NCBI GenBank assembly: GCA_039586495.1
Contig: JBDHKG010000020.1
Location: 1,181-65,180 of the forward strand
DNA from: Gemmatimonadota bacterium
GTDB lineage: Bacteria > Gemmatimonadota > Gemmatimonadetes > Palauibacterales > KS3-K002
Reading direction: 5' to 3'
Length of the DNA stretch: 64,000 bases
Position numbers and translations under genes: made by a program. The notes under the pieces were generated by a model. It was not told the DNA's origin. It saw only the letters and a program-made list of their open reading frames with translations, and ran no database searches. Below, piece after piece: positions 1-64,000 of this stretch; position 1 is the stretch's first letter, and each line of letters starts with the position of its first letter.

Positions 1-2197
<2,197 letters not shown>

Positions 2198-2304
2198 TGT
2201 CGCAGCAAGGCTTGCTAGATGTCGATTGCGTGAAGCCGCAGGCTACCGCCTCGCCGCGCCGCTGGCAAGCTGTAGGGGTCGAAAAGGATACTCTCGAAAG
2301 TAAG

Positions 2305-2338
2305 GCCGGGACGCGTCTGTAACGAGACGCGCCCCGGC
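2305..2338 (-). terminator. Possible intrinsic terminator for the tricorn protease gene: 14-bp stem hairpin with one mismatch.
   Basis: Inverted repeat gccgggacgcgtctg / cgagacgcgccccggc, followed on the minus strand by cttactttcg (moderately U-rich). It lies 36 nt past the tricorn stop codon. Confidence 0.4.
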
Positions 2339-2373
2339 TTGGCTGACGTCTACAAGCGGCTGTGCGCGGCCGC

Positions 2374-5300
2374 TCAGTTGCGCGGGATCCGGCTCTCGTA
2401 CGAGGGTCGCCGGCCCCTGACCGGCGGGTTCTCTTCCAGCAGCCGCATCACTTCCTGGATCGCCCGCTCGAGCTGCGGGTCGCGACCTCTGGCCAGCTCG
2501 GTGGGATCCTCGGGCACCTCGATGTCGGGGTCGACACCGTAGCCCTCCGCGAACCACACGCCGTCCGTGCTGTACATGCGGAAGGTCGGCACCGTGACGA
2601 TGCCGCCGTCGATGAGGCGCGGCACGCCGCTCATACCGATGAGGCCGCCCCAGGTGCGGCTCCCGATGAGCGGCCCGACGCCGTATTCCCTGAAGTAGTA
2701 GGGGAAGGCGTCGCCGCCCGAGCCGCTCCAGCCGTTGATCAGCATGACCTTGGGCCCGAAGTGGGAGACGGGCGGCCACTGCCAGTCAGCGCCGCTGCGC
2801 ACCGCCCAGAAGGCCAGCGGTGGCCGGTGCAGCAGCTCCACAAAGCGGTCGGGGATCTGGCCGCCGCTGTTGAAGCGCTCGTCGATGATCAGCCCGTCCT
2901 TGTGGAACTGCGCGGCGAACTGGCGGACCAGCTCGGTCTGTCCGTCGATCCCCGTGCTGCGCACGTAGATGTAGCCGACACGCCCGTCGGTCGCCTCATC
3001 CACGCGCGCCCGGTTCGCCTCGATCCAGGCCAAGTGACGAAGCCGTGTCTCGCTGGGACGAAGTCGCTCGCCGCTGTGAAGCGTCTCGACCAGCACCTTT
3101 CGCGCGCCATCCGTGCTCGGCCGGCTGTTCACGGTGAGCTCGACCGTCTCGCCCGCCATCCCTTGGAACGCGGCCCAGGGGTCCTTCGACGTATCGAGCG
3201 GCACACCGTTCACCGCCAGCACGTAGTCCCCTTCCTTCACGTCCACGCCGGGCCGCGCGAGCGGCGAGCGGACCTCGCTGTCCCACGGCGCGCCGTCGAT
3301 GATCTTCTTGATCCGGTAGGCGCCGTTCTCCAGCGACCAATCCACGCCCAAGAGACCGACACGGCGTTGCTGCGCGGATTCGGTGTCACCGCCGCCCCGA
3401 TAGGTGTGCGATGCGCTCAGCTCCGCGATCAGCTCGCCCAGCACGTAGTTGACGTCCCAGCGGGTCACGGCGTCCTCGATCAGACGGCCGTACCGCTCGC
3501 GCATGGCGTTCCAATCGACGCCGTGCATGTTGGGATCGTAGAAGAAATCCCGTTCGAGACGCCACGCGTCCGTGAACAGCTGCCGCCACTCCGCCCGCGG
3601 GTCTATCGTTGCCTCCAGCTCGCTCGTGCGCAGCCGCTTCTCCAACTTCTGGTTCGGCTTCACCTCGACGATGAACCACCCTTGGCGCGCAACCAGCATC
3701 TTCTTGCCGTCGGCGGTCACGACGAAGCTCTCTGCATCCTCCACCACCGTCTTCTCTTCACGTTCCTTCAGATCCCAGTAGACGACCGGGCTCTCGTCGT
3801 CGCCCGAGCCCGTCCTCGGCAGCCGCCGATACAGCAGCTTGCCGGAGACAGCTTGCAGCTGGCTGTAGTTGCCCGCCTCCGGCGGCAGCACGACTAGGCG
3901 CTGCTCGAAGCTCTCCAGCTCGATCCCTACCGGCTGCTCGCCCTCTTCTCTCTCCTCCTTCTCTTCCTCCTCGCCCTCTCCCTCCGCAGCTTCCTCGTCG
4001 CTGCGCGGTGCCAGCGGCGACGGCACGTCGGAGCGCAGCGAGACGGCGACGATGTTGGTGGTGTTCGGGTAGATCCACGAGTTGTCCACGTCGCTGTACG
4101 ACGGCCGGAACGTGCGGTTCGAGAGGTGATGGAGCCTGCCTTCCCGCGTATCGTAGAGGAAGATCGCGTCCTGTCGGCTCTCGAGCCCGCGCGAATAGGC
4201 CAGCCAGCGGCTGTCCGGCGACCAGCTGACCCGGAAACCGTTGAGGTCACCATGAATCATCCACATGTCCCGGTCGATCTCGGTCGTGCGCCTGCGCTCC
4301 AGGTCGTGGACGTAGATCCGCTTCGCATGGTCGACGAACGCGAGCTTCTTGCTGTCCGGCGACCAGTAGGGCCGGTAGCGGTAACCGGCGCCGAGTGACG
4401 TCGGGCGCTGTTCTGTGCCCGAGCCGTCCGCTGGCCGGATCGTCAGCTCGTACTCGCCGGAACGGTCGCTCCAGTAGGCGATGTACACCCCGTCCGGCGA
4501 CCAGGTGGGGTAGCGCTCCGCCACACCCGAGCTGGCCGTCAGGTTGCGGATCGGGCCGTGCTCCGCCGGCACCGTGAACACGTCGCCGCGTGCCTCAAAG
4601 ACTGCCCGCGCACCCGTCGGCGAGACCCAGCCGGTTGTGTCTTGCGGGGCGACGTTTTCGGTACGCGGCTTCAGCGTCGCCAGGTCCGTCACCACATCGA
4701 CCTCGACCTCGTGATATCGCTCCGTCGCCAGGTCCAGCAGGTAGAGCCGCCCGCCCGCCTCGAAGACGATCTCCGAGGGCCCGATGGCCGGGAAGTGGAT
4801 GTCGAAGTCGCCTAAGTCCGTCACCTGGCGGAAGGCCTGGGAGTCCAGGTCATAGGCCCAGATGTTGTGCCGCTGGCTGGGACCGCGGTCCGAGAGGAGG
4901 TACAGCGTGCGGCCGTGCCACATGGGGTGGGACTCGTTGGCGTCGCTGGTCGTGATGTTGCGGGAAGAGTAGTCCTCGAGGTTGAAGAGCCAGATGTCGG
5001 GCGCCATGCCACCGCGATAGCGCTTCCAGGTGCGGAAGTCGCGGCTGATCGGTATGTAAGCCAGCCACTCTCCGTCGGGCGAGATTGCGCCGAACTCGCC
5101 GTAGGGAACTGGCAGCTTCTCGGGCAGGCCGCCGTCCTTCGCGGTCCGGAAGAACTGGTTGAAGCGCTGGCGGCCGCTCTCCATGGACGACGCATACAGG
5201 ATGCTGTTGCCGTCCGGGTACCAGTCGAGCACGCGATCGTCCATCGGATGATGGGTGATCCGCACCGGCCCGCCGCCCATCGTCGGGATCGTGTAGATGT

Positions 5301-5568
5301 CGGTGTTCCCGTCGTAGTTCCCGCTGAAGGCGATGGTCGAGCCGTCCGGCGAGAACCTGGGGAACGACTCCTCGCCGCGCGGCGAGCTGAGTCGCACGGC
5401 TGTGCCCCCGGTCTTGGGGACGACCCAGATATCGCCGGCATAGACGAAGGCGATGTGCGTCTGCGAGACGTCCGGCTGCCTGAGCATCCGGGCATCCACC
5501 TGTGCCTGGAGCGTTCCCGCGGACAGTGCCAGGAACGCTAGTATCCAGAGAAACCGAGTTTGGCGCAT
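2374..5568 (-). CDS. Tricorn protease homolog: N-terminal beta-propeller/TolB-like repeats, a PDZ domain and a C-terminal S41 peptidase domain, with a signal peptide.
   Basis: 1064 aa ORF. It contains many WD/TolB-like blades, and the C-terminal segment 'GYIYVRSTGIDGQ...NGWSGSGGDAFPYYF' is S41-like. The N-terminus MRQTRFLWILAFLALSAGTLQAQ is a signal peptide. An acidic poly-E insert sits at about 3915..3990. Confidence 0.88.
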   Translation of the reverse strand: MRQTRFLWILAFLALSAGTLQAQVDARMLRQPDVSQTHIAFVYAGDIWVVPKTGGTAVRLSSPRGEESFPRFSPDGSTIAFSGNYDGNTDIYTIPTMGGGPVRITHHPMDDRVLDWYPDGNSILYASSMESGRQRFNQFFRTAKDGGLPEKLPVPYGEFGAISPDGEWLAYIPISRDFRTWKRYRGGMAPDIWLFNLEDYSSRNITTSDANESHPMWHGRTLYLLSDRGPSQRHNIWAYDLDSQAFRQVTDLGDFDIHFPAIGPSEIVFEAGGRLYLLDLATERYHEVEVDVVTDLATLKPRTENVAPQDTTGWVSPTGARAVFEARGDVFTVPAEHGPIRNLTASSGVAERYPTWSPDGVYIAYWSDRSGEYELTIRPADGSGTEQRPTSLGAGYRYRPYWSPDSKKLAFVDHAKRIYVHDLERRRTTEIDRDMWMIHGDLNGFRVSWSPDSRWLAYSRGLESRQDAIFLYDTREGRLHHLSNRTFRPSYSDVDNSWIYPNTTNIVAVSLRSDVPSPLAPRSDEEAAEGEGEEEEKEEREEGEQPVGIELESFEQRLVVLPPEAGNYSQLQAVSGKLLYRRLPRTGSGDDESPVVYWDLKEREEKTVVEDAESFVVTADGKKMLVARQGWFIVEVKPNQKLEKRLRTSELEATIDPRAEWRQLFTDAWRLERDFFYDPNMHGVDWNAMRERYGRLIEDAVTRWDVNYVLGELIAELSASHTYRGGGDTESAQQRRVGLLGVDWSLENGAYRIKKIIDGAPWDSEVRSPLARPGVDVKEGDYVLAVNGVPLDTSKDPWAAFQGMAGETVELTVNSRPSTDGARKVLVETLHSGERLRPSETRLRHLAWIEANRARVDEATDGRVGYIYVRSTGIDGQTELVRQFAAQFHKDGLIIDERFNSGGQIPDRFVELLHRPPLAFWAVRSGADWQWPPVSHFGPKVMLINGWSGSGGDAFPYYFREYGVGPLIGSRTWGGLIGMSGVPRLIDGGIVTVPTFRMYSTDGVWFAEGYGVDPDIEVPEDPTELARGRDPQLERAIQEVMRLLEENPPVRGRRPSYESRIPRN

Positions 5569-5738
5569 CTCTGACCTCGCGATTCAGGTTTGAGTTGTAT
5601 GGCTTTGAGGGCGTGTGGAACCGTAATGTCTGTCTGTTAGACGTCGCAAGGACTGAAATGGCTGCCCGCCGGGCGCGTGGCTCATTCTGCCGCCGCCGGG
5701 CCGGTCACGCCGCGCCGCAGATCCGCCTCCGCGGCGCT

Positions 5739-6668
5739 TTAACCGAATGCTGCCCAACCTGGTCCTTTGAGGACATTACGGAGAACGCGCTCCGCCTGTT
5801 TCGGGCGGCCGCTGTAAGCGTGCCAGTTGGCGATCCCGTAACCCAGCGTGGCGTTCTCGATGGGATCGCCCGACCCCGACTCCGCCAGCAGCGCATCCGG
5901 CGTTAGCTCGCCTTTGTACATGAGCAGGAGCCGATGGTAGCTCGCGTTCTCGATGATGTCCATGTCCGCATGGATGGGCTCCAGCACGGCCGCCGCCTCC
6001 GCCTCGCGCCCCAGCCGCCTCAGCGTCATGTAGAGCCAGTGCGAGGTGGCGGCCAGCATGTCCGGGTTGTTCGAGACCTTCAGGCATTCCCGGTAGGCGC
6101 GCAGCGCATTCTCCAGGTCACCGTTCAGGTAGTGGGCGAGCCCCAGGTGGTACCAGATGTTGGAGTGCAGCGAGCTGGTCGGGATGTTGCGGGCGTTGGG
6201 CAGTCCATCCGGCTCGACCTCGTCCGCTGTCCCGGCGACGAGCTGTGCCGCCCGCTCCAGGTCGGCAATTGCGTGGTCGAACTCGCGCACCGTGATGTAG
6301 CGGTGTCCGCGGTGTCGGTACATCCGGGCGTCGTCCGGGTGCTTCTCGATCCCTTCGCTGTAGATGGCGATCGCCTCCCGGTAGTCGCCCAGGTAGGCGG
6401 TGCGCCGGCCCAGCCAGATGATCGCGTCAGCAGCGCTCGGATCGCGATCGTAGTCAGCGCGGGCCTCCGCCAGCTGCGCTTCCCGCTCGGCAAGTGCATC
6501 CGGGGGCAGCTCCGGCGGGTAGAGCGTGTCACCGAAGAGCGAGATCGCCTGGGCCCCGGGCGGTAGCTCCGCCGGGCCGCCCGTGCCGGGTCGCTCGCCT
6601 GTTTCGCCGCAGCCGACGAGCAGGACCGCTGCCGAAAGAGCGGCTGAGAGAACGGACGTCGTACGCAT
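5739..6668 (-). CDS. TPR-repeat lipoprotein.
   Basis: The ORF extends to 6743, but the internal ATG at 6668 gives MRTTSVLSAALSAAVLLVGC, a lipobox signal, with an AGGTGGAGGAG SD just upstream. The body is TPR-like ('YHLGLAHYLNGDLENALRAYRECLK'). Confidence 0.6.
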   Translation of the reverse strand: MRTTSVLSAALSAAVLLVGCGETGERPGTGGPAELPPGAQAISLFGDTLYPPELPPDALAEREAQLAEARADYDRDPSAADAIIWLGRRTAYLGDYREAIAIYSEGIEKHPDDARMYRHRGHRYITVREFDHAIADLERAAQLVAGTADEVEPDGLPNARNIPTSSLHSNIWYHLGLAHYLNGDLENALRAYRECLKVSNNPDMLAATSHWLYMTLRRLGREAEAAAVLEPIHADMDIIENASYHRLLLMYKGELTPDALLAESGSGDPIENATLGYGIANWHAYSGRPKQAERVLRNVLKGPGWAAFG

Positions 6669-6845
6669 ACTCCTCCACCTCGTTGCGGATTGCGCCGTGT
6701 ATGCTAAGCGCTGCAAATCGCCGCTGCCACTGGCCGTTGCCACTCTGTTGCCTCTCTTGGCGCTGGCCCTGCGAGGTGAGGCTGCTGCGCGAACCGGAGG
6801 GTTCCCGGGTCGTTCACTCAGCTGGGATGACTCGAGCGGAGAGAC

Positions 6846-7625
6846 TCAGGCTTTGCGCTGGCGTTTGGTCCGCCGCTGCCGGATTTCGGCGTGCTGGGCT
6901 CTGATGGCCTCCATCACCTTATCCACGATCGCCTGCGCCGTCTCGCGGGTGCGCGGCTTGTCCAGGAACTCCGAGTAGTCGAGCGGTGGCCCGTATCTTA
7001 TGTAGATTCGCTTCCCGATCCGCGGGATGATTCTGCCGATCGGTAGCACCTCCCGCATCCCGTCGATCGCTACCGGTATCACGCGCGGCCGCGTCGCCAG
7101 GATCAACAGGCCCGCCCCTGGCCTCCCGTCTTCCACGTCCCCGGTGCGGCTGCGGGTCCCCTCCGGGAAGAGGATGACCGTTCCCTGAGGCAGCACCTCG
7201 ATCATCTTGTGCAGCGCGTGCAGATCGCGGCGCCCTGGCCTGACCGGGATACAACGTGAGTGGCTGGAAAACCAGGCGATCAGCCGGTTCCTGAAGAAGT
7301 TCTCGCGCGCCGCTGGATGCCAGGCTACGAGGTACGGCTTGAACCACGACTTCGGGTAGTACGCCCCGATACCGATCGGCATGCTGTCGATCATCGACTG
7401 ATGGTTGGACAAGAGAAGCGTGTTCGGCTCCTCGCCGACGTACTTGCGCCCGCGCACCGTCGTCCGGTTCAGGAGGAAGAAGAAGAACGAGGCGAACGTG
7501 ACGGTGATGTTGACAACCAGGTAGCTCGTGAGGTGCCAGATGATGTTGGACAGCCAGCCGGGGCGTCCCCGGGCCTGTGACCCGACGAACCGGATGAACC
7601 GTTTGATTCCGCTGCGTGCTCCCAT
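6846..7625 (-). CDS. plsC: 1-acyl-sn-glycerol-3-phosphate acyltransferase (PlsC family).
   Basis: Carries the HxxxxD motif 'NHQSMIDS' and the 'FPEGTRS' acyltransferase motif, plus an N-terminal TM helix. Confidence 0.85.
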   Translation of the reverse strand: MGARSGIKRFIRFVGSQARGRPGWLSNIIWHLTSYLVVNITVTFASFFFFLLNRTTVRGRKYVGEEPNTLLLSNHQSMIDSMPIGIGAYYPKSWFKPYLVAWHPAARENFFRNRLIAWFSSHSRCIPVRPGRRDLHALHKMIEVLPQGTVILFPEGTRSRTGDVEDGRPGAGLLILATRPRVIPVAIDGMREVLPIGRIIPRIGKRIYIRYGPPLDYSEFLDKPRTRETAQAIVDKVMEAIRAQHAEIRQRRTKRQRKA

Positions 7626-7773
7626 CAGCGATGCTCCGGACCTAGGCTGTGCTGCGCACCAAGCTAAGCCGCGCGTGGGCGCACCGACAAGGACATACGG
7701 AGGGCGCTATGAAAGCGCCGGCTGAGTTCGCGAAGCACCTTCCGGGAAACCAGGCTGCGGATACATTGGGCGC

Positions 7774-8742
7774 ATGATCGCCGCTCCCTCTTCCGGCGCG
7801 CGGGGCCTCGTGCCCACGGGTTTGCGGTACATGCTCGCCAGCGCCTTCTTCTTCAGCCTCATGAGCCTGCAGGTGAAGGCAGCGGGCCGCGGCCTGCCCA
7901 GCCAGGAGATCGTGCTGGCGCGCGGGCTTGTGAGCCTGGTCCTCAGCTACTGGCTGGTCCGGCGTGCGGGCGTATGGCCGTGGGGCCGGCGCCGCTGGAT
8001 CCTCATCCTCCGGGGGCTCCTTGGCTTCGCGGCCATGAGCTGTTTCTACTTCGCCCTCACCCGGCTGCCCATCGCCGAGGCGACCGTTCTGCATTTCACC
8101 AACCCGCTGTGGACGGCGCTGTTCGCCGCGCTGCTCCTCGGTGAGCGACTCACTCGCCGGGTGCTCGGTCCCATCCTGGTGAGCTTCGCCGGTGTCATAC
8201 TGATCACGCGGCCCGCTTTCCTGTTCGGGGGCGCCGCAGCGGAGATCGATCCGCTGGGCCTGGGTGTGGTGCTGCTCGGCGCCATGTTCAGCGCCGGCGC
8301 CTACGTGGCGGTGCGCGAGGCGAGCAAGACCGAGCACCCGCTCGTGATCGTCTTCTACTTCCCCATGGTAGCCGTGCCGGCGACGCTGCCGTTCGCGTCG
8401 AGCTTCGTCTGGCCGCAGGGATGGGAGTGGCTCTTGTTGCTGGGCGTTGGCGTGAGCACGCAGATCGGCCAGGTCTATCTCACGCGCGGGCTCAGCCTCG
8501 AGCCGGCGGGCCGCGCGATGACCGTCGGCTACACGCAGATCGTGTTCGTGACGCTCTGGGGCATGGTCTTCTTCGCCGAGTACCTGGACCTGTGGAGCAC
8601 CGCGGGCTCGCTCCTGGTGATCGCCGGCACCCTCGCCGTCGCCGTGATCAGCCGGGCCGCGGTGCCCGGCGCGGCGCACACGGAGCGCGTCGAGCGCCCG
8701 GAAGGGCCGCGGGAGGGTATCGCGGGCAGGGTTGCTGACTAG
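7774..8742 (+). CDS. DMT superfamily (EamA-like) transporter.
   Basis: About 10 TM helices with two EamA-like halves. An alternative start at M20 (MLASAFFF) is possible. Confidence 0.8.
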   Translation: MIAAPSSGARGLVPTGLRYMLASAFFFSLMSLQVKAAGRGLPSQEIVLARGLVSLVLSYWLVRRAGVWPWGRRRWILILRGLLGFAAMSCFYFALTRLPIAEATVLHFTNPLWTALFAALLLGERLTRRVLGPILVSFAGVILITRPAFLFGGAAAEIDPLGLGVVLLGAMFSAGAYVAVREASKTEHPLVIVFYFPMVAVPATLPFASSFVWPQGWEWLLLLGVGVSTQIGQVYLTRGLSLEPAGRAMTVGYTQIVFVTLWGMVFFAEYLDLWSTAGSLLVIAGTLAVAVISRAAVPGAAHTERVERPEGPREGIAGRVAD

Positions 8743-8832
8743 GAGATCTGTGGCACAGGGCCGGCCCTCACTGGACCGGCCCCGACCACCTATACGCTGC
8801 AGGGGCAAGCTCCGACGCAGCCCTTATGTCAG

Positions 8833-9438
8833 CTACATCCTCCTGTTAGCCAGGACATCCCAGCCGGCACTGACTGTACCCCGCGAGCGCCCTCGTGGAT
8901 CGATGTCGTTGTAGTTCCAGACGATCCTCGCAAAGCTCAGCCGCACCTCCTCCATGACCGGCCCGGACGACTCGCTGCCCGTCATGGCAGTCGTGATCAT
9001 CACATCGGTGAGCCTGACGCTGCCGATCGGTGAGGTGCTGCCGGGAGCGTAGAACACGAGCTCGGCCTCCGGATAGTGCCTGCCCTCGGCGCAGGCGACG
9101 GCGAGCAGAGGACTCGACTTGTCGATGGACTTCGTGACCGCGACATCCTGGAACTGAGCTCGGCCGGCGGTTCGCGCTCCACCGGTCGGGACAGCGCCGG
9201 CGCTACTGGCCAGGCCGTAGTTGAAGCTCAAAACCTCGATCCAGTTCTCGTGACCGGCTCGCGTCGCCCCACCCTCGATGCCTTCGATCCGCAGGAAGGC
9301 GTTGGCGGCCGCCGCGAGTGGCGCTAGCGAGTCCGTCGCAGCGCTGCCGGTTCTGTCCGCCGACACAGCCGCGGTGAGAGTCAGGGCGCCGAGAGCGAGC
9401 GCGGCCGCGAGAAGCGTCATTGGCTGTCTGCGAAACAT
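8833..9438 (-). CDS. Hcp-family (T6SS tube protein-like) protein with an N-terminal signal-peptide-like extension.
   Basis: Matches Hcp1: 'AFLRIEGIEGG..HENWIEVLSFNYG' ~ 'MFIKIGDVKGES..HAEEIDVLAWSWG', and 'FQDVAVTKSIDKSSPLLAVACAEGRHYPEAELVF' ~ 'LSFTKYIDKSTPNLMMACSSGKHYPQAKLTI'. The N-terminus is MFRRQPMTLLAAALALGALTLTAAVSA. Confidence 0.7.
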   Translation of the reverse strand: MFRRQPMTLLAAALALGALTLTAAVSADRTGSAATDSLAPLAAAANAFLRIEGIEGGATRAGHENWIEVLSFNYGLASSAGAVPTGGARTAGRAQFQDVAVTKSIDKSSPLLAVACAEGRHYPEAELVFYAPGSTSPIGSVRLTDVMITTAMTGSESSGPVMEEVRLSFARIVWNYNDIDPRGRSRGTVSAGWDVLANRRM

Positions 9439-9565
9439 ACTCCCCTCCTTGGTTATGGAGACCAGCGTTGGCTCAGATGTTGTCAGTCAACCTGAGACGA
9501 GACCGAAGATCGCAACGCCGCTGAGCTGGAGCCCCAGAGTCGCGGGCATGACTTGCGCCTGCTCG

Positions 9566-9928
9566 TCAGAGGCGATCGAGCTCTTCCACCGTGCGCTCGC
9601 TCCGCACGTTCCCGGTGTTCAAGGTGGACTGGGGCTCCAACACCAGCACGTGGACTTCTTCCGGCGCGACGGGCAGATGCTCCACGCCGTGCGGGATGAT
9701 CACGAACTCGCCTTCGTCCAGCCAGATGTCGCGATCGCGCAGCTTCATCTGAAGCCTGCCCTTGACCACGAGGAAGAGTTCGTCCTCTTCGTCGTGGTGG
9801 TGCCAGACGAACTCGCCCTGCAGCTTGACCAGCTTGACGTGGAAGTCGTTGACTTCACCGACGATCTTCGGGCTCCACAGGTCGGGGAATAGCGACAATT
9901 TCTCCGTGATGTTGACCTTCTCCACCAT
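9566..9928 (-). CDS. Cupin-domain protein.
   Basis: 120 aa with a cupin_2-like core: 'HHHDEEDELFLVVKG...IIPHGVEH'. Confidence 0.8.
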   Translation of the reverse strand: MVEKVNITEKLSLFPDLWSPKIVGEVNDFHVKLVKLQGEFVWHHHDEEDELFLVVKGRLQMKLRDRDIWLDEGEFVIIPHGVEHLPVAPEEVHVLVLEPQSTLNTGNVRSERTVEELDRL

Positions 9929-9980
9929 CGCTCACCTTCCGCTCAGGTTATTTCCGGAGGTAGACGCTTTGCTCTCTCGA

Positions 9981-10913
9981 TCACTCGGCTACGCCGGCCG
10001 ACACCGCCACGGGAAGATCCGCGCGGCTGCTCCACTCCTGGAACGAGCCATCATAAACACTCGCATTGTAGCCCAGGTAGCGCGCGGCGAGGTACGCGAC
10101 GCTCGCCGCCTGCCCGATGAAGCAGTAGCTCACCACCTGGTCGCCCGGCCCCACGCCGGCGGCAGCGAACGCCTGGCTCAAGCTTTCCCGATCCTTGAAC
10201 TTCAGCGTCGGCTCGACCAGCGAGGTAAAGGGGAGGCTCTGAGCGCCGGGGATGTGGCCCACCCGCATGTCAGGGCGGCTGCGGGCGCCGGTGTAGTACT
10301 CCGCCGGCCGCGCATCCAGGAGGATGACGCCGGGGTCCTCACGGTGTTCGATCAGCCAATCGATTGTGGTGATGACATCCGCGCGCGGCTGCGGGGTGAA
10401 GTCTCCCGCGCTGAGCGCCGGCAGCTCGATCGTCACGGGCCGCCCCTCCGCCATCCAGGCCGCCAGGTTCCCAGCCATGACGGAAGTCCGCGAGCCGAGA
10501 CCCAGGTAGTCAAGGGTCAGGAATACGCGAGCCGCGGGCGCTACCCAGTCGCCCGTGAAGTATACCACGATGCGCGATTCGTCCGAGACGCCCAGAGCCT
10601 CGAACGTCCCCTCGAGCTGGGCGACGGGCGGCAGCTCCAGCCTGAGTTCCTGTTCCGGCGGCGTGGAGATCATCCCGAGGTCGAGGTAACGTGCGTCAGG
10701 AAGATGCCCGGCTTGATATCCTTCCGGGGGCCCGACGTGGATCAGCACCAGTTCGTCGTTTCCCAGGCGCTCGGCGACCCACTCGGTCGAGACGATCGGC
10801 TCCTGCCGTGGCTCCTCACTGGGCTGCTCAGCGCGCCGGCAACCGGTCAGCGTGACAGTGCCTGCGGCCAGTAAGGTAAGGGCGAATCGAAACGTGTGGT
10901 TGCGGCTGGACAT
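9981..10913 (-). CDS. Two-domain rhodanese-like sulfurtransferase lipoprotein (thiosulfate/3-mercaptopyruvate sulfurtransferase, SseA-like).
   Basis: Tandem rhodanese domains. The second carries the active-site Cys ('VVSYCFIGQAASVAYL...VYDGSFQEWS'). The internal start at 10913 gives MSSRNHTFRFALTLLAAGTVTLTGC, a lipobox signal, with GAGGAGGAG upstream. The ORF-track start at 11126 is probably too long. Confidence 0.8.
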   Translation of the reverse strand: MSSRNHTFRFALTLLAAGTVTLTGCRRAEQPSEEPRQEPIVSTEWVAERLGNDELVLIHVGPPEGYQAGHLPDARYLDLGMISTPPEQELRLELPPVAQLEGTFEALGVSDESRIVVYFTGDWVAPAARVFLTLDYLGLGSRTSVMAGNLAAWMAEGRPVTIELPALSAGDFTPQPRADVITTIDWLIEHREDPGVILLDARPAEYYTGARSRPDMRVGHIPGAQSLPFTSLVEPTLKFKDRESLSQAFAAAGVGPGDQVVSYCFIGQAASVAYLAARYLGYNASVYDGSFQEWSSRADLPVAVSAGVAE

Positions 10914-11152
10914 GAGTCGGGCTCCTCCTCGCTGTGCTGCATCAAGGACGTGTCGACTAAGGTGTGTCGGCTGACAAGCTAGGGCACGGCGTGGACCTCT
11001 CCAAGGGGTGGCGGGCAGCGACCGGCGACCGGTCACGCTGGCCTTCGCCCGTCTGGAGTGGCGTTCGTTGCTGCCGCGCGCCGGGCACGGCATATTGCCT
11101 GGGGCATACCCCCCGATCGCCCGCACTCCTCAAGGGTCGAGTTGACGGAACC

Positions 11153-12082
11153 ATGGACGAGGGCGGTTCCAGACTGCAGCTCTTACTGGCGGAGCTCAGG
11201 CGCCGTAAGGTCTTCCGCGTCGCCGTCGTCTACGCTGCTGTCGCCTTCGTCATCTGGCAGATCGCCGAGATCGCCGTCCCCGGCCTGAACCTCCCCTCCT
11301 GGGTGCTCACCCTGGTCATCCTGCTCACCGCACTCGGCTTCCCCATCGCCGTCGGCCTCGCCTGGGCGTTCGACATCACGCCGGAGGGTGTCAAACGCAC
11401 CGAGCCGGAGGGCACGGCGGTCGAGCGGTTGGCGGTGCCGACTGTCGAAGTCGCGGCGGAGCGGAAATCGATCGTCGTGCTGCCGTTCGACAACATGAGC
11501 CCCGATCCCGCAGATGCGTACCTCAGCGACGGCCTGACCGAGGAGATCATCACCGGCCTATCCTGCTGCGGCCCGCTGCGCGTGATCTCGCGCAACTCGG
11601 CCCGGGCCCTCAAGGGCACACAGAAGGACACCCGCACCATCGCGCGGGAGCTCGATGTCCAGTACGTGCTCGAAGGCAGCGTGCGCAAAGCGAAGCGGTG
11701 GCGCAAGCCGAGGCCGTCACGCCGCACTTGCCGCAAAGCGCTGTCGGCACGATGCCGGATGAAGAGACCTGGCTCGAGACACCACCGAGCCACTATATCG
11801 AGATCCAAATCTACTACGAGATGGGCCACAGCTATGACGACGCTCTCGAGGCCCTGGTCGAGACGCTGGTTCGGACAGGAACGAGCCCGGAGTCGGCGAC
11901 GGCCTATGAACGAAGATGGCAGGGCTTGGATTGGGACGGCCTCTGGGTCTTCGATCTCTCTGCGTCGGCTTCGCTTCCCTGTCACTGGTGCCAGGCCATC
12001 GCCTATCAGCCCGTTCTTCAGGACGCTGGAAGACGACCCAGAGTACGTCGAACTCTTGCACGTGATGGGCCTGAGGCCCTGA
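11153..12082 (+). pseudogene. Degraded head copy of the receptor/TPR paralog family. The N-terminal module and the C-terminal end motif are intact; the middle is scrambled or deleted.
   Basis: Starts MDEGGSRLQLLLAELRRRKVFRVAVVYAAVAFVIWQ. The N-terminal module runs to 'LEGSVRKA' (~11690), then the frame dissolves into basic low-complexity sequence. A second frame (11698..) is more protein-like. The in-frame tail 'FFRTLEDDPEYVELLHVMGLRP' matches the family C-terminus ('SDPRYQELLRRVGL'). Confidence 0.5.
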
Positions 12083-12094
12083 CCGGATGGTGGC

Positions 12095-13834
12095 ATGTCC
12101 TCCCTCCTCGAGCGTCTGAAGGAGCGCAAGCTTTTCCAGTGGGCTCTGGCCTACCTGGCCGGTGCATGGCTCATCCTGCAGCTCGTCGAGGTGCTGGGAC
12201 AGATCTTCCAGTGGTCGCTCGCCGTCCAGCAGGGCATCACGGTTCTGCTAGCCATCGGCTTCTTCCTTGCCCTGGTCCTTGCCTGGTACCACGGCGAGAA
12301 AGGGCGTCAGCGTGCCAGCGGGGCGGAGCTTCTGATGATCGCGGCGCTGTTGGCGATCGCGGCCATCTTGCTCACCATCGTGGGGCCGAAAGAAGAAGCG
12401 GCTACGACCTCCGAACCGATGCTGGCGGTCGAGGGCGAAAAGCCGGCCGTCGCGGTCCTCCCCTTCGAGAATATCAGTCCCAATCCCGAGGACGCCTACT
12501 TCGCCGACGGGATGCACGAACAGATCACCTCGCAGCTTTCCCAGGTATCGGCGATCCGGGTGATCTCGCGGACTTCGGTGATGCAGTACCGCGAGGAGAG
12601 AAAGCCGGTTCGTGATATCGCTGCGGAGTTGGGCGTCAACTACCTGCTGGAAGGCAGCGCGCGAAAGGCCGAGGATCGGGTTCGGCTCACGGTGCAGCTC
12701 ATCGATGCTGATCGCGACGAGCACGTCTGGGCAGAGGAGTACGACCGGGACCTGACAGCCGCACACCTGTTCGAGATACAGAGTGAGGTAGCCGAAAGAG
12801 TCGCATCTGCCCTGGAGGTCGAACTCACCACAACCGAGCGCGAGCGGATCGAGCGGCACCCCACCGAGAGCCTCGCCGCCTACGACCTCTATCTGCTCGG
12901 CCGCTACTACTGGAACCAGCTGGACGCTGAGGGACTGAGGCGCGCCGTCGAGTACTTTGAAGGTGCGATAGATCTCGATTCCGATTTCGCGCTGGCGTAC
13001 ACCGGTCTCGCCGACACTTACATGATTCAAACGCAAGGCTGGGGCCTCGCGCCGAGGGATGTCTTCCCGAAGGCGCGTGAGGCGGCCACACGGGCGCTGG
13101 AACTGGATCCGACGCTGGCGGAGGCTCACGCCTCGCTCGGACACGTTCGACTCTTCTACGACTGGAATTGGGAGGGTGCTGAAGCTGCGTTTAGGCGGGC
13201 GATCGAGCTCAATCCGAACTACGCGCCGGCACCGCATTGGTTGGCGATGTGTCTCATGGCTCGGGCTCATTTTGCAGAGGCGATCCAGGCGGTCCAGCAG
13301 GCTCTCGCGCTGGATCCCCAGTCACCCTACGTCAGAATGAACGTGGGCTACATCTTTTATGTGTCTCGGCAATACGACCGGGCGCTCGCGGAATACAGCG
13401 ATGCTTTGGAGGCCCACCCGAATGCTGTGATGCGCGCTGTGCGCGGCGGGGTTTATGTGCAGCAGGGAATGTTCGACGAGGGCATCTCGGACATCGAGCT
13501 GGCCAGTGAGATGCTGGAGGGGCGCAACCTGATCCCTGCGGCCTACCTGGGCTTTGCCTACGCGCGTGCCGGTAGAAGAAACGATGCCGAGCGGGTTCTC
13601 CGTGAGCTTCAGGAAATCTCAGCCGAACGGTTCGTGAATCCCGACTACCTCGCGATCGTCCTTATCGGTCTCGGCGAGAACGACCGGGCGATCGAGTGGC
13701 TGTATCGGGCCACCGAGGCGCGGACCGACTGGCCCGTCTTCTTCCCGGTCGATCCGGTGACCGACTCGATTCGGTCAGACCCGCGATACCAAGAGCTTCT
13801 TCGCAGGGTCGGCTTGTCGGAGCTCATCGAGTGA
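12095..13834 (+). CDS. Receptor-like membrane protein, paralog 2: N-terminal conserved helix, TM segment, TolB-N-like periplasmic module and TPR repeats.
   Basis: N-terminal motif 'LKERKLFQWALAYLAGAWLILQ'. The module 'VAVLPFENISPNPEDAYFADGMHEQITSQLSQVSAIRVISRTS...LEGSARKAEDRVRLTVQLIDA' resembles a TolB N-terminal domain and is followed by multiple TPRs. Confidence 0.8.
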   Translation: MSSLLERLKERKLFQWALAYLAGAWLILQLVEVLGQIFQWSLAVQQGITVLLAIGFFLALVLAWYHGEKGRQRASGAELLMIAALLAIAAILLTIVGPKEEAATTSEPMLAVEGEKPAVAVLPFENISPNPEDAYFADGMHEQITSQLSQVSAIRVISRTSVMQYREERKPVRDIAAELGVNYLLEGSARKAEDRVRLTVQLIDADRDEHVWAEEYDRDLTAAHLFEIQSEVAERVASALEVELTTTERERIERHPTESLAAYDLYLLGRYYWNQLDAEGLRRAVEYFEGAIDLDSDFALAYTGLADTYMIQTQGWGLAPRDVFPKAREAATRALELDPTLAEAHASLGHVRLFYDWNWEGAEAAFRRAIELNPNYAPAPHWLAMCLMARAHFAEAIQAVQQALALDPQSPYVRMNVGYIFYVSRQYDRALAEYSDALEAHPNAVMRAVRGGVYVQQGMFDEGISDIELASEMLEGRNLIPAAYLGFAYARAGRRNDAERVLRELQEISAERFVNPDYLAIVLIGLGENDRAIEWLYRATEARTDWPVFFPVDPVTDSIRSDPRYQELLRRVGLSELIE

Positions 13835-13881
13835 AGGCACAGGCTCGACTGGACACGCTCATTCTTCTGGAGGGACCGCTG

Positions 13882-14406
13882 ATGAAGCGCGCACCGATCG
13901 TAGCGACCATCGCACTCCTGCTCGCTGCAACCGCCGGGCAGGCTCAGGAAGCGAAGCCGGGCCCCGAGCACGAGAAGCTCGGGTTCTGGATCGGCGAGTG
14001 GCAGATCGAGGCGGAGGCGAAACCCAACCCCCTGTTCCCCGAAGGGCCGTACTACGGCGCGATGACCGCCGAGTGGTTCGAGGGTGGGTTCCACGTTCTC
14101 GTTCGCACTGATTGGACGGGAGCTCTGGGGCCTTACGCCGAGCTCAACATCCTGGGCTACGATCCGCTCGCCGAGGAATACTTCAACTATGCCGTCGATG
14201 GTCTGGGTAGCAACATGGTGTTCACCGGTCCGGCGGAAGACAACGTCTTCACCTACCTGGCCGAGTTCGAGGCCGAGGGGACGCACGTCGCTTTCAGGTG
14301 GACGGTCACCGACGTATCGCCCGGGGTGATCACCTGGACGAGTGAGCTGTCCATCGATGGCGGCCCGTGGATCTTGGCCGGCGAGGCGAAGGCTACGCGG
14401 CAGTGA
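13882..14406 (+). CDS. Secreted hypothetical protein (DUF1579-like), inserted within the paralog array.
   Basis: The internal ATG at 13882 gives MKRAPIVATIALLLAATAGQAQE, a signal peptide, with GGAGGG 7 nt upstream. The overlapping minus-strand ORF 13645..14424 is antisense junk. Confidence 0.6.
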   Translation: MKRAPIVATIALLLAATAGQAQEAKPGPEHEKLGFWIGEWQIEAEAKPNPLFPEGPYYGAMTAEWFEGGFHVLVRTDWTGALGPYAELNILGYDPLAEEYFNYAVDGLGSNMVFTGPAEDNVFTYLAEFEAEGTHVAFRWTVTDVSPGVITWTSELSIDGGPWILAGEAKATRQ

Positions 14407-14433
14407 GGCCGGGTATCCGACCATGATGACAGC

Positions 14434-16428
14434 ATGAGCCTCCGCGTGTTCTTGTCCGAGCTCAAACGCCGCCGCGTCTACCGCGTCGCCGTCGTCTACG
14501 CTGCGGTCGCTTTCGTCATCTGGCAGGCGGCGGACTTCGCTCTGCCGGCACTGAGACTCCCGGACTGGGTCCCCACACTGGTCGTCGTTCTCACTCTCAT
14601 CGGTTTCCCCATAGCTCTTGTTCTAGCGTGGGCGTTCGATATCACGCCGGACGGTCTGAAGCGTACGGAGCGGGTGAGCCATGCCGCGGCCGCGGGAACG
14701 AGCCGCCGCGGTGCTATCGCGGTCTTCGTCGCCGGAGCGCTGCTGGCCTTCGTTGCCGCCCTTGTCCTCCTGTACCCACGGCACGGTCCGATGCTCGATC
14801 GAGAGCGGGTCGTGGTCGCCGTCTTCGAGAATCAGACCGGAGATCCGTCCCTGGACCCGGTCGGCCGAATGGCGCAGGACTGGATCACCCAGGGCATCGC
14901 CCGCACCGGCCTGGTCAAGGTTGTCCCCACGTTAGAGGCCCTGCGGTCATTCCAGTACGTGGAAGCACAGGCGGGCGCGCTGAGCGCGGCGAGGGGAATC
15001 CGATCGTTTGCTGAGGAGACTGGAGCCGCGTTCGTGGTCTGGGGCAGCTACTACCGGCAGGGAGAGATCCTGCGATTCCAGGTCCAGGTATCCGACGCGA
15101 GCGGTCGCGCCGCGAGACTTGTCGCGGCCCTCGACCCCGTCGACGGCGCGGCCGAGGACCCCGTAGGTGCCCTGGAGGTACTGCGCCAGCGTGTCATGGG
15201 TGCGTTGGCCAGCTTCTTGGATTCGCGGTTGAGCGGTTTCGGCGACGAGTTCGCATCACCGCCCACCTACGAGGCATACCTCGCGTTTGTCCGATGTGTC
15301 GAGCTGTACGTTGCGGGAGAGATAGCGGGCTCCGTCGAGCATTGCCTCAGGGCTCATGCATCGGATACGACGTACGTGCTGCCCCTACTGCACGCGGCGG
15401 TTTCCTACTCCGTCCTCGGCCGGCCTACCCAGGCGGATTCTCTCCTTCGAATCGCGGCGCGTGCCCGAGATCGGCTGTCCCGAGGCGAGCGGCTCTGGCT
15501 GGACCATTGGCGGGCCTACGTGGACGGGGATCACGGGGAGGCGCTCCGCCTGGCTCGCGAGGGTGCCGATCTCATCGGTGGGCAGGCTTGGCACTACGCC
15601 GTCGGCGACGACGCGATATACGCCAACCGGCCGCAGGCGACGCTGGAGGCCTCTGCCCGCATCGATCCTGCGCGCGGCTGGGTCAGAGGTTGGGTGTACT
15701 ACTGGGACAACCTGACCAAGGCCTACCATATGCTCGGCGACCACGAGCGCGAATTGCAGCAAGCCAGACGTGGCCGCCGGCAATACCCGGAGTCCCAGCA
15801 GGCGCTCCAGTACGAGCTGCGAGCACTGGCCGCTCTCGGGCGAGTCGATCAGGTCCGCGCACTTCTGGAGGAGAGTCGTAGGCTGCCGGGGACCCCGTAC
15901 TGGTATGTGAGGCATTCCCGCGACGCCGCGTACGAGCTGCGCGTCCACGGCCATCGAGGAGCAGCCGACGAGATCATCCAGCGTGCGCTGGACTGGCTGC
16001 GCGCCCGTCCCCCTGAGGAGACAGCGACGACGGCTCACAGGGGTCATCTCGCGTTCACCCTGTACGGCGCCGAGCGTTGGCAGGAAGCTGGGGAGGTGTT
16101 CGATTCCCTGGCGGCCGAGTTTCCCGGGGATCTGGACTATACGACGGGGTACCCGGGCGTTGTCGCAGGGCGGCTGGGCGAGCGCGAGACGGCGCTGCGC
16201 TTTGACGGCGCGCTGGCGGCGCAGGACGCGCCCTTTCTGAACGGGGCGAATACCTACTGGCGGGCCCGCATCGCGGCGGTGCTCGGAGATCGAGAGCGGG
16301 CGGTTGAGCTGCTGCGTGCCGCGTATGCCGAGGGCTATAAACACGGCATACACGTCCACCGCGACATGGACTTCGAGTCCTTGTATGACTACGCGCCGTT
16401 CCTCGACCTGCTTCGGCCGAAGGGATAG
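14434..16428 (+). CDS. Receptor-like membrane/TPR protein, paralog 3.
   Basis: MSLRVFLSELKRRRVYRVAVVYAAVAFVIWQAADFALPALRLPDWVPTLVVVLTLIGFPIALVLAWAFDITPDG, then a second TM and a long TPR-like C-terminal region. Confidence 0.8.
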   Translation: MSLRVFLSELKRRRVYRVAVVYAAVAFVIWQAADFALPALRLPDWVPTLVVVLTLIGFPIALVLAWAFDITPDGLKRTERVSHAAAAGTSRRGAIAVFVAGALLAFVAALVLLYPRHGPMLDRERVVVAVFENQTGDPSLDPVGRMAQDWITQGIARTGLVKVVPTLEALRSFQYVEAQAGALSAARGIRSFAEETGAAFVVWGSYYRQGEILRFQVQVSDASGRAARLVAALDPVDGAAEDPVGALEVLRQRVMGALASFLDSRLSGFGDEFASPPTYEAYLAFVRCVELYVAGEIAGSVEHCLRAHASDTTYVLPLLHAAVSYSVLGRPTQADSLLRIAARARDRLSRGERLWLDHWRAYVDGDHGEALRLAREGADLIGGQAWHYAVGDDAIYANRPQATLEASARIDPARGWVRGWVYYWDNLTKAYHMLGDHERELQQARRGRRQYPESQQALQYELRALAALGRVDQVRALLEESRRLPGTPYWYVRHSRDAAYELRVHGHRGAADEIIQRALDWLRARPPEETATTAHRGHLAFTLYGAERWQEAGEVFDSLAAEFPGDLDYTTGYPGVVAGRLGERETALRFDGALAAQDAPFLNGANTYWRARIAAVLGDRERAVELLRAAYAEGYKHGIHVHRDMDFESLYDYAPFLDLLRPKG

Positions 16429-16434
16429 CCGGCT

Positions 16435-18240
16435 ATGAAAGAAGAGCGTTCGAGCTTCAGTGCGCTGCTCGCCGAGCTCAGACGCCGCCGCGTCTACCGG
16501 GTCGCCGTCGTCTATGCGGTTGTCGCCTTCGTCATCTGGCAGGCGGCGGAGATCGCCTTCCCGGCTCTGAACCTGCCGCCCTGGACGCTCACCTTCGTCG
16601 TCGTTCTGACCCTCCTGGGTTTCCCCATCGCGCTCGTACTCGCCTGGGCGTTCGATATCACACCGGAAGGTGTGAAGCGCACGGCACCGGGTGCGGGAGC
16701 GGCGCCGCTTTCGACTCGACGTGGTGGAGCTATCGTGGCGGCTGCGGGTCTTGCGGTCGTGGCGCTGGTCGTCGCGGCCGGCTGGCTCCTACTGCGGGAG
16801 GAAGGCGGTGCCTCCGCCGACAGGACGATGCTGGTGGTGCTGCCGCTCGAGAATCTGGGGGCTGCGGACGACGAGTACTTCGCTGACGGTGTATCCGAGG
16901 AGATACACTCCAAGCTCAGCGCCGTCAGTGCCCTCGGAGTCATCGGGCGAACAAGTGCCCGTCAGTACAAGAACACCGACAAGACGATCTCGGAGATTGG
17001 CGACGAACTCGGCGTCGATTTTATCGTGGATGGTGCGGTCCGCCTGCAACACCAGCAGGGCAGCCGCGTGGTTCGTGTCAACACCGAGCTGATCCGGGTG
17101 TTGGATGCGAGGAGCATCTGGTCGAACACTTACGAAGCCTTGCTGGAAGACATCTTCCGGGTGCAGACCGATATCGCGCTTCACGTCGCTGAGGCGCTGG
17201 AGGTCACACTCCTCCAGCCCGAGCGCAGGTCGTTGACGGCTCGACTGACCGAGAATCTTCAAGCCTACGACTACTACCTCTTAGGTCGCCAATACCTGGC
17301 TCAGTGGGAGCTGGGAGCCATCGAGCAAGCTATCCAGTACTTCCGACGCGCCGTTGAAGCGGATTCCAGCTACGCTCGGGGCTACGCGGGCCTGGCGTAC
17401 GCCTATGCCGTTCTGGGGGGCTTTGGGGGCGTTCATCCGAACGACTCTTGGCCCTATGCGAGGGTGGCAGCAGAAAAGGCTTTGGCGCTGGACGAGGGAT
17501 TGGCGGAGGCCCACACCGCAATGGCAGTCGAGGCGATGTCGCATCGCTACGAGTGGCGGGCGGCGAGGGAAGAGTTCGAGCGAGCCCTCGAGCTCAACCC
17601 GAGTTCCGTTGACGCTCTAGTGTGGTACGCGATGCTTGAGGGCGGGATATGGGGACAGTTCGATCGTGCCATGGAGCTCTTGGTGCGTGCCGAACGATTG
17701 GACCCGCGCTCTAGGGAGGTCAGCTACAACATCGGGTGGCCGCTGCTCTGGGCTGGACGGCAGGAGGAGGCCGTGGCAGCGTTCGAGAGCCTAGTGGCGT
17801 CGGAGCCGGAGTACTACGGGGGCCACGAGGGTCTCGCCATTGCTCTGATGGCACAGGGCAGGTACGAGGAAGCGCTCGCTGCAGCACAAACCACGATGGC
17901 TGTGGGCGATCCCAACTATGATCCGGCGATCGGTCTCCTCGGGTATCTCTTCGGCCGATTGGGACGGAGAGCCGACGCCTTGAAGCAGCTCGAGCGACTC
18001 GACGAGCTCGCCGCGCGTGGGAGATACGTGTCGCCCGTGAGCAGAGCGCACGTCTACGCTGGGCTCGACGAGCCTGACGAAGCGTTCGCGTGGCTGGAGA
18101 AGGGCTACGAAGAGCGAACGCACTGGCTCATCTGGTTGGGAAGGGAGCCGTACGATTGGGAGAACCTGGCGTCCGACCGGCGCTTCCAAAATCTGGTCCG
18201 TCGCATGAACTTCCCGCGTCCGATGGCCGAAGCGAGATGA
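16435..18240 (+). CDS. Receptor-like membrane/TPR protein, paralog 4.
   Basis: ELRRRRVYRVAVVYAVVAFVIWQAAEIAFPALNLPPW..., then a TolB-N-like module ('LVVLPLENLGAADDEYFADGVSEEIHSKLSAVSALGVIGRTS') and TPRs. The start is 7 nt after the previous stop. Confidence 0.8.
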   Translation: MKEERSSFSALLAELRRRRVYRVAVVYAVVAFVIWQAAEIAFPALNLPPWTLTFVVVLTLLGFPIALVLAWAFDITPEGVKRTAPGAGAAPLSTRRGGAIVAAAGLAVVALVVAAGWLLLREEGGASADRTMLVVLPLENLGAADDEYFADGVSEEIHSKLSAVSALGVIGRTSARQYKNTDKTISEIGDELGVDFIVDGAVRLQHQQGSRVVRVNTELIRVLDARSIWSNTYEALLEDIFRVQTDIALHVAEALEVTLLQPERRSLTARLTENLQAYDYYLLGRQYLAQWELGAIEQAIQYFRRAVEADSSYARGYAGLAYAYAVLGGFGGVHPNDSWPYARVAAEKALALDEGLAEAHTAMAVEAMSHRYEWRAAREEFERALELNPSSVDALVWYAMLEGGIWGQFDRAMELLVRAERLDPRSREVSYNIGWPLLWAGRQEEAVAAFESLVASEPEYYGGHEGLAIALMAQGRYEEALAAAQTTMAVGDPNYDPAIGLLGYLFGRLGRRADALKQLERLDELAARGRYVSPVSRAHVYAGLDEPDEAFAWLEKGYEERTHWLIWLGREPYDWENLASDRRFQNLVRRMNFPRPMAEAR

Positions 18241-18247
18241 GAGAGCG

Positions 18248-19988
18248 ATGAACGATCCGCCGTCTCGTCTGAACTCCTTCCTTAGCGAACTGAAACGCCG
18301 CCGCGTCTATCGCGTCGCCGTCGTCTATGTGGTCGTGGGTCTGGGTGTCCTTGGCGCCGCCGAGGTCATCCTGGACCCGCTCGGCCTGGAAGCCCTCCGG
18401 GCCTACATCGTTATCCTCGTGCTGCTCGGCTTCCCCATCGCCCTTGTCCTCGCGTGGGCATATGAGGTGAAGCCGGAAGAGCCAAGAGAGGCCGAGCCGA
18501 TCACCACAGCGATCATCGAAACCGCAGAGACCGAGCGTAAGAAATCCATCGTTGTCCTCCCATTCGACAACCTTAGTCCCGATCCCGGGGATGCCTACTT
18601 CAGTGACGGGTTGACGGAAGAGGTCATCACCAACCTATCGCACCTCCAGTCTTTGCGTGTGATCTCGAGAAACTCGGCGATGGCGCTCAAGGGCTCCCAG
18701 AAGGACACACGGACCATTGCTGAAGAGCTCGACGTTCAATACGTCCTTGAAGGGAGCGTGCGGAAGGCAGGGGATGATCTGCGCATTACGGCTCAGCTGA
18801 TCGATGCGGGGAGTGACGAGCATCTCTGGGCAGAGAAGTACGACGGACGGCTCGAAGATGTCTTCGAGATGCAGGAGAAAGTGTCTCGTTCCATTGTTGA
18901 CGCCCTCGCGCTCAGGCTGAGTCCGGCAGAGGAGCGCAGGCTGGCTGATCGTCCGATCAAGAACCTCACCGCCTTCGAGTGTTTGTTGAGAGCGAGAGCC
19001 GACATGTGGCTTCTGAGTAGCGAAGGCCTCGACCGTGCACTCGATTGGGCCGAGCGTGGTCTCAGCATCGTGGGTGACGATGCGGAGCTACTGGCCATGA
19101 AGGGCGTCATCCTCTTCCAGTACGTCAACACCCTGGCCGCGCCTCCGGAGACCTATTCGTCGCTCATGGGGCAGGCGCAGGCATGTGCAGACCGAGCGTT
19201 ATCTCTCAACCCTGAGTCAGGGTGGGTCCAATGGGTGCAGGCCGCGATCCGCCATCAGAGCGGTGATCCGGGGGGGATGATCCGGCACATGGACAGGGCG
19301 GTTGCCCTGGAACCGAGCCATGCGGACGCACTCATGTTACTTGGGTATCAGCTTGCTGCGGTGGGTCGGCATCTCGATCACGCACACCGGTTGTTGACCC
19401 GAGCCGCTGAGTTGGATCCGCTCACGCCGATGATCCAGGGAGCCCTCGGTGCGCTCAAGATGTTCGAAGGCGAGTTCTCGGAAGCCGCGAACTGTTTCAG
19501 CGATTGGCAGCAGGCGTTGGAGAAGGGGGAAAAGTCCCTTTCGGTTCTGGGTCGCCTGGATTCATGCGGCGAGCGGAAACCTCGACGAGGCCGTCCGGCT
19601 CGTGGATCAGATGGTGAGCGATTCCCCGGACCATATCCTCACGAAGGGAATGAAGTTCCTGAGACACGCCTGGCTCGGACAGCGGGCGGCGGCCGTGGAA
19701 GCACTGACGGACGAATGGGAGAAGGCGGCCCGCTGGGATGACTTCTATCCCCTCCTCATGGCGGACGGATATGCCCTTATCGGAGAACCAGAGCTTGCCC
19801 TCCGGTGGTTGGAGTACACGATCGACTATGGGATCAGGAATCCCGCGTTCCTCGGGAAGCATGAGCCATTCCTCGAGCCCCTTCGGTCCACCCAGCGGTT
19901 TGGAGAACTGATGGAAAAGGCGACCCGGCTGTCGGAGCCCCTCCCCGTACCTGCAGAGTCAATCCAACTGATGGGCGGCGGCCGATGA
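18248..19988 (+). CDS. Receptor-like membrane/TPR protein, paralog 5. It needs a +1 frameshift near 19520..19560 to reach its conserved C-terminus.
   Basis: N-terminus SELKRRRVYRVAVVYVVVGLGVLGAA plus the TolB-N-like module. ORF 18248..19741 ends in junk ('RKPRRGRPARGSDGERF...'). Frame 0 (19449..19988) encodes a plausible C-terminus ('WIHAASGNLDEAVRLVDQMVSDSPDHIL...RWLEYTIDYGIRNPAFLGKHEPFLEPLRSTQRFGELMEKA'). A homopolymer gggggaaaag sits at 19526..19534. Confidence 0.6.
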
Positions 19989-22351
19989 ATCTGCACGTGT
20001 TCTTCTCGGAACTGAAACGCCGCCGCGTCTACCGCGTCGCGGTTGTCTACGCCGCCGTCGCCTTCGTCATCTGGCAAGCGGCCGAGATCGCCTTCCCGGC
20101 GCTCAGCGTTCCGGATTGGGCGCTCACGCTGGTCGTCGTTCTCACACTCATCGGCTTCCCCATCGCCGTCGTCCTCGCCTGGGCCTTCGAGATCACGCCC
20201 GAAGGGGTGAAGCGCACCGCGCCGGCGAGTGGCGCGCCCGCGGAGGTGGTGCGTCCGTCGATTCGGAGGTTCCGGCTCGCAGCCGCGGCAGCGGTCGTCC
20301 TGGTCGTGATCGTCGCCGCGTGGTGGGCCTGGGCGCGGCGGCCCTCGCCGGTGTCAGATCTGTCCGCCAATCGCATCGCCGTCTTTCCCTTCGCGATTCG
20401 GGGTGAGGAAGATCTTCTGTACCTGCACGAGGGCATGGTCCACCTGCTGAGCAATGCGCTGGACGGCGCCGGTGAGCTCCGCACCGTTGATCCCCACGCG
20501 CTCCTGAGCGGTCTGTCGGTGCAAGAGGGGGACGCGCCCGATCCAGAGACGGCGGGCGCCGTCGCTGCTCGCTATGGCGCGGGTCTCTATGTGTTAGGAA
20601 GCGTGGTCGGCTCGGCGGAGCGGATGGAGATGACGGCGTCGCTGTACGATGCGACCAGAGGCGACAGAACCACCGCCGAGACCGTGCCCGGGCGTGAAAT
20701 GGACATCCATGATCTTGTGGACGAGCTCGCCCGCGGCCTGGTTGCGGAGCTGGCAGGTCGGCCGGGCGACCGGCTCGTGGGTCTCGCGGCGCGTACGACC
20801 CGGTCCGTTCCCGCTCTTAAAGCCTACTTGGAGGGTCAGGTTGCTCTGGGGCACGTTGACCTGAACGGAGCGATCGAGGCGTTCCGCGGCGGTGTCGAAT
20901 TGGACAGCGGTTTCGTTCTGGCCCGTTACAAACTGGCGGTCGTGACCGCCTGGGAAGGTAGCGGTCAGCAGGGGCGCATGCTGGCCGTTCGCGCCCTGCG
21001 CGACAGCGCAATGCTTCCTCCTCGCGAGCGCCGCCTGCTTGTGGGCCTGCACGCTTTTCTGACGGGTGACATACAGACTGCGGAAGAAGCGTACGGCGCC
21101 GTCTTGGGGGAGTACCCCGATGAGGTGGAAGCCAACTACATGTTGGGAGAGACCCTCTTTCACCTGAGCCCCTATCGCGGACGCTCGATGCAACGTGCTC
21201 GAGGTCCGTTAGAGCGTGCTCTGGTTGTGAATCCCGACGATGTCATCACTCTTCATCATCTGGCGGCACTCGCCATCAAGCGAGGCGATATGGTCGCGGC
21301 CGATTCACTGGTGCGCCACGCATTGGCAGCTGAGCCGGCCCCGTGGTTCGGCACCTCTCTACATGTGATGCGGGCCCTAACGAGCGACGATCACACCTTA
21401 CGCGTCGCGGCGGAAGGCGAGCTGGTATCAGTGGAGACGCTTGGGTTGTACGGGTCTGCAATGGTGGCCACTTCAGTCTTCCATCAACCGCGCGAGGGTC
21501 GCTGGGTCGTCGAGGCGCTGACAGCGTCGCACCGGCCCAGTCAGGTCCGGGCCGCAGGCCATGCCATGCTTGCCTACCTCGATGTGGCCAATGGTCGTTG
21601 GAACCAGGCCGAGCAGGAGCTGCTTGAGGTGGATCATCTGTACCCCATCGGCCCGAGCTACCGGGCCTACCTCGTCCTGCTCCCGCTGACCCCGTACGAC
21701 CAGGCTGAGCTGGAACGACGACTCGCTGAGGTGGCGGACTGGGATGCGGCGGGTACACCGCCCAGTTCGTTCGCCCAGTTGCTGCCGCCACACGAGGTGC
21801 AGCCGGCCATCCGTGTTTATCTACTGGGGATGTTGAATGCGCGGCTCGCTCGTGACTCGGCTGCGCTTGCTCACGCTGACCGCCTGCAGCAGGTGGAGTG
21901 GACGGTCGGCGGCAATATCTCGGCGACACTGGCACCGGGGATTCGCGCAGCCCTCGCGGCCGCCCACGGTGAGGTGGAGCAGGCACTGCGATTACTGGAA
22001 GCGGCGCCGTTCGAGGGGAATTATGAAGAGCTCGTATCGTCGCCCGTGCTCGCGATGGCCGCGGAGCGCTACTTGATGGCCGAGCTGCTCGTGGCCGTAG
22101 GTCGCAGCCGCGACGCGCTCGGCTGGTTCGCGTCGCTGGGTGGCTTGCAGCCCTACGAGATTGCCTACGTCGCGCCGGCGCATCTACGTCGCGCACAGAT
22201 CCACGAGCGCCTAGGTGAGCTGCAGCAGGCCGCGGAGCACTACGCCCGCTTCATCGAGCTCTGGCGGGACTGCGACCCTGAACTGCGGGCTCTTGTCGAG
22301 GAAGCCGAGCGCCGGCTGGAGGCGCTGGCCGAGTCGCCCGCCAGCCCCTAA
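19985..22351 (+). CDS. Receptor-like membrane/TPR protein, paralog 6, with a divergent ectodomain.
   Basis: MNLHVFFSELKRRRVYRVAVVYAAVAFVIWQAAEIAFPALSVPDWALTLVVVLTLIGFPIAVVLAWAFEITPEGVKRT. The start overlaps the previous stop (ATGA). Confidence 0.8.
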   Translation: MNLHVFFSELKRRRVYRVAVVYAAVAFVIWQAAEIAFPALSVPDWALTLVVVLTLIGFPIAVVLAWAFEITPEGVKRTAPASGAPAEVVRPSIRRFRLAAAAAVVLVVIVAAWWAWARRPSPVSDLSANRIAVFPFAIRGEEDLLYLHEGMVHLLSNALDGAGELRTVDPHALLSGLSVQEGDAPDPETAGAVAARYGAGLYVLGSVVGSAERMEMTASLYDATRGDRTTAETVPGREMDIHDLVDELARGLVAELAGRPGDRLVGLAARTTRSVPALKAYLEGQVALGHVDLNGAIEAFRGGVELDSGFVLARYKLAVVTAWEGSGQQGRMLAVRALRDSAMLPPRERRLLVGLHAFLTGDIQTAEEAYGAVLGEYPDEVEANYMLGETLFHLSPYRGRSMQRARGPLERALVVNPDDVITLHHLAALAIKRGDMVAADSLVRHALAAEPAPWFGTSLHVMRALTSDDHTLRVAAEGELVSVETLGLYGSAMVATSVFHQPREGRWVVEALTASHRPSQVRAAGHAMLAYLDVANGRWNQAEQELLEVDHLYPIGPSYRAYLVLLPLTPYDQAELERRLAEVADWDAAGTPPSSFAQLLPPHEVQPAIRVYLLGMLNARLARDSAALAHADRLQQVEWTVGGNISATLAPGIRAALAAAHGEVEQALRLLEAAPFEGNYEELVSSPVLAMAAERYLMAELLVAVGRSRDALGWFASLGGLQPYEIAYVAPAHLRRAQIHERLGELQQAAEHYARFIELWRDCDPELRALVEEAERRLEALAESPASP

Positions 22352-22401
22352 TTTGGATCTTCCCAACCACAGTTCCTGATTCTCAACGCTGGAGGGACAC
22401 C

Positions 22402-25400
22402 ATGCTCCGCCGCCTGATCTCCGGGGGTGCGGCCCTGCTGCTCTCCGCTGCCCTGGCCGCGCCGCTCCACGCACAGGTCGATCCCGAGCTGCTGGCCGGC
22501 ATGCGCGCCCGCTCCATCGGGCCCGCCGGGATGAGCGGCCGGATCGGCAGCGTCGACGCAGTCGTCTCGAACCCCAACATCATCTACGTGGGCACCGCGA
22601 CCGGCGGCGTCTGGAAATCGGTGAACGGGGGCGTAAGCTTCGAACCGATCTTCGACGACCAGCCGGTCCATGCCATCGGCGCCGTCCGGGTATTCCAGGC
22701 GAGCCCGGACATCGTTTGGGTGGGTACGGGGGAGGGTAACCCGCGGAACAGTGTGTCGGGCACGGGCTACGGGGTCTTCAAGTCGATGGACGCCGGTCGC
22801 AACTGGACGCACCTGGGTCTCGAGAACACCGAGCGCGTCCACCGGATCGCGCTGCACCCGTCGAACCCTGACATCGCTTACGTCGGCGCGATGGGCTCGA
22901 TGTGGAAGCCGAACCCGGAGCGCGGTGTGTTCAAGACCGAGGACGGTGGCCGGACCTGGCAGAAGATCCTCTATGTCGATGAGAACACGGGCGTCGGCGA
23001 CATGGAGATGGATCCGACGAACCCGAACAAGCTGATCGTGGCGATGTGGGAGTACCGGCGCTGGCCGTGGTTCTTCAAGTCGGGTGGGCCCGGTTCCGGT
23101 CTCTTCCTGACGGTGGACGGCGGCCGCAACTGGACGAAGCTGACGCCGGAGGACGGGCTGCCCGAGGGGGACGTGGGTCGCATCGGTCTGGCGATCGCGC
23201 CGTCGAATCCGAACATCGTCTATGCGCTGACCGAGGCAAGCGAGAACGCGCTGTACAAGTCGGAGGACGGCGGCTACACCTGGAGGAAGATCGACTCTGA
23301 GGGCACGATCGGGAACCGTCCCTTCTACTACTTCGACCTGCGGGTCGATCCCCAGGATCCGAACCGCGTCTACAGTCTCTATTCGCGTGTGGGCTTGTCG
23401 ACGGATGGGGGCAGGAGTTTCCAGGTGCTCGTCCGCGGCGGTGTCCATTCCGACCACCACGCGATGTGGATCAACCCGAACGATCCGTCACACATCATCG
23501 ATGGTAACGATGGCGGCGTGTACATCAGCCGCGATCACGGTCAGACCTGGCGGTTCGTCACGGACCTGCCGCTGGCCCAGTACTACCACATCAACGTGGA
23601 CATGGAGACGCCGTACAACGTGCTCGGCGGCCTGCAGGACAACGGGTCGTGGCGCGGGCCCAGCAGCGTCTGGGAGGACGGCGGGATACGCAATCACCAC
23701 TGGCAGCGGGTCGGCGGCGGCGATGGGTTCGCGACGCTGGCGCTCCCCAGCGACCCGAAGGTGGGCTACTCGATGAGCCAGGGGGGCAACCTGAGGCGCT
23801 GGAACGTTTACAGCGGCGAGTTCAAGGACATCCGGCCGGCACACCCGGATGGTGTCGAGTTGCGCTTCAACTGGAACGCGGCGATCGCCGTTGATCCCTT
23901 CGACCCGAACATCGTCTATTACGGCAGCCAGTTCGTCCACAAGTCGCCCGACATGGGCGAGACGTGGGAGGTCATCAGCCCGGACCTGACGACGAATAAC
24001 CCAGAGCGGCAGAAACAGCAGGAGAGCGGTGGCCTGACCTACGACGTCACCGGCGCCGAGAACTTCACGACGATCATGACGATCGCGCCCAGCCCGGTGG
24101 CGCAGGGCGTCATTTGGGTCGGCACCGATGACGGTCGTGTGCACGTGACCCGGGACGGCGGCGCGACATGGACGAGCGTGGAGCGAAACGTGCGTGGCGT
24201 GCCCGCCAACACCTGGGTACCGCACATCGAGCCATCGAAGTTCGACGCGGCGACGGCGTATGTGGTCTTCGACAACCATCGGCGCGGCGACTTCACGCCG
24301 TACGTCTACGTGACGCGCGATTACGGCCGGCGCTGGAGCAGCCTGGTGAGCGACGACATCTGGGGCTACGCGCTGGTGGTCGAGCAGGACCCGGTGAAGG
24401 AGGACCTGCTGTTCCTGGGGACGGAGTTCGGGCTGTACTCCAGTCTCAATGGTGGCCAGAGCTGGATGAAGTGGACGCACGGGTTCCCGACGGCGTCGGC
24501 GATGGCGCTGATCGTGCACCCGCGTGAGCACGACCTGGTGATCGGCACGCACGGGCGTTCGGTGTACATCATCGACGACATCCGTCCGTTGCGGACGATC
24601 TCGGCGGAGACAATGGCGCAGCCGATTTACCTGTTCGAGATCCCGGATGCCATCCAGTACCAGGAGAATCAATCTGCGGGTGAGGGTTCTCCGGGGCACG
24701 GCGCGTTCCGTGGCGAGAACCGGCCGTACGGTGCGCTGATCACTTTCTCCCTGAACATCGAGGGCCTGCCGCGCGCCAGCGCGCAGCAGCCTCAGCCGGG
24801 AGGGTCCGGGCAAGGGGGGCCGCAAAGGTTCGGGCAAGCGCGGCGCGGGCCGCAGGTGACGGTCGAGATCAGCGACTCGGACGGCGAGCTGATCCGCACC
24901 TTGCGGGCGCCGGCGCGGCTGGGTGTGAACCGGATTGCCTGGAACCTGCGGCGCGACGAGTTCAGGCGCCCGAGGGCCGCCGAAGAGCAGGAGGAGTTCT
25001 TCCGCTTCGGGCGCGGCGGGCCGGACGTGCTGCCCGGCAGCTACGGCGTGAAGATCAAGTACGGCGACCACGAGGCAACGGGTTCGGTGAACGTGCTGGC
25101 CGACCCGCGCTACGACATCACGCTGGCAGAGCGGGAGGAGAAGCTGGCGGCCATCATGTACGCCGGTGCCCTGCAGGAGGTGGTGGCCGACGCGGTCGAG
25201 CGCATCCGGGACACGCGTAGCGAGATCGACGATGTGCTCGAGCGGCTCAGGAGAGCCGAGGAAGAGAGCGGAGACGACGAGCTGCTGCGGGCAGGACGCA
25301 GCCTCAACACGGCGCTGACAGAACTGGAAAAGGAGTTCTGGTCGCCTCCGGGCAGCAGGGGCCAGCGCACTCCCCGGACGGACAACGTGCTCCGGCTGAT

Positions 25401-25614
25401 TGAGAGGGTGTCCAGCTCGCTCGAGTCGTCCTGGGACGCGCCGACGCAGGCCCAGGAGATCAACCTGCGGCAGGCGGAGGCGATGTTACAGGACGCTCTG
25501 GACGAGTTCAACCAAGTCTTCGCCGAGGACGTGGCCGAGTTCATCGACAAGGTGGAGGCAGTGGGGATCAGCTTCGTAAAGTCTACGGAGCCGCTAGCGA
25601 TGCCGCAGCGCTAG
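22402..25614 (+). CDS. Secreted BNR/Asp-box repeat protein (sortilin/VPS10-like, GH74-like beta-propellers), copy 1.
   Basis: 1070 aa. Signal peptide MLRRLISGGAALLLSAALAAPLHAQ. Repeated S-x-D-x-G-x-(T/S)-W motifs ('SMDAGRNWT', 'TEDGGRTWQ', 'TVDGGRNWT', 'SEDGGYTWR', 'TRDGGATWT'). Confidence 0.85.
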   Translation: MLRRLISGGAALLLSAALAAPLHAQVDPELLAGMRARSIGPAGMSGRIGSVDAVVSNPNIIYVGTATGGVWKSVNGGVSFEPIFDDQPVHAIGAVRVFQASPDIVWVGTGEGNPRNSVSGTGYGVFKSMDAGRNWTHLGLENTERVHRIALHPSNPDIAYVGAMGSMWKPNPERGVFKTEDGGRTWQKILYVDENTGVGDMEMDPTNPNKLIVAMWEYRRWPWFFKSGGPGSGLFLTVDGGRNWTKLTPEDGLPEGDVGRIGLAIAPSNPNIVYALTEASENALYKSEDGGYTWRKIDSEGTIGNRPFYYFDLRVDPQDPNRVYSLYSRVGLSTDGGRSFQVLVRGGVHSDHHAMWINPNDPSHIIDGNDGGVYISRDHGQTWRFVTDLPLAQYYHINVDMETPYNVLGGLQDNGSWRGPSSVWEDGGIRNHHWQRVGGGDGFATLALPSDPKVGYSMSQGGNLRRWNVYSGEFKDIRPAHPDGVELRFNWNAAIAVDPFDPNIVYYGSQFVHKSPDMGETWEVISPDLTTNNPERQKQQESGGLTYDVTGAENFTTIMTIAPSPVAQGVIWVGTDDGRVHVTRDGGATWTSVERNVRGVPANTWVPHIEPSKFDAATAYVVFDNHRRGDFTPYVYVTRDYGRRWSSLVSDDIWGYALVVEQDPVKEDLLFLGTEFGLYSSLNGGQSWMKWTHGFPTASAMALIVHPREHDLVIGTHGRSVYIIDDIRPLRTISAETMAQPIYLFEIPDAIQYQENQSAGEGSPGHGAFRGENRPYGALITFSLNIEGLPRASAQQPQPGGSGQGGPQRFGQARRGPQVTVEISDSDGELIRTLRAPARLGVNRIAWNLRRDEFRRPRAAEEQEEFFRFGRGGPDVLPGSYGVKIKYGDHEATGSVNVLADPRYDITLAEREEKLAAIMYAGALQEVVADAVERIRDTRSEIDDVLERLRRAEEESGDDELLRAGRSLNTALTELEKEFWSPPGSRGQRTPRTDNVLRLIERVSSSLESSWDAPTQAQEINLRQAEAMLQDALDEFNQVFAEDVAEFIDKVEAVGISFVKSTEPLAMPQR

Positions 25615-25640
25615 CTACCACGATCATCCGCACGCGAGGA

Positions 25641-25676
25641 GGGCGCCGGGGTCGCCGGCGCCCTCTGTGCTTCTGG
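25641..25676 (+). terminator. Candidate intrinsic terminator after BNR copy 1.
   Basis: 9-bp perfect stem gggcgccgg/ccggcgccc with loop ggtcg, followed by tctgtgcttctgg. Confidence 0.4.
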
Positions 25677-25752
25677 CCGCCCCGGCCGCTGACCCCTAAG
25701 TTGGAACCTGCCCAACCACCGAAACCCTGATCCAAAACTCGGGAGGCTGACC

Positions 25753-28700
25753 ATGCTTCGCCGCCTGATCTCTTCAGGTGCGGCCGCTCTGCTGATCGTT
25801 GCCCTGGCCGCGCCCCTTCACGCTCAGGTCGATCCCGAGCTGCTCGCCGGTATGCAGGCCCGCTCGATTGGGCCCGCCGGCATGAGTGGCCGGATCGCCG
25901 ACGTCGAGGCGGTCGTCTCGAACCCGGACATCGTTTACGTGGGCGCTGCCACCGGCGGCGTGTGGAAGTCGCTGAACGGTGGGCTGACCTTCGAGCCGAT
26001 CTTCGACGATCAGCCGGTCCACGCGATCGGCGACATCGCGATCTTCCAGGCCAGCCCCGACATCGTCTGGGTCGGTACGGGCGAAGGGAACCCCAGGAAC
26101 AGCGTGTCGGTGGGCAACGGCGTCTACAGGTCCCTCGACGGTGGCCGCAGCTGGACCCACCTGGGGCTAGACGAAACGGAGCGCATCCACCGCATCGCGC
26201 TCCACCCGTCTAACCCGGATGTCGCCTACGTGGGGGCGATCGGTAAGGAGTGGGGTGAGAGCCCGGAGCGCGGCCTGTTCAAGACGGAGGACGGCGGCGC
26301 AACCTGGCGGAAGATCCTCTACGTCAACGAGACCACCGGCGTCGGCGACATGGAGATGGACCCGACGAACCCCAACAAGCTGATCGTCGCCATGTGGGAC
26401 TATCGCCGCTGGCCCTGGTTCTTCCGCTCCGGCGGCCCGGGCTCGGGCCTGTACCTGACGGTGGACGGCGGCCGCAACTGGAAGAAGCTGACGCCGGAGG
26501 ACGGGCTGCCCGAGGGTGACCTCGGCCGCATCGGGCTGGCGATCGCGCCGTCGAACCCGAACATCGTCTACGCGCTGATCGAGGCGAAGGAGAACGCGCT
26601 CTACAAGTCGGAGGACGGCGGTTACACCTGGAGGAGGACGGGCGCGCGAGACAACATCGGGAGCCGGCCGTTCTACTACTTCGACCTGCGAGTCGATCCT
26701 CAGGATCCCAACCGGGTCTACAGCCTCTGGTCGCTGGTCAGCGTCTCGAACGACGGCGGCGCGAGCTTCGAGCTCTTGATGACGTGGGATGCGGCGCATC
26801 CCGATCACCATGCCATGTGGATCAGTCCGAACGATCCGACGCTGATCTACGAGGGCAATGACGGCGGCGTCTATGTCAGCCGCGATCGCGGAGAGACGTG
26901 GCGCTTCGTGAGCAACCTGCCGTTCGCCCAGTTCTACCACATCAACGTAACCATGGAGACCCCCTACAACGTGCTTGGCGGTCTGCAGGACAACGGGTCC
27001 TGGCGCGGCCCGAGCGTTGTCTGGGAGAACGGCGGGATCCGCAACCATCACTGGGAGGAGGTAGGCTTCGGCGACGGATTCGCGACGCTGGCCGATCCCA
27101 GTGACCCGATGATCGGCTACGCGATGAGTCAGGAAGGCTTCCTGACGCGTTGGGACCTGCGCACCGGCGAGCGCAAGGACATCCGGCCGGCGCATCCCGA
27201 GGGGATCGAGCTGCGCTTCAACTGGAACGCGGCCATCGCCATCGACCCCTTCGAGCCCAGCACCGTCTACTACGGCAGCAACTGGAACGCGGCCATCGCC
27301 ATCGACCCCTTCGAGCCCAGCACCGTCTACTACGGCAGCCAGTTCGTGCACAAATCCACCGACCGGGGCGACACGTGGGAGATCATCAGCCCGGACCTCA
27401 CCACCAATAATCCCGAGTGGCAGAAGCAGGCGGAGAGCGGCGGCCTGACCCTGGATGTGACGGGCGCCGAGAACTTCACCACGATCATCACGATTGCACC
27501 CAGCCCGGTGGAGCAAGCTGTGATCTGGGTGGGTACGGATGACGGCCGAGTGCAGGTGACCCGCGACGGCGGCGCGACCTGGGAGAGCGTGGAGCGGAAC
27601 ATCCGTGGCGTGCCGGCGAACACGTGGGTGCCGCATATCGAGCCGTCGAAGTTCGATGCGGCGACGGCGTTCGTGGTGTTCGACAACCATCGACGTTCGG
27701 ACTGGACGCCCTATGTCTATGTGACCCACGACTACGGGCGCAGGTGGCGGAGCCTGGCGACGGATGATCTCTGGGGCTACGCGCTGGTGATCGAGCAGGA
27801 TCCGGTGAAGGCGGACCTGCTGTTCCTGGGCACGGAGTTCGGGCTGTACGTGAGCGTGGACGGCGGGAGGGAGTGGCTGAAATGGACGCATGGCGTTCCG
27901 ACCGCCTCGGCGATGGCGCTGATCGTGCACCCGCGGGAGCACGATCTGGTGATCGGGACGCACGGGCGCGCGGCGTACATCCTCGATGACATCCGGCCGT
28001 TACGGTCGCTCACGGCGGAGACACTGGCCCAGCCGATCCACCTGTTCGACATCGCCGACGCGCAGCAGTACATGGTGAAGCAGACCGGCGCCTCGCGCTT
28101 CCCCGGCCACGCTGAGTTCCGCGGCGCGAACCGGCCGTACGGGGCGCTGATCACGTACTCGCTCCACATCGAGGGGTTGCCGCACCCCGACGAGGAGGTC
28201 GAGAGGCAGCGGAAGGCGGCCCAGCGCGAGGCCGGGGCGCCCGAGGAGGAAGCCGCCGGGGAGACCGCGGCGGCCGAGCGCGAGGGCCCGCCCGACCGCG
28301 GTCCCCAGGTCACCATCGAGATCAGCGACGCCGAGGGCGAGGTGATTCGCAGCTTCAAGGGCCCGGCGAAACTGGGGGTCAACCGTGTCGCCTGGGACCT
28401 GCGCCGCGACAGCTTCAGGCGGCCGCGCGGCGACGAGGAGATGTCCTTCTTCGAGCGCGGCGGCCCGGAGGTGCTACCCGGCATCTTCGGTGTACGCATC
28501 AAGTACGGCGAGCACGAGGCGACGGGCCCGGTCACCGTGCTGCCCGATCCGCGTTACGACATCCTGGGCGCCGATCGGGAGGCGAAGTTCGCCGGGATCA
28601 TGCACGCCGGCGCGCTCCGGGAGGTGGCGGCCGAGGCGATCGACCGCATCCAGGACACCCGCGCCGACATCGATGTCGTACTCGACAAGGCCAAGCAGGG

Positions 28701-29085
28701 TGAGGAGGGCGCGGAGAAATCGGCGGCGCGCTCCGAGGAAGAAAGCGCGAACAACGAGTTGATTGAGGCGGCCCGCGAGTTGAAGAAGACGCTCAAGGGG
28801 GTGGAGGAGCGGCTCTGGGTTCCGCCCGGCACCAAAGGCATTGTCGCCGAGACCGCGGTCTACTCGCGCATCGGGTACGTCTTGCGCGCCCTGAGCTCCT
28901 CGTGGGATGCGCCGACGCCGGCGCAGCAGACCTACACGCGTCAGGCGGAGGTGCGGCTCGAAGAGGTCCTTGCCGAGTTCAACCGTGTGTTCGCCGAGGA
29001 CGTGGCCGAGTTCCGGAACAAGGTCGAGGCGGCAGGGATCGAGTTCCTCGGGCCACAGGAGCCTCTGCAGATGCCGGAGCGCTAG
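25753..29085 (+). CDS. Secreted BNR/Asp-box repeat protein, copy 2 (tandem paralog of 22402..25614).
   Basis: 1110 aa, collinear with copy 1 over most of its length. It has an extra Glu/Ala-rich insert at about 28190..28290 and a 20-aa internal duplication. Confidence 0.85.
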   Translation: MLRRLISSGAAALLIVALAAPLHAQVDPELLAGMQARSIGPAGMSGRIADVEAVVSNPDIVYVGAATGGVWKSLNGGLTFEPIFDDQPVHAIGDIAIFQASPDIVWVGTGEGNPRNSVSVGNGVYRSLDGGRSWTHLGLDETERIHRIALHPSNPDVAYVGAIGKEWGESPERGLFKTEDGGATWRKILYVNETTGVGDMEMDPTNPNKLIVAMWDYRRWPWFFRSGGPGSGLYLTVDGGRNWKKLTPEDGLPEGDLGRIGLAIAPSNPNIVYALIEAKENALYKSEDGGYTWRRTGARDNIGSRPFYYFDLRVDPQDPNRVYSLWSLVSVSNDGGASFELLMTWDAAHPDHHAMWISPNDPTLIYEGNDGGVYVSRDRGETWRFVSNLPFAQFYHINVTMETPYNVLGGLQDNGSWRGPSVVWENGGIRNHHWEEVGFGDGFATLADPSDPMIGYAMSQEGFLTRWDLRTGERKDIRPAHPEGIELRFNWNAAIAIDPFEPSTVYYGSNWNAAIAIDPFEPSTVYYGSQFVHKSTDRGDTWEIISPDLTTNNPEWQKQAESGGLTLDVTGAENFTTIITIAPSPVEQAVIWVGTDDGRVQVTRDGGATWESVERNIRGVPANTWVPHIEPSKFDAATAFVVFDNHRRSDWTPYVYVTHDYGRRWRSLATDDLWGYALVIEQDPVKADLLFLGTEFGLYVSVDGGREWLKWTHGVPTASAMALIVHPREHDLVIGTHGRAAYILDDIRPLRSLTAETLAQPIHLFDIADAQQYMVKQTGASRFPGHAEFRGANRPYGALITYSLHIEGLPHPDEEVERQRKAAQREAGAPEEEAAGETAAAEREGPPDRGPQVTIEISDAEGEVIRSFKGPAKLGVNRVAWDLRRDSFRRPRGDEEMSFFERGGPEVLPGIFGVRIKYGEHEATGPVTVLPDPRYDILGADREAKFAGIMHAGALREVAAEAIDRIQDTRADIDVVLDKAKQGEEGAEKSAARSEEESANNELIEAARELKKTLKGVEERLWVPPGTKGIVAETAVYSRIGYVLRALSSSWDAPTPAQQTYTRQAEVRLEEVLAEFNRVFAEDVAEFRNKVEAAGIEFLGPQEPLQMPER
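27219..27339 (+). repeat. Perfect 60-bp tandem duplication (2 units) inside BNR copy 2. It is in-frame and duplicates NWNAAIAIDPFEPSTVYYGS.
   Basis: Unit 27220..27279 is identical to 27280..27339. Copy 1 has this motif once (FNWNAAIAVDPFDPNIVYYGSQFVHKS). Confidence 0.9.
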
Positions 29086-29121
29086 CTGCAGGCCTGAATC
29101 AGACTGGTACTTAGCCAACGA

Positions 29122-29161
29122 GCGAAGGGCGCCGCAGCGACGACGCCCTTCGCTTTGTCTT
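29122..29161 (+). terminator. Intrinsic terminator after BNR copy 2.
   Basis: 10-bp stem gcgaagggcg/cgcccttcgc with a 12-nt loop, followed by tttgtctt. Confidence 0.5.
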
Positions 29162-29201
29162 GGCTGGCATTCTGGGGATTGTTGGCTGGCTCCGCCCTTT
29201 G

Positions 29202-29705
29202 TCAGAGGCCCGGCCCGACGTTGAACAACACGCCGAGGCTCAGCACGAACTGTTCGCCGCCGTCCAACTCGAACCGCAGCTCGCCGAACGGGGTGACCGG
29301 GCCCGCGTTGTACTTGATGCCACCCAGCAGGTTGATGCCAACTTCAGTGTCAGACGCGTCCACGCCTTCAATGTCGACTGACGCGTGCGCGATGTTGATC
29401 CCGGTACCCGCGTAGGGCGTGAGCATCGGGACCTGCACCGGAATCCGGTAGACGATGTTCGCGTTCAGCTCCCAGTAGGTAACGTCGGCACCTCCCACCC
29501 CTTCGTCGGGGAAGAAGTAGTCGAACGTGCCGATGACCTCGAGCGGGACCTGCTCGAACGGTAGCCCGAGTACGACGCGGCCGCCGATACCGAAGTCGGC
29601 ATCGTCGCCCCAACTCAGCTGGCCGCCCAGGTCCACCTGGGCATAGGCCGCGCTCGGGACGGCGACGAGGGCCGCGAGACAGACGGCGACTAGCAGCCTT
29701 CTCAT
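29202..29705 (-). CDS. Outer-membrane beta-barrel protein (OmpW/OmpA-barrel-like).
   Basis: Internal start at 29705 gives MRRLLVAVCLAALVAVPSAAYAQ, with AGGAGG upstream. The sequence has alternating hydrophobic beta-strand patterns and ends '...VLFNVGPGL', an aromatic/hydrophobic C-terminus. Confidence 0.65.
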   Translation of the reverse strand: MRRLLVAVCLAALVAVPSAAYAQVDLGGQLSWGDDADFGIGGRVVLGLPFEQVPLEVIGTFDYFFPDEGVGGADVTYWELNANIVYRIPVQVPMLTPYAGTGINIAHASVDIEGVDASDTEVGINLLGGIKYNAGPVTPFGELRFELDGGEQFVLSLGVLFNVGPGL

Positions 29706-29995
29706 GGAAGCCTCCTGCGTTGAGGTGCGCTGGCTGCTCACCACGCAACCCGTCGCTCAGGTGAGTGGTGTGCGACGCCACGTTGCTAGCTGGTAACGGC
29801 TGTGGCAGGGGGTAGGGCAGACGCAGTGCGGACTGGCAGCAAGATGGCGGGTTGTGTGGCCACCCGTCAAGCGTGGCAGGGCGAGGAGGTGGGGGGCGGG
29901 TCTTGACGGGCGGCGGTGGAGCGGATATAGTTGGTACTGACAACTAGATGTGGACAACCAGCCCTGCCAGGAATCGCATCTTGAAGACGACCCGC

Positions 29996-30104
29996 GGTAT
30001 CATGTGGCTATCATGTGCTATCAGGTTGCTATCACGGTCCAGCGAACAGTCGTCACCTGCTATCACGCAACCGATCACGTGGGGATCAGGTAGCGATCAT
30101 CTAC
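29996..30104 (+). promoter_or_regulatory. Array of eight helically phased 'G(C/G)(T/G)ATCA(T/C/G)G' boxes upstream of arsM.
   Basis: ATCA cores sit at 29999, 30010, 30020, 30031, 30062, 30074, 30085 and 30096. Spacings are 11, 10, 11, 31, 12, 11 and 11 bp. The array ends 13 nt before the arsM ATG. Confidence 0.4.
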
Positions 30105-30116
30105 TGAGAGGAAGAC

Positions 30117-30971
30117 ATGAGCGAAAGCGATGAGATCCGTGAGGCGGTCCGCCGGCGCTATGCTGCCGCGGCGCGCCGAGCGCTGGAGGTCAAGCCGGCG
30201 AGCTGTTGTCCACCGAGTTGCTGTGGTGCGGAAGCTGGGGATACGACAGCTGACTCCGGGAGCGCGGAAAAAGGTGTGATCTCACGCGAACTCTACGCTG
30301 TCGGTGAAACGTCGCAGCTTCCGGAGGCCGCGGTGCTCGCCTCGCTCGGTTGCGGCAACCCCGCGGCCTTAGCGGAGCTGAGACCGGGCGAGGTCGTGCT
30401 CGACCTCGGTTCGGGCGGTGGCATCGATGTACTGCTTTCGGCGCGCCGCGTAGGGCCCACGGGCGTGGCGTACGGCGTGGACATGACCGACGAGATGCTG
30501 GACCTGGCGCGCCGTAACCAGAGGGAGGCCGGGGTCAGCAACGCCGAGTTCCTCAGAGGTACGATCGAGGATGTTCCGCTCCCTGACGAGAGCGTCGACG
30601 TGGTCATCTCCAACTGCGTGATCAACCTGTCCACGGACAAGGATCGAGTGCTACGGGAGGCGTTTCGGGTCCTGCGAGCTGGCGGCCGGTTTGCCGTTTC
30701 CGATGTGGTGTTTCAGGGGCGGATACCGGAGGAGATCCGCCGGAGCATCGAGGCCTGGAGCGGCTGCCTGGCCGGTGCGCTGCACGAGGACGAGTACCGG
30801 GCCAAGCTGGCCGCGACAGGATTCACTGACATCGAGGTGGAGATCACTCGCAGCTTCGAAGGTCAGGATTTGGAGGAGCTCGCCCGCGAGTTTGGCGTGA
30901 AAGTCGAAGAGAGCTGGCTGGCGGAAGGGCGTTTCTGCTCCGCCTTCATCCGGGCACGGCGTCCAAGCTGA
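30117..30971 (+). CDS. arsM: Arsenite S-adenosylmethionine methyltransferase (ArsM).
   Basis: Conserved Cys pairs ('SCCPPSCCG'), a SAM-binding motif 'VLDLGSGGGID' and a C-terminal Cys ('SGCLAG'). Confidence 0.85.
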   Translation: MSESDEIREAVRRRYAAAARRALEVKPASCCPPSCCGAEAGDTTADSGSAEKGVISRELYAVGETSQLPEAAVLASLGCGNPAALAELRPGEVVLDLGSGGGIDVLLSARRVGPTGVAYGVDMTDEMLDLARRNQREAGVSNAEFLRGTIEDVPLPDESVDVVISNCVINLSTDKDRVLREAFRVLRAGGRFAVSDVVFQGRIPEEIRRSIEAWSGCLAGALHEDEYRAKLAATGFTDIEVEITRSFEGQDLEELAREFGVKVEESWLAEGRFCSAFIRARRPS

Positions 30972-31076
30972 AGTGCGCCGGCGCGCCTTCGTCGTTGCGG
31001 ACGCAAAGGGCAGGCAGTAATCTGCTCGCGCCTGTGTAGCCGAATCTGCTGACATCGGCCTGTCGTAGGTTAGGGC

Positions 31077-33182
31077 ATGAGAGCACCGTCTGGAGTCCGC
31101 GTTCTGACGCTTGGCGCGCACCTGTTTGCGGCGCTTGTAGGGTTGCCCTTTGTCGCCGCGGAGGCCTCAGCGCAGGCACCTCAGGACACGGTCGCGCCTG
31201 ACACGGTCTTCCTCGTCGAGGAGATCACGGTCCGGATCGCCCGGCCTGTCGCCACGGCAGGTGGCGCCAGCGCGCTCACCGCCGCACTGGACTCGTTGAG
31301 GGTGAGGGCGTCGCCGACGCTGGAGGAGGTGCTGCGGCAGGTACCGCTTATCCAGATCCGCGAGAACTCGCGGGGCGAGGCACAGCCGCAGCTGCGGGGC
31401 ATGGAGTCGCGAAATGTGGCGGTGTTGGTGGACGACGTGCCGCTCACGCTGGGCTGGGACAACCGCACTGACCTATCGGTCATCCCGCTGACGGCGGCCC
31501 GTGAACTGACATTGGTGCGAGGCCTCTCCTCGGTGCTCCACGGGCCGAACGCGCTGGGCGGTGTGGTTATCGTCGCTCTGGGAGATGGATCTTCTATCCC
31601 GCGTGATCTCCCGCCGCTGCGACTCTCGGCGGGCGTGGATCACCTGGGTGGCAGCGCCCTGGCCTTGGGGCTGGCGACCGTGTTCCGCGGCGATGCCGGT
31701 GATCTGCTGCTGCGGGCCGGGGGCGGCTACCGAAAACGTTCGGCGACGCCGCTGCCGTCAGGTTCGGATGAGGATCAGCGTGATCTCTTCGAACGCTTCG
31801 AGCAGGTGCCGCCGTCGGACGTCGACGATGAGCGCCTGAACAGCGACTTCGAGCAAGCCAACGGCTACGTCATAGCGCGCTATCAGGACGAAGACGGTCC
31901 TTGGGCGTCGCTCTCCTCCTTCGGTTTCGTGGCGGAGCGAGGTGTGCCGCCGGAACTGCATATCCGGGGACCGCGTCTGTGGCGCTACCCGAGGACGGCG
32001 CGCTGGGTGGCAGCTCTGTCCGCTGGCACCGGCTGGTCGGGTACACCGCTGGGCGAGGGTGATCTGGAGGCGAGCCTGGGGCTCGACTTCGGCGAGACGG
32101 AGATTGACGAGTATTGGACTCCGGCCTACGACTCCATCTCCTCCGGCGAGTCGGGGGACGACCGGACGCTATCGCTCCGGTTGTTGGGCGACCATACGCT
32201 GGGCCCGGGGATCCTGCGCGGCGCCCTCACACTTGTGGAGACGCGCCATGTGGAGGTCATCGACGACGGTGATCCCCGCTCGTACAAGCAGCGTCTCTGG
32301 AGCCTGGGACTCGAGGTTGAGCAGCCGTTCAGCGGGGGCGGACGGGCGTCGCCGCGGGCCAGGGTGAGCGTGGGCGTGAGCGTGGACGGGTCCGACACAC
32401 CGGAGGTGCCGGCGGACATCACACCCCGTGATCGCATCTGGGACTGGGGCGCCCGGGCCGGCGGGACGGTGGCACTGGGGGCGGGAAACGTGTTGCTCAA
32501 CGCCGGGGTGAGTCGCCGCGTTCGCTTCCCAGCGCTGCGGGAGCTCTACTCGGGTGCCCTTGGCAAGTTCGAGCCCAATCACGACCTCGGTCCGGAGGTT
32601 CTCGCCGTTGCGGAGCTGGGCGTCACGGCCCAGGTTGGCAAGCTGGAGGCGCAAGCTGTCGCGTTCCACCAGCGGCTCACCGACGCGATCGTCCGGGTCA
32701 GCATCGGTGACGGCAGGCTGCAACGGCAGAACCGTGACAAGATCCTCAGCACGGGGCTCGAGCTGTTGGCAAGCCACGCGTGGCGTGGGCTGGCACTGGC
32801 CGCGGACTTGACGCTCAAGGACGTCAGCCTGGAGGATCCGACGGTTCCGCAAGAGCAAGAGGAGCCCGAGTATCAGCCGTGGATCGCGGGCAGCCTCGCG
32901 TTGGCTACGCCGCTAGCCTTCGGCGTCTGGGCAAGCGGCCGCGTGCGGCACGTGGGCCGTCGCTACTGCGTGCACCCGGACCAAGAGGAGCAGGAGCGAG
33001 TGGGCGCCGACAGCTGGTTGGATCTCGAGGTCGGCCGTGGCTTCAATCTGCGTGGCGCCTATCCCGGCCGGCGCCTGGAGCTTACCTTCAGCGCGGACAA
33101 CGTGACGGACACGGCAGCCTACGATCAGTGCGGGCTGCCGCAACCGGGCCGGCTGCTACGCTTGCAGGTGCGTATTTTCTAG
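31077..33182 (+). CDS. TonB-dependent outer-membrane receptor.
   Basis: Signal peptide, a plug domain ('NVAVLVDDVPLTLGWDNRTDLSVIPL', 'LTLVRGLSSVLHGPNALGGVVIV'), a long barrel and a C-terminal '...LQVRIF' with terminal Phe. Confidence 0.85.
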   Translation: MRAPSGVRVLTLGAHLFAALVGLPFVAAEASAQAPQDTVAPDTVFLVEEITVRIARPVATAGGASALTAALDSLRVRASPTLEEVLRQVPLIQIRENSRGEAQPQLRGMESRNVAVLVDDVPLTLGWDNRTDLSVIPLTAARELTLVRGLSSVLHGPNALGGVVIVALGDGSSIPRDLPPLRLSAGVDHLGGSALALGLATVFRGDAGDLLLRAGGGYRKRSATPLPSGSDEDQRDLFERFEQVPPSDVDDERLNSDFEQANGYVIARYQDEDGPWASLSSFGFVAERGVPPELHIRGPRLWRYPRTARWVAALSAGTGWSGTPLGEGDLEASLGLDFGETEIDEYWTPAYDSISSGESGDDRTLSLRLLGDHTLGPGILRGALTLVETRHVEVIDDGDPRSYKQRLWSLGLEVEQPFSGGGRASPRARVSVGVSVDGSDTPEVPADITPRDRIWDWGARAGGTVALGAGNVLLNAGVSRRVRFPALRELYSGALGKFEPNHDLGPEVLAVAELGVTAQVGKLEAQAVAFHQRLTDAIVRVSIGDGRLQRQNRDKILSTGLELLASHAWRGLALAADLTLKDVSLEDPTVPQEQEEPEYQPWIAGSLALATPLAFGVWASGRVRHVGRRYCVHPDQEEQERVGADSWLDLEVGRGFNLRGAYPGRRLELTFSADNVTDTAAYDQCGLPQPGRLLRLQVRIF

Positions 33183-33206
33183 AAGGAACCGGAAGAGGCG
33201 CCGATC

Positions 33207-33617
33207 GTGAGTACGCAGCGGCAGAAGACCCTCCCATTCATCGTCGTGCTTGTGGCGATCGCTGTCCTGGCGCTCGGTATCGTTCTGCCTACAAGCGGTG
33301 CGCTGGAGCCGATGGAGGGGTTCGTACGCCGCTGGTTCTTCGCGGTCTTCTGCACGCTCTATGCGCTGGCCCAGGCGCGGGTCTATCGGATGCGCCGACG
33401 TCAGCAAGCGCGTGTGGCGAGCGACATGCCCGTCTTTTCGTTCGGCTTCTTCACCCTGCTCTGGTTCGTACTCGCCGTCGCCGCGGTCATCTACGGGATA
33501 GTCGGCCCTGGAGGGCGGTGGGAGACCGCCGCCTGGGTGACGGTCGGGCTCGTCGTCTCCATCCAGCTTGTCATCCTGGGCAGGCTGCAGCGCCGGACCG
33601 AGACCGAGCGAGGCTAG
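33207..33617 (+). CDS. Small integral membrane protein (hypothetical).
   Basis: GTG start. Four predicted TM helices. No recognisable family. Confidence 0.45.
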   Translation: MSTQRQKTLPFIVVLVAIAVLALGIVLPTSGALEPMEGFVRRWFFAVFCTLYALAQARVYRMRRRQQARVASDMPVFSFGFFTLLWFVLAVAAVIYGIVGPGGRWETAAWVTVGLVVSIQLVILGRLQRRTETERG

Positions 33618-33771
33618 AGGCCGGCCCTCTCTGCCGTTATCGCTGTGGCCCTGCCGTCCCCTCGAGGTTGTCCCCACATTCGGTGCCTCACATCTTGCGG
33701 ACTGTTGGCCGGTGGCCTGTGACGTGGAGTGAACGGCTCAGGACATGTAACAGACGAGCGGGAGGTGCACT

Positions 33772-34623
33772 ATGCGATGCTCAAGCCGATTTGCGCTCAC
33801 CTGCCTGGCGGGCCTGGCTGTCTGGATCGGCTGTCAGCCGGCGCAGCGTGAACCCGGCGATACGCTTGCGGCTCTCTTCTCGGGTGAGGAAGCTGAGTGG
33901 ATCGACATGAGCTACGCGTATGATGAGAGCACGATCTTCTGGCCGACGGCCCAGTCCTTCGAGCTGGAAGTCGTCTCGGCGGGCGTGACCGAGCGCGGCT
34001 ACTTCTACGCGTCCAACAACTTCTGCATGGCCGAGCACGGCGGCACGCACTTCGACGCGCCGATCCACTTCGCCGAAGGCGGGCAGACGGCGGAGCAGGT
34101 TCCGATCGAGCGGCTGATCGGCCCGGCGGTGGTGATCGATGTGAGCGCGGCGGCCGAGGCCGATCCTGACTATCAGATCGGCGTGAGCGACTTCGAGGCC
34201 TGGGAGGCGGAGCACGGGCGCATCCCTGAGGGCGCGATCGTGCTGCTGAACACCGGCTGGGGTGAGCGCTGGCCGGATCGTGGCCGCGTTCTCGGGACCA
34301 CGCTCACCGGTCCAGAGGCGGTCCCGGAGCTGCACTTCCCGGGCCTGCACCCGGACGCCGCCCGCTGGCTGGTGGAGAACCGGCAGATCGACGCGATCGG
34401 GCTCGACACGCCGAGCATCGACTACGGTCAGTCGACGCTGTTCGAGACCCATCGGGTCCTCTACGCCGCCAGCCTCCCGGCGCTGGAAAACGTAGCGCTG
34501 CTGGACAGGCTGCCGGCGACTGGCGCCTACGTGATCGCGTTGCCGATGAAGATCCGGCGCGGCAGCGGCGGCCCGACCCGCCTCGTGGGTGTGATTCCAC
34601 GTGCGGCGAGTGCAGGGGGTTGA
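33772..34623 (+). CDS. Cyclase-family protein (kynurenine formamidase-like, PF04199), lipoprotein.
   Basis: Signal with lipobox (LAVWIGC). Metal-binding motifs 'EHGGTHFDAPIHF' and 'IDAIGLDTPSIDYG'. Confidence 0.8.
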   Translation: MRCSSRFALTCLAGLAVWIGCQPAQREPGDTLAALFSGEEAEWIDMSYAYDESTIFWPTAQSFELEVVSAGVTERGYFYASNNFCMAEHGGTHFDAPIHFAEGGQTAEQVPIERLIGPAVVIDVSAAAEADPDYQIGVSDFEAWEAEHGRIPEGAIVLLNTGWGERWPDRGRVLGTTLTGPEAVPELHFPGLHPDAARWLVENRQIDAIGLDTPSIDYGQSTLFETHRVLYAASLPALENVALLDRLPATGAYVIALPMKIRRGSGGPTRLVGVIPRAASAGG

Positions 34624-34651
34624 GCGCGTAGGTGCGCGGTAGCCAACGCGT

Positions 34652-34679
34652 AAACAGAAAGGGCCGGCCGCGCCGGCCC
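34652..34679 (-). terminator. Bidirectional intrinsic terminator between convergent genes. It is a better fit for the minus-strand blaR-like gene.
   Basis: Perfect 8-bp stem gggccggc/gccggccc with loop cgc. On the minus strand it is followed by tttctgttta. Confidence 0.5.
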
Positions 34680-34723
34680 CTGTTGCACAGCCACTGACTC
34701 GAGTCGGGGATCACCGCCGCTTG

Positions 34724-36016
34724 CTAAGACTTGGGCTTAACGGCGAAGGTGATCGGGATCGCCATCCAGACCGGCACGACTTCCTCACGGTTACGGGCGG
34801 GTATGAACTCCCACTCGCGGGCCACCACCAGCCCCGCCGCGTCCAGCGCCTCGTTCCCAGAGCTCTCCTTCAGTTTCACGTTGGCGACGTTGCCGTCGCT
34901 ATCGATGAAAACCCAGACGACCATGGTGCCGCCGATGCCGGCACCTTTGAGGTCCTCCGGGTAGTGCCGCTCGACTGCGCGCTTCGCCTCCTCGAGGTCC
35001 TTGAACTCAGGCCTTGCCGTGTACGGCGTGAACACCGGCTCGGCGCCGATCTCTTGGGCAACGCTCTCCGCCGGCGGCAGGTCAACACCGCTCTCCGTCG
35101 ACTCCTGCGGCGCGCGCAGCTGACAGGCCGCGGCGAGCAGCGTGCCCGCAATCAGGGATGCGGCTATCGCACTCTCGACGCGCCGATGTGGTCTCCTGGC
35201 AGTCATGTTCCGAACTCTCCTTTCCAGAAACGTCTTGTGCTCCGCAAACGCCGTCGGAAGCGTCGCGAGCCCCGAGCCGTGGCGGGCTACCTCTAGCAGG
35301 AGCGTGCCATACAGCTGCGGCTGCGCACCCTTGAGCAGCACCCGCCCGTCACAGTCCAACTCCACCGCCAGACGCAGGCGGCGAAACTGCCACCACAGCG
35401 GAAGGTTCCACGGCATGAGGACAAGCGCCGCCAACGCGAAGCCGAGTAAACGATGATCTCCTGCGCGCACGTGCTCCTCCTCGTGCGTCAGCACTAATCG
35501 CCTAAGTCCCTCCTCCAGCTCCAGTGCCCAGCGGGGGATCACGATCCGGCCGCGGACTAGCCCCAGTACCGCCGGACCCAGCTGTCGTGAGATGAAGACC
35601 GTGCTGCCCGCGAGCACCTCCGCGGACCAGTCTCGGCTCTCGCTCCGGAGGCACCTGTAGGAGCGGAGGTAGAAGAGCAGCAAGGTGAGGGAGGCGAGCA
35701 GCCAGAGGGCAATGAGCACAGAGTCGATCTGCGCCAACAGCGGCCGCGTGGTCGGCCCCGCGCTCAAAGGCCCAGCAGCGACGGTAAGACCTTCCACGGC
35801 CGCCTGGAGCGCGGGTGGCAGCGACTCTCGCGAGAACCTTTGCCACCCAGGGAGGACATACGTGGAGAGGGGCAGGGCAAGAGACCCGATCATAGCGCCC
35901 AGCCAGACCCAGCGGACGGGCCGGCCGTAGAGGCGAAACGCGTGCTCAAACGCCAGGGCCGCACCCGCGAGCAGGAGGCCGACGACAAGGCAGTAAGCGA
36001 TCCAGGCCGCGATCAT
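34724..36016 (-). CDS. BlaR1-like M56 metallopeptidase signal transducer with a C-terminal TonB-C domain.
   Basis: HExxH site 'LTHEEEHVRAGDH' within an M56 TM region. The C-terminus 'GTMVVWVFIDSDGNVANVKLKESSGNEALDAAGLVVAREWEFIPARNREEVVPVWMAIPITF' is TonB C-terminal-like. It overlaps the upstream blaI by 4 nt. Confidence 0.8.
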   Translation of the reverse strand: MIAAWIAYCLVVGLLLAGAALAFEHAFRLYGRPVRWVWLGAMIGSLALPLSTYVLPGWQRFSRESLPPALQAAVEGLTVAAGPLSAGPTTRPLLAQIDSVLIALWLLASLTLLLFYLRSYRCLRSESRDWSAEVLAGSTVFISRQLGPAVLGLVRGRIVIPRWALELEEGLRRLVLTHEEEHVRAGDHRLLGFALAALVLMPWNLPLWWQFRRLRLAVELDCDGRVLLKGAQPQLYGTLLLEVARHGSGLATLPTAFAEHKTFLERRVRNMTARRPHRRVESAIAASLIAGTLLAAACQLRAPQESTESGVDLPPAESVAQEIGAEPVFTPYTARPEFKDLEEAKRAVERHYPEDLKGAGIGGTMVVWVFIDSDGNVANVKLKESSGNEALDAAGLVVAREWEFIPARNREEVVPVWMAIPITFAVKPKS

Positions 36017-36390
36017 GCTTCGCCCTCCTCTCCCAGCCGCTGGTTCAGAAGCTCACGCAGGCGGCGCAGTTCCGCCTCCGAGATGGCTTCTTCGGCGACG
36101 AGCTGGGTCAGTAACGCCTCCGGCGACCCGCTGAAGATCTTGCTGACCACGTGCCGCAGAGCGGTGGCGCGGGCCTCGTCACGGCCCACCAGCGGGAAGT
36201 AGCGGTGAGCGCGACCCTCTGGCTCGCGGCGCACGTGGCCCTTGGCCTCGAGGGTGCGCAGGATGGTGAGGACCGTGGTGTAAGCCAGGTCCGGCTCAAG
36301 GCGTTCCTGCACCTGCCGCACCGTGGCCGAGCCCAGGCCCCAGAGCACGGCCATAATGTCGAGCTCGCGATCGGTGAACGAGACGGACAT
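36013..36390 (-). CDS. BlaI/MecI/CopY-family transcriptional repressor.
   Basis: 125 aa. 'LDIMAVLWGLGSATVRQVQERL...YTTVLTILRTLEAKGHVRRE...RYFPLV' is a penicillinase-repressor wHTH. Confidence 0.85.
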   Translation of the reverse strand: MSVSFTDRELDIMAVLWGLGSATVRQVQERLEPDLAYTTVLTILRTLEAKGHVRREPEGRAHRYFPLVGRDEARATALRHVVSKIFSGSPEALLTQLVAEEAISEAELRRLRELLNQRLGEEGEA

Positions 36391-36409
36391 GTTGCCCCCC
36401 TGGCTATTT

Positions 36410-36471
36410 ACTATGCTTATAGTAGATGATAGGGCAGGGGGGCCGCTTTGTCAACTATTCATGTAGTAGAT
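36410..36471 (-). promoter_or_regulatory. blaI promoter (TTGACA-17-TATCAT on the minus strand) overlapped by two 18-bp operator-like boxes.
   Basis: Minus-strand -35 is TTGACA (plus coordinates 36449..36454). The 17-nt spacer precedes the -10 TATCAT (36426..36431). Box 1 ACTATGCTTATAGTAGAT (36410..36427) overlaps the -10. Box 2 ACTATTCATGTAGTAGAT (36454..36471) overlaps the -35. Fourteen of 18 positions are identical between the boxes, and each has dyad character (ACTAT..TAGTA). The region is flanked by CCCCCCTG...CAGGGGGG. Confidence 0.55.
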
Positions 36472-36491
36472 AAACAGGGCCGGGACACGCC

Positions 36492-37736
36492 CTACTCGTA
36501 GCGCAGCGCCTCCACCGGATCGACCTTCGCCGCCCGGCGCGCCGGTAGGATGCCGGCGGCTAGGCCGATCGCGATGAGCACACCGGCGCAGACGAGGGCG
36601 ATGGGCAGGGAGAGCTTGGGGTTGGCGATGTAGACCATGGCGCCGTCGTCGGCGGGCAGGCTGTCCACCCCGAGGATCACAGCGATCGAGAAGACGAGCC
36701 CGATGGTGCCGCCGATCAGCGTGAGCGCTACCGACTCGAAGATGAACTGGCCCATGATGTGGCGCCTGCGCGCGCCGATCGACCGCTTGATGCCGATCTC
36801 CTTCGTCCGCTCCTTCACGACCACGTACATGATGTTGGCGACGCCGACGCCGGCGACCAGCAGCGTGAACAGGCCCACCAGGCCGAGGAAGATCTCGATC
36901 CCATAGCCGATGGCGTTCACCTCTTTCTGGTCCTCGATGAAGTCCCACATGGGGAGGGCGCGCTCGTCTTCCGGGTCGAACTTGTACTTGGCCCCCAGCA
37001 CCCGGAACAGCTCCCCTCTAACGGACTCGGCGCGCATAACGTCCCGCGGCCTGAGCAGCAGGTGGCTCACGTAGCGCTGGCCGTAGATGTTCCTGAAGGT
37101 TGAGGCGGGGATGATCGCCCGGTCGGCGTCGGGCCCATTGTTCATGCTGTCCTGGAACTTCTTCTGCATGACGCCGATGACCGTGAACGGCAGGCCGTCC
37201 AACCTCACGGTCCTGCCCACGGGGTCTTCCTCACCGAACAGCTCCTCGGCGATCTCGTTGCCCAGGAACAGAACGCGCCGTCGCTCGTCCAGGTCGCGCT
37301 GGTTGATGAAGCGGCTGCCTGCGCGCGGGAACATCCGCCGCATCTCCTCGAAGGCGGGGTGGACGCCCTCCATGAAAGTAGTCGTTTTGTTGTCGCCAGC
37401 CTCCAGGGTGGTGCCCCAGCGGCCGTAAGAAGGGCTGACGAGGTCGATCTCGGGGATGGCGCGGCTGATGAGATCGAGGTCGTCTTCGATCAAGCGGACC
37501 TGGCGGCCCTTCGGCAGGCCCTCGTAGGGCATGCTGGTCACGCCGCCGTAGACCATGAAGATGCGCTCGCCCGCGTTGACTAGACCGCGGAGGATGGCGA
37601 GGCGGAGACCTTCGCCGAAGCCGAGGAGCAGGACGACCGCGATCGTGCCCCAGGTGATCGCGAACATGGTGAGCAAGACGCGGGTCTTCTGCGCCTTCAG
37701 GTCACCGATGAACTCGCCGAGTAGTATTCTCCACAT
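36492..37736 (-). CDS. ABC-transporter permease, FtsX/MacB-like, permease-only with no ATPase domain.
   Basis: 414 aa. N-terminal TM, a large periplasmic domain and three C-terminal TMs ('GVANIMYVVVKERTKEIGIKRSIGARRRHIMGQFIFES'). Confidence 0.85.
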   Translation of the reverse strand: MWRILLGEFIGDLKAQKTRVLLTMFAITWGTIAVVLLLGFGEGLRLAILRGLVNAGERIFMVYGGVTSMPYEGLPKGRQVRLIEDDLDLISRAIPEIDLVSPSYGRWGTTLEAGDNKTTTFMEGVHPAFEEMRRMFPRAGSRFINQRDLDERRRVLFLGNEIAEELFGEEDPVGRTVRLDGLPFTVIGVMQKKFQDSMNNGPDADRAIIPASTFRNIYGQRYVSHLLLRPRDVMRAESVRGELFRVLGAKYKFDPEDERALPMWDFIEDQKEVNAIGYGIEIFLGLVGLFTLLVAGVGVANIMYVVVKERTKEIGIKRSIGARRRHIMGQFIFESVALTLIGGTIGLVFSIAVILGVDSLPADDGAMVYIANPKLSLPIALVCAGVLIAIGLAAGILPARRAAKVDPVEALRYE

Positions 37737-37739
37737 GGC

Positions 37740-38972
37740 TCAGTACCGCAGGCACTCCACGGGGTCCAGGTTCGCCGCCTTGCGGGCGGGGAAGTATCCG
37801 GCGAGAAGCGCGACCCCGGTCAGCAGGACGATCGTGACGGTCGCGACGACCGGCGAGAGCGTGGGCCGACCGACGAACTCCTGCATCGGCAGGTTGGCTC
37901 CGAGTCTGATGATCGCCAGGGAGATGACGAAGCCGAGGGCGGCGCCGCTGCCGACGACGACGAAGGCTTGGCCGAGGAACTGGAGCAGGATGTCGCGCTT
38001 GCGGGCGCCGACGGAGCGTCGGATGCCGATCTCACGGGTGCGTTCCTTGACGACGATGTACATGATGTTGGCCACGCCGATACCGCCGACGGTCAGCGTG
38101 AAGGCGCCGACGATCCCGAGAAAGATGTTCATGCCGAGGAAGATGGCGTTGGCCATCTGATCGTATTCATGGGTGTCCCACTCCATCAGGGCATCGTCGT
38201 CGCTCGGGTCGTAGCGGTACTTGCGGCCCAGCACCTCGTTGATGCGCCGCTCCACGCCCCGGGTCACCTCGGGGGTGCTGGTGCGGTAGACGATGTTGGC
38301 CAGGTAGCGCTGGCCGAAGATCGCCCTGTGCGTGCTTGCCGGGATGAAGACGCGGTCGCGGTCGCGCGAGTTGTAGGAGGAATTCTGCTGCTTCTCCTTG
38401 AGCACGCCGATGACGGTGAACGGCACGTCGCCGACGAACACCTGCTTACCGACCGGGTTCTCGTCCTCGAATAGGAGATTGGTCAGCTCGTTGCCTAGGA
38501 AGGCCACGCGGCGCCGCTCGTCCATGTCCGCCTGGTTGATGAAGCGGCCGCCCCAGTCGGGGATCACGTTGCGCATGTCGCCGAAGACCGGGTAGACGCC
38601 GGTCACGTTGGGCCGCGCGCTGTTCCGCCCGCGCCGCACCGCAACGCCCCAGCGGCTGTATTCCGGGCTGATCTGGAGGATGTCGGGGATCTCGCGCTGC
38701 AGCAGACGGACATCCTCCTCTTGCAGCCGGATGAAGCGCCCTTCCGGGAAGCCCTCGTAGGTCTTGGTCGTTCGGTTGCCGAAGACGATGACGATCCGCT
38801 CGCCGATACCGTGCATCCGCTTGCGGGTCTGCCTCTCCAGACCGACGCCGAAGGCCAGCAGCACGACCACGGCGACGGTGCCCCAGGTGATCCCCATGAT
38901 GGTGAGCACCGTGCGCAGCCGCTGCGTGCGGATGTCGTTGAAGAAGTCCGTGAAGCTGCCGAAGATCCGCAT
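37740..38972 (-). CDS. ABC-transporter permease, FtsX/MacB-like, permease-only, paralog of 36492..37736.
   Basis: 410 aa with the same architecture ('GVANIMYIVVKERTREIGIRRSVGARKRDILLQFLGQA'). Confidence 0.85.
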   Translation of the reverse strand: MRIFGSFTDFFNDIRTQRLRTVLTIMGITWGTVAVVVLLAFGVGLERQTRKRMHGIGERIVIVFGNRTTKTYEGFPEGRFIRLQEEDVRLLQREIPDILQISPEYSRWGVAVRRGRNSARPNVTGVYPVFGDMRNVIPDWGGRFINQADMDERRRVAFLGNELTNLLFEDENPVGKQVFVGDVPFTVIGVLKEKQQNSSYNSRDRDRVFIPASTHRAIFGQRYLANIVYRTSTPEVTRGVERRINEVLGRKYRYDPSDDDALMEWDTHEYDQMANAIFLGMNIFLGIVGAFTLTVGGIGVANIMYIVVKERTREIGIRRSVGARKRDILLQFLGQAFVVVGSGAALGFVISLAIIRLGANLPMQEFVGRPTLSPVVATVTIVLLTGVALLAGYFPARKAANLDPVECLRY

Positions 38973-38980
38973 GGCTTGGC

Positions 38981-40072
38981 CTACTCGATCTCGCGCGGCG
39001 GCGGCTCGACCACCTTCTCGCCCTCTTCCAGGCCGGAGATGACCTCGACGTTGATGGCATCGCTGAGCCCGGTCTCGATGACACGCTCCTCCTGGGTCCC
39101 GTCATCCAGCAGCACGGTCACGCGGGCAGTGTCACTTGAGATTCTGATGAGCCGTTCTGGGATCATCAGGGCATCGTCGCGCCGGTCGATGATGACGTCG
39201 GCCTGGGCTGAGTAGCCTGCCCGCAGGACCACGTCGTCCGTGGGATCGAGGGTGATCTCGACGGGGAAAACCGTGGCGTTGTCCTGGGTTCGTGCCTTGA
39301 GCGAGATCTTGTAGAGCGTGCCGGTCACGCTGGCGTTCGGTAGCGCGCCGATCTTGATCTCTACCGGCATCCCCTCACGCAGGCGTCCCACATCGATCTC
39401 GTCCACGCTGCCGCGGAAGATCAGCGAGCTCATCTCCGCCATCGTGATGAGCACTGTCCCCTCCTGGTACGGGTTGAGCGGCACGACCGGGTCTCCGATC
39501 TCGACGTTCTTCTCCAGGATGAATCCGTCGATGGGCGACTTGATGATGGCGTCGATGTTCTGGTCGGCCATGCGGACACGGCCTTCCTCGAGCAGTGCCA
39601 GCCGTTCCTCCGCCAGCTTCAAGTTGAGTTCCGCTTCGTCGTAGGCGCGCTCCGCGGTCTCGTACTGGTCCTGAGAGATGAGGCCCTGGTCCATCAGGCT
39701 GCGCTGGCGAGCCAGCTCGCGGCGCTGGTTCTCGAGCTCGAGTTGGCGCAGCTCGAGCTGGCGCCGCGTCTCCACCAGTTCGAGAGGCGTCGGCGTCGGC
39801 TTGATCTCCAGCAGCGGGGCGCCGGCCCGGACGAACTCGCCGACTTCGGCGAACTCCTGGCTCACCACGCCGGAGATCTTCGACTTGACGCTGATCTCCA
39901 CCTCGGGCTCGATCTGGCCGACGGCGAGCGCCTTGTCGACGATCTCGCCGCGCTCGACCTCGACGGTCCTGACATCGTTGCCGTTCGAGCCGCCGTTGCG
40001 GACGGCGGCGACCGCTCCAACGCCGACCACGGCGGCGGCGACGCCGAGGACGACCTTAGTCCGTCGCTTCAT
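38981..40072 (-). CDS. Periplasmic adaptor / membrane-fusion protein (HlyD/MacA family).
   Basis: N-terminal TM, a coiled-coil region ('LELRQLELENQRRELARQRSLMDQGLISQDQYETAERAYDEAELNLKLAEERLALLEE'), and beta-barrel/lipoyl segments. Confidence 0.85.
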   Translation of the reverse strand: MKRRTKVVLGVAAAVVGVGAVAAVRNGGSNGNDVRTVEVERGEIVDKALAVGQIEPEVEISVKSKISGVVSQEFAEVGEFVRAGAPLLEIKPTPTPLELVETRRQLELRQLELENQRRELARQRSLMDQGLISQDQYETAERAYDEAELNLKLAEERLALLEEGRVRMADQNIDAIIKSPIDGFILEKNVEIGDPVVPLNPYQEGTVLITMAEMSSLIFRGSVDEIDVGRLREGMPVEIKIGALPNASVTGTLYKISLKARTQDNATVFPVEITLDPTDDVVLRAGYSAQADVIIDRRDDALMIPERLIRISSDTARVTVLLDDGTQEERVIETGLSDAINVEVISGLEEGEKVVEPPPREIE

Positions 40073-40270
40073 CCTGACTGCTCCGTAGAGAAAAGCTGGT
40101 GTGTCTGCTGTCTGTGGGATTCAGGCCAGAACGCGGCTGCCTGTCCCACCTGCCCGGCCCCTTCCCGGGCCCTCCAACCCTTCGGGGCGCGAGAATGGGG
40201 CCTTACATGCGACACTACGGAGGTGGGCCGGCGGGAGGTTTCAGCCTGGCCGCCGGCCGCCGGGACCCGC

Positions 40271-42352
40271 CTACTCGAAGACCTGGCGGGATTCCAGGTG
40301 CGCCTCGATCTCCTCACGGGTCCGCCAGACCGGGCGCAGCTCCTTGCGGGCCACGAGCTCGAGCTGGTCCATGAGGTGCGGCGAGCTGGGCTGGCTGGCG
40401 TTGCCGTAGCCGAGCACCGCCATGGCCTTCACGGGGTCGGAGAACTCGATGGCCGCGACGTAGCTGTCGCCGCCGAAGGCCTGGAAGTGCGCGTCCTCGG
40501 TGGGTTGATACCAGGCGGCTCGGAAGATGCCCAGGTTGTCCCGGCCGCCGTTCCCCGGGAGGTCCAGCCCGCCTCCGCGCAGCCGGTGCACGTCACCATA
40601 AGGCACGTCGAGGGCGCCGTAGGCGGAATCGACTCGCACCGCGGCGGCCTCCAGGGCTGCTGCTGCGGCGGCGGGGTCCGCCAGACCGTCGGGCGTTTCG
40701 AGGGGAGACTCGGGGCTCCAGGCCACCGCGAAGGCTCTGGCGCCGAAGCGGCCCATCAGCCCCTCCAGGAAAGCGATGAAGAGGACGGCGCCGCGACTCT
40801 CCGCGTCGGTCTTCCGGTCCCACCTCTCCAGCACGTCAGCGGCTTGGCGGGCGAGCGCGCCGCCGTGCTCCCGTGTGGCCGCGATCACGTCATCCAGGAT
40901 ACGGTCGGCCAACTCCACACGCGTGGAGTGCTTGTAGGCGACCAGCTCGTCGAACGTGATGGATTCGTCTTCCGACAGCATCCGCGCTGAGCGCTGCGCG
41001 CGGAAGTGCATGAAGCGGGGCGCCATGTAGTCGGGGTAGTCTTCGGGATCGAGCGCGCGGGGGAATGTGGTCGTCCAGGGCGGGTCGTTGGCGTTCTGGA
41101 GCCAGCCGCTCTCCGGGTCGAGCACGCGGGGCAAGTCCTCGTAAGGGTGCGTCTCCGTCCAAAGGGTCGCCGATGTATCACCGGGCGCAACCAACCTCCA
41201 GTCCCATGGCCCGGCCGGCCTCACCGGCGTCAAGCCGCCGAAGAGGTGCATGATGTGGCCGTCGCGGTCGGCGTACATCACGGTGAACATGGCGAGCTGC
41301 ATGCGCTTGAGCGCCGCCTCGAACTCGCCCAGGTTCGCGGCTTGGGCCATCTCCCACCACTGCTCCAACAACCCAGGACGATCGAGGCCCACCATGCGAA
41401 GGGCCAGCGCGGAACCACCGTTCTCGAAGACCACCGGGCCGTGGACGGAACGTTTGACCTGGAGAGGCTCCTCACGGAGCACGCTGTCCGGCCCCTTGAC
41501 CCGCAGGGTGTACTCTTCGGTCTCGAAAGGCTGCACGCCGCCGTCCCAACCGTAGCCGTCCTCCGTGAGGGTGAGCTCATAGAGGTCAGCGCCGTCGAAG
41601 GTGTTGACGGTATGGGTCCAGCCGAGATAGTCGTTGAAGGCGATGGCGAGCGTGGGAATCCCCACCAGGGTCGTGCCGTAGACGTCGATACCCGGGCCGA
41701 CGAGCTGAGCCTCGTAGAACAGAAACAGGTCAGACCAGGGCAGGTGTGGGTTCGCCAGCAGCATGGCGTTGCCGCTGGCCGAGCGGGAGCGTGCAATGGC
41801 CCAGGCGTTGGAGCCGGCGGCCTGCCATGCTCGCGCGATGTGGGCGACCGCGTCCTGGCTGAAGACGAAGGTGAAGAGAACTGCGCGCTGGAAGTGGGCC
41901 AGCACGTCGGTGGCATCCACCGGCAGGACGACCTCGACTTCGTCGTTGATCTCGTCGCTGTGCTCGGCGGCGTACGCGTTGAAGCCTTCCGCGAAGGCAT
42001 CGAGGTTCCGGCGGAATGCGGGTTTCTGGGCCTCGTACCAGCTTCGGGCACGCTCGGGCAGGCCCACGGTGACGAGCCAGCGATCCGAGCCCAGGTAGTC
42101 CTCGCCCCAGTACTCCGCGGCCCGGGCGCGGGCCTGTCCGTACAGCCTGAGGATGAGATCGCCGTGGCTCTGCGCCTGGGCCCAGCCGAAGCCGTAGAAC
42201 AGCTCCTCCTGGCTCCTCCCATAGATGTGCGGGACGCCCCAGGTGTCCCAGAGGATCTCCGTACGCTCCGGCCCGGAGGGCCGGCAGGCGCCCGCCACTA
42301 GAGCGGCAGCAGTCAGTGCTACGGCAAGAGAGCGCCGATTTCTCGAGATCAT
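40271..42352 (-). CDS. Penicillin acylase / Ntn-hydrolase family (penicillin amidase or AHL acylase-like), lipoprotein.
   Basis: The internal start at 42352 gives MISRNRRSLAVALTAAALVAGAC, with GGGAGG upstream. The beta-subunit N-terminal nucleophile context is 'GSNAWAIA'. Confidence 0.85.
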   Translation of the reverse strand: MISRNRRSLAVALTAAALVAGACRPSGPERTEILWDTWGVPHIYGRSQEELFYGFGWAQAQSHGDLILRLYGQARARAAEYWGEDYLGSDRWLVTVGLPERARSWYEAQKPAFRRNLDAFAEGFNAYAAEHSDEINDEVEVVLPVDATDVLAHFQRAVLFTFVFSQDAVAHIARAWQAAGSNAWAIARSRSASGNAMLLANPHLPWSDLFLFYEAQLVGPGIDVYGTTLVGIPTLAIAFNDYLGWTHTVNTFDGADLYELTLTEDGYGWDGGVQPFETEEYTLRVKGPDSVLREEPLQVKRSVHGPVVFENGGSALALRMVGLDRPGLLEQWWEMAQAANLGEFEAALKRMQLAMFTVMYADRDGHIMHLFGGLTPVRPAGPWDWRLVAPGDTSATLWTETHPYEDLPRVLDPESGWLQNANDPPWTTTFPRALDPEDYPDYMAPRFMHFRAQRSARMLSEDESITFDELVAYKHSTRVELADRILDDVIAATREHGGALARQAADVLERWDRKTDAESRGAVLFIAFLEGLMGRFGARAFAVAWSPESPLETPDGLADPAAAAAALEAAAVRVDSAYGALDVPYGDVHRLRGGGLDLPGNGGRDNLGIFRAAWYQPTEDAHFQAFGGDSYVAAIEFSDPVKAMAVLGYGNASQPSSPHLMDQLELVARKELRPVWRTREEIEAHLESRQVFE

Positions 42353-42368
42353 GTTCGCCTCCCGGCGT

Positions 42369-43160
42369 TCAGAGGAGCCCGCGGACATAGCCGCCGTCGA
42401 TCTGGACCGTCGCGCCCGTGATGTAGGCGGCCCGCTCCGAGGCGAGAAAGGCCACCAGGTCGCCGAGCTCCTTGGGGTCGCCCATGCGCCCGGCGGGGAT
42501 GGCGGTCACCAGCTGGGCCGTGATGTCCGTGACGCTCTTTCGCGACTCGGCGGCCCGCTGTTCCAGAAGTTCCGTCACCCGATCGGTCGCCATATAGCCT
42601 GGACAGACCACGTTCACCGTGATCCCCTCCGCGGCGAATTCCTCAGCGATCGTCTTGGCGTAGCCGACGACGCCGGGCCGGGCCGTGTTGGAGAGGATCA
42701 AGCCGGGGATCGGCGACTTCACCGAGACCGAAGTGAGGCAGATGATGCGGCCCCAACGATTCTTGCGCATGTGCGAGATCGCTGCCTGGGCGAGGCGGAT
42801 GGTGCTCAGCAGGTTCAGCTCCAGCGCTTCGGCCCAGGCCTCGGGCGGCGTGTTGATGCTGGTCGTGGCCGGCGGCCCGCCCGCGTTGCAGACCAGGATG
42901 TCGAGCCGCCCGAACTGCTTGATCGTCGCCTCGACGAAGTCACGCGGTCCGTCTTCGGTGGCGAGGTCGGTGGGGTGGGCGAAGATCTCCTGGCCGGAGG
43001 CGCGATGTAGGGCCACACCGGCGTGCTCGAGCCGCTCCTCGTCGCGGGCGCAGATCGCGACACGGGCGCCTTCCCGAGCCAAAGCCCAGGCGATAGCCTT
43101 ACCGAGCCCGCTGCTCGCGCCGCCGACCGCTGCGACTCTTCCCTCGAGTCCCAAGTCCAT
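42369..43160 (-). CDS. SDR-family oxidoreductase.
   Basis: Internal start at 43160 (MDLGLEGRVAAVGGASSGLGKAIA) carries the Rossmann TGxxxGxG-like motif, and an 'NAG' motif is present. The ORF-track start at 43232 looks too long. Confidence 0.8.
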   Translation of the reverse strand: MDLGLEGRVAAVGGASSGLGKAIAWALAREGARVAICARDEERLEHAGVALHRASGQEIFAHPTDLATEDGPRDFVEATIKQFGRLDILVCNAGGPPATTSINTPPEAWAEALELNLLSTIRLAQAAISHMRKNRWGRIICLTSVSVKSPIPGLILSNTARPGVVGYAKTIAEEFAAEGITVNVVCPGYMATDRVTELLEQRAAESRKSVTDITAQLVTAIPAGRMGDPKELGDLVAFLASERAAYITGATVQIDGGYVRGLL

Positions 43161-43397
43161 GACGCTGCTCCATGCTTGTTGCTTCTGTGTAGGGCTAGCT
43201 GCCGAACCTAAGGGAGCCACCGCGCCGCGCAAGCCAGACGTACGCGCCGGGTGGGGGCCGGTGGCGCTCCATTGACAGTCGTCCAGCGCGACCTGAGTCT
43301 ATCTCGGGATCCGGGGCGGCGCTGCGGAGCGCTGCGCGGGCCGAGCCACGTGAAAGCCTCAACGATTCGCCTCTTCAATCGTGACGGAGGTCAGCCG

Positions 43398-44920
43398 ATG
43401 AAGCTCGCCGACGGGCTGTTCGCATTGGGCGCTGTGCTGGGCACCGCGCTGTTTCTGGCGTACTACGACGCCGCCTTCCCGGCCGCGGCCATCGATCTCC
43501 AGATGTCGCGTGGCGAGATCCGGCACCGGGCCGATGACTACGTGCGCGAGCTGGGGATTGACCCCGATACCTTCGAGTCGGCTCTCACCTTCGAGGCCGA
43601 CGGTGGGGCCGCGGTGTTCCTCCAGCGCGTGCTGGGGCTGAGGGAGACCAGCCGTTTCGCCCGTGAGGAGCTTGCCCTCTGGAACTGGCGTGCCCGCTGG
43701 TTCCGCTCCGGCGAGATCGAGGAGTTGATCCTGCGGCTGACTCCGGATGGCCGGCCACTCCGCTTCCTGTACAAAATTCCCGAGGCCGCGGCGGGTGACT
43801 CGATCAGCCAGGATTCGGCGCTGGCCATCGCGGGTTCGTTCGTGACGGACGAGCTGGGCATCGACCTGACCGAGTGGCGGCTGGAGGACCAGTCCAGCGA
43901 GGCGCGCGAGAACCGGCTCGATCACTCGTTCACCTGGGAGCTGGTCGGCTCGGAGATCGAGTGGCGGCCTGACGACCCGGAGGCGGGCACGGCGAGCCGG
44001 CGCCTCTCGGTGGAGGTCTTCGGATCGGACGTCGGTTACTTCAGTCAGTTCCTGAAGGTGCCGGAGAAGTTCGAGCGCGAGCAGGTGAAAGAGACCTCGG
44101 GCGGCATGTTGCTGACGCTCGTGAGTTTCGCGCTGATGGCCGCTCTGGTGATCGCGGCACTGGTGGTGGCGATCGTTCGCTACAAGCAGGAGCAGATCCG
44201 CTGGCGTCCGGGCCTGGTGCTGGGGGGCGTCGTGGGCGCTGCCATCCTGATCAGCGGCCTGCTCAGCTACCCGCTGCTCAAGTCCGCGTACCGCACGGAG
44301 TGGCCGTTCAACACTTACATCCTCGCGGCGTTGATCGCAGGGCTCATCGGTGCTGCTCTGTACGGCCTGGCCGTTTGGGTCAGCGCGGCGGCCGGGGAAT
44401 CGCTCTCGCTCGAGAGTTTTCCGGACGCGCTGAAGGCGTTGAGGGACTGGGTGGCGCGCCGCTGGTTCACGCGGGCCGCGGCTGTGGAGACGATTCGCGG
44501 CTACGCGGTCGGCCTCGCCTTCCTCGGTTATGTCACCGCGTTCTATCTCGTCGGCAGGCGCTATCTCGGAGTCTGGCTGCCGGCCGAGAGCCCGCACTCA
44601 CGTTCCTGGCGCTCCTCATCCCGGCGGTCGTCTGGGCGCTGGGCCACTCGGGCTACGCCGTCTACCCCGTGTACGTACGCGGTATCGAGCTGACGATCGC
44701 CGGCGTGGTCTTCGGCTGGGTCTTCATCCGCTACGGCCTGGTCGCGATGCTCGTCGCCCACTACGCGATCGACGCGATACTGCTGGCCATGCCGCTGCTG
44801 CGGGCCTCGGGCGGATCGTACCTGGGCTACGGGGTGGCCGCGCTGGTGTGCGCGGCGCTGCCGCTGGCCGTGCCGCTGGTGGTGGTCTTGCGTCGAGCGG
44901 AGCGACCGCCTGCGACCTAG
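43398..44920 (+). CDS. CPBP-family (CAAX-protease/Abi-like) intramembrane metalloprotease with a large N-terminal domain. The frame is broken near 44580..44600.
   Basis: Start MKLADGLFALGAVLG with GGAGG 7 nt upstream. The frame-0 ORF decays after 'YLVGRRYLGVWLPAE'. Frame 2 continues with 'LTFLALLIPAVVWALGHSGYAVYPVYVRGIELTIAGVVFGWVFIRYGLVAMLVAHYAIDAILL', a CPBP core. Confidence 0.55.
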
Positions 44921-44977
44921 AGGTCGCGGGTTCTGTGATAGAAGGGCCGCTGAGCTGAAGAGAGTTGGCTGGCTGCC

Positions 44978-45355
44978 CTAAACTCCGGCGCAGCGCGTGA
45001 ACAAGGGTGAGCTGTGGTCACGAGTCTGTAGCAGATCGTGCAGCATCTCGTGCTTGACCCCGCCCTCGAACAGCAAATAGCCGGAATCCACGTAGATGGT
45101 ATGCGGTGGCCACCAGGCCCCCACGTGCTCGGTTCCTGCCTCCCTGTTGATCAGACGATCGGCTTCGTACCAGCTCACCCGCTCGAACGCTGCACGGACG
45201 TCAGCGCAGGCTTCTACCTCGGCCCACCAGGAGCGATAGATGCCAGGAGGATCGAGCGGGCGGGGGTTGACGGGCTCGAACGCTACTTCGGAGCAAGAGC
45301 CGAGGAGCACCGGCAGAAGGCAAAGCGGTCCTAACAGCTGCCTGGGGGAGGGCAT
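44978..45355 (-). CDS. Small lipoprotein (hypothetical).
   Basis: Internal ATG at 45355 gives MPSPRQLLGPLCLLPVLLGSC, a lipobox signal. The longer ORF (GTG at 45604) has an implausible Pro-rich N-terminus. Confidence 0.4.
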   Translation of the reverse strand: MPSPRQLLGPLCLLPVLLGSCSEVAFEPVNPRPLDPPGIYRSWWAEVEACADVRAAFERVSWYEADRLINREAGTEHVGAWWPPHTIYVDSGYLLFEGGVKHEMLHDLLQTRDHSSPLFTRCAGV

Positions 45356-45591
45356 AACTGCATCCAGCCAGGGTGATTCTGTCACACTGCGCGGCCTAGG
45401 CTGCGCTAGGAACAAGTTAAGTGTGGCGTCAGTGCGTGCCAAGCCTGACGGCGGCGCGTACTGGGGTGCGGCGGATTGGTCGAAGGAGCTCTTTCCGTCA
45501 CGACCCGTGGGGTCGCTGTGGACACGACCGCTCGGTGGTGCGGCGCGCGGGGGTGGCGGGTGAGGGGTAACTCCGTCCCATCTTGTAGAGG

Positions 45592-45978
45592 ATGGAAGCT
45601 CCACGCGTGCTCATAGTCTCGCCGGACCAGTGGCCCCGGGCGCTGCTGCGGGCGGAGCTGCTGGAGGCCGGATACGATGCGATCGGGGCGCGCACGCTGT
45701 CCGCGTCGCTACGCTACCCCGCCACGCAGCCGGGCCGAGGGCCCGTGAGACTGATTATCGTGGATCAGTGTGTCGTGGAGCGTGAGGCGTCGGAGGTTCG
45801 TGCGCGGCTCGCAGCGAAGCACACCGGGAGTCGGTGGTTTCTTCTTGCACACTCGAGCGGTGTGCTTCCGGCGGGAGACTGGTATGCTGTGCTGCGGCGG
45901 CCGCTGAGCATCGGCCAGGTCGTGGAAGCCGTTAAGCGCGTTCTCCCGATCCCCTACGGTTCCAGCGAATCGGATTGA
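45592..45978 (+). CDS. Possible atypical or pseudo receiver (CheY-like) domain protein.
   Basis: Beta-alpha pattern 'RVLIVSPDQ...', 'VRLIIVDQC', '...FLLAHSSG'. The acidic pocket is incomplete (SPD instead of DD; no conserved Lys). Confidence 0.35.
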   Translation: MEAPRVLIVSPDQWPRALLRAELLEAGYDAIGARTLSASLRYPATQPGRGPVRLIIVDQCVVEREASEVRARLAAKHTGSRWFLLAHSSGVLPAGDWYAVLRRPLSIGQVVEAVKRVLPIPYGSSESD

Positions 45979-47525
45979 GCCGGCGCCGCCCTCGTATCCA
46001 GCGCCTCGGTCGCGGCTGGGGCGTCGGATGTCACCTCAGGGACCTCGCACTCCTGGTTCGCCAAGTAGTCGTACGCTTCCGTCACAGTCTCCCACGCTCT
46101 TGCCCGACCATAGTTCCAGGTTCGCCAAGAGGTCCCTGCCGGCGGCGCCCAACGTTTCAGGATCCGAGCGGCGACCATACAGCGATCGTGGGGGCTCAAT
46201 CCGGGAAGCGCCGACACTACAATCGGGACGGCGTCGGCGCTCAGCGACGTGGCGTACAGCGCGTCGAACTCCTGACCCGTCAGCGCTCGATCGGTGTTCG
46301 TCTTCGCGATCAGTGCGTCCGGGTTCATGATGTTGAGCATCCCAATCAAACAGAATCCCGCGAGCGTGGCACCGGTCACGAAGGGCTGTCTCCAGCCACG
46401 GAGGACGGTGATCGCGAACCAGATCAACACGACGCCGAGCCAGGTCATGAAAGCAGTCGTGTAGAGGCGAAGCTCGGTGAGCCCGTACGCGCCTACGTAC
46501 AGCTGCATGCGCGTTACGGCGGACGTCATGATGACGAAGAGCAGCAGGAGCTGTAGCGCCGCCAGGATTCGAAAGGCGCGCAGGCTCCGGCGATCGGCCT
46601 TCGCCAGCACCCAATCCGCCACGAGCAGCAACGGCAACACGAGCGCGGCGACGGCCACGAGCTCGAAGAACCCGCGGCGCGCGTACTCGGCGTACGTGAG
46701 ACCGACCGTCTGCTCGACCAGCGAAGCGTCACCGAACAGATAGCGGATCTGCACCACCACGAAGACGAGGAAGAGAAAATCGATCAGAGCCAAAGGCACC
46801 GCGATCTCGACGATACCGAGGCCGGGTCGCTCCGGCGCTGCGGCCTCCGTGAAACCGGGCTTGCTGAACCTGAGGATCAGCAGCAGGAAGCCGCACACGG
46901 TCCAGGCGAAGAAGGCTATGAGTGCCGCGTGCGATAGAAGGTTGGCGAGGTCGATGTTCAGGGCGCGCGTCACCAACTGATCGAACACGGCATCGGCTGC
47001 CATCAACAGGCCGCCGAACACGAAGAGCAGCGGAAAAGCGATGAGCAGACCGAGAGCGGCGGAGCGGGCGTGCCGCCAACGCGTGCGGCTCGCCGAACTG
47101 GTCCACGTGATGTCGCTGCGCGCCAACGCCGCGGCACCTACCGCTGCCGCGGTGCCGGAGTTCAGGAGTCCGCGTACGTAGTCCAAGAACCCCCAGCTGC
47201 TAACGGACGTGCCCTCGAGACTGCGGCTCCAGATTGAGATCGCCAGCATCATCGCGAAGGCATCGAAAAACTTCACGGCAGGAGAATCGCGCCAGGCGAA
47301 GCCCGCTGAGAAGATGAGCGCCAGGAATGCGGGCCAGAGCATACCCGGGTTCCATTCGATGCGGTGGCGTGTCGAAAGGATCAGCACGCACACCAACACC
47401 GCCGCCGTCCATACCGGCACGTTGATTCCCCAGGGCAACCCCCGGAGCAGCGCATCGCCCAACACGCCGAGCAGGATCCCGGCGGCCGCTACCTGGAGTG
47501 CGAGCTTAGACTTCGTATCCATCAT
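45954..47525 (-). CDS. Polytopic integral membrane protein (hypothetical; DUF4153/DUF4173-like).
   Basis: 523 aa with at least 12 predicted TM helices. No catalytic motifs recognised. Confidence 0.55.
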   Translation of the reverse strand: MMDTKSKLALQVAAAGILLGVLGDALLRGLPWGINVPVWTAAVLVCVLILSTRHRIEWNPGMLWPAFLALIFSAGFAWRDSPAVKFFDAFAMMLAISIWSRSLEGTSVSSWGFLDYVRGLLNSGTAAAVGAAALARSDITWTSSASRTRWRHARSAALGLLIAFPLLFVFGGLLMAADAVFDQLVTRALNIDLANLLSHAALIAFFAWTVCGFLLLILRFSKPGFTEAAAPERPGLGIVEIAVPLALIDFLFLVFVVVQIRYLFGDASLVEQTVGLTYAEYARRGFFELVAVAALVLPLLLVADWVLAKADRRSLRAFRILAALQLLLLFVIMTSAVTRMQLYVGAYGLTELRLYTTAFMTWLGVVLIWFAITVLRGWRQPFVTGATLAGFCLIGMLNIMNPDALIAKTNTDRALTGQEFDALYATSLSADAVPIVVSALPGLSPHDRCMVAARILKRWAPPAGTSWRTWNYGRARAWETVTEAYDYLANQECEVPEVTSDAPAATEALDTRAAPAQSDSLEP

Positions 47526-47534
47526 TCGCTTCCT

Positions 47535-47903
47535 CTATTCACCGCGCATCACGCGGATGAGATCCTCCATGTCATCCAGATAGCACTCGAGGGCTCGGCG
47601 GCCCGTCTCGGTCAGTCGGTACTCCGTCTTGGGCACCCTTCCTTCGAACGACTTCGTGCAGGCGACGTAACCCGCCTCCTCGAGTTTCCGTGCGTGCACG
47701 CTGAGGTTGCCGTCCGTGATTTCGAGGAGACCTTTCAGATCGCTGAAGGTCAGCGACTCGTTCACGGCGAGTGCGCTCATGATGCCGAGTCGGACCCGCT
47801 GATGGATGAGGCGATCGAGCTCCGGCGTGGCGCTGCTTGAGGCTCGCCCGGGCGGACGACCCGCTGGACTTCCCACGTCTGACGAACCCCGTCGCCTGTT
47901 CAT
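47535..47903 (-). CDS. Winged-helix (HTH_34-type) transcriptional regulator.
   Basis: 'LDRLIHQRVRLGIMSALAVNESLTFSDLKGLLEITDGNLSVHARKLEEAGYVACTKSFEGRVPKTEYRLTETGRRALECYL'. The start is uncertain: the ORF extends to 47975 and would then overlap the upstream gene. Candidate starts are M25 (47903) and M16 (47930). Confidence 0.65.
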   Translation of the reverse strand: MNRRRGSSDVGSPAGRPPGRASSSATPELDRLIHQRVRLGIMSALAVNESLTFSDLKGLLEITDGNLSVHARKLEEAGYVACTKSFEGRVPKTEYRLTETGRRALECYLDDMEDLIRVMRGE

Positions 47904-47919
47904 CGTCGAGGAGCCGCCG

Positions 47920-48531
47920 CTAGCCACCATACCTGCGGGCGATGATGGCGCCGAAGACGACATTGATCCCGCCAAAACCAGCCGCCATGAACGCGTTGCC
48001 CCATGCCGCTGGGGCGAGAAAAGCCCCGAGGCCCACCAGCATGAAGCAGACCCCCATGATCGGGACGGCTCTCACGGAGAACGCGCCGCCCGTCGTGACG
48101 CCCGTGCCATATAACAACAGCCAGGTGCCCGGCATGGCGTCGAAGAGGCGCGCCGAATAGAGGACCGCCGTGAGCACAGCGCCAGCGACCAGGGGAGGGC
48201 AGAGGCCGAAGACGAAGCGTGCGCCGGCGCCGCGCAGCAGCGGCGCCTTGACGGCTCTGGCTTTGAGAGCCATTGCGACGGCCCCGATGGCGATCGCCAG
48301 GGCAGCCTCGGCGAGCCAGGTGAGGAGCCAGGCGCTGGGGGTCATCTGGCGCGCGGCCAGTGCGGCGGCGGCGAACGCGGTCAGGCCGATGGCCAGGGTG
48401 CCCCACCCGGGGACGGCGGTGAAGGAGCTGGCGCGCGCCATGGTGTCGCGAATGAAGCGGAGGTCATCGAGGGCGCGGGACCGGGTGGGGGAGTGGCCGT
48501 TGCACTGGGGTTGAGAGCGTTCGTTGTTCAT
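47920..48531 (-). CDS. Integral membrane protein (hypothetical), probable partner of the wHTH regulator.
   Basis: 203 aa with five or six TM helices. No recognisable motifs. Confidence 0.5.
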
Positions 48532-48597
48532 GAGGGCTCAAAATAGGGGGTGGGGTTGGTGTTGTCAAGTACTTTGCATTGTAAAGGAGATAGGGGG

Positions 48598-48626
48598 TTG
48601 CGCACTCACGGTCTTCGGTTTATATT
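48598..48626 (+). promoter_or_regulatory. Candidate sigma70-type promoter (TTGCGC-17-TATATT) upstream of dnaE2.
   Basis: -35 TTGCGC at 48598..48603, a 17-nt spacer, then -10 TATATT at 48621..48626, in an AT-richer island. A palindrome AAGTACTT (48567..48574) and the CTTT-N7-AAAG dyad lie just upstream. Confidence 0.35.
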
Positions 48627-48638
48627 CGGTATCCCAGG

Positions 48639-48713
48639 GCGGAGGGGTGACCCACTCCCCCTACCTGCGAAGTGCCCCTCCGCTCTGGACCCACCTTGCG
48701 GTGGGCTTTTTTG
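48639..48713 (+). terminator. Leader or small-RNA-like structure: a 9-bp hairpin plus a canonical intrinsic terminator 39 nt upstream of the dnaE2 ATG.
   Basis: Hairpin 1 is gcggagggg (48639..48647) paired with cccctccgc (48675..48683). The terminator has stem cccacc (48690..48695), loop ttgc and stem ggtggg (48700..48705), then cttttttg (48706..48713). Confidence 0.55.
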
Positions 48714-48751
48714 TCGCCAGGGCTTACGGGCTTTATTCGGGACACTGGTTT

Positions 48752-51700
48752 ATGCCCTCATACGCCGAGCTCCACTGTCACTCCGCCTTCTCCCTCCTCG
48801 ACGGCGCCTCCACGCCGGAAGTCCTGGTTCGACGGGCGGTGGAGCTCGGCATCCGCGCCCTGGCGCTCACCGACCACGACGACCTGGGCGGCGCGGTGCG
48901 CTTCAGCCGGGCGGCCCGGGAGGCGGGATTGGAGGCGATCGTGGGGGCTGAGCTCACGATCGTGCCGCCGGAGGACGCTGCCGGTCCTCCCAACCATCTC
49001 ACGCTGCTGGCGCGGACCGCCGAGGGCTACGCGAACCTCTCGGAGCTGGTGACGCGGGGACGGTCGGGCACGGCGGGAACCCTCGCTTCATGTCGCGCGA
49101 CACGGGTTGGGATGTGTGACGGGCCACCGCGCTCCAAATGTCCGCTCGCGGCTCCCGCCGTGCCCTCCCTGTCGCGGAAAGGAGCCCGCCCCGAATCAAC
49201 TTCGAGAGTCCCCATCACGAACAGCTGGGCGCCGGACAGGGGGCGCCCACGGGTGACCTGGGAGGACCTGGCGGAGCTGGGATCCGGGCTCTTCGCCCTC
49301 ACGGGCTGTCCGCAAGGCGAGCTGGCCCGGCGGGTGCGGGCGGGCGATGGGAAGGGGACGCGGGAGCTGCTCGATTTCCTGCGGAGCGCCTTCCACGGCT
49401 ACTTGGCCGTGGAAGTCTGGGATCATGCGTTGCCGGAGGAACGGGCGCTGGCGGATCGCTTGCTGGAGCTGGCGGACCGCCAGGGGCTGCCGGCGGTGGC
49501 GACCAACGATGTGCACTATGCGCTGCCGTCGGGCCGAATCGTCCACGATCTGCTCACCTGCCTGCGCCATCAGGTGACGCTGGATGAGGCGGGCAGGCGG
49601 CTGCGCCCCAACGGCGAGTGGCATCTGAAGCCGTCCTCGGTGGTGTGGCGGCGCTGGCGCCAGCGGCCCGACGTGGTGGAGAACACCCACGGCGTCGCCG
49701 CCGAGTGTTCTTTCCGCTTGGCGGACCTCTCGCCGGCGATGCCGGGGTTCCAGGTGCCGCCCGGCGTGACGACGCAGGAGTATCTGGAGCGGTTGGTCTG
49801 GCGGGGTGCGCTGGAGCGCTACGGTGGGGCAGGGCAGGTGCGGAACGGCGATCCGATCTGCATTTCCGCTCCTGTGGAGGAGGGAGGAGTCGGGGAGATC
49901 GTCTCGCTCCACCGCTCGCAGCCTCCTGCGCCGCCCCCGGATCTCCAGCGCGGCCGCACGGTTGAGCGCGAGCCGCCGACCACCCCACCGGCCCTTGCAA
50001 AGGAAGTACTGCGGCCTGGCCGAGGCACGTCCAGGCACTTGAGCGAGGCGGGTCAAATCTGGAACAGTGACTCGAGTGGCGTGGTCGTTCCGACTAGGGA
50101 TGGGGCGCCGGATGGGTCGTCGAGCGTAACTCGCGAGCGGTGGAGCGAGATGATCCCACCGGCGCCCCGTCTAAACGGCGGCTCGGGTCTCAGGCAGCGA
50201 GTGCGTCGCCAGATCCGCCACGAACTCGAGGTGATCAAGCGCTTGGACCTGGCCGGGTACTTCCTCACCGTCTGGGACATCGTCCGCTTCGCCCGGCGCC
50301 AAGGGATCCTGTTGCAGGGACGCGGCTCGGCCGCCAACTCCTGCGTCTGCTACTGCCTGGGGATCACGGCGGTGGATCCCATCAAGTTCGAGCTGTTGTT
50401 CGAGCGCTTCCTCTCGGAGGAGCGGGGCGGCGCGCCCGACATCGATCTCGACATCGAGCACGAGCAGCGCGAGGAGGTGCTCCAGTACGTCTACCGCAAG
50501 TACGGCCGCGAGCGGGCGGCGATGGTCTGCGAGACGATCACCTATCGCGGCCGCTCCGCGGTGCGCGATGCCGCCCGCGTGCTCGGCTTTTCCACCGATG
50601 TGGCCGATCGACTGGCGGCGGAAGTGGAGCGCTGCGAAGCGGTAGAGGCGGCCGATGTGCTGGAGAACGGCGGACTGGCCGCCTGCGGGCTCGATCCGCG
50701 GGACCGTCGTGTCGCGGCGCTGGTCCACGTGGTGCGCGGGCTCGACCAACTACCGCGTCACCGCTCCATCCATGTAGGCGGCTTCGTCCTCACCGCGAGC
50801 CCACTCTCCCTGGTCGTCCCCATCGAGCCGGCGGCGATGCCGGAGCGCACCGTCATCCAGTGGGACAAGGACGACCTCGACTTCGTGGGCCTCATCAAGA
50901 TCGATCTGTTGGGCCTGGGGATGCTTACCTGCCTGGCGAAGGCGATCCGCTACATCCGCGAGACGCGCGGTGTGGCCATCGACCTGGCCCAGCTGCCGGC
51001 GGGCGACCCCGAGGTCTACCGGATGATCCAGCAGGCGGACACGGTAGGCGTCTTCCAGATCGAGAGCCGGGCGCAGATGAACTCGCTGCCGCGCTTGAAA
51101 CCCGGGGATTTCTACGATCTGGTCGTCCAGGTGGCGCTCATCCGGCCGGGCCCCATCCAGGGCGAGATGGTGCACCCCTATGTGCGGCGGCGGCGCGGCG
51201 AGGAGCCGGTGACGTATCTGCATCCGGATCTTGAGCCGATCCTCAAGCGGACGCTGGGCGTGCCGCTCTTCCAGGAGCAGGGGATGAAGGTCGCGGTGGC
51301 GATGGCGAACTTCACGCCGGGCCAGGCGGACGCATTGCGCCGGGCGATGGGGTTCAAGCGCTCGAGGGAGGCGATGGCGCTGATCGAGCCGGCGCTACGG
51401 GCGGGGATGACGGCGCGCGGGATCACCACAGACGTGCAGGATCAGATCGTCAAGCAGCTCACCGCCTTCGCCAACTACGGTTTTCCGGAGAGCCATGCGG
51501 CGTCATTCGCGCTCCTGGTCTACGCCTCGGCGTATCTCAAGCGCTACTACGCGCCCGAGTTCTACTGCGCGCTGCTCAACGCGCAACCGATGGGGTTCTA
51601 CGCGCCGGGGACGCTCGTTCATGATGCACGTCGCCACGGGGTCGAGATGCGGCCCGTCGATCTCGCGTACTCGAGCTGGGACTGCACGCTCGAACCCGGC

Positions 51701-52699
51701 ATCGAGGAAGACGGGGTGCGGCAGGGTCGTCTCGCTTCATGTCGCGCGGCACCGTGCCGATGTCGAAGGACCGGCGGGGGCGCTCCAAATGTCCGCTCAA
51801 CGACACCTGCCGCACCCCTGGACTCCGGGGACACGGCAGGAGATCCTCGAGCGGCCTTGTCACCACGAAAGGGAGGGCACGGCACCGACCCACGAGCGGA
51901 CATTTGGAGCGCCCCGGCCCGTCTCGTACACGTGCCCGAGTCGCGCGACATGAAGCGAGGGGTCGGTGCCGTGCCCGACCGGCCGGCTCTGCGGATCGGA
52001 CTGCGCTATGTGCGCGGGCTGGGCTCGAAGGCGGAGGAGAAGCTCAAGGCGGCATGGGAGGCCGGGGGACGTTTCCGGTCGGTGGAGGATGTGGTGCGGC
52101 GGTCGGGCCTCGGCCTCCCCTCCCTCAAGACGCTGGCGGAGGCCGGCGCCTTCCGGACGCTCTGGGGGCCGGGCCGGCGCTCCGCCCTCTGGGAGATGCT
52201 GGCGAAGCTCGCCCAGCGGCCACTGGCGCCGGTGGATTCGGCGCCTCATCCGTACCCGCACCCGAAACTGAAGGAGATGACCCGGGTCGAGTTCATCGCC
52301 GCCGATTACCTGACCACCGGACTCTGCACCCACGGGCATCCCATGGAGCACCTGCGGGCAACACTGCGCGCTCACGGTGTGGTCTCGGCCGAGGAGCTCA
52401 AGCGGGTCCGCAGCGGTCAGCGAGTGAAGGTGGCTGGCGTGGTGATCTGCCGGCAGCGGCCGGGCACCGCCAAAGGCGTGTGCTTCATCACTCTGGAGGA
52501 TGAGACCGGGTTCTCCAACTTCGTGGTCTACGCCGACCTGTTTCAGCGCTACCGCCGCACCATCGTCCGCTCACCGGTGCTCTTGATCGAGGGGATCGCC
52601 CAGCACGAGCAGGACGTGATCAACGTGCAGGCACGGCGGATCACCGCGATCGAGCCGACCGCGGGCGCCGACGTCATCGAGAGCCACGACTTTCACTGA
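48752..52699 (+). CDS. dnaE2: Error-prone DNA polymerase III alpha-subunit homolog (DnaE2/ImuC type), lengthened by three in-frame palindromic-element insertions.
   Basis: Starts MPSYAELHCHSAFSLLDGAS, the PHP domain. The polymerase core includes 'GFVLTASPL...IDLLGLGMLT...GVFQIESRAQM', and the OB-fold tail is 'VKVAGVVICRQRPGTAKGVCFITLEDETG'. The ORF-track start at 48524 is probably too long. Confidence 0.85.
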   Translation: MPSYAELHCHSAFSLLDGASTPEVLVRRAVELGIRALALTDHDDLGGAVRFSRAAREAGLEAIVGAELTIVPPEDAAGPPNHLTLLARTAEGYANLSELVTRGRSGTAGTLASCRATRVGMCDGPPRSKCPLAAPAVPSLSRKGARPESTSRVPITNSWAPDRGRPRVTWEDLAELGSGLFALTGCPQGELARRVRAGDGKGTRELLDFLRSAFHGYLAVEVWDHALPEERALADRLLELADRQGLPAVATNDVHYALPSGRIVHDLLTCLRHQVTLDEAGRRLRPNGEWHLKPSSVVWRRWRQRPDVVENTHGVAAECSFRLADLSPAMPGFQVPPGVTTQEYLERLVWRGALERYGGAGQVRNGDPICISAPVEEGGVGEIVSLHRSQPPAPPPDLQRGRTVEREPPTTPPALAKEVLRPGRGTSRHLSEAGQIWNSDSSGVVVPTRDGAPDGSSSVTRERWSEMIPPAPRLNGGSGLRQRVRRQIRHELEVIKRLDLAGYFLTVWDIVRFARRQGILLQGRGSAANSCVCYCLGITAVDPIKFELLFERFLSEERGGAPDIDLDIEHEQREEVLQYVYRKYGRERAAMVCETITYRGRSAVRDAARVLGFSTDVADRLAAEVERCEAVEAADVLENGGLAACGLDPRDRRVAALVHVVRGLDQLPRHRSIHVGGFVLTASPLSLVVPIEPAAMPERTVIQWDKDDLDFVGLIKIDLLGLGMLTCLAKAIRYIRETRGVAIDLAQLPAGDPEVYRMIQQADTVGVFQIESRAQMNSLPRLKPGDFYDLVVQVALIRPGPIQGEMVHPYVRRRRGEEPVTYLHPDLEPILKRTLGVPLFQEQGMKVAVAMANFTPGQADALRRAMGFKRSREAMALIEPALRAGMTARGITTDVQDQIVKQLTAFANYGFPESHAASFALLVYASAYLKRYYAPEFYCALLNAQPMGFYAPGTLVHDARRHGVEMRPVDLAYSSWDCTLEPGIEEDGVRQGRLASCRAAPCRCRRTGGGAPNVRSTTPAAPLDSGDTAGDPRAALSPRKGGHGTDPRADIWSAPARLVHVPESRDMKRGVGAVPDRPALRIGLRYVRGLGSKAEEKLKAAWEAGGRFRSVEDVVRRSGLGLPSLKTLAEAGAFRTLWGPGRRSALWEMLAKLAQRPLAPVDSAPHPYPHPKLKEMTRVEFIAADYLTTGLCTHGHPMEHLRATLRAHGVVSAEELKRVRSGQRVKVAGVVICRQRPGTAKGVCFITLEDETGFSNFVVYADLFQRYRRTIVRSPVLLIEGIAQHEQDVINVQARRITAIEPTAGADVIESHDFH
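49082..49180 (-). repeat. Truncated copy of palindromic MITE-like element family 1, inverted relative to the 51731 copy, inside dnaE2 and in-frame.
   Basis: The 18-bp terminus ctcgcttcatgtcgcgcg (49082..49099) is identical to 51731..51748. The inner box gcgctccaaatgtccgctc (49129..49147) is identical to the inner repeat of the full copy. ccgtgccctccc (49158..49169) is the reverse complement of gggagggcacgg in the full copy. The second half is missing. Confidence 0.7.
49897..50153 (+). mobile_element. Palindromic MITE-like element family 2 (~257 bp) inside dnaE2, in-frame.
   Basis: The terminal inverted repeats atcgtctcgctccaccgctcgc (49897..49918) and gcgagcggtggagcgagatgat (50132..50153) match at 21 of 22 positions. 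The element encodes a low-complexity ~90-aa Pro/Gly/Ser-rich insert ('...SLHRSQPPAPPPDLQRGRTVEREPPTTPPALAKE...') absent from typical DnaE2. Confidence 0.6.
51731..51959 (+). mobile_element. Full-length palindromic MITE-like element family 1 (229 bp, nested inverted repeats) inside dnaE2, in-frame.
   Basis: The outer TIRs are ctcgcttcatgtcgcgcg (51731..51748) and cgcgcgacatgaagcgag (51942..51959), an 18/18 match. The inner inverted repeats are ggggcgctccaaatgtccgctc (51778..51799) and gagcggacatttggagcgcccc (51894..51915), a 22/22 match. The central part has a further cctgccg...cggcagg dyad. The element encodes '...LASCRAAPCRCRRTGGGAPNVRSTTPAAPLDSGDTAGDPRAALSPRKGGHGTDPRADIWSAPARLVHVPESRDMKRG...' between the conserved DnaE2 segments 'SSWDCTLEPG' and 'PALRIGLRYVRGLG'. 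Confidence 0.75.
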
Positions 52700-52882
52700 C
52701 GCGAGCCTCTAGTGATTCGCTTTTGAGGACGACAGGAGCTGTGCTCTGCCTCCAAACGGTCAAAGGCTAACGGGGCTCTCAAGAGGTTGGCAGCGAAAGC
52801 CATCGCGAAGCATATTGTAGGGTCAACGCGGTTTAAATCCAACTGATTCTTCCATTCGAGTCGTTCGAGCCCACGTGCCGCT

Positions 52883-53437
52883 ATGACCAATGGCCTGACC
52901 AAAACTGCCTTGTTGGGGTCCCTGCTCGGCATCATTGGCGTACCGGGCACCGCTCTCGGTACGCAGCTCCCGGGCGGCGCGGATTCCGTCAAGGTTCGGG
53001 CGCTGGCGACGCCCGCCAACCCTCAAGCGGGGGATCAGGTGTCCGTTGCGGTCGCCCTGGAGCACGCCGCGGGGTTCCATTCCTGGCCGCATGAACCGGT
53101 CGTTCCGCCGGAGCTCCGGGGGGTGATGCCCATCGCCACGACGATCGAGGTGTTGTCGCTCCCGGAAGGGGCCGTCGTCGAGGAGATCCAGTGGCCAGCG
53201 CCCGTCCCGGTGATCGTGCGCTACACCCGGGGACCGGTGCTTCTGCTCGCCTATACTGACACGGCCGTCGCGCAGCTGCGCCTCAGGCTGGAGTCGGACC
53301 AGCCAGCCGAGGGAACGAGCGTCGCGCTCAGAGTGCGCTATCAGGCCTGCGACGAACGGGTATGCTATCCACCGAAGACGGTGGGCCTTGTAGTGCCTCT
53401 GTGGCACGGCCCGGCCCGCGACGATAGCCGGAGCTAA
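52883..53437 (+). CDS. Periplasmic DsbD N-terminal (alpha) domain-like protein, standalone.
   Basis: Signal peptide. The C-terminal motif 'YQACDERVCYPPKT' matches the DsbD-alpha active-site pattern (QGCADAGFCYPP). Confidence 0.65.
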   Translation: MTNGLTKTALLGSLLGIIGVPGTALGTQLPGGADSVKVRALATPANPQAGDQVSVAVALEHAAGFHSWPHEPVVPPELRGVMPIATTIEVLSLPEGAVVEEIQWPAPVPVIVRYTRGPVLLLAYTDTAVAQLRLRLESDQPAEGTSVALRVRYQACDERVCYPPKTVGLVVPLWHGPARDDSRS

Positions 53438-53658
53438 CCGGCGGCCAGGGCCGGCGACGCGCCCACCGAGGTCGACGAGGCGGCGTATTCAGCTGGCGAT
53501 GGAGTGCGGGCCGCGAGCCCACGTCCAGCCAAGAGCAGAAGCGCTAGAAGGGCGAGAAACGGTGAGCGGACAGCGCTGTGGGCTCGGGCCGTGTTGAGGG
53601 CCGGTCGCGCAGGCCGGCCCTCAAAGGTGAAGATGGATGCGGGTCGTTCTAGCCGAGC

Positions 53659-54279
53659 TTAGCAGGGCCCGTCGGTACCCGTCCCCGCGCCGTCGATCAT
53701 GCACCAGACCGCGTTGTTCTGGGCGGTGGTCCCGAAGGGCACGTCGAACTCACCGTCGTCCACGGTGATAGTGTCCGACCCGGCCCCACCTTGGTCGAGC
53801 GCGTTGAACTGGAAGCTGCCGCGCAGCCGACCTGCGCCGACCTCCGCGATCGTGACGCTGCCCGACACGATCTCGAAGTAGTAGTCGTAGTCGGTGAAGT
53901 CGTCGGTGCTCACCCCGAAGAAGATCCTGCCGTGGCAGTCCGCATTCGGCTCGCAAGGTGTGAATTCCCCGGTCTGCAGTGAGGCGAGCTGAAGGACGAA
54001 CAGGTCGCCACGCGGGTCCTCGGTCGTGCGGAAGCTGGCGATGACCACACCGTCCAGGGAATCGGGCTCCGCCATGATCGCCCAGCTACCGAATTCCGGC
54101 CGGCCAGCGGTATCGACGGCCGGCGTGCCGGTGGCCTCATAGGAGCCGGAGGTGACGCCGCTGAAGCTGAAGTTCAGGTCGCTCGGTGTCTCGATTCCGG
54201 TGGAGTCCTCATCACACGCGACGAGCAACGCCGCGAGGGCGAAGAGCCCGACGACCGCGAGAGAAGATAGTGCCTTCAT
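53659..54279 (-). CDS. Lipoprotein (hypothetical).
   Basis: MKALSSLAVVGLFALAALLVAC lipobox. Beta-rich, with conserved Cys pairs. Confidence 0.5.
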   Translation of the reverse strand: MKALSSLAVVGLFALAALLVACDEDSTGIETPSDLNFSFSGVTSGSYEATGTPAVDTAGRPEFGSWAIMAEPDSLDGVVIASFRTTEDPRGDLFVLQLASLQTGEFTPCEPNADCHGRIFFGVSTDDFTDYDYYFEIVSGSVTIAEVGAGRLRGSFQFNALDQGGAGSDTITVDDGEFDVPFGTTAQNNAVWCMIDGAGTGTDGPC

Positions 54280-54563
54280 GAGTCATCCTCCCATATGGTG
54301 GGTGACGTGTCGTGAGGAGGGCGGCTTGCTTGTGCGACTTGAGGGGCAAGAGGTGTGCCCGGACGAGACCGGGAACGCCAGCGAGCTAAGTCGATTCGCG
54401 GCAACGAATTCCAGCCGGGGACGGACCGGAGGCGGCTCGCCCGGGATTCAGCTTCCTGACGGTCTCAGTCAGGAGTCTGAAGTCGGACCCGGGAGCGAGG
54501 GCAGGAGCGAGCTGCCAGGTGGCCACTGTCGCGCCGCGAGGCTTCCGTGCATCTTGGAGCCTG

Positions 54564-55007
54564 ATGAGAGCTCGAACGCTGGCGCTTGCCTGCGCCTTGG
54601 TGCTGCTGCTCACGGGGTGCGAAGATGAGGAGGCCAGCGGCATTGTCGTCGGGCCGCTGGCCGGGCCGCGCGTCGCCGAGTCGGTCCTCGCGCTCGCCGT
54701 GGTCGACGGGGTACCGGTAGGGATCACGACCATCTTCGAGCAGGGCGAGGTCGTGAACCTGTGGGTCCACTGGGAGGCACTTCAACCGCCTCACGTGGCG
54801 GAGGCGGTCTGGTTCGACGCGTTCGCTGACGACGTGGATGCGACGACACTGGAGATCAGGGGCCGCGCAGCAGAGCAGGTTACGGTCTTCAGCCTCCAGC
54901 TCACCAGCTTTTCGCAGACGGGCCGCTGGGGTGTCGAGCTTTACCTGGACGGGGAGTTCCAGCGGAGCCACGCGTTCCACGTAGTGGAGGTTGTGCCCGG
55001 CGAGTAG
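54564..55007 (+). CDS. Lipoprotein (hypothetical).
   Basis: Internal ATG at 54564 gives MRARTLALACALVLLLTGC, a lipobox. The ORF-track start is a GTG at 54519. Confidence 0.45.
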   Translation: MRARTLALACALVLLLTGCEDEEASGIVVGPLAGPRVAESVLALAVVDGVPVGITTIFEQGEVVNLWVHWEALQPPHVAEAVWFDAFADDVDATTLEIRGRAAEQVTVFSLQLTSFSQTGRWGVELYLDGEFQRSHAFHVVEVVPGE

Positions 55008-55201
55008 CTGAGGTATGAGCTGGGCGGAGTGGCGTGAAACTTCCTGGGTGCCGCGATGTGGGCGGCGCCCGCTTCCTTAGGGCCCGGCAAAGTCATAACT
55101 TGTGGGCTTTCGTGTGGCACGGCCCAATGGTGCTCAGGCTCGCAGCGTTCGAGACCTGAGGCTGTCATCGCGCACATCCAGACTCAAACTTCGGACGGCT
55201 G

Positions 55202-56464
55202 ATGGGTATCCGAGAGCGCTACGCGCGTGAAGCGTTGATCTTCCTGCTTTGGTGCATCGCGCCATCCGTGGGATACGCCCAGGCCCAGGAAGGTACGTGT
55301 GTGAGCTGTCATTCCGGGCTGAGCGGTAACCTGGCCGAGCCTGTAGAGGAGTATGCGGCAAGCGTGCACGCAGCCAGGGGCTTCGGGTGCGTCTCTTGCC
55401 ACGGCGGCGACGCTCAGGAATTCAGTATGGCGGCGATGGACCCGAGCAGGGGGTATGTCGGCGTCCCGGAGCGCCAGCAGATTCCGACCCTGTGTGGCCG
55501 CTGCCACTCCGACGCGCAGTTCATGAGGCAGTACAATCCAGCGCTGCGTGTGGACCAGGTGGCCGAATACCTCACTTCGGTGCACGGCCAGCAGTTGATG
55601 CGGTCGAATGATGAGAGGGTCGCGACCTGCGTGAGCTGTCACCCTGCGCACGCGATCAAGCCGCCCTCGGACCCGACCTCCAGCGTCAACACGCTGAACG
55701 TGGCTCAGCTGTGCGGATCGTGCCACAGCGACCCGGACTACATGCAGCCGTACATGATCCCGACGGACCAGGAAGAGAGGTATCGGCAGAGCATCCACTG
55801 GCAGATGCTTTCTGTGGAGGGCGATCTCTCGGCGCCGACCTGCAATGACTGTCACGGCAACCACGGCGCGGCCCCGCCCGGGATCTCCTGGGTAGGTAAC
55901 GTCTGCGGTCAATGCCACACGGTGATGTCGGGTCTGTTCCAGGAGAGCCAGCACGCGCGTGTGCTCGCGATGCTGGGCTCTCCAGGCTGCGCCACCTGCC
56001 ACAGGAACCACGACATCCACGAGGCCGGGGACGAGTTGCTCGGTCTAGGGGAAGGTGCTGCCTGCGGGATGTGCCACGCGGAAGTGGATGCGGGCGGCGC
56101 CGTCGCGTCCGAGATGCGAAGCCTGATCGATTCGCTGCACAGGGAATTCGCGAAGGCCGACTCGGTTCTCGCGCGGGCCGAGCACGCGGGGATGGAGGTC
56201 AGCGAGGCTCAATTCGATCTTAACGCTGCCACGACCGCCTTGATCAGCGCGAGGGCGGCGGTGCACGGGTTCTCTGTTGACGCGGTGCGGCAAGAGGTCG
56301 CGGCCGGACTGGAGGTGACATCGCGGGCCTACGAGCGTGGCCAGAAGGCACTCGCCGATCTCCAATTCCGGCGCGTGGGTCTGGCGGTCTCGGTAACTAT
56401 CATTCTGCTGCTGATCGTCGGGCTCGTGCTCAAGATTCGACAGATCGAGCGAAAGACAGCGTAG
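55202..56464 (+). CDS. Nonaheme c-type cytochrome with a C-terminal membrane anchor; first gene of the bc-type complex operon.
   Basis: Nine CxxCH motifs (CVSCH, CVSCH, CGRCH, CVSCH, CGSCH, CNDCH, CGQCH, CATCH, CGMCH). C-terminal TM helix 'VGLAVSVTIILLLIVGLVL'. Confidence 0.85.
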   Translation: MGIRERYAREALIFLLWCIAPSVGYAQAQEGTCVSCHSGLSGNLAEPVEEYAASVHAARGFGCVSCHGGDAQEFSMAAMDPSRGYVGVPERQQIPTLCGRCHSDAQFMRQYNPALRVDQVAEYLTSVHGQQLMRSNDERVATCVSCHPAHAIKPPSDPTSSVNTLNVAQLCGSCHSDPDYMQPYMIPTDQEERYRQSIHWQMLSVEGDLSAPTCNDCHGNHGAAPPGISWVGNVCGQCHTVMSGLFQESQHARVLAMLGSPGCATCHRNHDIHEAGDELLGLGEGAACGMCHAEVDAGGAVASEMRSLIDSLHREFAKADSVLARAEHAGMEVSEAQFDLNAATTALISARAAVHGFSVDAVRQEVAAGLEVTSRAYERGQKALADLQFRRVGLAVSVTIILLLIVGLVLKIRQIERKTA

Positions 56465-56502
56465 CTGGTTTGGTGCGGGGCCAGCTTCCAGGGAGGAACG
56501 CG

Positions 56503-56958
56503 ATGGCTGAAAAGGTGGGAGCTGCCGGCCAGAGCCGGCGAGGCTTCGTCAACTGGATTCTAGGTACGGGCGTGGGAGGACTGCTGCTCGCCGTCCTCTA
56601 TCCGCTCAGCCGTTACCTGATTCCACCGGAGGTGGAGGAATCGACGGCCGGGACGGTCACGCTCGCGATCAAGCCGGAGGAGATTGCCGCGAACACCGGT
56701 CACATCTTCAAGTTCGGAAGCCAACCGGGGATTCTGATCCGGACACCGTCAGGTGAGCTGCGCGCGTTCTCGGCGACGTGCACACACCTGGCCTGCATCG
56801 TCCAGTACCGGAGTGATCTCGGGCGCATCTGGTGCGCCTGCCATAACGGACATTTCGACCTCAGCGGCCGGAACATCGAGGGGCCACCCCCGCGGCCGCT
56901 TGAGAGCTTTGCGGTGAACGTACGTGGGGAGCAGATCGTGGTGAGCAGGGACGTCTGA
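56503..56958 (+). CDS. Rieske [2Fe-2S] subunit of the cytochrome bc-type complex, with a Tat signal.
   Basis: Twin-arginine '[11 protein letters not shown]'. Box I 'CTHLAC' and box II 'CACH' are present. GGGAGG lies 6 nt upstream of the ATG at 56503. Confidence 0.85.
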
Positions 56959-56960
56959 CG

Positions 56961-58058
56961 ATGGGAACCCTCAAGCAGAAGTTCAGCGGTCTCTGGGGCT
57001 GGCTCGACGAGCGATTGGGGCTCGCCGATGTCGAGACGCTCGCCAAGAAAAAGGAGGTGCCGATCCACCGGCACACGGTCTGGTACTACCTGGGCGGGAT
57101 GACGCTCTTCCTCTTCCTGATACAGGTCGCCACTGGGATCTTGCTTCTCTTCTACTATCGCCCGAGCGCCGAGCACGCTTACGAGTCGGTGCAGTTCCTG
57201 ATGGCGGAGGTCGAGTTCGGTTGGCTGGTTCGCTCGATTCATTCGTGGGCGGCTAATCTGATGATCTTCACGGCCTTCCTGCACCTTTTCAGCGTCCTGC
57301 TCCTGAAAGCGTACCGCAGGCCCCGCGAGGTCACCTGGCTGTCTGGCGTGCTCTTGCTGGGGCTTGCCATGGGCTTCGGCTTCACCGGGTACCTGCTGCC
57401 CTGGAACGAGCTGGCGTACTTCGCGACGAGGGTCGGCACCCAGATCGTCGACGCGGTTCCGCTTGTCGGCCGGTTCGCCGGCCGAGTGCTCCGCGGCGGC
57501 GACGATGTCACGGGCGCGACCCTCACGCGCTTCTACGCCATCCACGTGGCTGTCCTGCCAATGGTGACGACTTTCCTGCTGGTCCTGCATCTGTTCATGG
57601 TCCAGAAACACGGGATGAGCGTGCCTCCGGATATGGAGCGCCAGGGCGGTGCGAAGGGCGCCATGCCGTTCTTCCCCCACTTCCTGCTCCGCGATCTGGT
57701 GGGCTGGCTTTCGGCGCTGGCGATCCTCGCTGCGCTAGCCGCCTATTTCCCGGCGGAGCTCGGCGAGAAGGCGGACCCCTTCGCGTCCGCGCCGGCAGGC
57801 ATCAAGCCGGAGTGGTACTTCATGTTCATGTTCCAGACGCTGAAGTACCTGCCGGCTCATATCCTCTGGATGGAGGGGGAGGCTGTCGGCATTGTCGCTT
57901 TCATGCTGGCCGGTCTGCTGCTGCTCATCATCCCCTTCCTGGACCGTCGCTCGGCGCGTGGCGAGCCGAGCCGGCTGTTCACGTGGATCGGCATCGTAAT
58001 TATCGTCTACATCATCATCCTGACCTATCTCGGCTACACGGCGAATCCTGCGGCCTAG
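56961..58058 (+). CDS. Cytochrome b subunit (fused b6 and subunit-IV type).
   Basis: Heme-ligating His in helices B and D ('[19 protein letters not shown]', '[23 protein letters not shown]'), a PEWY-region analog, and 8 TM helices. Confidence 0.88.
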
Positions 58059-58126
58059 CAGCGGTGAGGACTCGAAGCCGCCGGCCCGCTTGTCTGCTGT
58101 TGTACCAGGCAGCGCGACAGGGTCGG

Positions 58127-60112
58127 CTATCCCCCGCTCAGCGCAGGGATCTCGTGGCAGAGGACACAGTCCGCCGGAGCGTTGTGCTCGACCTTGTCGA
58201 CGTGACACACGGTACAGACCTGCCGGCTCCACTCAGTGATGTTGGCGACGCGCTCTCCGTGGCAGGGGGCGCAGCCACTGTGTGCGGCAGGCGGATGGAT
58301 CTGCATGACTCCGCCGCGGTGGCATGATAGGCAGGAGTTGTCTGGCTGGTGATGGCGATCGTGGCAACTCTCACAGCGTACGCCGCTGGCGCTCATCGCG
58401 GGCGCCTCATGGCACTGCGAGCAGCCCAAGCCCGCCTCGAGGTGCGTCTGGTGTGGGAAATCGCCGGTCTCGGTCGCCATCGCTGTCTGAGGGGCGCCGC
58501 CCGGGCCCGCGTGACACGCGGCACAGTTGAGCGGGTCGATCACGCGATGATGGCAGTTGTCGCAGCTTGATCTTCCGCGCAGGGTGATCCCGCCGTGCTC
58601 TTCCAAAGGCGTGTGGCACTCGGAACAGCCCAGTGCGGCTCGCTGAACGTGGGGGCCGTGGCTGAACGCTTGGCCCGCAAAGGCGCCCTCTTGCCCACCG
58701 ATACCGAGGTGGCACTGCAGGCAGGTGTTCTCGGCTAGCGCTGGCCCGAGGTCTAGGTCAGGGACGGAGTAGGTCAGTCGGCCGACCTCGACGGCCTGCC
58801 TGGCGAGTCCAAGGGAGGCGCGCAGCAGGTCGTCGGCGTAGCCGATGTTGTGGGCGCCCTTCCCGCGTTCCACGAGACCCACGTTCTCCTCGGCGAGCCT
58901 GAGAAGGCTATCGGCTCTGGCCCGGGTGCGCAGCGGCGCGCTGCCCAGTGTCTGCCGGGCCGCCCTGATGACGGAAGCGACCTCGCTCCGGCGTCGCTCG
59001 ATCTCCCTTTGCCAGTTGGGGAGAATGTTCGCGTAGCGGATGCCGTGGCAGGACATGCAGGTCGCTTCGCCAGCGCGCCGGACCTCCTCGTGGCCGGGAA
59101 CCTCCGCTGGCAGGCCGTGGCAGCTCTGGCAGAGCACGCGGGCCAGATACATGGAGCTGGGCCTGTTATCGGTGCCGTGCCCGCCCATGCCCGCATACAT
59201 GAGCCTCTGCTCGTTGTGGGCGCGCTGATGGCATGCCTGACAGTCGAGCTCGAACGTGGCGGCGAGGGACAGCACCCGATGCTGCATGGGCGTGTGGCAC
59301 TGCGTGCACTCGACCTTGTTCTCGGAGATGTGGAGTCGGTGAACGAGCGTGGTGTTCTCGAACTGACCCAGCCGTTCGGGCTCGTTATGGCAAATGAAGC
59401 AGCGATCCCGGTCCGCGGCACCCGAGCCGCTGATCACGTTCTCGTGGCACCCGGTACAGGAGATGAGGTTCCTCACGTACTCTCGGTGGTCGACCACGAA
59501 GCCTGCGGGCGAGGTGAAGCGTGGCGGTGAGGCGTGGCAGCCGGTGCAACCCGCGATGGGTTGACCCGCGGGCCGATCCTTGAAGTGACACAGGTAGCAG
59601 GTCTCTGCCGTGACCGTCACATGGGCGCCCTGCACGATCTGGGAGTGGCAGCTCGTGCAGCGCAGATTCTTGCCGCGCCGGAGCTCGCCCAGGTGGTGGG
59701 TGTGATCGAAGCGGACGCCCTCAAAATTCACCTCCCCTTCAAGCGCCCGCTCCGAGTGACAACCCGAGCGCAGACAGGCTGCATCCTCGATCTCCGCCCA
59801 CGGTCTGATCCCGTAGGTGCCGGTGATGTACTTGACGACCTGGTTGGCTGCCTGGAGCTTCCCCATCGCCTCCGCCCTGATCCCGGGCGCGTAGTGACAG
59901 TCGATGCATTTCACGCTGTTGTGAGACGAGCTTGCCCAGGAATCGTAATAGGGCCGCATGATGTGGCAGTTGGTGCAGAAGCTGGGCTGACCGCTGTACT
60001 CGATGAACCCTACTGTCCCGATCGCAGCCAGTATCACCAGCAGGATGCCCACCTGGATGGCGATCTTCAGAGGGTCGGAAAAGCGGTCCAGAAAACCCAT
60101 GAGAGGCGCCAT
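58127..60112 (-). CDS. Large multiheme c-type cytochrome (~21 CxxCH plus one CX4CH) with a NapC/NirT-like N-terminal TM anchor; last gene of the minus-strand bc-type operon.
   Basis: 661 aa. N-terminal TM 'IAIQVGILLVILAAIGTVGF' then 'CTNCH...CIDCH'. CxxCH motifs recur throughout, and 'CLRSGCH' is a CX4CH variant. Confidence 0.85.
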   Translation of the reverse strand: MAPLMGFLDRFSDPLKIAIQVGILLVILAAIGTVGFIEYSGQPSFCTNCHIMRPYYDSWASSSHNSVKCIDCHYAPGIRAEAMGKLQAANQVVKYITGTYGIRPWAEIEDAACLRSGCHSERALEGEVNFEGVRFDHTHHLGELRRGKNLRCTSCHSQIVQGAHVTVTAETCYLCHFKDRPAGQPIAGCTGCHASPPRFTSPAGFVVDHREYVRNLISCTGCHENVISGSGAADRDRCFICHNEPERLGQFENTTLVHRLHISENKVECTQCHTPMQHRVLSLAATFELDCQACHQRAHNEQRLMYAGMGGHGTDNRPSSMYLARVLCQSCHGLPAEVPGHEEVRRAGEATCMSCHGIRYANILPNWQREIERRRSEVASVIRAARQTLGSAPLRTRARADSLLRLAEENVGLVERGKGAHNIGYADDLLRASLGLARQAVEVGRLTYSVPDLDLGPALAENTCLQCHLGIGGQEGAFAGQAFSHGPHVQRAALGCSECHTPLEEHGGITLRGRSSCDNCHHRVIDPLNCAACHAGPGGAPQTAMATETGDFPHQTHLEAGLGCSQCHEAPAMSASGVRCESCHDRHHQPDNSCLSCHRGGVMQIHPPAAHSGCAPCHGERVANITEWSRQVCTVCHVDKVEHNAPADCVLCHEIPALSGG

Positions 60113-60118
60113 CCTCTG

Positions 60119-61381
60119 TCAGCTTTCTCCTTTCAACAGTACCCGCAGTTTGAACCAGGAGAGGATGATGGCGGAAAGCGCCAGGAACCAGATGAGAATG
60201 AGGATAAGCCTGTGTTCCCAGCGCTGCTCGGCGCTCACCTCCGCGGCTGCCCGCACATCCCGCGAGATCGAGGCCACCTGCCGACTCAGATCCTCGAGCG
60301 TTTCGAGTCCTAGGCTGTGTTGAGTCTGAGCCATCTGCATGTACGAGGTCAGCGCACTCTGGTAGCGAAACTCTACGTCCGAGACCTGCTGGCCGGCACG
60401 GGTGAGTTCTAGGATCGCCTCTTCGGCACTTCGCAGATCCTCGCTGGCACGTGTCACCTGTTCTTGGATCTCTACCCCGGCAAGAGCGGCGGGTTCTTCG
60501 GTGTCGTGGCAGTTCAGGCAGGTGGCCGCGACCCTTTCAGGATGCACTCGTTCGGTGCCGTGGTTGGAGTGGCAGGCGGTGCAGCCGGGCAGGACCCCGG
60601 CGCGGGCCGCGGCACCATGCGGTCCCGCGTCGAACGCGCGGCGAACCAGGACGTGGCATTGACCGCACACGTTCCCGATTTGGCTGACTGCCGGTGGTAG
60701 CGCCGCATGGGAACCGTGGCAGCCTACGCAGGTCGGTGCCGCGAAATTCTCTTTCTCGTAGAGCGCTACACCGTGGGTGCTTGCCCGGTGCGTCGTGACC
60801 TGGTCCGTGGTCAGGCCATACTTCGCCATCAACGCCGCCTGCTCGTGGCAGCGTGCGCAGGTGGCTGCGATGTTGGTGGGGTAGACGTTGCTGCGTGCGT
60901 CGTTGGGCGGCAGGATCATGTGCGCGTCGTGGCAGTCGGTGCAGGTAGGCGCATCGAAGTCCCGTTGCTCCAGCAATAGCCTGCCGTGCCGACTGGTGCG
61001 GTACTCGGCGAGCTGGCCCGCCGGCAAGCCGTACTGGCGCATCCGATCGGGGTCGGAGTGGCACGACGCGCACAGCTGCACCGTACGAATCTTGTCGGGC
61101 GACCCGATGTAGTTTGCGCCGGTGTGGGCGGTGGCGCGCTCGAACGCCCTCGGGTCCCCACCGTGGCAGTCGTGACAGCGGATGCCACGCTCGGAGTGCG
61201 CGCCGAGCAGGAACGCTCTCCGCTTGTCGGTGTGGCAGACAACACAGCTGTACTCAGGGTCGATGTCGAATTCGCGCTGCTGAGAAGGCACCGGCGAAGC
61301 CGTCGCTGTCTCAGCGTCGACGGACGCCGCCGCCAGAGCCAGCAGGGTGCTGGAAGTCAGTATCCACGGGCCCGCTCTCAC
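60119..61381 (-). CDS. Nonaheme c-type cytochrome, paralog of 55202..56464, with a C-terminal TM anchor.
   Basis: Nine CxxCH motifs. Segments collinear with the plus-strand paralog include 'CASCHSDPDRMRQYGL' ~ 'CGRCHSDAQFMRQYNP' and 'IGNVCGQCH' ~ 'VGNVCGQCH'. Confidence 0.85.
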   Translation of the reverse strand: MRAGPWILTSSTLLALAAASVDAETATASPVPSQQREFDIDPEYSCVVCHTDKRRAFLLGAHSERGIRCHDCHGGDPRAFERATAHTGANYIGSPDKIRTVQLCASCHSDPDRMRQYGLPAGQLAEYRTSRHGRLLLEQRDFDAPTCTDCHDAHMILPPNDARSNVYPTNIAATCARCHEQAALMAKYGLTTDQVTTHRASTHGVALYEKENFAAPTCVGCHGSHAALPPAVSQIGNVCGQCHVLVRRAFDAGPHGAAARAGVLPGCTACHSNHGTERVHPERVAATCLNCHDTEEPAALAGVEIQEQVTRASEDLRSAEEAILELTRAGQQVSDVEFRYQSALTSYMQMAQTQHSLGLETLEDLSRQVASISRDVRAAAEVSAEQRWEHRLILILIWFLALSAIILSWFKLRVLLKGES

Positions 61382-62640
61382 TGCTGGTCCTCCCTGTCGC
61401 CAGGGTTCTGGGAGCGTGAGTCACGCTCCGGTGTCTCTGCTTCGAGTTCTCGCGGAACGAACCGCTCGACCACGCCTTCAGATCGTAGGTGCGTGCCGGG
61501 CGGCAGCGACTCGAGCTGACGACCGGCCACCCAAGCGACGAGGAAGCCGGCGAAGAACACCAACCCGAGCGCCAGCGCGAGGGGCCTCTTACGCAGCCGC
61601 CGCTCAGGTCGGCGATCGAACAGGGGAAGCAACGCCAGGCTGATCCCCAACAATGTGAAGAGCGAGAAGCCCCACACACCGAGGTAGCGTATCAGAGCCA
61701 ACGCGACGTCCACGACGATCCATGAGGAAACGAGTTCCTCCGGGAGCTGGAACGGGTCGGCGGGGTCCCCCACCGCTCGCGGGTAGAGGGCTGCCAGGCT
61801 GAACGTTACGGCCAGGACCAGGATCCCGACGATGAACGAGCGCAAGAGATGATTCGGGAAAAACCGCGTCCCTTCGCCGGCGCTCGCTGTCGCTTCGGGA
61901 GGCGGGGCGATCCCGTGCCTTCGCACCAAATTGAAGTGGAACAGGAGCAGCGCGAAGGCTACCCAGGGAAGCAGGATCACGTGGAGGGCGAAGAAGCGGC
62001 TTAGGGTCGCGCCCGACACGATCACGTCGCCCTGCAGAACCGAAGCTGCGAGACTGAGCAGCGGCGCGCGCGACATGGTGCCCAGCACCTCCGTGACCGT
62101 CCAGTAAGCCCACTGATCCCAGGCCAGCAAGTAGCCGGTGGTACCGAAAGCCAGTACAACCAGCAGCAGGAGCACGCCTACCACCCAGTTCGTCTCGCGC
62201 GGCGGCTTGTAGGTCGCGTGAAAGAAGACGCGGGCCATATGGGCCAGTATCGCGAGCACGATGAGGTTTGCCGACCAGACGTGGAGGTTGCGGACCAGCC
62301 AGCCCATCGGAACCTCGGTAACGATGTACTGGATACTCGGGTAGGCTTCTTGCACCGAAGGCCGGTAGTAGAAGGACAGCAGCACACCGGTAACCACCAG
62401 GACGATGAAAAGCAGGTACGTGATGCCGCCGAGCGCATGGCGCCAGCCGACGTGACCCGCTAAGCGGTAGCCGAGCGCTTTGCGCAGTGCCTGATCGATT
62501 GGCAGGCTTCGGTCGATGCGGCCGTACAGCAGCCCCAGGAACCGCGCTACCCCGAGCAGCCCGGGATCGGTACTGGCCTTGAGGTCGGCCCAGAACTGGG
62601 CCAACCATCTGGCTCTTGGCTTCCGTTCTGAATCGTTCAC
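61378..62640 (-). CDS. Cytochrome b subunit, paralog of 56961..58058.
   Basis: '...SIQYIVTEVPMGWLVRNLHVWSANLIVLAILAHMARVFF...' is collinear with the plus-strand cytochrome b. 4-nt overlaps with both neighbouring genes. Confidence 0.85.
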   Translation of the reverse strand: MNDSERKPRARWLAQFWADLKASTDPGLLGVARFLGLLYGRIDRSLPIDQALRKALGYRLAGHVGWRHALGGITYLLFIVLVVTGVLLSFYYRPSVQEAYPSIQYIVTEVPMGWLVRNLHVWSANLIVLAILAHMARVFFHATYKPPRETNWVVGVLLLLVVLAFGTTGYLLAWDQWAYWTVTEVLGTMSRAPLLSLAASVLQGDVIVSGATLSRFFALHVILLPWVAFALLLFHFNLVRRHGIAPPPEATASAGEGTRFFPNHLLRSFIVGILVLAVTFSLAALYPRAVGDPADPFQLPEELVSSWIVVDVALALIRYLGVWGFSLFTLLGISLALLPLFDRRPERRLRKRPLALALGLVFFAGFLVAWVAGRQLESLPPGTHLRSEGVVERFVPRELEAETPERDSRSQNPGDREDQQ

Positions 62641-63098
62641 CTTTCTCCTTCCGAAACGTAGACGACACCGTCCCTGACAGACACGGAGTAGCGTCGAAGC
62701 GCCTGCATGGACAGGCCTGCAACTACATCTCCTCGCAGGTCATAGACCGTGTACCGGCACGGCGAATAGACTCGCGAGGACTCGGGGTCCCAGCGCAGGA
62801 TGCAGCCGTCGAACGGCGAGACCCCCTGCAGCGCGAAGTAGCGGAGAGAATCGGGCCGGATGACAAGAATGGTCTTCTCACCCCAGTTCCGCACCCGGCT
62901 GGACCCGACAGGGAAATCGGCCTCCCGGGCCACGCGAATCACCGGCTGAAGCTCAGGGATCTCGAGATGCTCGGAGGGGGCGACATAGAACGTGGTCGCT
63001 ATCGCCAGCAGCACGATCATCACGAGGATGACGCCGCCCAGGAGAAGTTCGGTGAAGCCGAATCGCGAAGTCCTCAGCTGTTTCTCCATTGCTTGCAT
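62637..63098 (-). CDS. Rieske-fold paralog lacking all four Fe-S ligands (pseudo-Rieske) but keeping the disulfide Cys pair. It has a degenerate Tat motif.
   Basis: Aligns with 56503..56958: 'SRFGFTELLLG' ~ '[11 protein letters not shown]' (RR to RF). Box I 'CTHLAC' becomes 'SPFDGC' and box II 'CACH' becomes 'SPCR'. Confidence 0.55.
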   Translation of the reverse strand: MQAMEKQLRTSRFGFTELLLGGVILVMIVLLAIATTFYVAPSEHLEIPELQPVIRVAREADFPVGSSRVRNWGEKTILVIRPDSLRYFALQGVSPFDGCILRWDPESSRVYSPCRYTVYDLRGDVVAGLSMQALRRYSVSVRDGVVYVSEGER

Positions 63099-63263
63099 AC
63101 GGTTGACGCGAAGCCGCGCAAACGGGTTCTCCGCAGGATCACCCGCAGCATCGGGAAGCGAGCTGAAACTACCACGCTTCCCCGAAATTGCGCCACCGGT
63201 TGAGGCGGCAAGCCGGTGAGCGTCAAGTCGCTTATCGTTCTGCCGACTTGCCCGGAGTCAGAC

Positions 63264-64000
63264 TTCCAGCCCGAGCCGCGTTTTCATCTGCTCAACCAGC
63301 CATTCCGCCTCAGATTTGTCTCGTATCGAGCTTCCCGCGTGCAGCCGCACCCCGTCGCGACGCACGAGCCGGATGTCATAGTACACCGTGTTGCCGGAGT
63401 GCATCCCGATCTTCAGCACGATGTCTTCGATGTCGTGAACTGGGATCTTGCGGGTGGGACCGAGGCCCAGGAGCCCACGGCAGATCTCGATGCCCCCCGA
63501 CGTGAGGGTGACGCGGGTGGTGCCGAGCCAGACTCTGATCAGCGCGTAGGCTAGCAGCAGGTCGAACGCGCCGAAGACGACAGGGAAGACGATCGGCGCG
63601 CCGAGTCGCGGGAGCGCGCGCGGGCGCGAAGAAGATCTCGGTGCGCCGCAGGCCGGAGGTGACGTAGATGCGGGAGTCGGGTGGTTGACGGTATTCGGCA
63701 GTGTATTCGGCTAGCGGCTCTTCCTCCTCGGGCGGCAAGGGGATCTCACTTGCCGGCGTCCGGAACACCGGGACCTCGAAGCCCGCGTGGTAGTCGACGC
63801 CCGGCACGGAGGCGCGAGCCTCGAGGCGCCAGAGGATCTCGCTACTGGGGTCACTCGCGTCGGTTTCCCTCGCGTTGAGGGGCAGCCGGAACGAGACGGG
63901 GATCGCTGTCGCGGTTCGCCCGACGTGCCCCGTCTCGGTGACCTGGCGTTCCTCCTGCCAGAGAATTCGCTCTCTCGTCGAGCTCTCCCCGCCGGAGCGG
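63264..64000 (-). CDS. Hypothetical membrane-anchored protein, partial: the N-terminus is beyond the window end. A frameshift is possible near 63600.
   Basis: The minus-strand frame from the window end reads '...ILWRLEARASVPGVDYHAGFEVPVFRTPASEIPLPPEEEEPLAEYTAEYRQPPDSRIYVTSGLRRTEIFFAPARA'. A +1 frame continues with 'LPRLGAPIVFPVVFGAFDLLLAYALIRVWLG...HDIEDIVLKIGMHSGNTVYYDIRLVRRDGVRLHAGSSIRDKSEAEWLVEQMKTRLGLEV*', ending near 63264. The switch sits at a cgcgcccgcgcgcgctccc run. Confidence 0.3.

What the first reader, a model, noticed from the sequence alone, without database searches (positions are those of the whole stretch)
62637..63098. Rieske paralog that has lost all four [2Fe-2S] ligands but keeps the disulfide cysteines, with a degenerate Tat motif
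Aligned with the canonical Rieske at 56503..56958, box I CTHLAC becomes SPFDGC and box II CACH becomes SPCR. That is Cys to Ser, His to Phe, Cys to Ser and His to Arg at the ligand positions. Both cysteines that form the stabilising disulfide are conserved. The twin-arginine SRRGFV becomes SRFGFT.

This looks like a cluster-less pseudo-Rieske retained as a structural subunit of the second complex. It still heads a tightly coupled operon, with a 4-nt overlap onto cytochrome b'.
Basis: seen in the sequence. Interest (0 to 1): 0.65.

Follow-up and report, generated by a model that had tools for sequence, protein, structure and literature searches.

The report
Cluster-free Rieske subunit, Gemmatimonadota bc-type complex
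A Gemmatimonadota bacterium carries a second respiratory cytochrome b complex whose Rieske subunit keeps its fold, membrane anchor and two bridging cysteines but can no longer bind an iron-sulfur cluster, which shows that this kind of quinol-oxidising complex can persist without the cofactor that defines it.

Summary
ORF 62637..63098 (-) is an intact 153-aa (perhaps 150-aa) protein with an N-terminal membrane helix and a periplasmic Rieske fold. All four [2Fe-2S] ligands are replaced (S94, F96, S112, R115). Both disulfide cysteines (C99, C114) are kept and the twin-arginine is RF. This does not depend on alignment, because the soluble domain has two Cys and no His.

It is not decay. More than 120 homologue clusters, every named one from Gemmatimonadota and down to 35% identity, share SPxDGC...SPC. 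They sit in the same four-gene operon: pseudo-Rieske, cytochrome b', nonahaem c, and a 22-haem NrfH/NapC-like cytochrome. dN/dS is 0.08-0.25, like the neighbouring genes.

The closest ligand-bearing Rieskes (Acidobacteriota and unnamed) head the same four-gene module, so the cluster was lost inside a pre-existing module. It is not a recent copy of the adjacent canonical Rieske.

Cytochrome b' keeps its four haem histidines, but PEWY is S-x-W-x.

Best reading: a redox-inert structural or docking subunit of a non-bifurcating quinol:multihaem cytochrome oxidoreductase. I found no description in the searchable literature. It is a new variant of a known kind.

The parts
62637..63098 (-). Pseudo-Rieske: 153 aa (or 150 aa from M4 at 63089), N-in/C-out membrane-anchored Rieske-fold protein with no [2Fe-2S] ligands
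63054..63068 (-). Degenerate Tat motif S11-R-F-G-F15 (the canonical paralogue has S-R-R-G-F)
   Evidence: RR is at this position in only 6 of 87 family members.
62982..63056 (-). Transmembrane anchor helix, residues 15-39
62802..62819 (-). Former cluster-binding loop 1, S94-P-F-D-G-C99 (canonical C-T-H-L-G/A-C). P95, D97 and G98 are at least 90% conserved and C99 is invariant.
62754..62765 (-). Former cluster-binding loop 2, S112-P-C114-R115 (canonical C-P/A-C-H). S112 is at least 90% conserved. P113 and C114 are invariant.
61378..62640 (-). Cytochrome b': 420 aa, 7 TM, a fused b6 + subunit-IV type. The four haem-b histidines are conserved. There is no CxGG cysteine for haem ci. PEWY is replaced by S-S-W-I. 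The GTG start overlaps the pseudo-Rieske stop (GTGA).
60119..61381 (-). Nonahaem cytochrome c' with a signal peptide and a C-terminal membrane anchor (cytochrome c1-like topology). It overlaps b' by 4 nt.
58127..60112 (-). Cytochrome c with 22 haem motifs (21 CxxCH and 1 Cx4CH), an N-terminal membrane anchor and an NrfH/NapC/NirT-type N-terminal domain. It is the last gene of the operon.
55202..58058 (+). Comparator, not part of the complex: the canonical operon with nonahaem c (55202-56464), Rieske with CTHLAC/CACH and SRRGF (56470-56958), and cytochrome b with PEWY (56961-58058). It converges on the pseudo-Rieske operon.

Best explanation
The gene encodes a redox-inert Rieske-fold subunit of a second cytochrome b complex found in Gemmatimonadota.

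Shown:
- The protein has a membrane anchor and a periplasmic Rieske beta-fold.
- It cannot bind a [2Fe-2S] cluster, because the soluble domain has two Cys and no His.
- Its two remaining cysteines are the pair that forms the loop-bridging disulfide in bc-type Rieske proteins.
- It evolves under purifying selection as strong as that on its haem-bearing neighbours.
- It is always first in a translationally coupled four-gene operon: pseudo-Rieske, cytochrome b', nonahaem c', and a 22-haem NrfH-like cytochrome.
- The same module exists with an intact, Tat-targeted Rieske in Acidobacteriota and other bacteria.

Inferred:
- In the Gemmatimonadota lineage the [2Fe-2S] relay was abandoned. With it went the need for Tat export of a folded cofactor protein.
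- The polypeptide was kept because its helix and head are needed to assemble or shape the P-side of the complex. Possible roles are holding the dimer together, capping or gating the remodelled Qo pocket, and docking the nonahaem cytochrome.
- The conserved SPxDGC/SPC loops, locked by the disulfide, and the conserved proline-rich linker would form a fixed interface rather than a mobile electron shuttle.
- Without a high-potential one-electron acceptor at Qo, the complex cannot run a bifurcated Q cycle.
- It most likely works as a simple (mena)quinol:multihaem cytochrome c oxidoreductase, or the reverse reaction. The two b haems and/or the NrfH-like quinol-dehydrogenase domain would connect the quinone pool to a long periplasmic haem wire. 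Functionally this resembles the Rieske-less bc-type enzymes CbcL and CbcBA of Geobacter.
For: Ligand loss:
- Pairwise alignment.
- Profile alignment to PDB 8hn2_A, E=4e-15.
- Cys/His counts in the soluble domain.
- 0 of 113 homologues have the C-H-C-H ligand set.

Fold and topology:
- Model pLDDT 89.4 and best Foldseek hit 8hn2_A.
- TM helix and positively charged N-terminus.

Selection:
- dN/dS is 0.08-0.25 for the pseudo-Rieske and 0.07-0.27 for b' and the NrfH-like cytochrome. The nonahaem c' ranges from 0.09 to 0.37.
- C99, P113 and C114 are invariant. P95, D97, G98 and S112 are at least 90% conserved.
- Linker residues Y38, P41, L45 and P48 are at least 91% conserved.

Operon:
- The same four genes occur in the same order in L001-L003, L005-L007 and L011, including a member only 35% identical. 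L004 holds the first three genes, and its nonahaem match stops at residue 233.
- The 4-nt overlap is conserved.

Origin:
- On the family HMM, the ligand-bearing P0127 scores 96 bits and the window's own Rieske scores 43.8 bits.
- P0127, P0402 and P0405 head Rieske-b-nonahaem-18-haem NNT modules.
- Identity to those modules is 30-33% for the Rieske, 35-38% for the nonahaem c and 38-42% for the NNT cytochrome. Identity to the canonical operon is 22% for the Rieske and 33% for the nonahaem c, and that operon has no NNT counterpart.

Cytochrome b':
- The haem histidines and FGxTGYLLPWDQ are conserved, and PEWY is replaced by S-x-W-x in 120 orthologues.

Tat:
- RR is kept at the motif position in only 6 of 87 members.

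Precedents:
- Rieske-less bc-type quinone oxidoreductases: bioRxiv 10.1101/2021.04.15.440034.
- A cluster-free, membrane-anchored Rieske-like domain acting as an assembly factor (PSB33/TEF5): PMC12164590.
Against: - There is no direct evidence that the four proteins form one complex, that the two cysteines are oxidised, or that the operon is expressed.
- In mitochondrial and bacterial bc1 the b-c1 subcomplex assembles without the Rieske protein (established knowledge). A purely structural need is therefore not self-evident.
- The strong conservation of the former cluster loops, including an acidic residue (D97) where canonical proteins have the hydrophobic tip Leu, could mean a new chemical role rather than scaffolding.
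- The Qo-side cd1 motif of b' (PWDQWAYW) is still conserved, so some form of Qo-site quinol chemistry may persist.
- Loss of the PEWY Glu is not specific to the cluster-less lineage. Ligand-bearing relatives have AVWY or PPWY.
- The direction of electron flow and the physiological partner are unknown.
Confidence: 0.6

Rival explanations
1. The domain gained a new redox or ligand-binding function. One option is that the C99/C114 pair is a redox-active dithiol/disulfide, positioned where the Rieske tip meets the Qo quinone, and exchanges electrons with quinone as DsbB or VKOR do. The other option is that D97, S94, S112 and the cysteines bind a different metal. In either case the subunit would still be catalytic.
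For: - The former cluster loops are the most conserved part of the protein. C99, P113 and C114 are invariant and D97 is 97% conserved.
- The Qo-side cd1 motif of b' is conserved.
- In one genome the operon lies near DsrC and DsrE sulfur-relay genes.
Against: - The two cysteines are exactly those that form a structural disulfide in all bc-type Rieske proteins. They are also kept in 138 of 140 aligned Rieske representatives, so their retention needs no new function.
- The former His positions are hypervariable: A/V/F/S/T/G/P at one and R/S/T/G/K/A/N at the other.
- S94 is replaced by A or G in several members.
- No additional conserved Cys, His or Met exists.
- DsrC and DsrE are cytoplasmic, whereas this domain is periplasmic.
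Confidence: 0.12
2. The complex is primarily a transmembrane electron conduit that uses only the Qi site and the two b haems. It would either send electrons from N-side menaquinol outward to the haem wire, dissipating pmf to reach low-potential acceptors, or carry electrons inward from periplasmic or extracellular donors to quinone. The pseudo-Rieske would permanently plug a disused Qo site.
For: - All four b-haem histidines and the N-side motif after helix D (R..HG.APP) are conserved in 120 orthologues, while PEWY is lost.
- D97 replaces the hydrophobic tip Leu.
- The NrfH-like subunit already supplies a P-side quinol dehydrogenase.
Against: - The cd1 Qo motif FGxTGYLLPWDQWaYW is retained nearly as in b6.
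- Nothing shows that a c haem can come within tunnelling distance of haem bL.
- This rival differs from the best explanation only in which quinone site is used, and it cannot be separated from it in silico.
Confidence: 0.2
3. A decaying pseudogene or non-functional relic that merely has not yet been deleted.
For: - All cofactor ligands and the Tat motif are lost.
- It is the fastest-diverged of the three subunits relative to the canonical operon: 22% identity against 38% and 33%.
Against: - The ORF is intact and of conserved length in more than 120 clusters, down to 35% identity.
- dN/dS is 0.08-0.25, equal to the neighbours.
- There are 11 invariant and 29 near-invariant positions.
- Translational coupling is conserved.
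Confidence: 0.02
4. A NirD-like small subunit of assimilatory nitrite reductase, as several databases annotate it.
For: - It passes Pfam PF13806 Rieske_2, the NirD-type family.
- Source names include 'nitrite reductase small subunit'.
- Many NirD proteins also lack cluster ligands (my own knowledge).
Against: - TIGR02378 NirD scores 16.2 bits against a cutoff of 74.65.
- The protein has an N-terminal TM anchor and a periplasmic orientation.
- The best sequence and fold matches are b6f- and menaquinol-type Rieske subunits.
- It is always followed by cytochrome b and never lies next to NirB.
Confidence: 0.01

Closest known systems
Rieske iron-sulfur subunit of b6f-type / menaquinol:cytochrome c oxidoreductases (e.g. 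Chlorobaculum tepidum ISP, PDB 8hn2; PetC)
   Same: - N-terminal membrane helix followed by a periplasmic Rieske beta-fold.
- Both loop-bridging cysteines are present.
- The gene lies immediately upstream of cytochrome b.
- It is the best sequence and fold match.
   Different: - All four cluster ligands are absent.
- The tip Leu is replaced by a conserved Asp.
- The twin-arginine motif is lost.
- It scores below every curated cutoff for PetC models: 33 bits against 154, and 29 against 250.
Uncharacterised four-gene module Rieske / cytochrome b / nonahaem c / 18-haem NapC-NirT-type cytochrome of Acidobacteriota and unnamed bacteria (loci L008, L009, L010)
   Same: - Same gene order and the same four protein types.
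- These are the closest relatives of three of the four subunits: 30-33%, 35-38% and 38-42% identity.
- In L010 the module also sits next to a second, canonical-type Rieske/cytochrome b operon, as in the window.
   Different: - Their Rieske has CTHLRC...CPCH and an RR Tat motif.
- Their cytochrome b keeps W-Y at the PEWY position (AVWY or PPWY).
- Their last cytochrome has 18 rather than 22 haem motifs.
Geobacter sulfurreducens ExtMNOPQ(S) cluster (GSU2930-2937): Rieske ExtO, cytochrome b ExtP, ExtQ and multihaem cytochromes
   Same: - A Rieske/cytochrome b6-like core combined with 10- and 12-haem cytochromes instead of a monohaem c1 or f (PMC2825233; PMC5877670).
- NCBIfam's best model for b' is ExtP.
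   Different: - ExtO is a normal Fe-S Rieske.
- The cytochrome b is split into ExtP and ExtQ.
- b' scores 209.5 bits against the ExtP cutoff of 290, so it is not an equivalog.
Geobacter CbcL and CbcBA (Rieske-less bc-type inner-membrane quinone oxidoreductases)
   Same: This is what the complex probably works like. A dihaem b membrane protein is paired with a periplasmic multihaem c that carries a C-terminal anchor. It links menaquinol to periplasmic haem chains without bifurcation.
   Different: - Their b subunits belong to unrelated dihaem families (HydC/FdnI-like, Ni_hydr_CYTB), not to the cytochrome b/b6 family.
- They have no Rieske-fold subunit at all.
Cluster-free Rieske-like domains: NirD, and PSB33/TEF5 of chloroplasts
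   Same: - A Rieske fold retained without cofactor ligands.
- PSB33/TEF5 is also membrane-anchored and acts as a structural or assembly partner of a membrane complex (PMC12164590).
   Different: - Neither is part of a cytochrome b complex.
- NirD is soluble and cytoplasmic.
- PSB33 is anchored at its C-terminus and faces the stroma.
- Neither keeps the bc-type disulfide pair as its only cysteines.

Membership tests
Rieske [2Fe-2S] subunit of cytochrome bc1/b6f complexes | Rieske beta-sandwich fold | tested here: met
   AF2 pLDDT 89.4. Foldseek best hit 8hn2_A, E=3e-8, TMt 0.79.
Rieske [2Fe-2S] subunit of cytochrome bc1/b6f complexes | Cluster ligands C-x-H ... C-x-x-H | tested here: not met
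   The four positions are S94, F96, S112 and R115. The soluble domain has 2 Cys and 0 His.
Rieske [2Fe-2S] subunit of cytochrome bc1/b6f complexes | Second cysteine of each box (loop-bridging disulfide of bc-type Rieskes) | tested here: met
   C99 and C114 are invariant in 87 of 87 members. Whether they are oxidised cannot be tested here.
Rieske [2Fe-2S] subunit of cytochrome bc1/b6f complexes | N-terminal membrane anchor with twin-arginine (Tat) motif | tested here: not met
   The anchor is present. The motif is S-R-F-G-F, and RR is at the motif position in only 6 of 87 members.
Rieske [2Fe-2S] subunit of cytochrome bc1/b6f complexes | Encoded next to, and co-translated with, cytochrome b | tested here: met
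   A 4-nt GTGA overlap, conserved in L004-L007 and L011.
Rieske [2Fe-2S] subunit of cytochrome bc1/b6f complexes | Curated family score (Pfam PF00355; NCBIfam PetC models) | tested here: not met
   No PF00355 hit; only PF13806 at 29.4 bits against a cutoff of 27. PetC models score 33 against 154 and 29 against 250.
Rieske/cytochrome b complex (Q-cycle enzyme) as a whole | Cytochrome b with four bis-His haem ligands | tested here: met
   H..13..H in helix B and H..14..H in helix D, conserved in 120 orthologues.
Rieske/cytochrome b complex (Q-cycle enzyme) as a whole | Qo-site P-E/D/V/P-W-Y motif | tested here: not met
   S-S-W-I in the window, S-x-W-x in the family and V-L-W-F in L011.
Rieske/cytochrome b complex (Q-cycle enzyme) as a whole | Bifurcated quinol oxidation with the [2Fe-2S] cluster as first acceptor | not testable with these tools
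   It is predicted to be impossible without the cluster, but this needs enzymology.
NirD (nitrite reductase small subunit) | Soluble cytoplasmic protein above the TIGR02378 cutoff, encoded with NirB | tested here: not met
   16.2 bits against 74.65. The protein has a TM anchor, and its neighbours are cytochromes.
Geobacter ExtP-type cytochrome b (NF040969) | Score above the equivalog cutoff | tested here: not met
   209.5 bits against a cutoff of 290.
CbcL/CbcBA-type bc quinone oxidoreductases | HydC/FdnI- or Ni_hydr_CYTB-type dihaem b subunit | tested here: not met
   b' is PF00033/PF13631 cytochrome b/b6. Its PF01292 hit is weak, 21.8 bits against a cutoff of 30.1. The resemblance is functional only.

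The most novel reading that the evidence does not exclude
Gemmatimonadota carry a natural 'Rieske-dead' descendant of a Rieske/cytochrome b complex that still turns over quinone. The conserved, disulfide-locked SPxDGC/SPC tip would have a new active role at the Qo site. It could act as a gate or proton relay that lets both electrons of quinol pass to haem, to bL or to a docked c haem. Alternatively it could act as a redox-active disulfide. Either way this would be a previously unrecognised, non-bifurcating mode of operation of the cytochrome b/b6 scaffold.
Probability: 0.2. Interest if true: 0.8.

Novelty: new variant of a known kind. Interest (0 to 1): 0.62.

Why it matters
Rieske/cytochrome b complexes are defined by the [2Fe-2S] cluster, which takes the first electron in the bifurcated Q cycle. 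This family has lost the cluster across a whole lineage yet kept the subunit and its cysteine pair under long-term purifying selection. That makes it a natural experiment with three uses.

- It separates the structural role of the Rieske polypeptide from its redox role.
- It shows that the cytochrome b/b6 scaffold can be re-used for non-bifurcating electron transfer to long multihaem wires. This is relevant to anaerobic and extracellular respiration in Gemmatimonadota, an abundant phylum in soils and sediments that is poorly characterised.
- Ligand-bearing and ligand-less versions of the same four-gene module can be compared directly.

There is also a practical point. Public annotations of these proteins ('Rieske (2Fe-2S) protein', 'ubiquinol-cytochrome c reductase iron-sulfur subunit', 'nitrite reductase small subunit') are wrong. 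Metabolic reconstructions that count them as complex III will over-predict Q-cycle capacity.

Tried and rejected
- **Recent duplicate of the adjacent canonical Rieske: rejected.** On the family HMM the window's Rieske scores 43.8 bits, while ligand-bearing Rieskes from other phyla score 78-96 bits. Three of the four subunits are closer to the L008-L010 module.
- **Loss of the PEWY glutamate as a specific correlate of cluster loss: rejected as stated.** Ligand-bearing module relatives already have AVWY or PPWY. Only the additional loss of the Tyr, and of the Pro kept in PPWY, is specific to b'.
- **Alternative alignment that could restore ligands: rejected.** The Cys and His counts rule it out.
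- **Pseudogene: rejected**.
- **NirD: rejected**.
- **Locus search with the alignment.** The search for related loci with the 87-sequence alignment failed because no block was conserved enough. The single-protein scan of GTDB genomes found only 4 close loci, all Gemmatimonadota MAGs.
- **Promoter and terminator scan of 57900-63500: uninformative.** It found 0 promoter-like sites and 1 terminator-like site, which is below the shuffled expectation.
- **Literature.** Six full-text searches found no paper describing a ligand-less Rieske in a cytochrome b operon. The Rieske/cytochrome b phylogeny papers I read do not mention one either (PMC3509893; PMC5600118). Only open-access text is searchable, so prior description elsewhere cannot be excluded.
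Full report
**1. The observation**

- The minus-strand ORF 62637..63098 is open and encodes 153 aa. Most orthologues begin at the equivalent of Met4 (MEKQ/MEIE...), so the real start may be 63089, giving 150 aa.
- BLASTP against the window's canonical Rieske (56470..56958 +) gives E=1e-7 and 22% identity over 139 residues. It aligns SPFDGC with CTHLAC and SPCR with CACH.
- A profile of 87 family members hits the solved Chlorobaculum tepidum Rieske domain 8hn2_A at E=4e-15 with the same register. S94, x96, S112 and x115 lie opposite Cys, His, Cys and His. C99 and C114 lie opposite the two disulfide cysteines.
- The conclusion does not depend on any alignment. The soluble domain contains only two Cys and no His. 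Of 112 full-length homologues, 110 have exactly two Cys and 48 have no His at all.
- AlphaFold2 with the family alignment gives mean pLDDT 89.4, a TM helix at 15-39, a poorly defined linker and a beta-domain. The best PDB match of the beta-domain is 8hn2_A (Foldseek E=3e-8, TM 0.79 on the target, rmsd 2.0 Å). It is followed by an anammox bc Rieske, arsenite oxidase small subunits and Rieske ferredoxins.
- Pfam places the protein just above threshold in PF13806 (Rieske_2) and not in PF00355.
- The Tat motif SRRGF of the canonical protein is SRFGF here.
- The stop codon overlaps the GTG start of cytochrome b' (GTGA). The same overlap joins b' to the next gene.

**2. It is a selected gene family, not decay**

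- A search of 5.8 billion proteins returned 113 clusters at 49-94% identity. Every named one is from Gemmatimonadota.
- None of them has the ligand set. Box I is S/A-P-x-D-G-C and box II is S-P-C-x. The former His positions are hypervariable.
- A profile search of 1.84 billion representatives shows that the ligand-less proteins occupy the top ~14 clusters at 50% identity. Normal C-H-C-H Rieskes follow.
- Cluster look-ups again name only Gemmatimonadota. The same look-ups show that the proteins are annotated as 'Rieske (2Fe-2S) protein', 'nitrite reductase small subunit' or 'ubiquinol-cytochrome c reductase iron-sulfur subunit'.
- In the 87-sequence alignment C99, P113 and C114 are invariant. 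P95, D97, G98 and S112 are at least 90% conserved. The former cluster loops are therefore among the most constrained parts of the protein.
- The linker is also constrained: Y38, P41, L45 and P48 are at least 91% conserved.
- Nei-Gojobori dN/dS between the window and seven orthologous loci is 0.08-0.25 for the pseudo-Rieske. That matches b' and the NrfH-like cytochrome (0.07-0.27), and the nonahaem c' ranges from 0.09 to 0.37. dS is saturated in most pairs. The 97%-identical pair gives 0.15 at dS 0.10.
- Only 6 of 87 members retain RR at the Tat position. This fits relaxed selection on Tat export once no cofactor has to be inserted in the cytoplasm.

**3. The operon**

- Downstream on the minus strand lie three genes:
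  - cytochrome b' (61378..62640, 420 aa, 7 TM);
  - a nonahaem cytochrome c with a signal peptide and a C-terminal anchor (60119..61381);
  - a cytochrome with 22 haem motifs, an N-terminal anchor and an NrfH/NapC/NirT-type first domain (58127..60112).
- The same four genes occur in the same order in L001-L003, L005-L007 and L011. L011 carries a pseudo-Rieske only 35% identical to the query that is still ligand-less (VSAGDGC...SPCS). L004 holds the first three genes, and its nonahaem match stops at residue 233.
- A canonical operon lies convergently at 55202..58058. It has a nonahaem c, a Rieske with CTHLAC/CACH and SRRGF, and a cytochrome b with PEWY. In L006 the canonical operon also lies next to the pseudo-Rieske operon, there in tandem.
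- The window's wider neighbourhood is housekeeping: DnaE, a MacB-type exporter and penicillin amidase.

**4. Origin**

- The three shared subunits of the two window operons are paralogous: 22% (Rieske), 38% (cytochrome b) and 33% (nonahaem c).
- The pseudo-Rieske is not a recent copy of its neighbour. On the family HMM the canonical Rieske scores 43.8 bits, while ligand-bearing Rieskes from elsewhere (P0127, P0132, P0137) score 78-96 bits.
- P0127, P0402 and P0405 (the last named Acidobacteriota) each head a four-gene module: Rieske, cytochrome b, nonahaem c and an 18-haem Cytochrom_NNT protein.
- The window proteins are 30-33% (Rieske), 35-38% (nonahaem) and 38-42% (NNT cytochrome) identical to these module proteins.
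- Those Rieskes have CTHLRC...CPCH and an RR motif.
- The module therefore predates the loss. Gemmatimonadota lost the cluster, and then mostly the Tat motif, inside an otherwise conserved machine.

**5. Cytochrome b'**

- It is a b6-like protein. The best PDB hits are cytochrome b6 at E~1e-51, and the C-terminal part matches subunit IV.
- In 120 orthologues the four haem histidines are conserved, with spacing of 13 in helix B and 14 in helix D. The helix C/cd1 motif FGxTGYLLPWDQWaYW and the N-side motif R..HG.APP are also conserved.
- There is no CxGG cysteine, so no haem ci.
- The PEWY motif of the canonical b aligns with S-S-W-I. The family consensus is v-S-x-W-x-v-V-D-V, and L011 has V-L-W-F.
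- The ligand-bearing relatives have AVWY or PPWY. Loss of the Glu is therefore older than loss of the cluster. The additional loss of the Tyr, and of the Pro kept in PPWY, is specific to b'.

**6. Mechanism**

Shown:
- a periplasmic, anchored Rieske fold without any possible [2Fe-2S] site;
- retention of the disulfide pair;
- strong purifying selection;
- obligatory genetic linkage to b' and two multihaem cytochromes;
- descent from a ligand-bearing module.

Inferred:
- The subunit is redox-inert. It is kept because its helix and head are needed for assembly or for shaping the P-side interface: dimer clamp, Qo cap or gate, or docking site for the nonahaem cytochrome.
- Without the high-potential one-electron acceptor, bifurcated Qo chemistry is not possible.
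- The complex probably acts as a plain (mena)quinol:multihaem cytochrome oxidoreductase, or the reverse. Functionally this resembles Geobacter CbcL and CbcBA, which pair a dihaem b with an anchored multihaem c and have no Rieske.
- Which quinone site is used, and the direction of electron flow, cannot be decided in silico. The candidates are a remodelled Qo, Qi through the b haems, or the NrfH-like domain.

Open point: conservation of the former cluster loops and the Leu-to-Asp change at the tip leave room for a new active role (a redox-active disulfide or a proton relay). I rate that at roughly 0.1-0.2.

**7. Comparison with what is known**

- Cluster-free Rieske-like domains are known. NirD is one (my own knowledge). 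PSB33/TEF5 of chloroplasts is another (PMC12164590).
- Rieske/cytochrome b cores combined with multihaem cytochromes are also known, for example Geobacter ExtMNOPQ (PMC2825233; PMC5877670).
- I did not find a description of a cytochrome b operon whose own Rieske subunit has lost the cluster. This covers six full-text searches and the two phylogenomic surveys I read (PMC3509893; PMC5600118). The searchable library holds open-access papers only, so this is absence of evidence, not proof.
- The membership tests show that the protein is a Rieske-fold homologue of bc-type ISPs. It fails the defining cofactor, Tat and curated-score criteria, and it fails all NirD criteria.

**8. Verdict**

- Novelty: a new variant of a known kind.
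- Interest: 0.62. A bioenergeticist would find a conserved cluster-free Rieske subunit surprising. Ligand-bearing and ligand-less versions of one module make the question experimentally tractable. The function, however, remains inferred.

Noticed in passing
Not in the window; proteins P0130, P0148, P0157, P0168, P0215, P0400 (representative search): A group of ~216-238-aa Rieske proteins with a long N-terminal extension has the first His ligand replaced by Met (CTMEDC...CPCH). One member is named Planctomycetota. Other representatives replace the same His with S, F, L, I, T, Y or D. These may be three-ligand or Met-ligated Rieske variants.
   Followed up: no
Protein P0133: A 147-aa anchored Rieske has CPRTGC...CPCD. 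Both Cys ligands are kept and both His ligands are replaced (by R and D). Its N-terminus has one Arg. It may be an intermediate state on the way to cluster loss. Its taxon and genomic context are unknown.
   Followed up: no
window 55202..58058 (+) and L006 14312..16442, L010 2985..7987: The canonical Rieske/cytochrome b operon uses a nonahaem, C-terminally anchored cytochrome c in place of c1 or f. It sits directly beside the second module in the window (convergent), in L006 (tandem) and in the Acidobacteriota locus L010 (tandem). Paired bc-type modules therefore recur as an arrangement.
   Followed up: partly
L002 5858..9252, L003 5139..8533, L011 2612..7666: Large fusion proteins (635 to over 900 aa) that combine multihaem c domains with a Ni_hydr_CYTB-type dihaem b domain lie next to the pseudo-Rieske operon in several Gemmatimonadota loci. 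Their architecture resembles CbcL. L011 also has DsrC, DsrE and an NrfD / 4Fe-4S / multihaem module nearby.
   Followed up: no
L001 8479..9700: In this 1-Mb ENA contig the cytochrome b' gene is called as two ORFs (183 and 219 aa). The same neighbourhood in a Logan assembly has one 406-aa gene. This is probably an assembly frameshift rather than a genuine b6/subunit-IV split.
   Followed up: no
window 63089..63098: The listed ATG at 63098 gives MQAMEKQ..., but most orthologues are 150 aa and start MEKQ/MEIE. Met4 (63089) is therefore the more likely start codon. No clear Shine-Dalgarno sequence precedes either ATG.
   Followed up: partly
window 48524..52699 (+): The DnaE ORF is 1391 aa long. 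The PHP domain hit stops at residue 179 (profile positions 1-95 of 164) and the next polymerase domain starts only at residue 553. This suggests a large insertion (an intein or an extra domain), or a start codon that has been extended too far upstream.
   Followed up: no
L001 499..3609: The V/A-type ATPase catalytic subunit next to a multihaem cytochrome gene is 1036 aa, much longer than usual. It may contain an intein.
   Followed up: no
Public annotations of P0002, P0009, P0014, P0382, P0388, P0389: Members of the ligand-less family are deposited as 'Rieske (2Fe-2S) protein', 'nitrite reductase (NAD(P)H) small subunit' or 'ubiquinol-cytochrome c reductase iron-sulfur subunit'. None of these names can be correct for a protein without cluster ligands.
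   Followed up: yes
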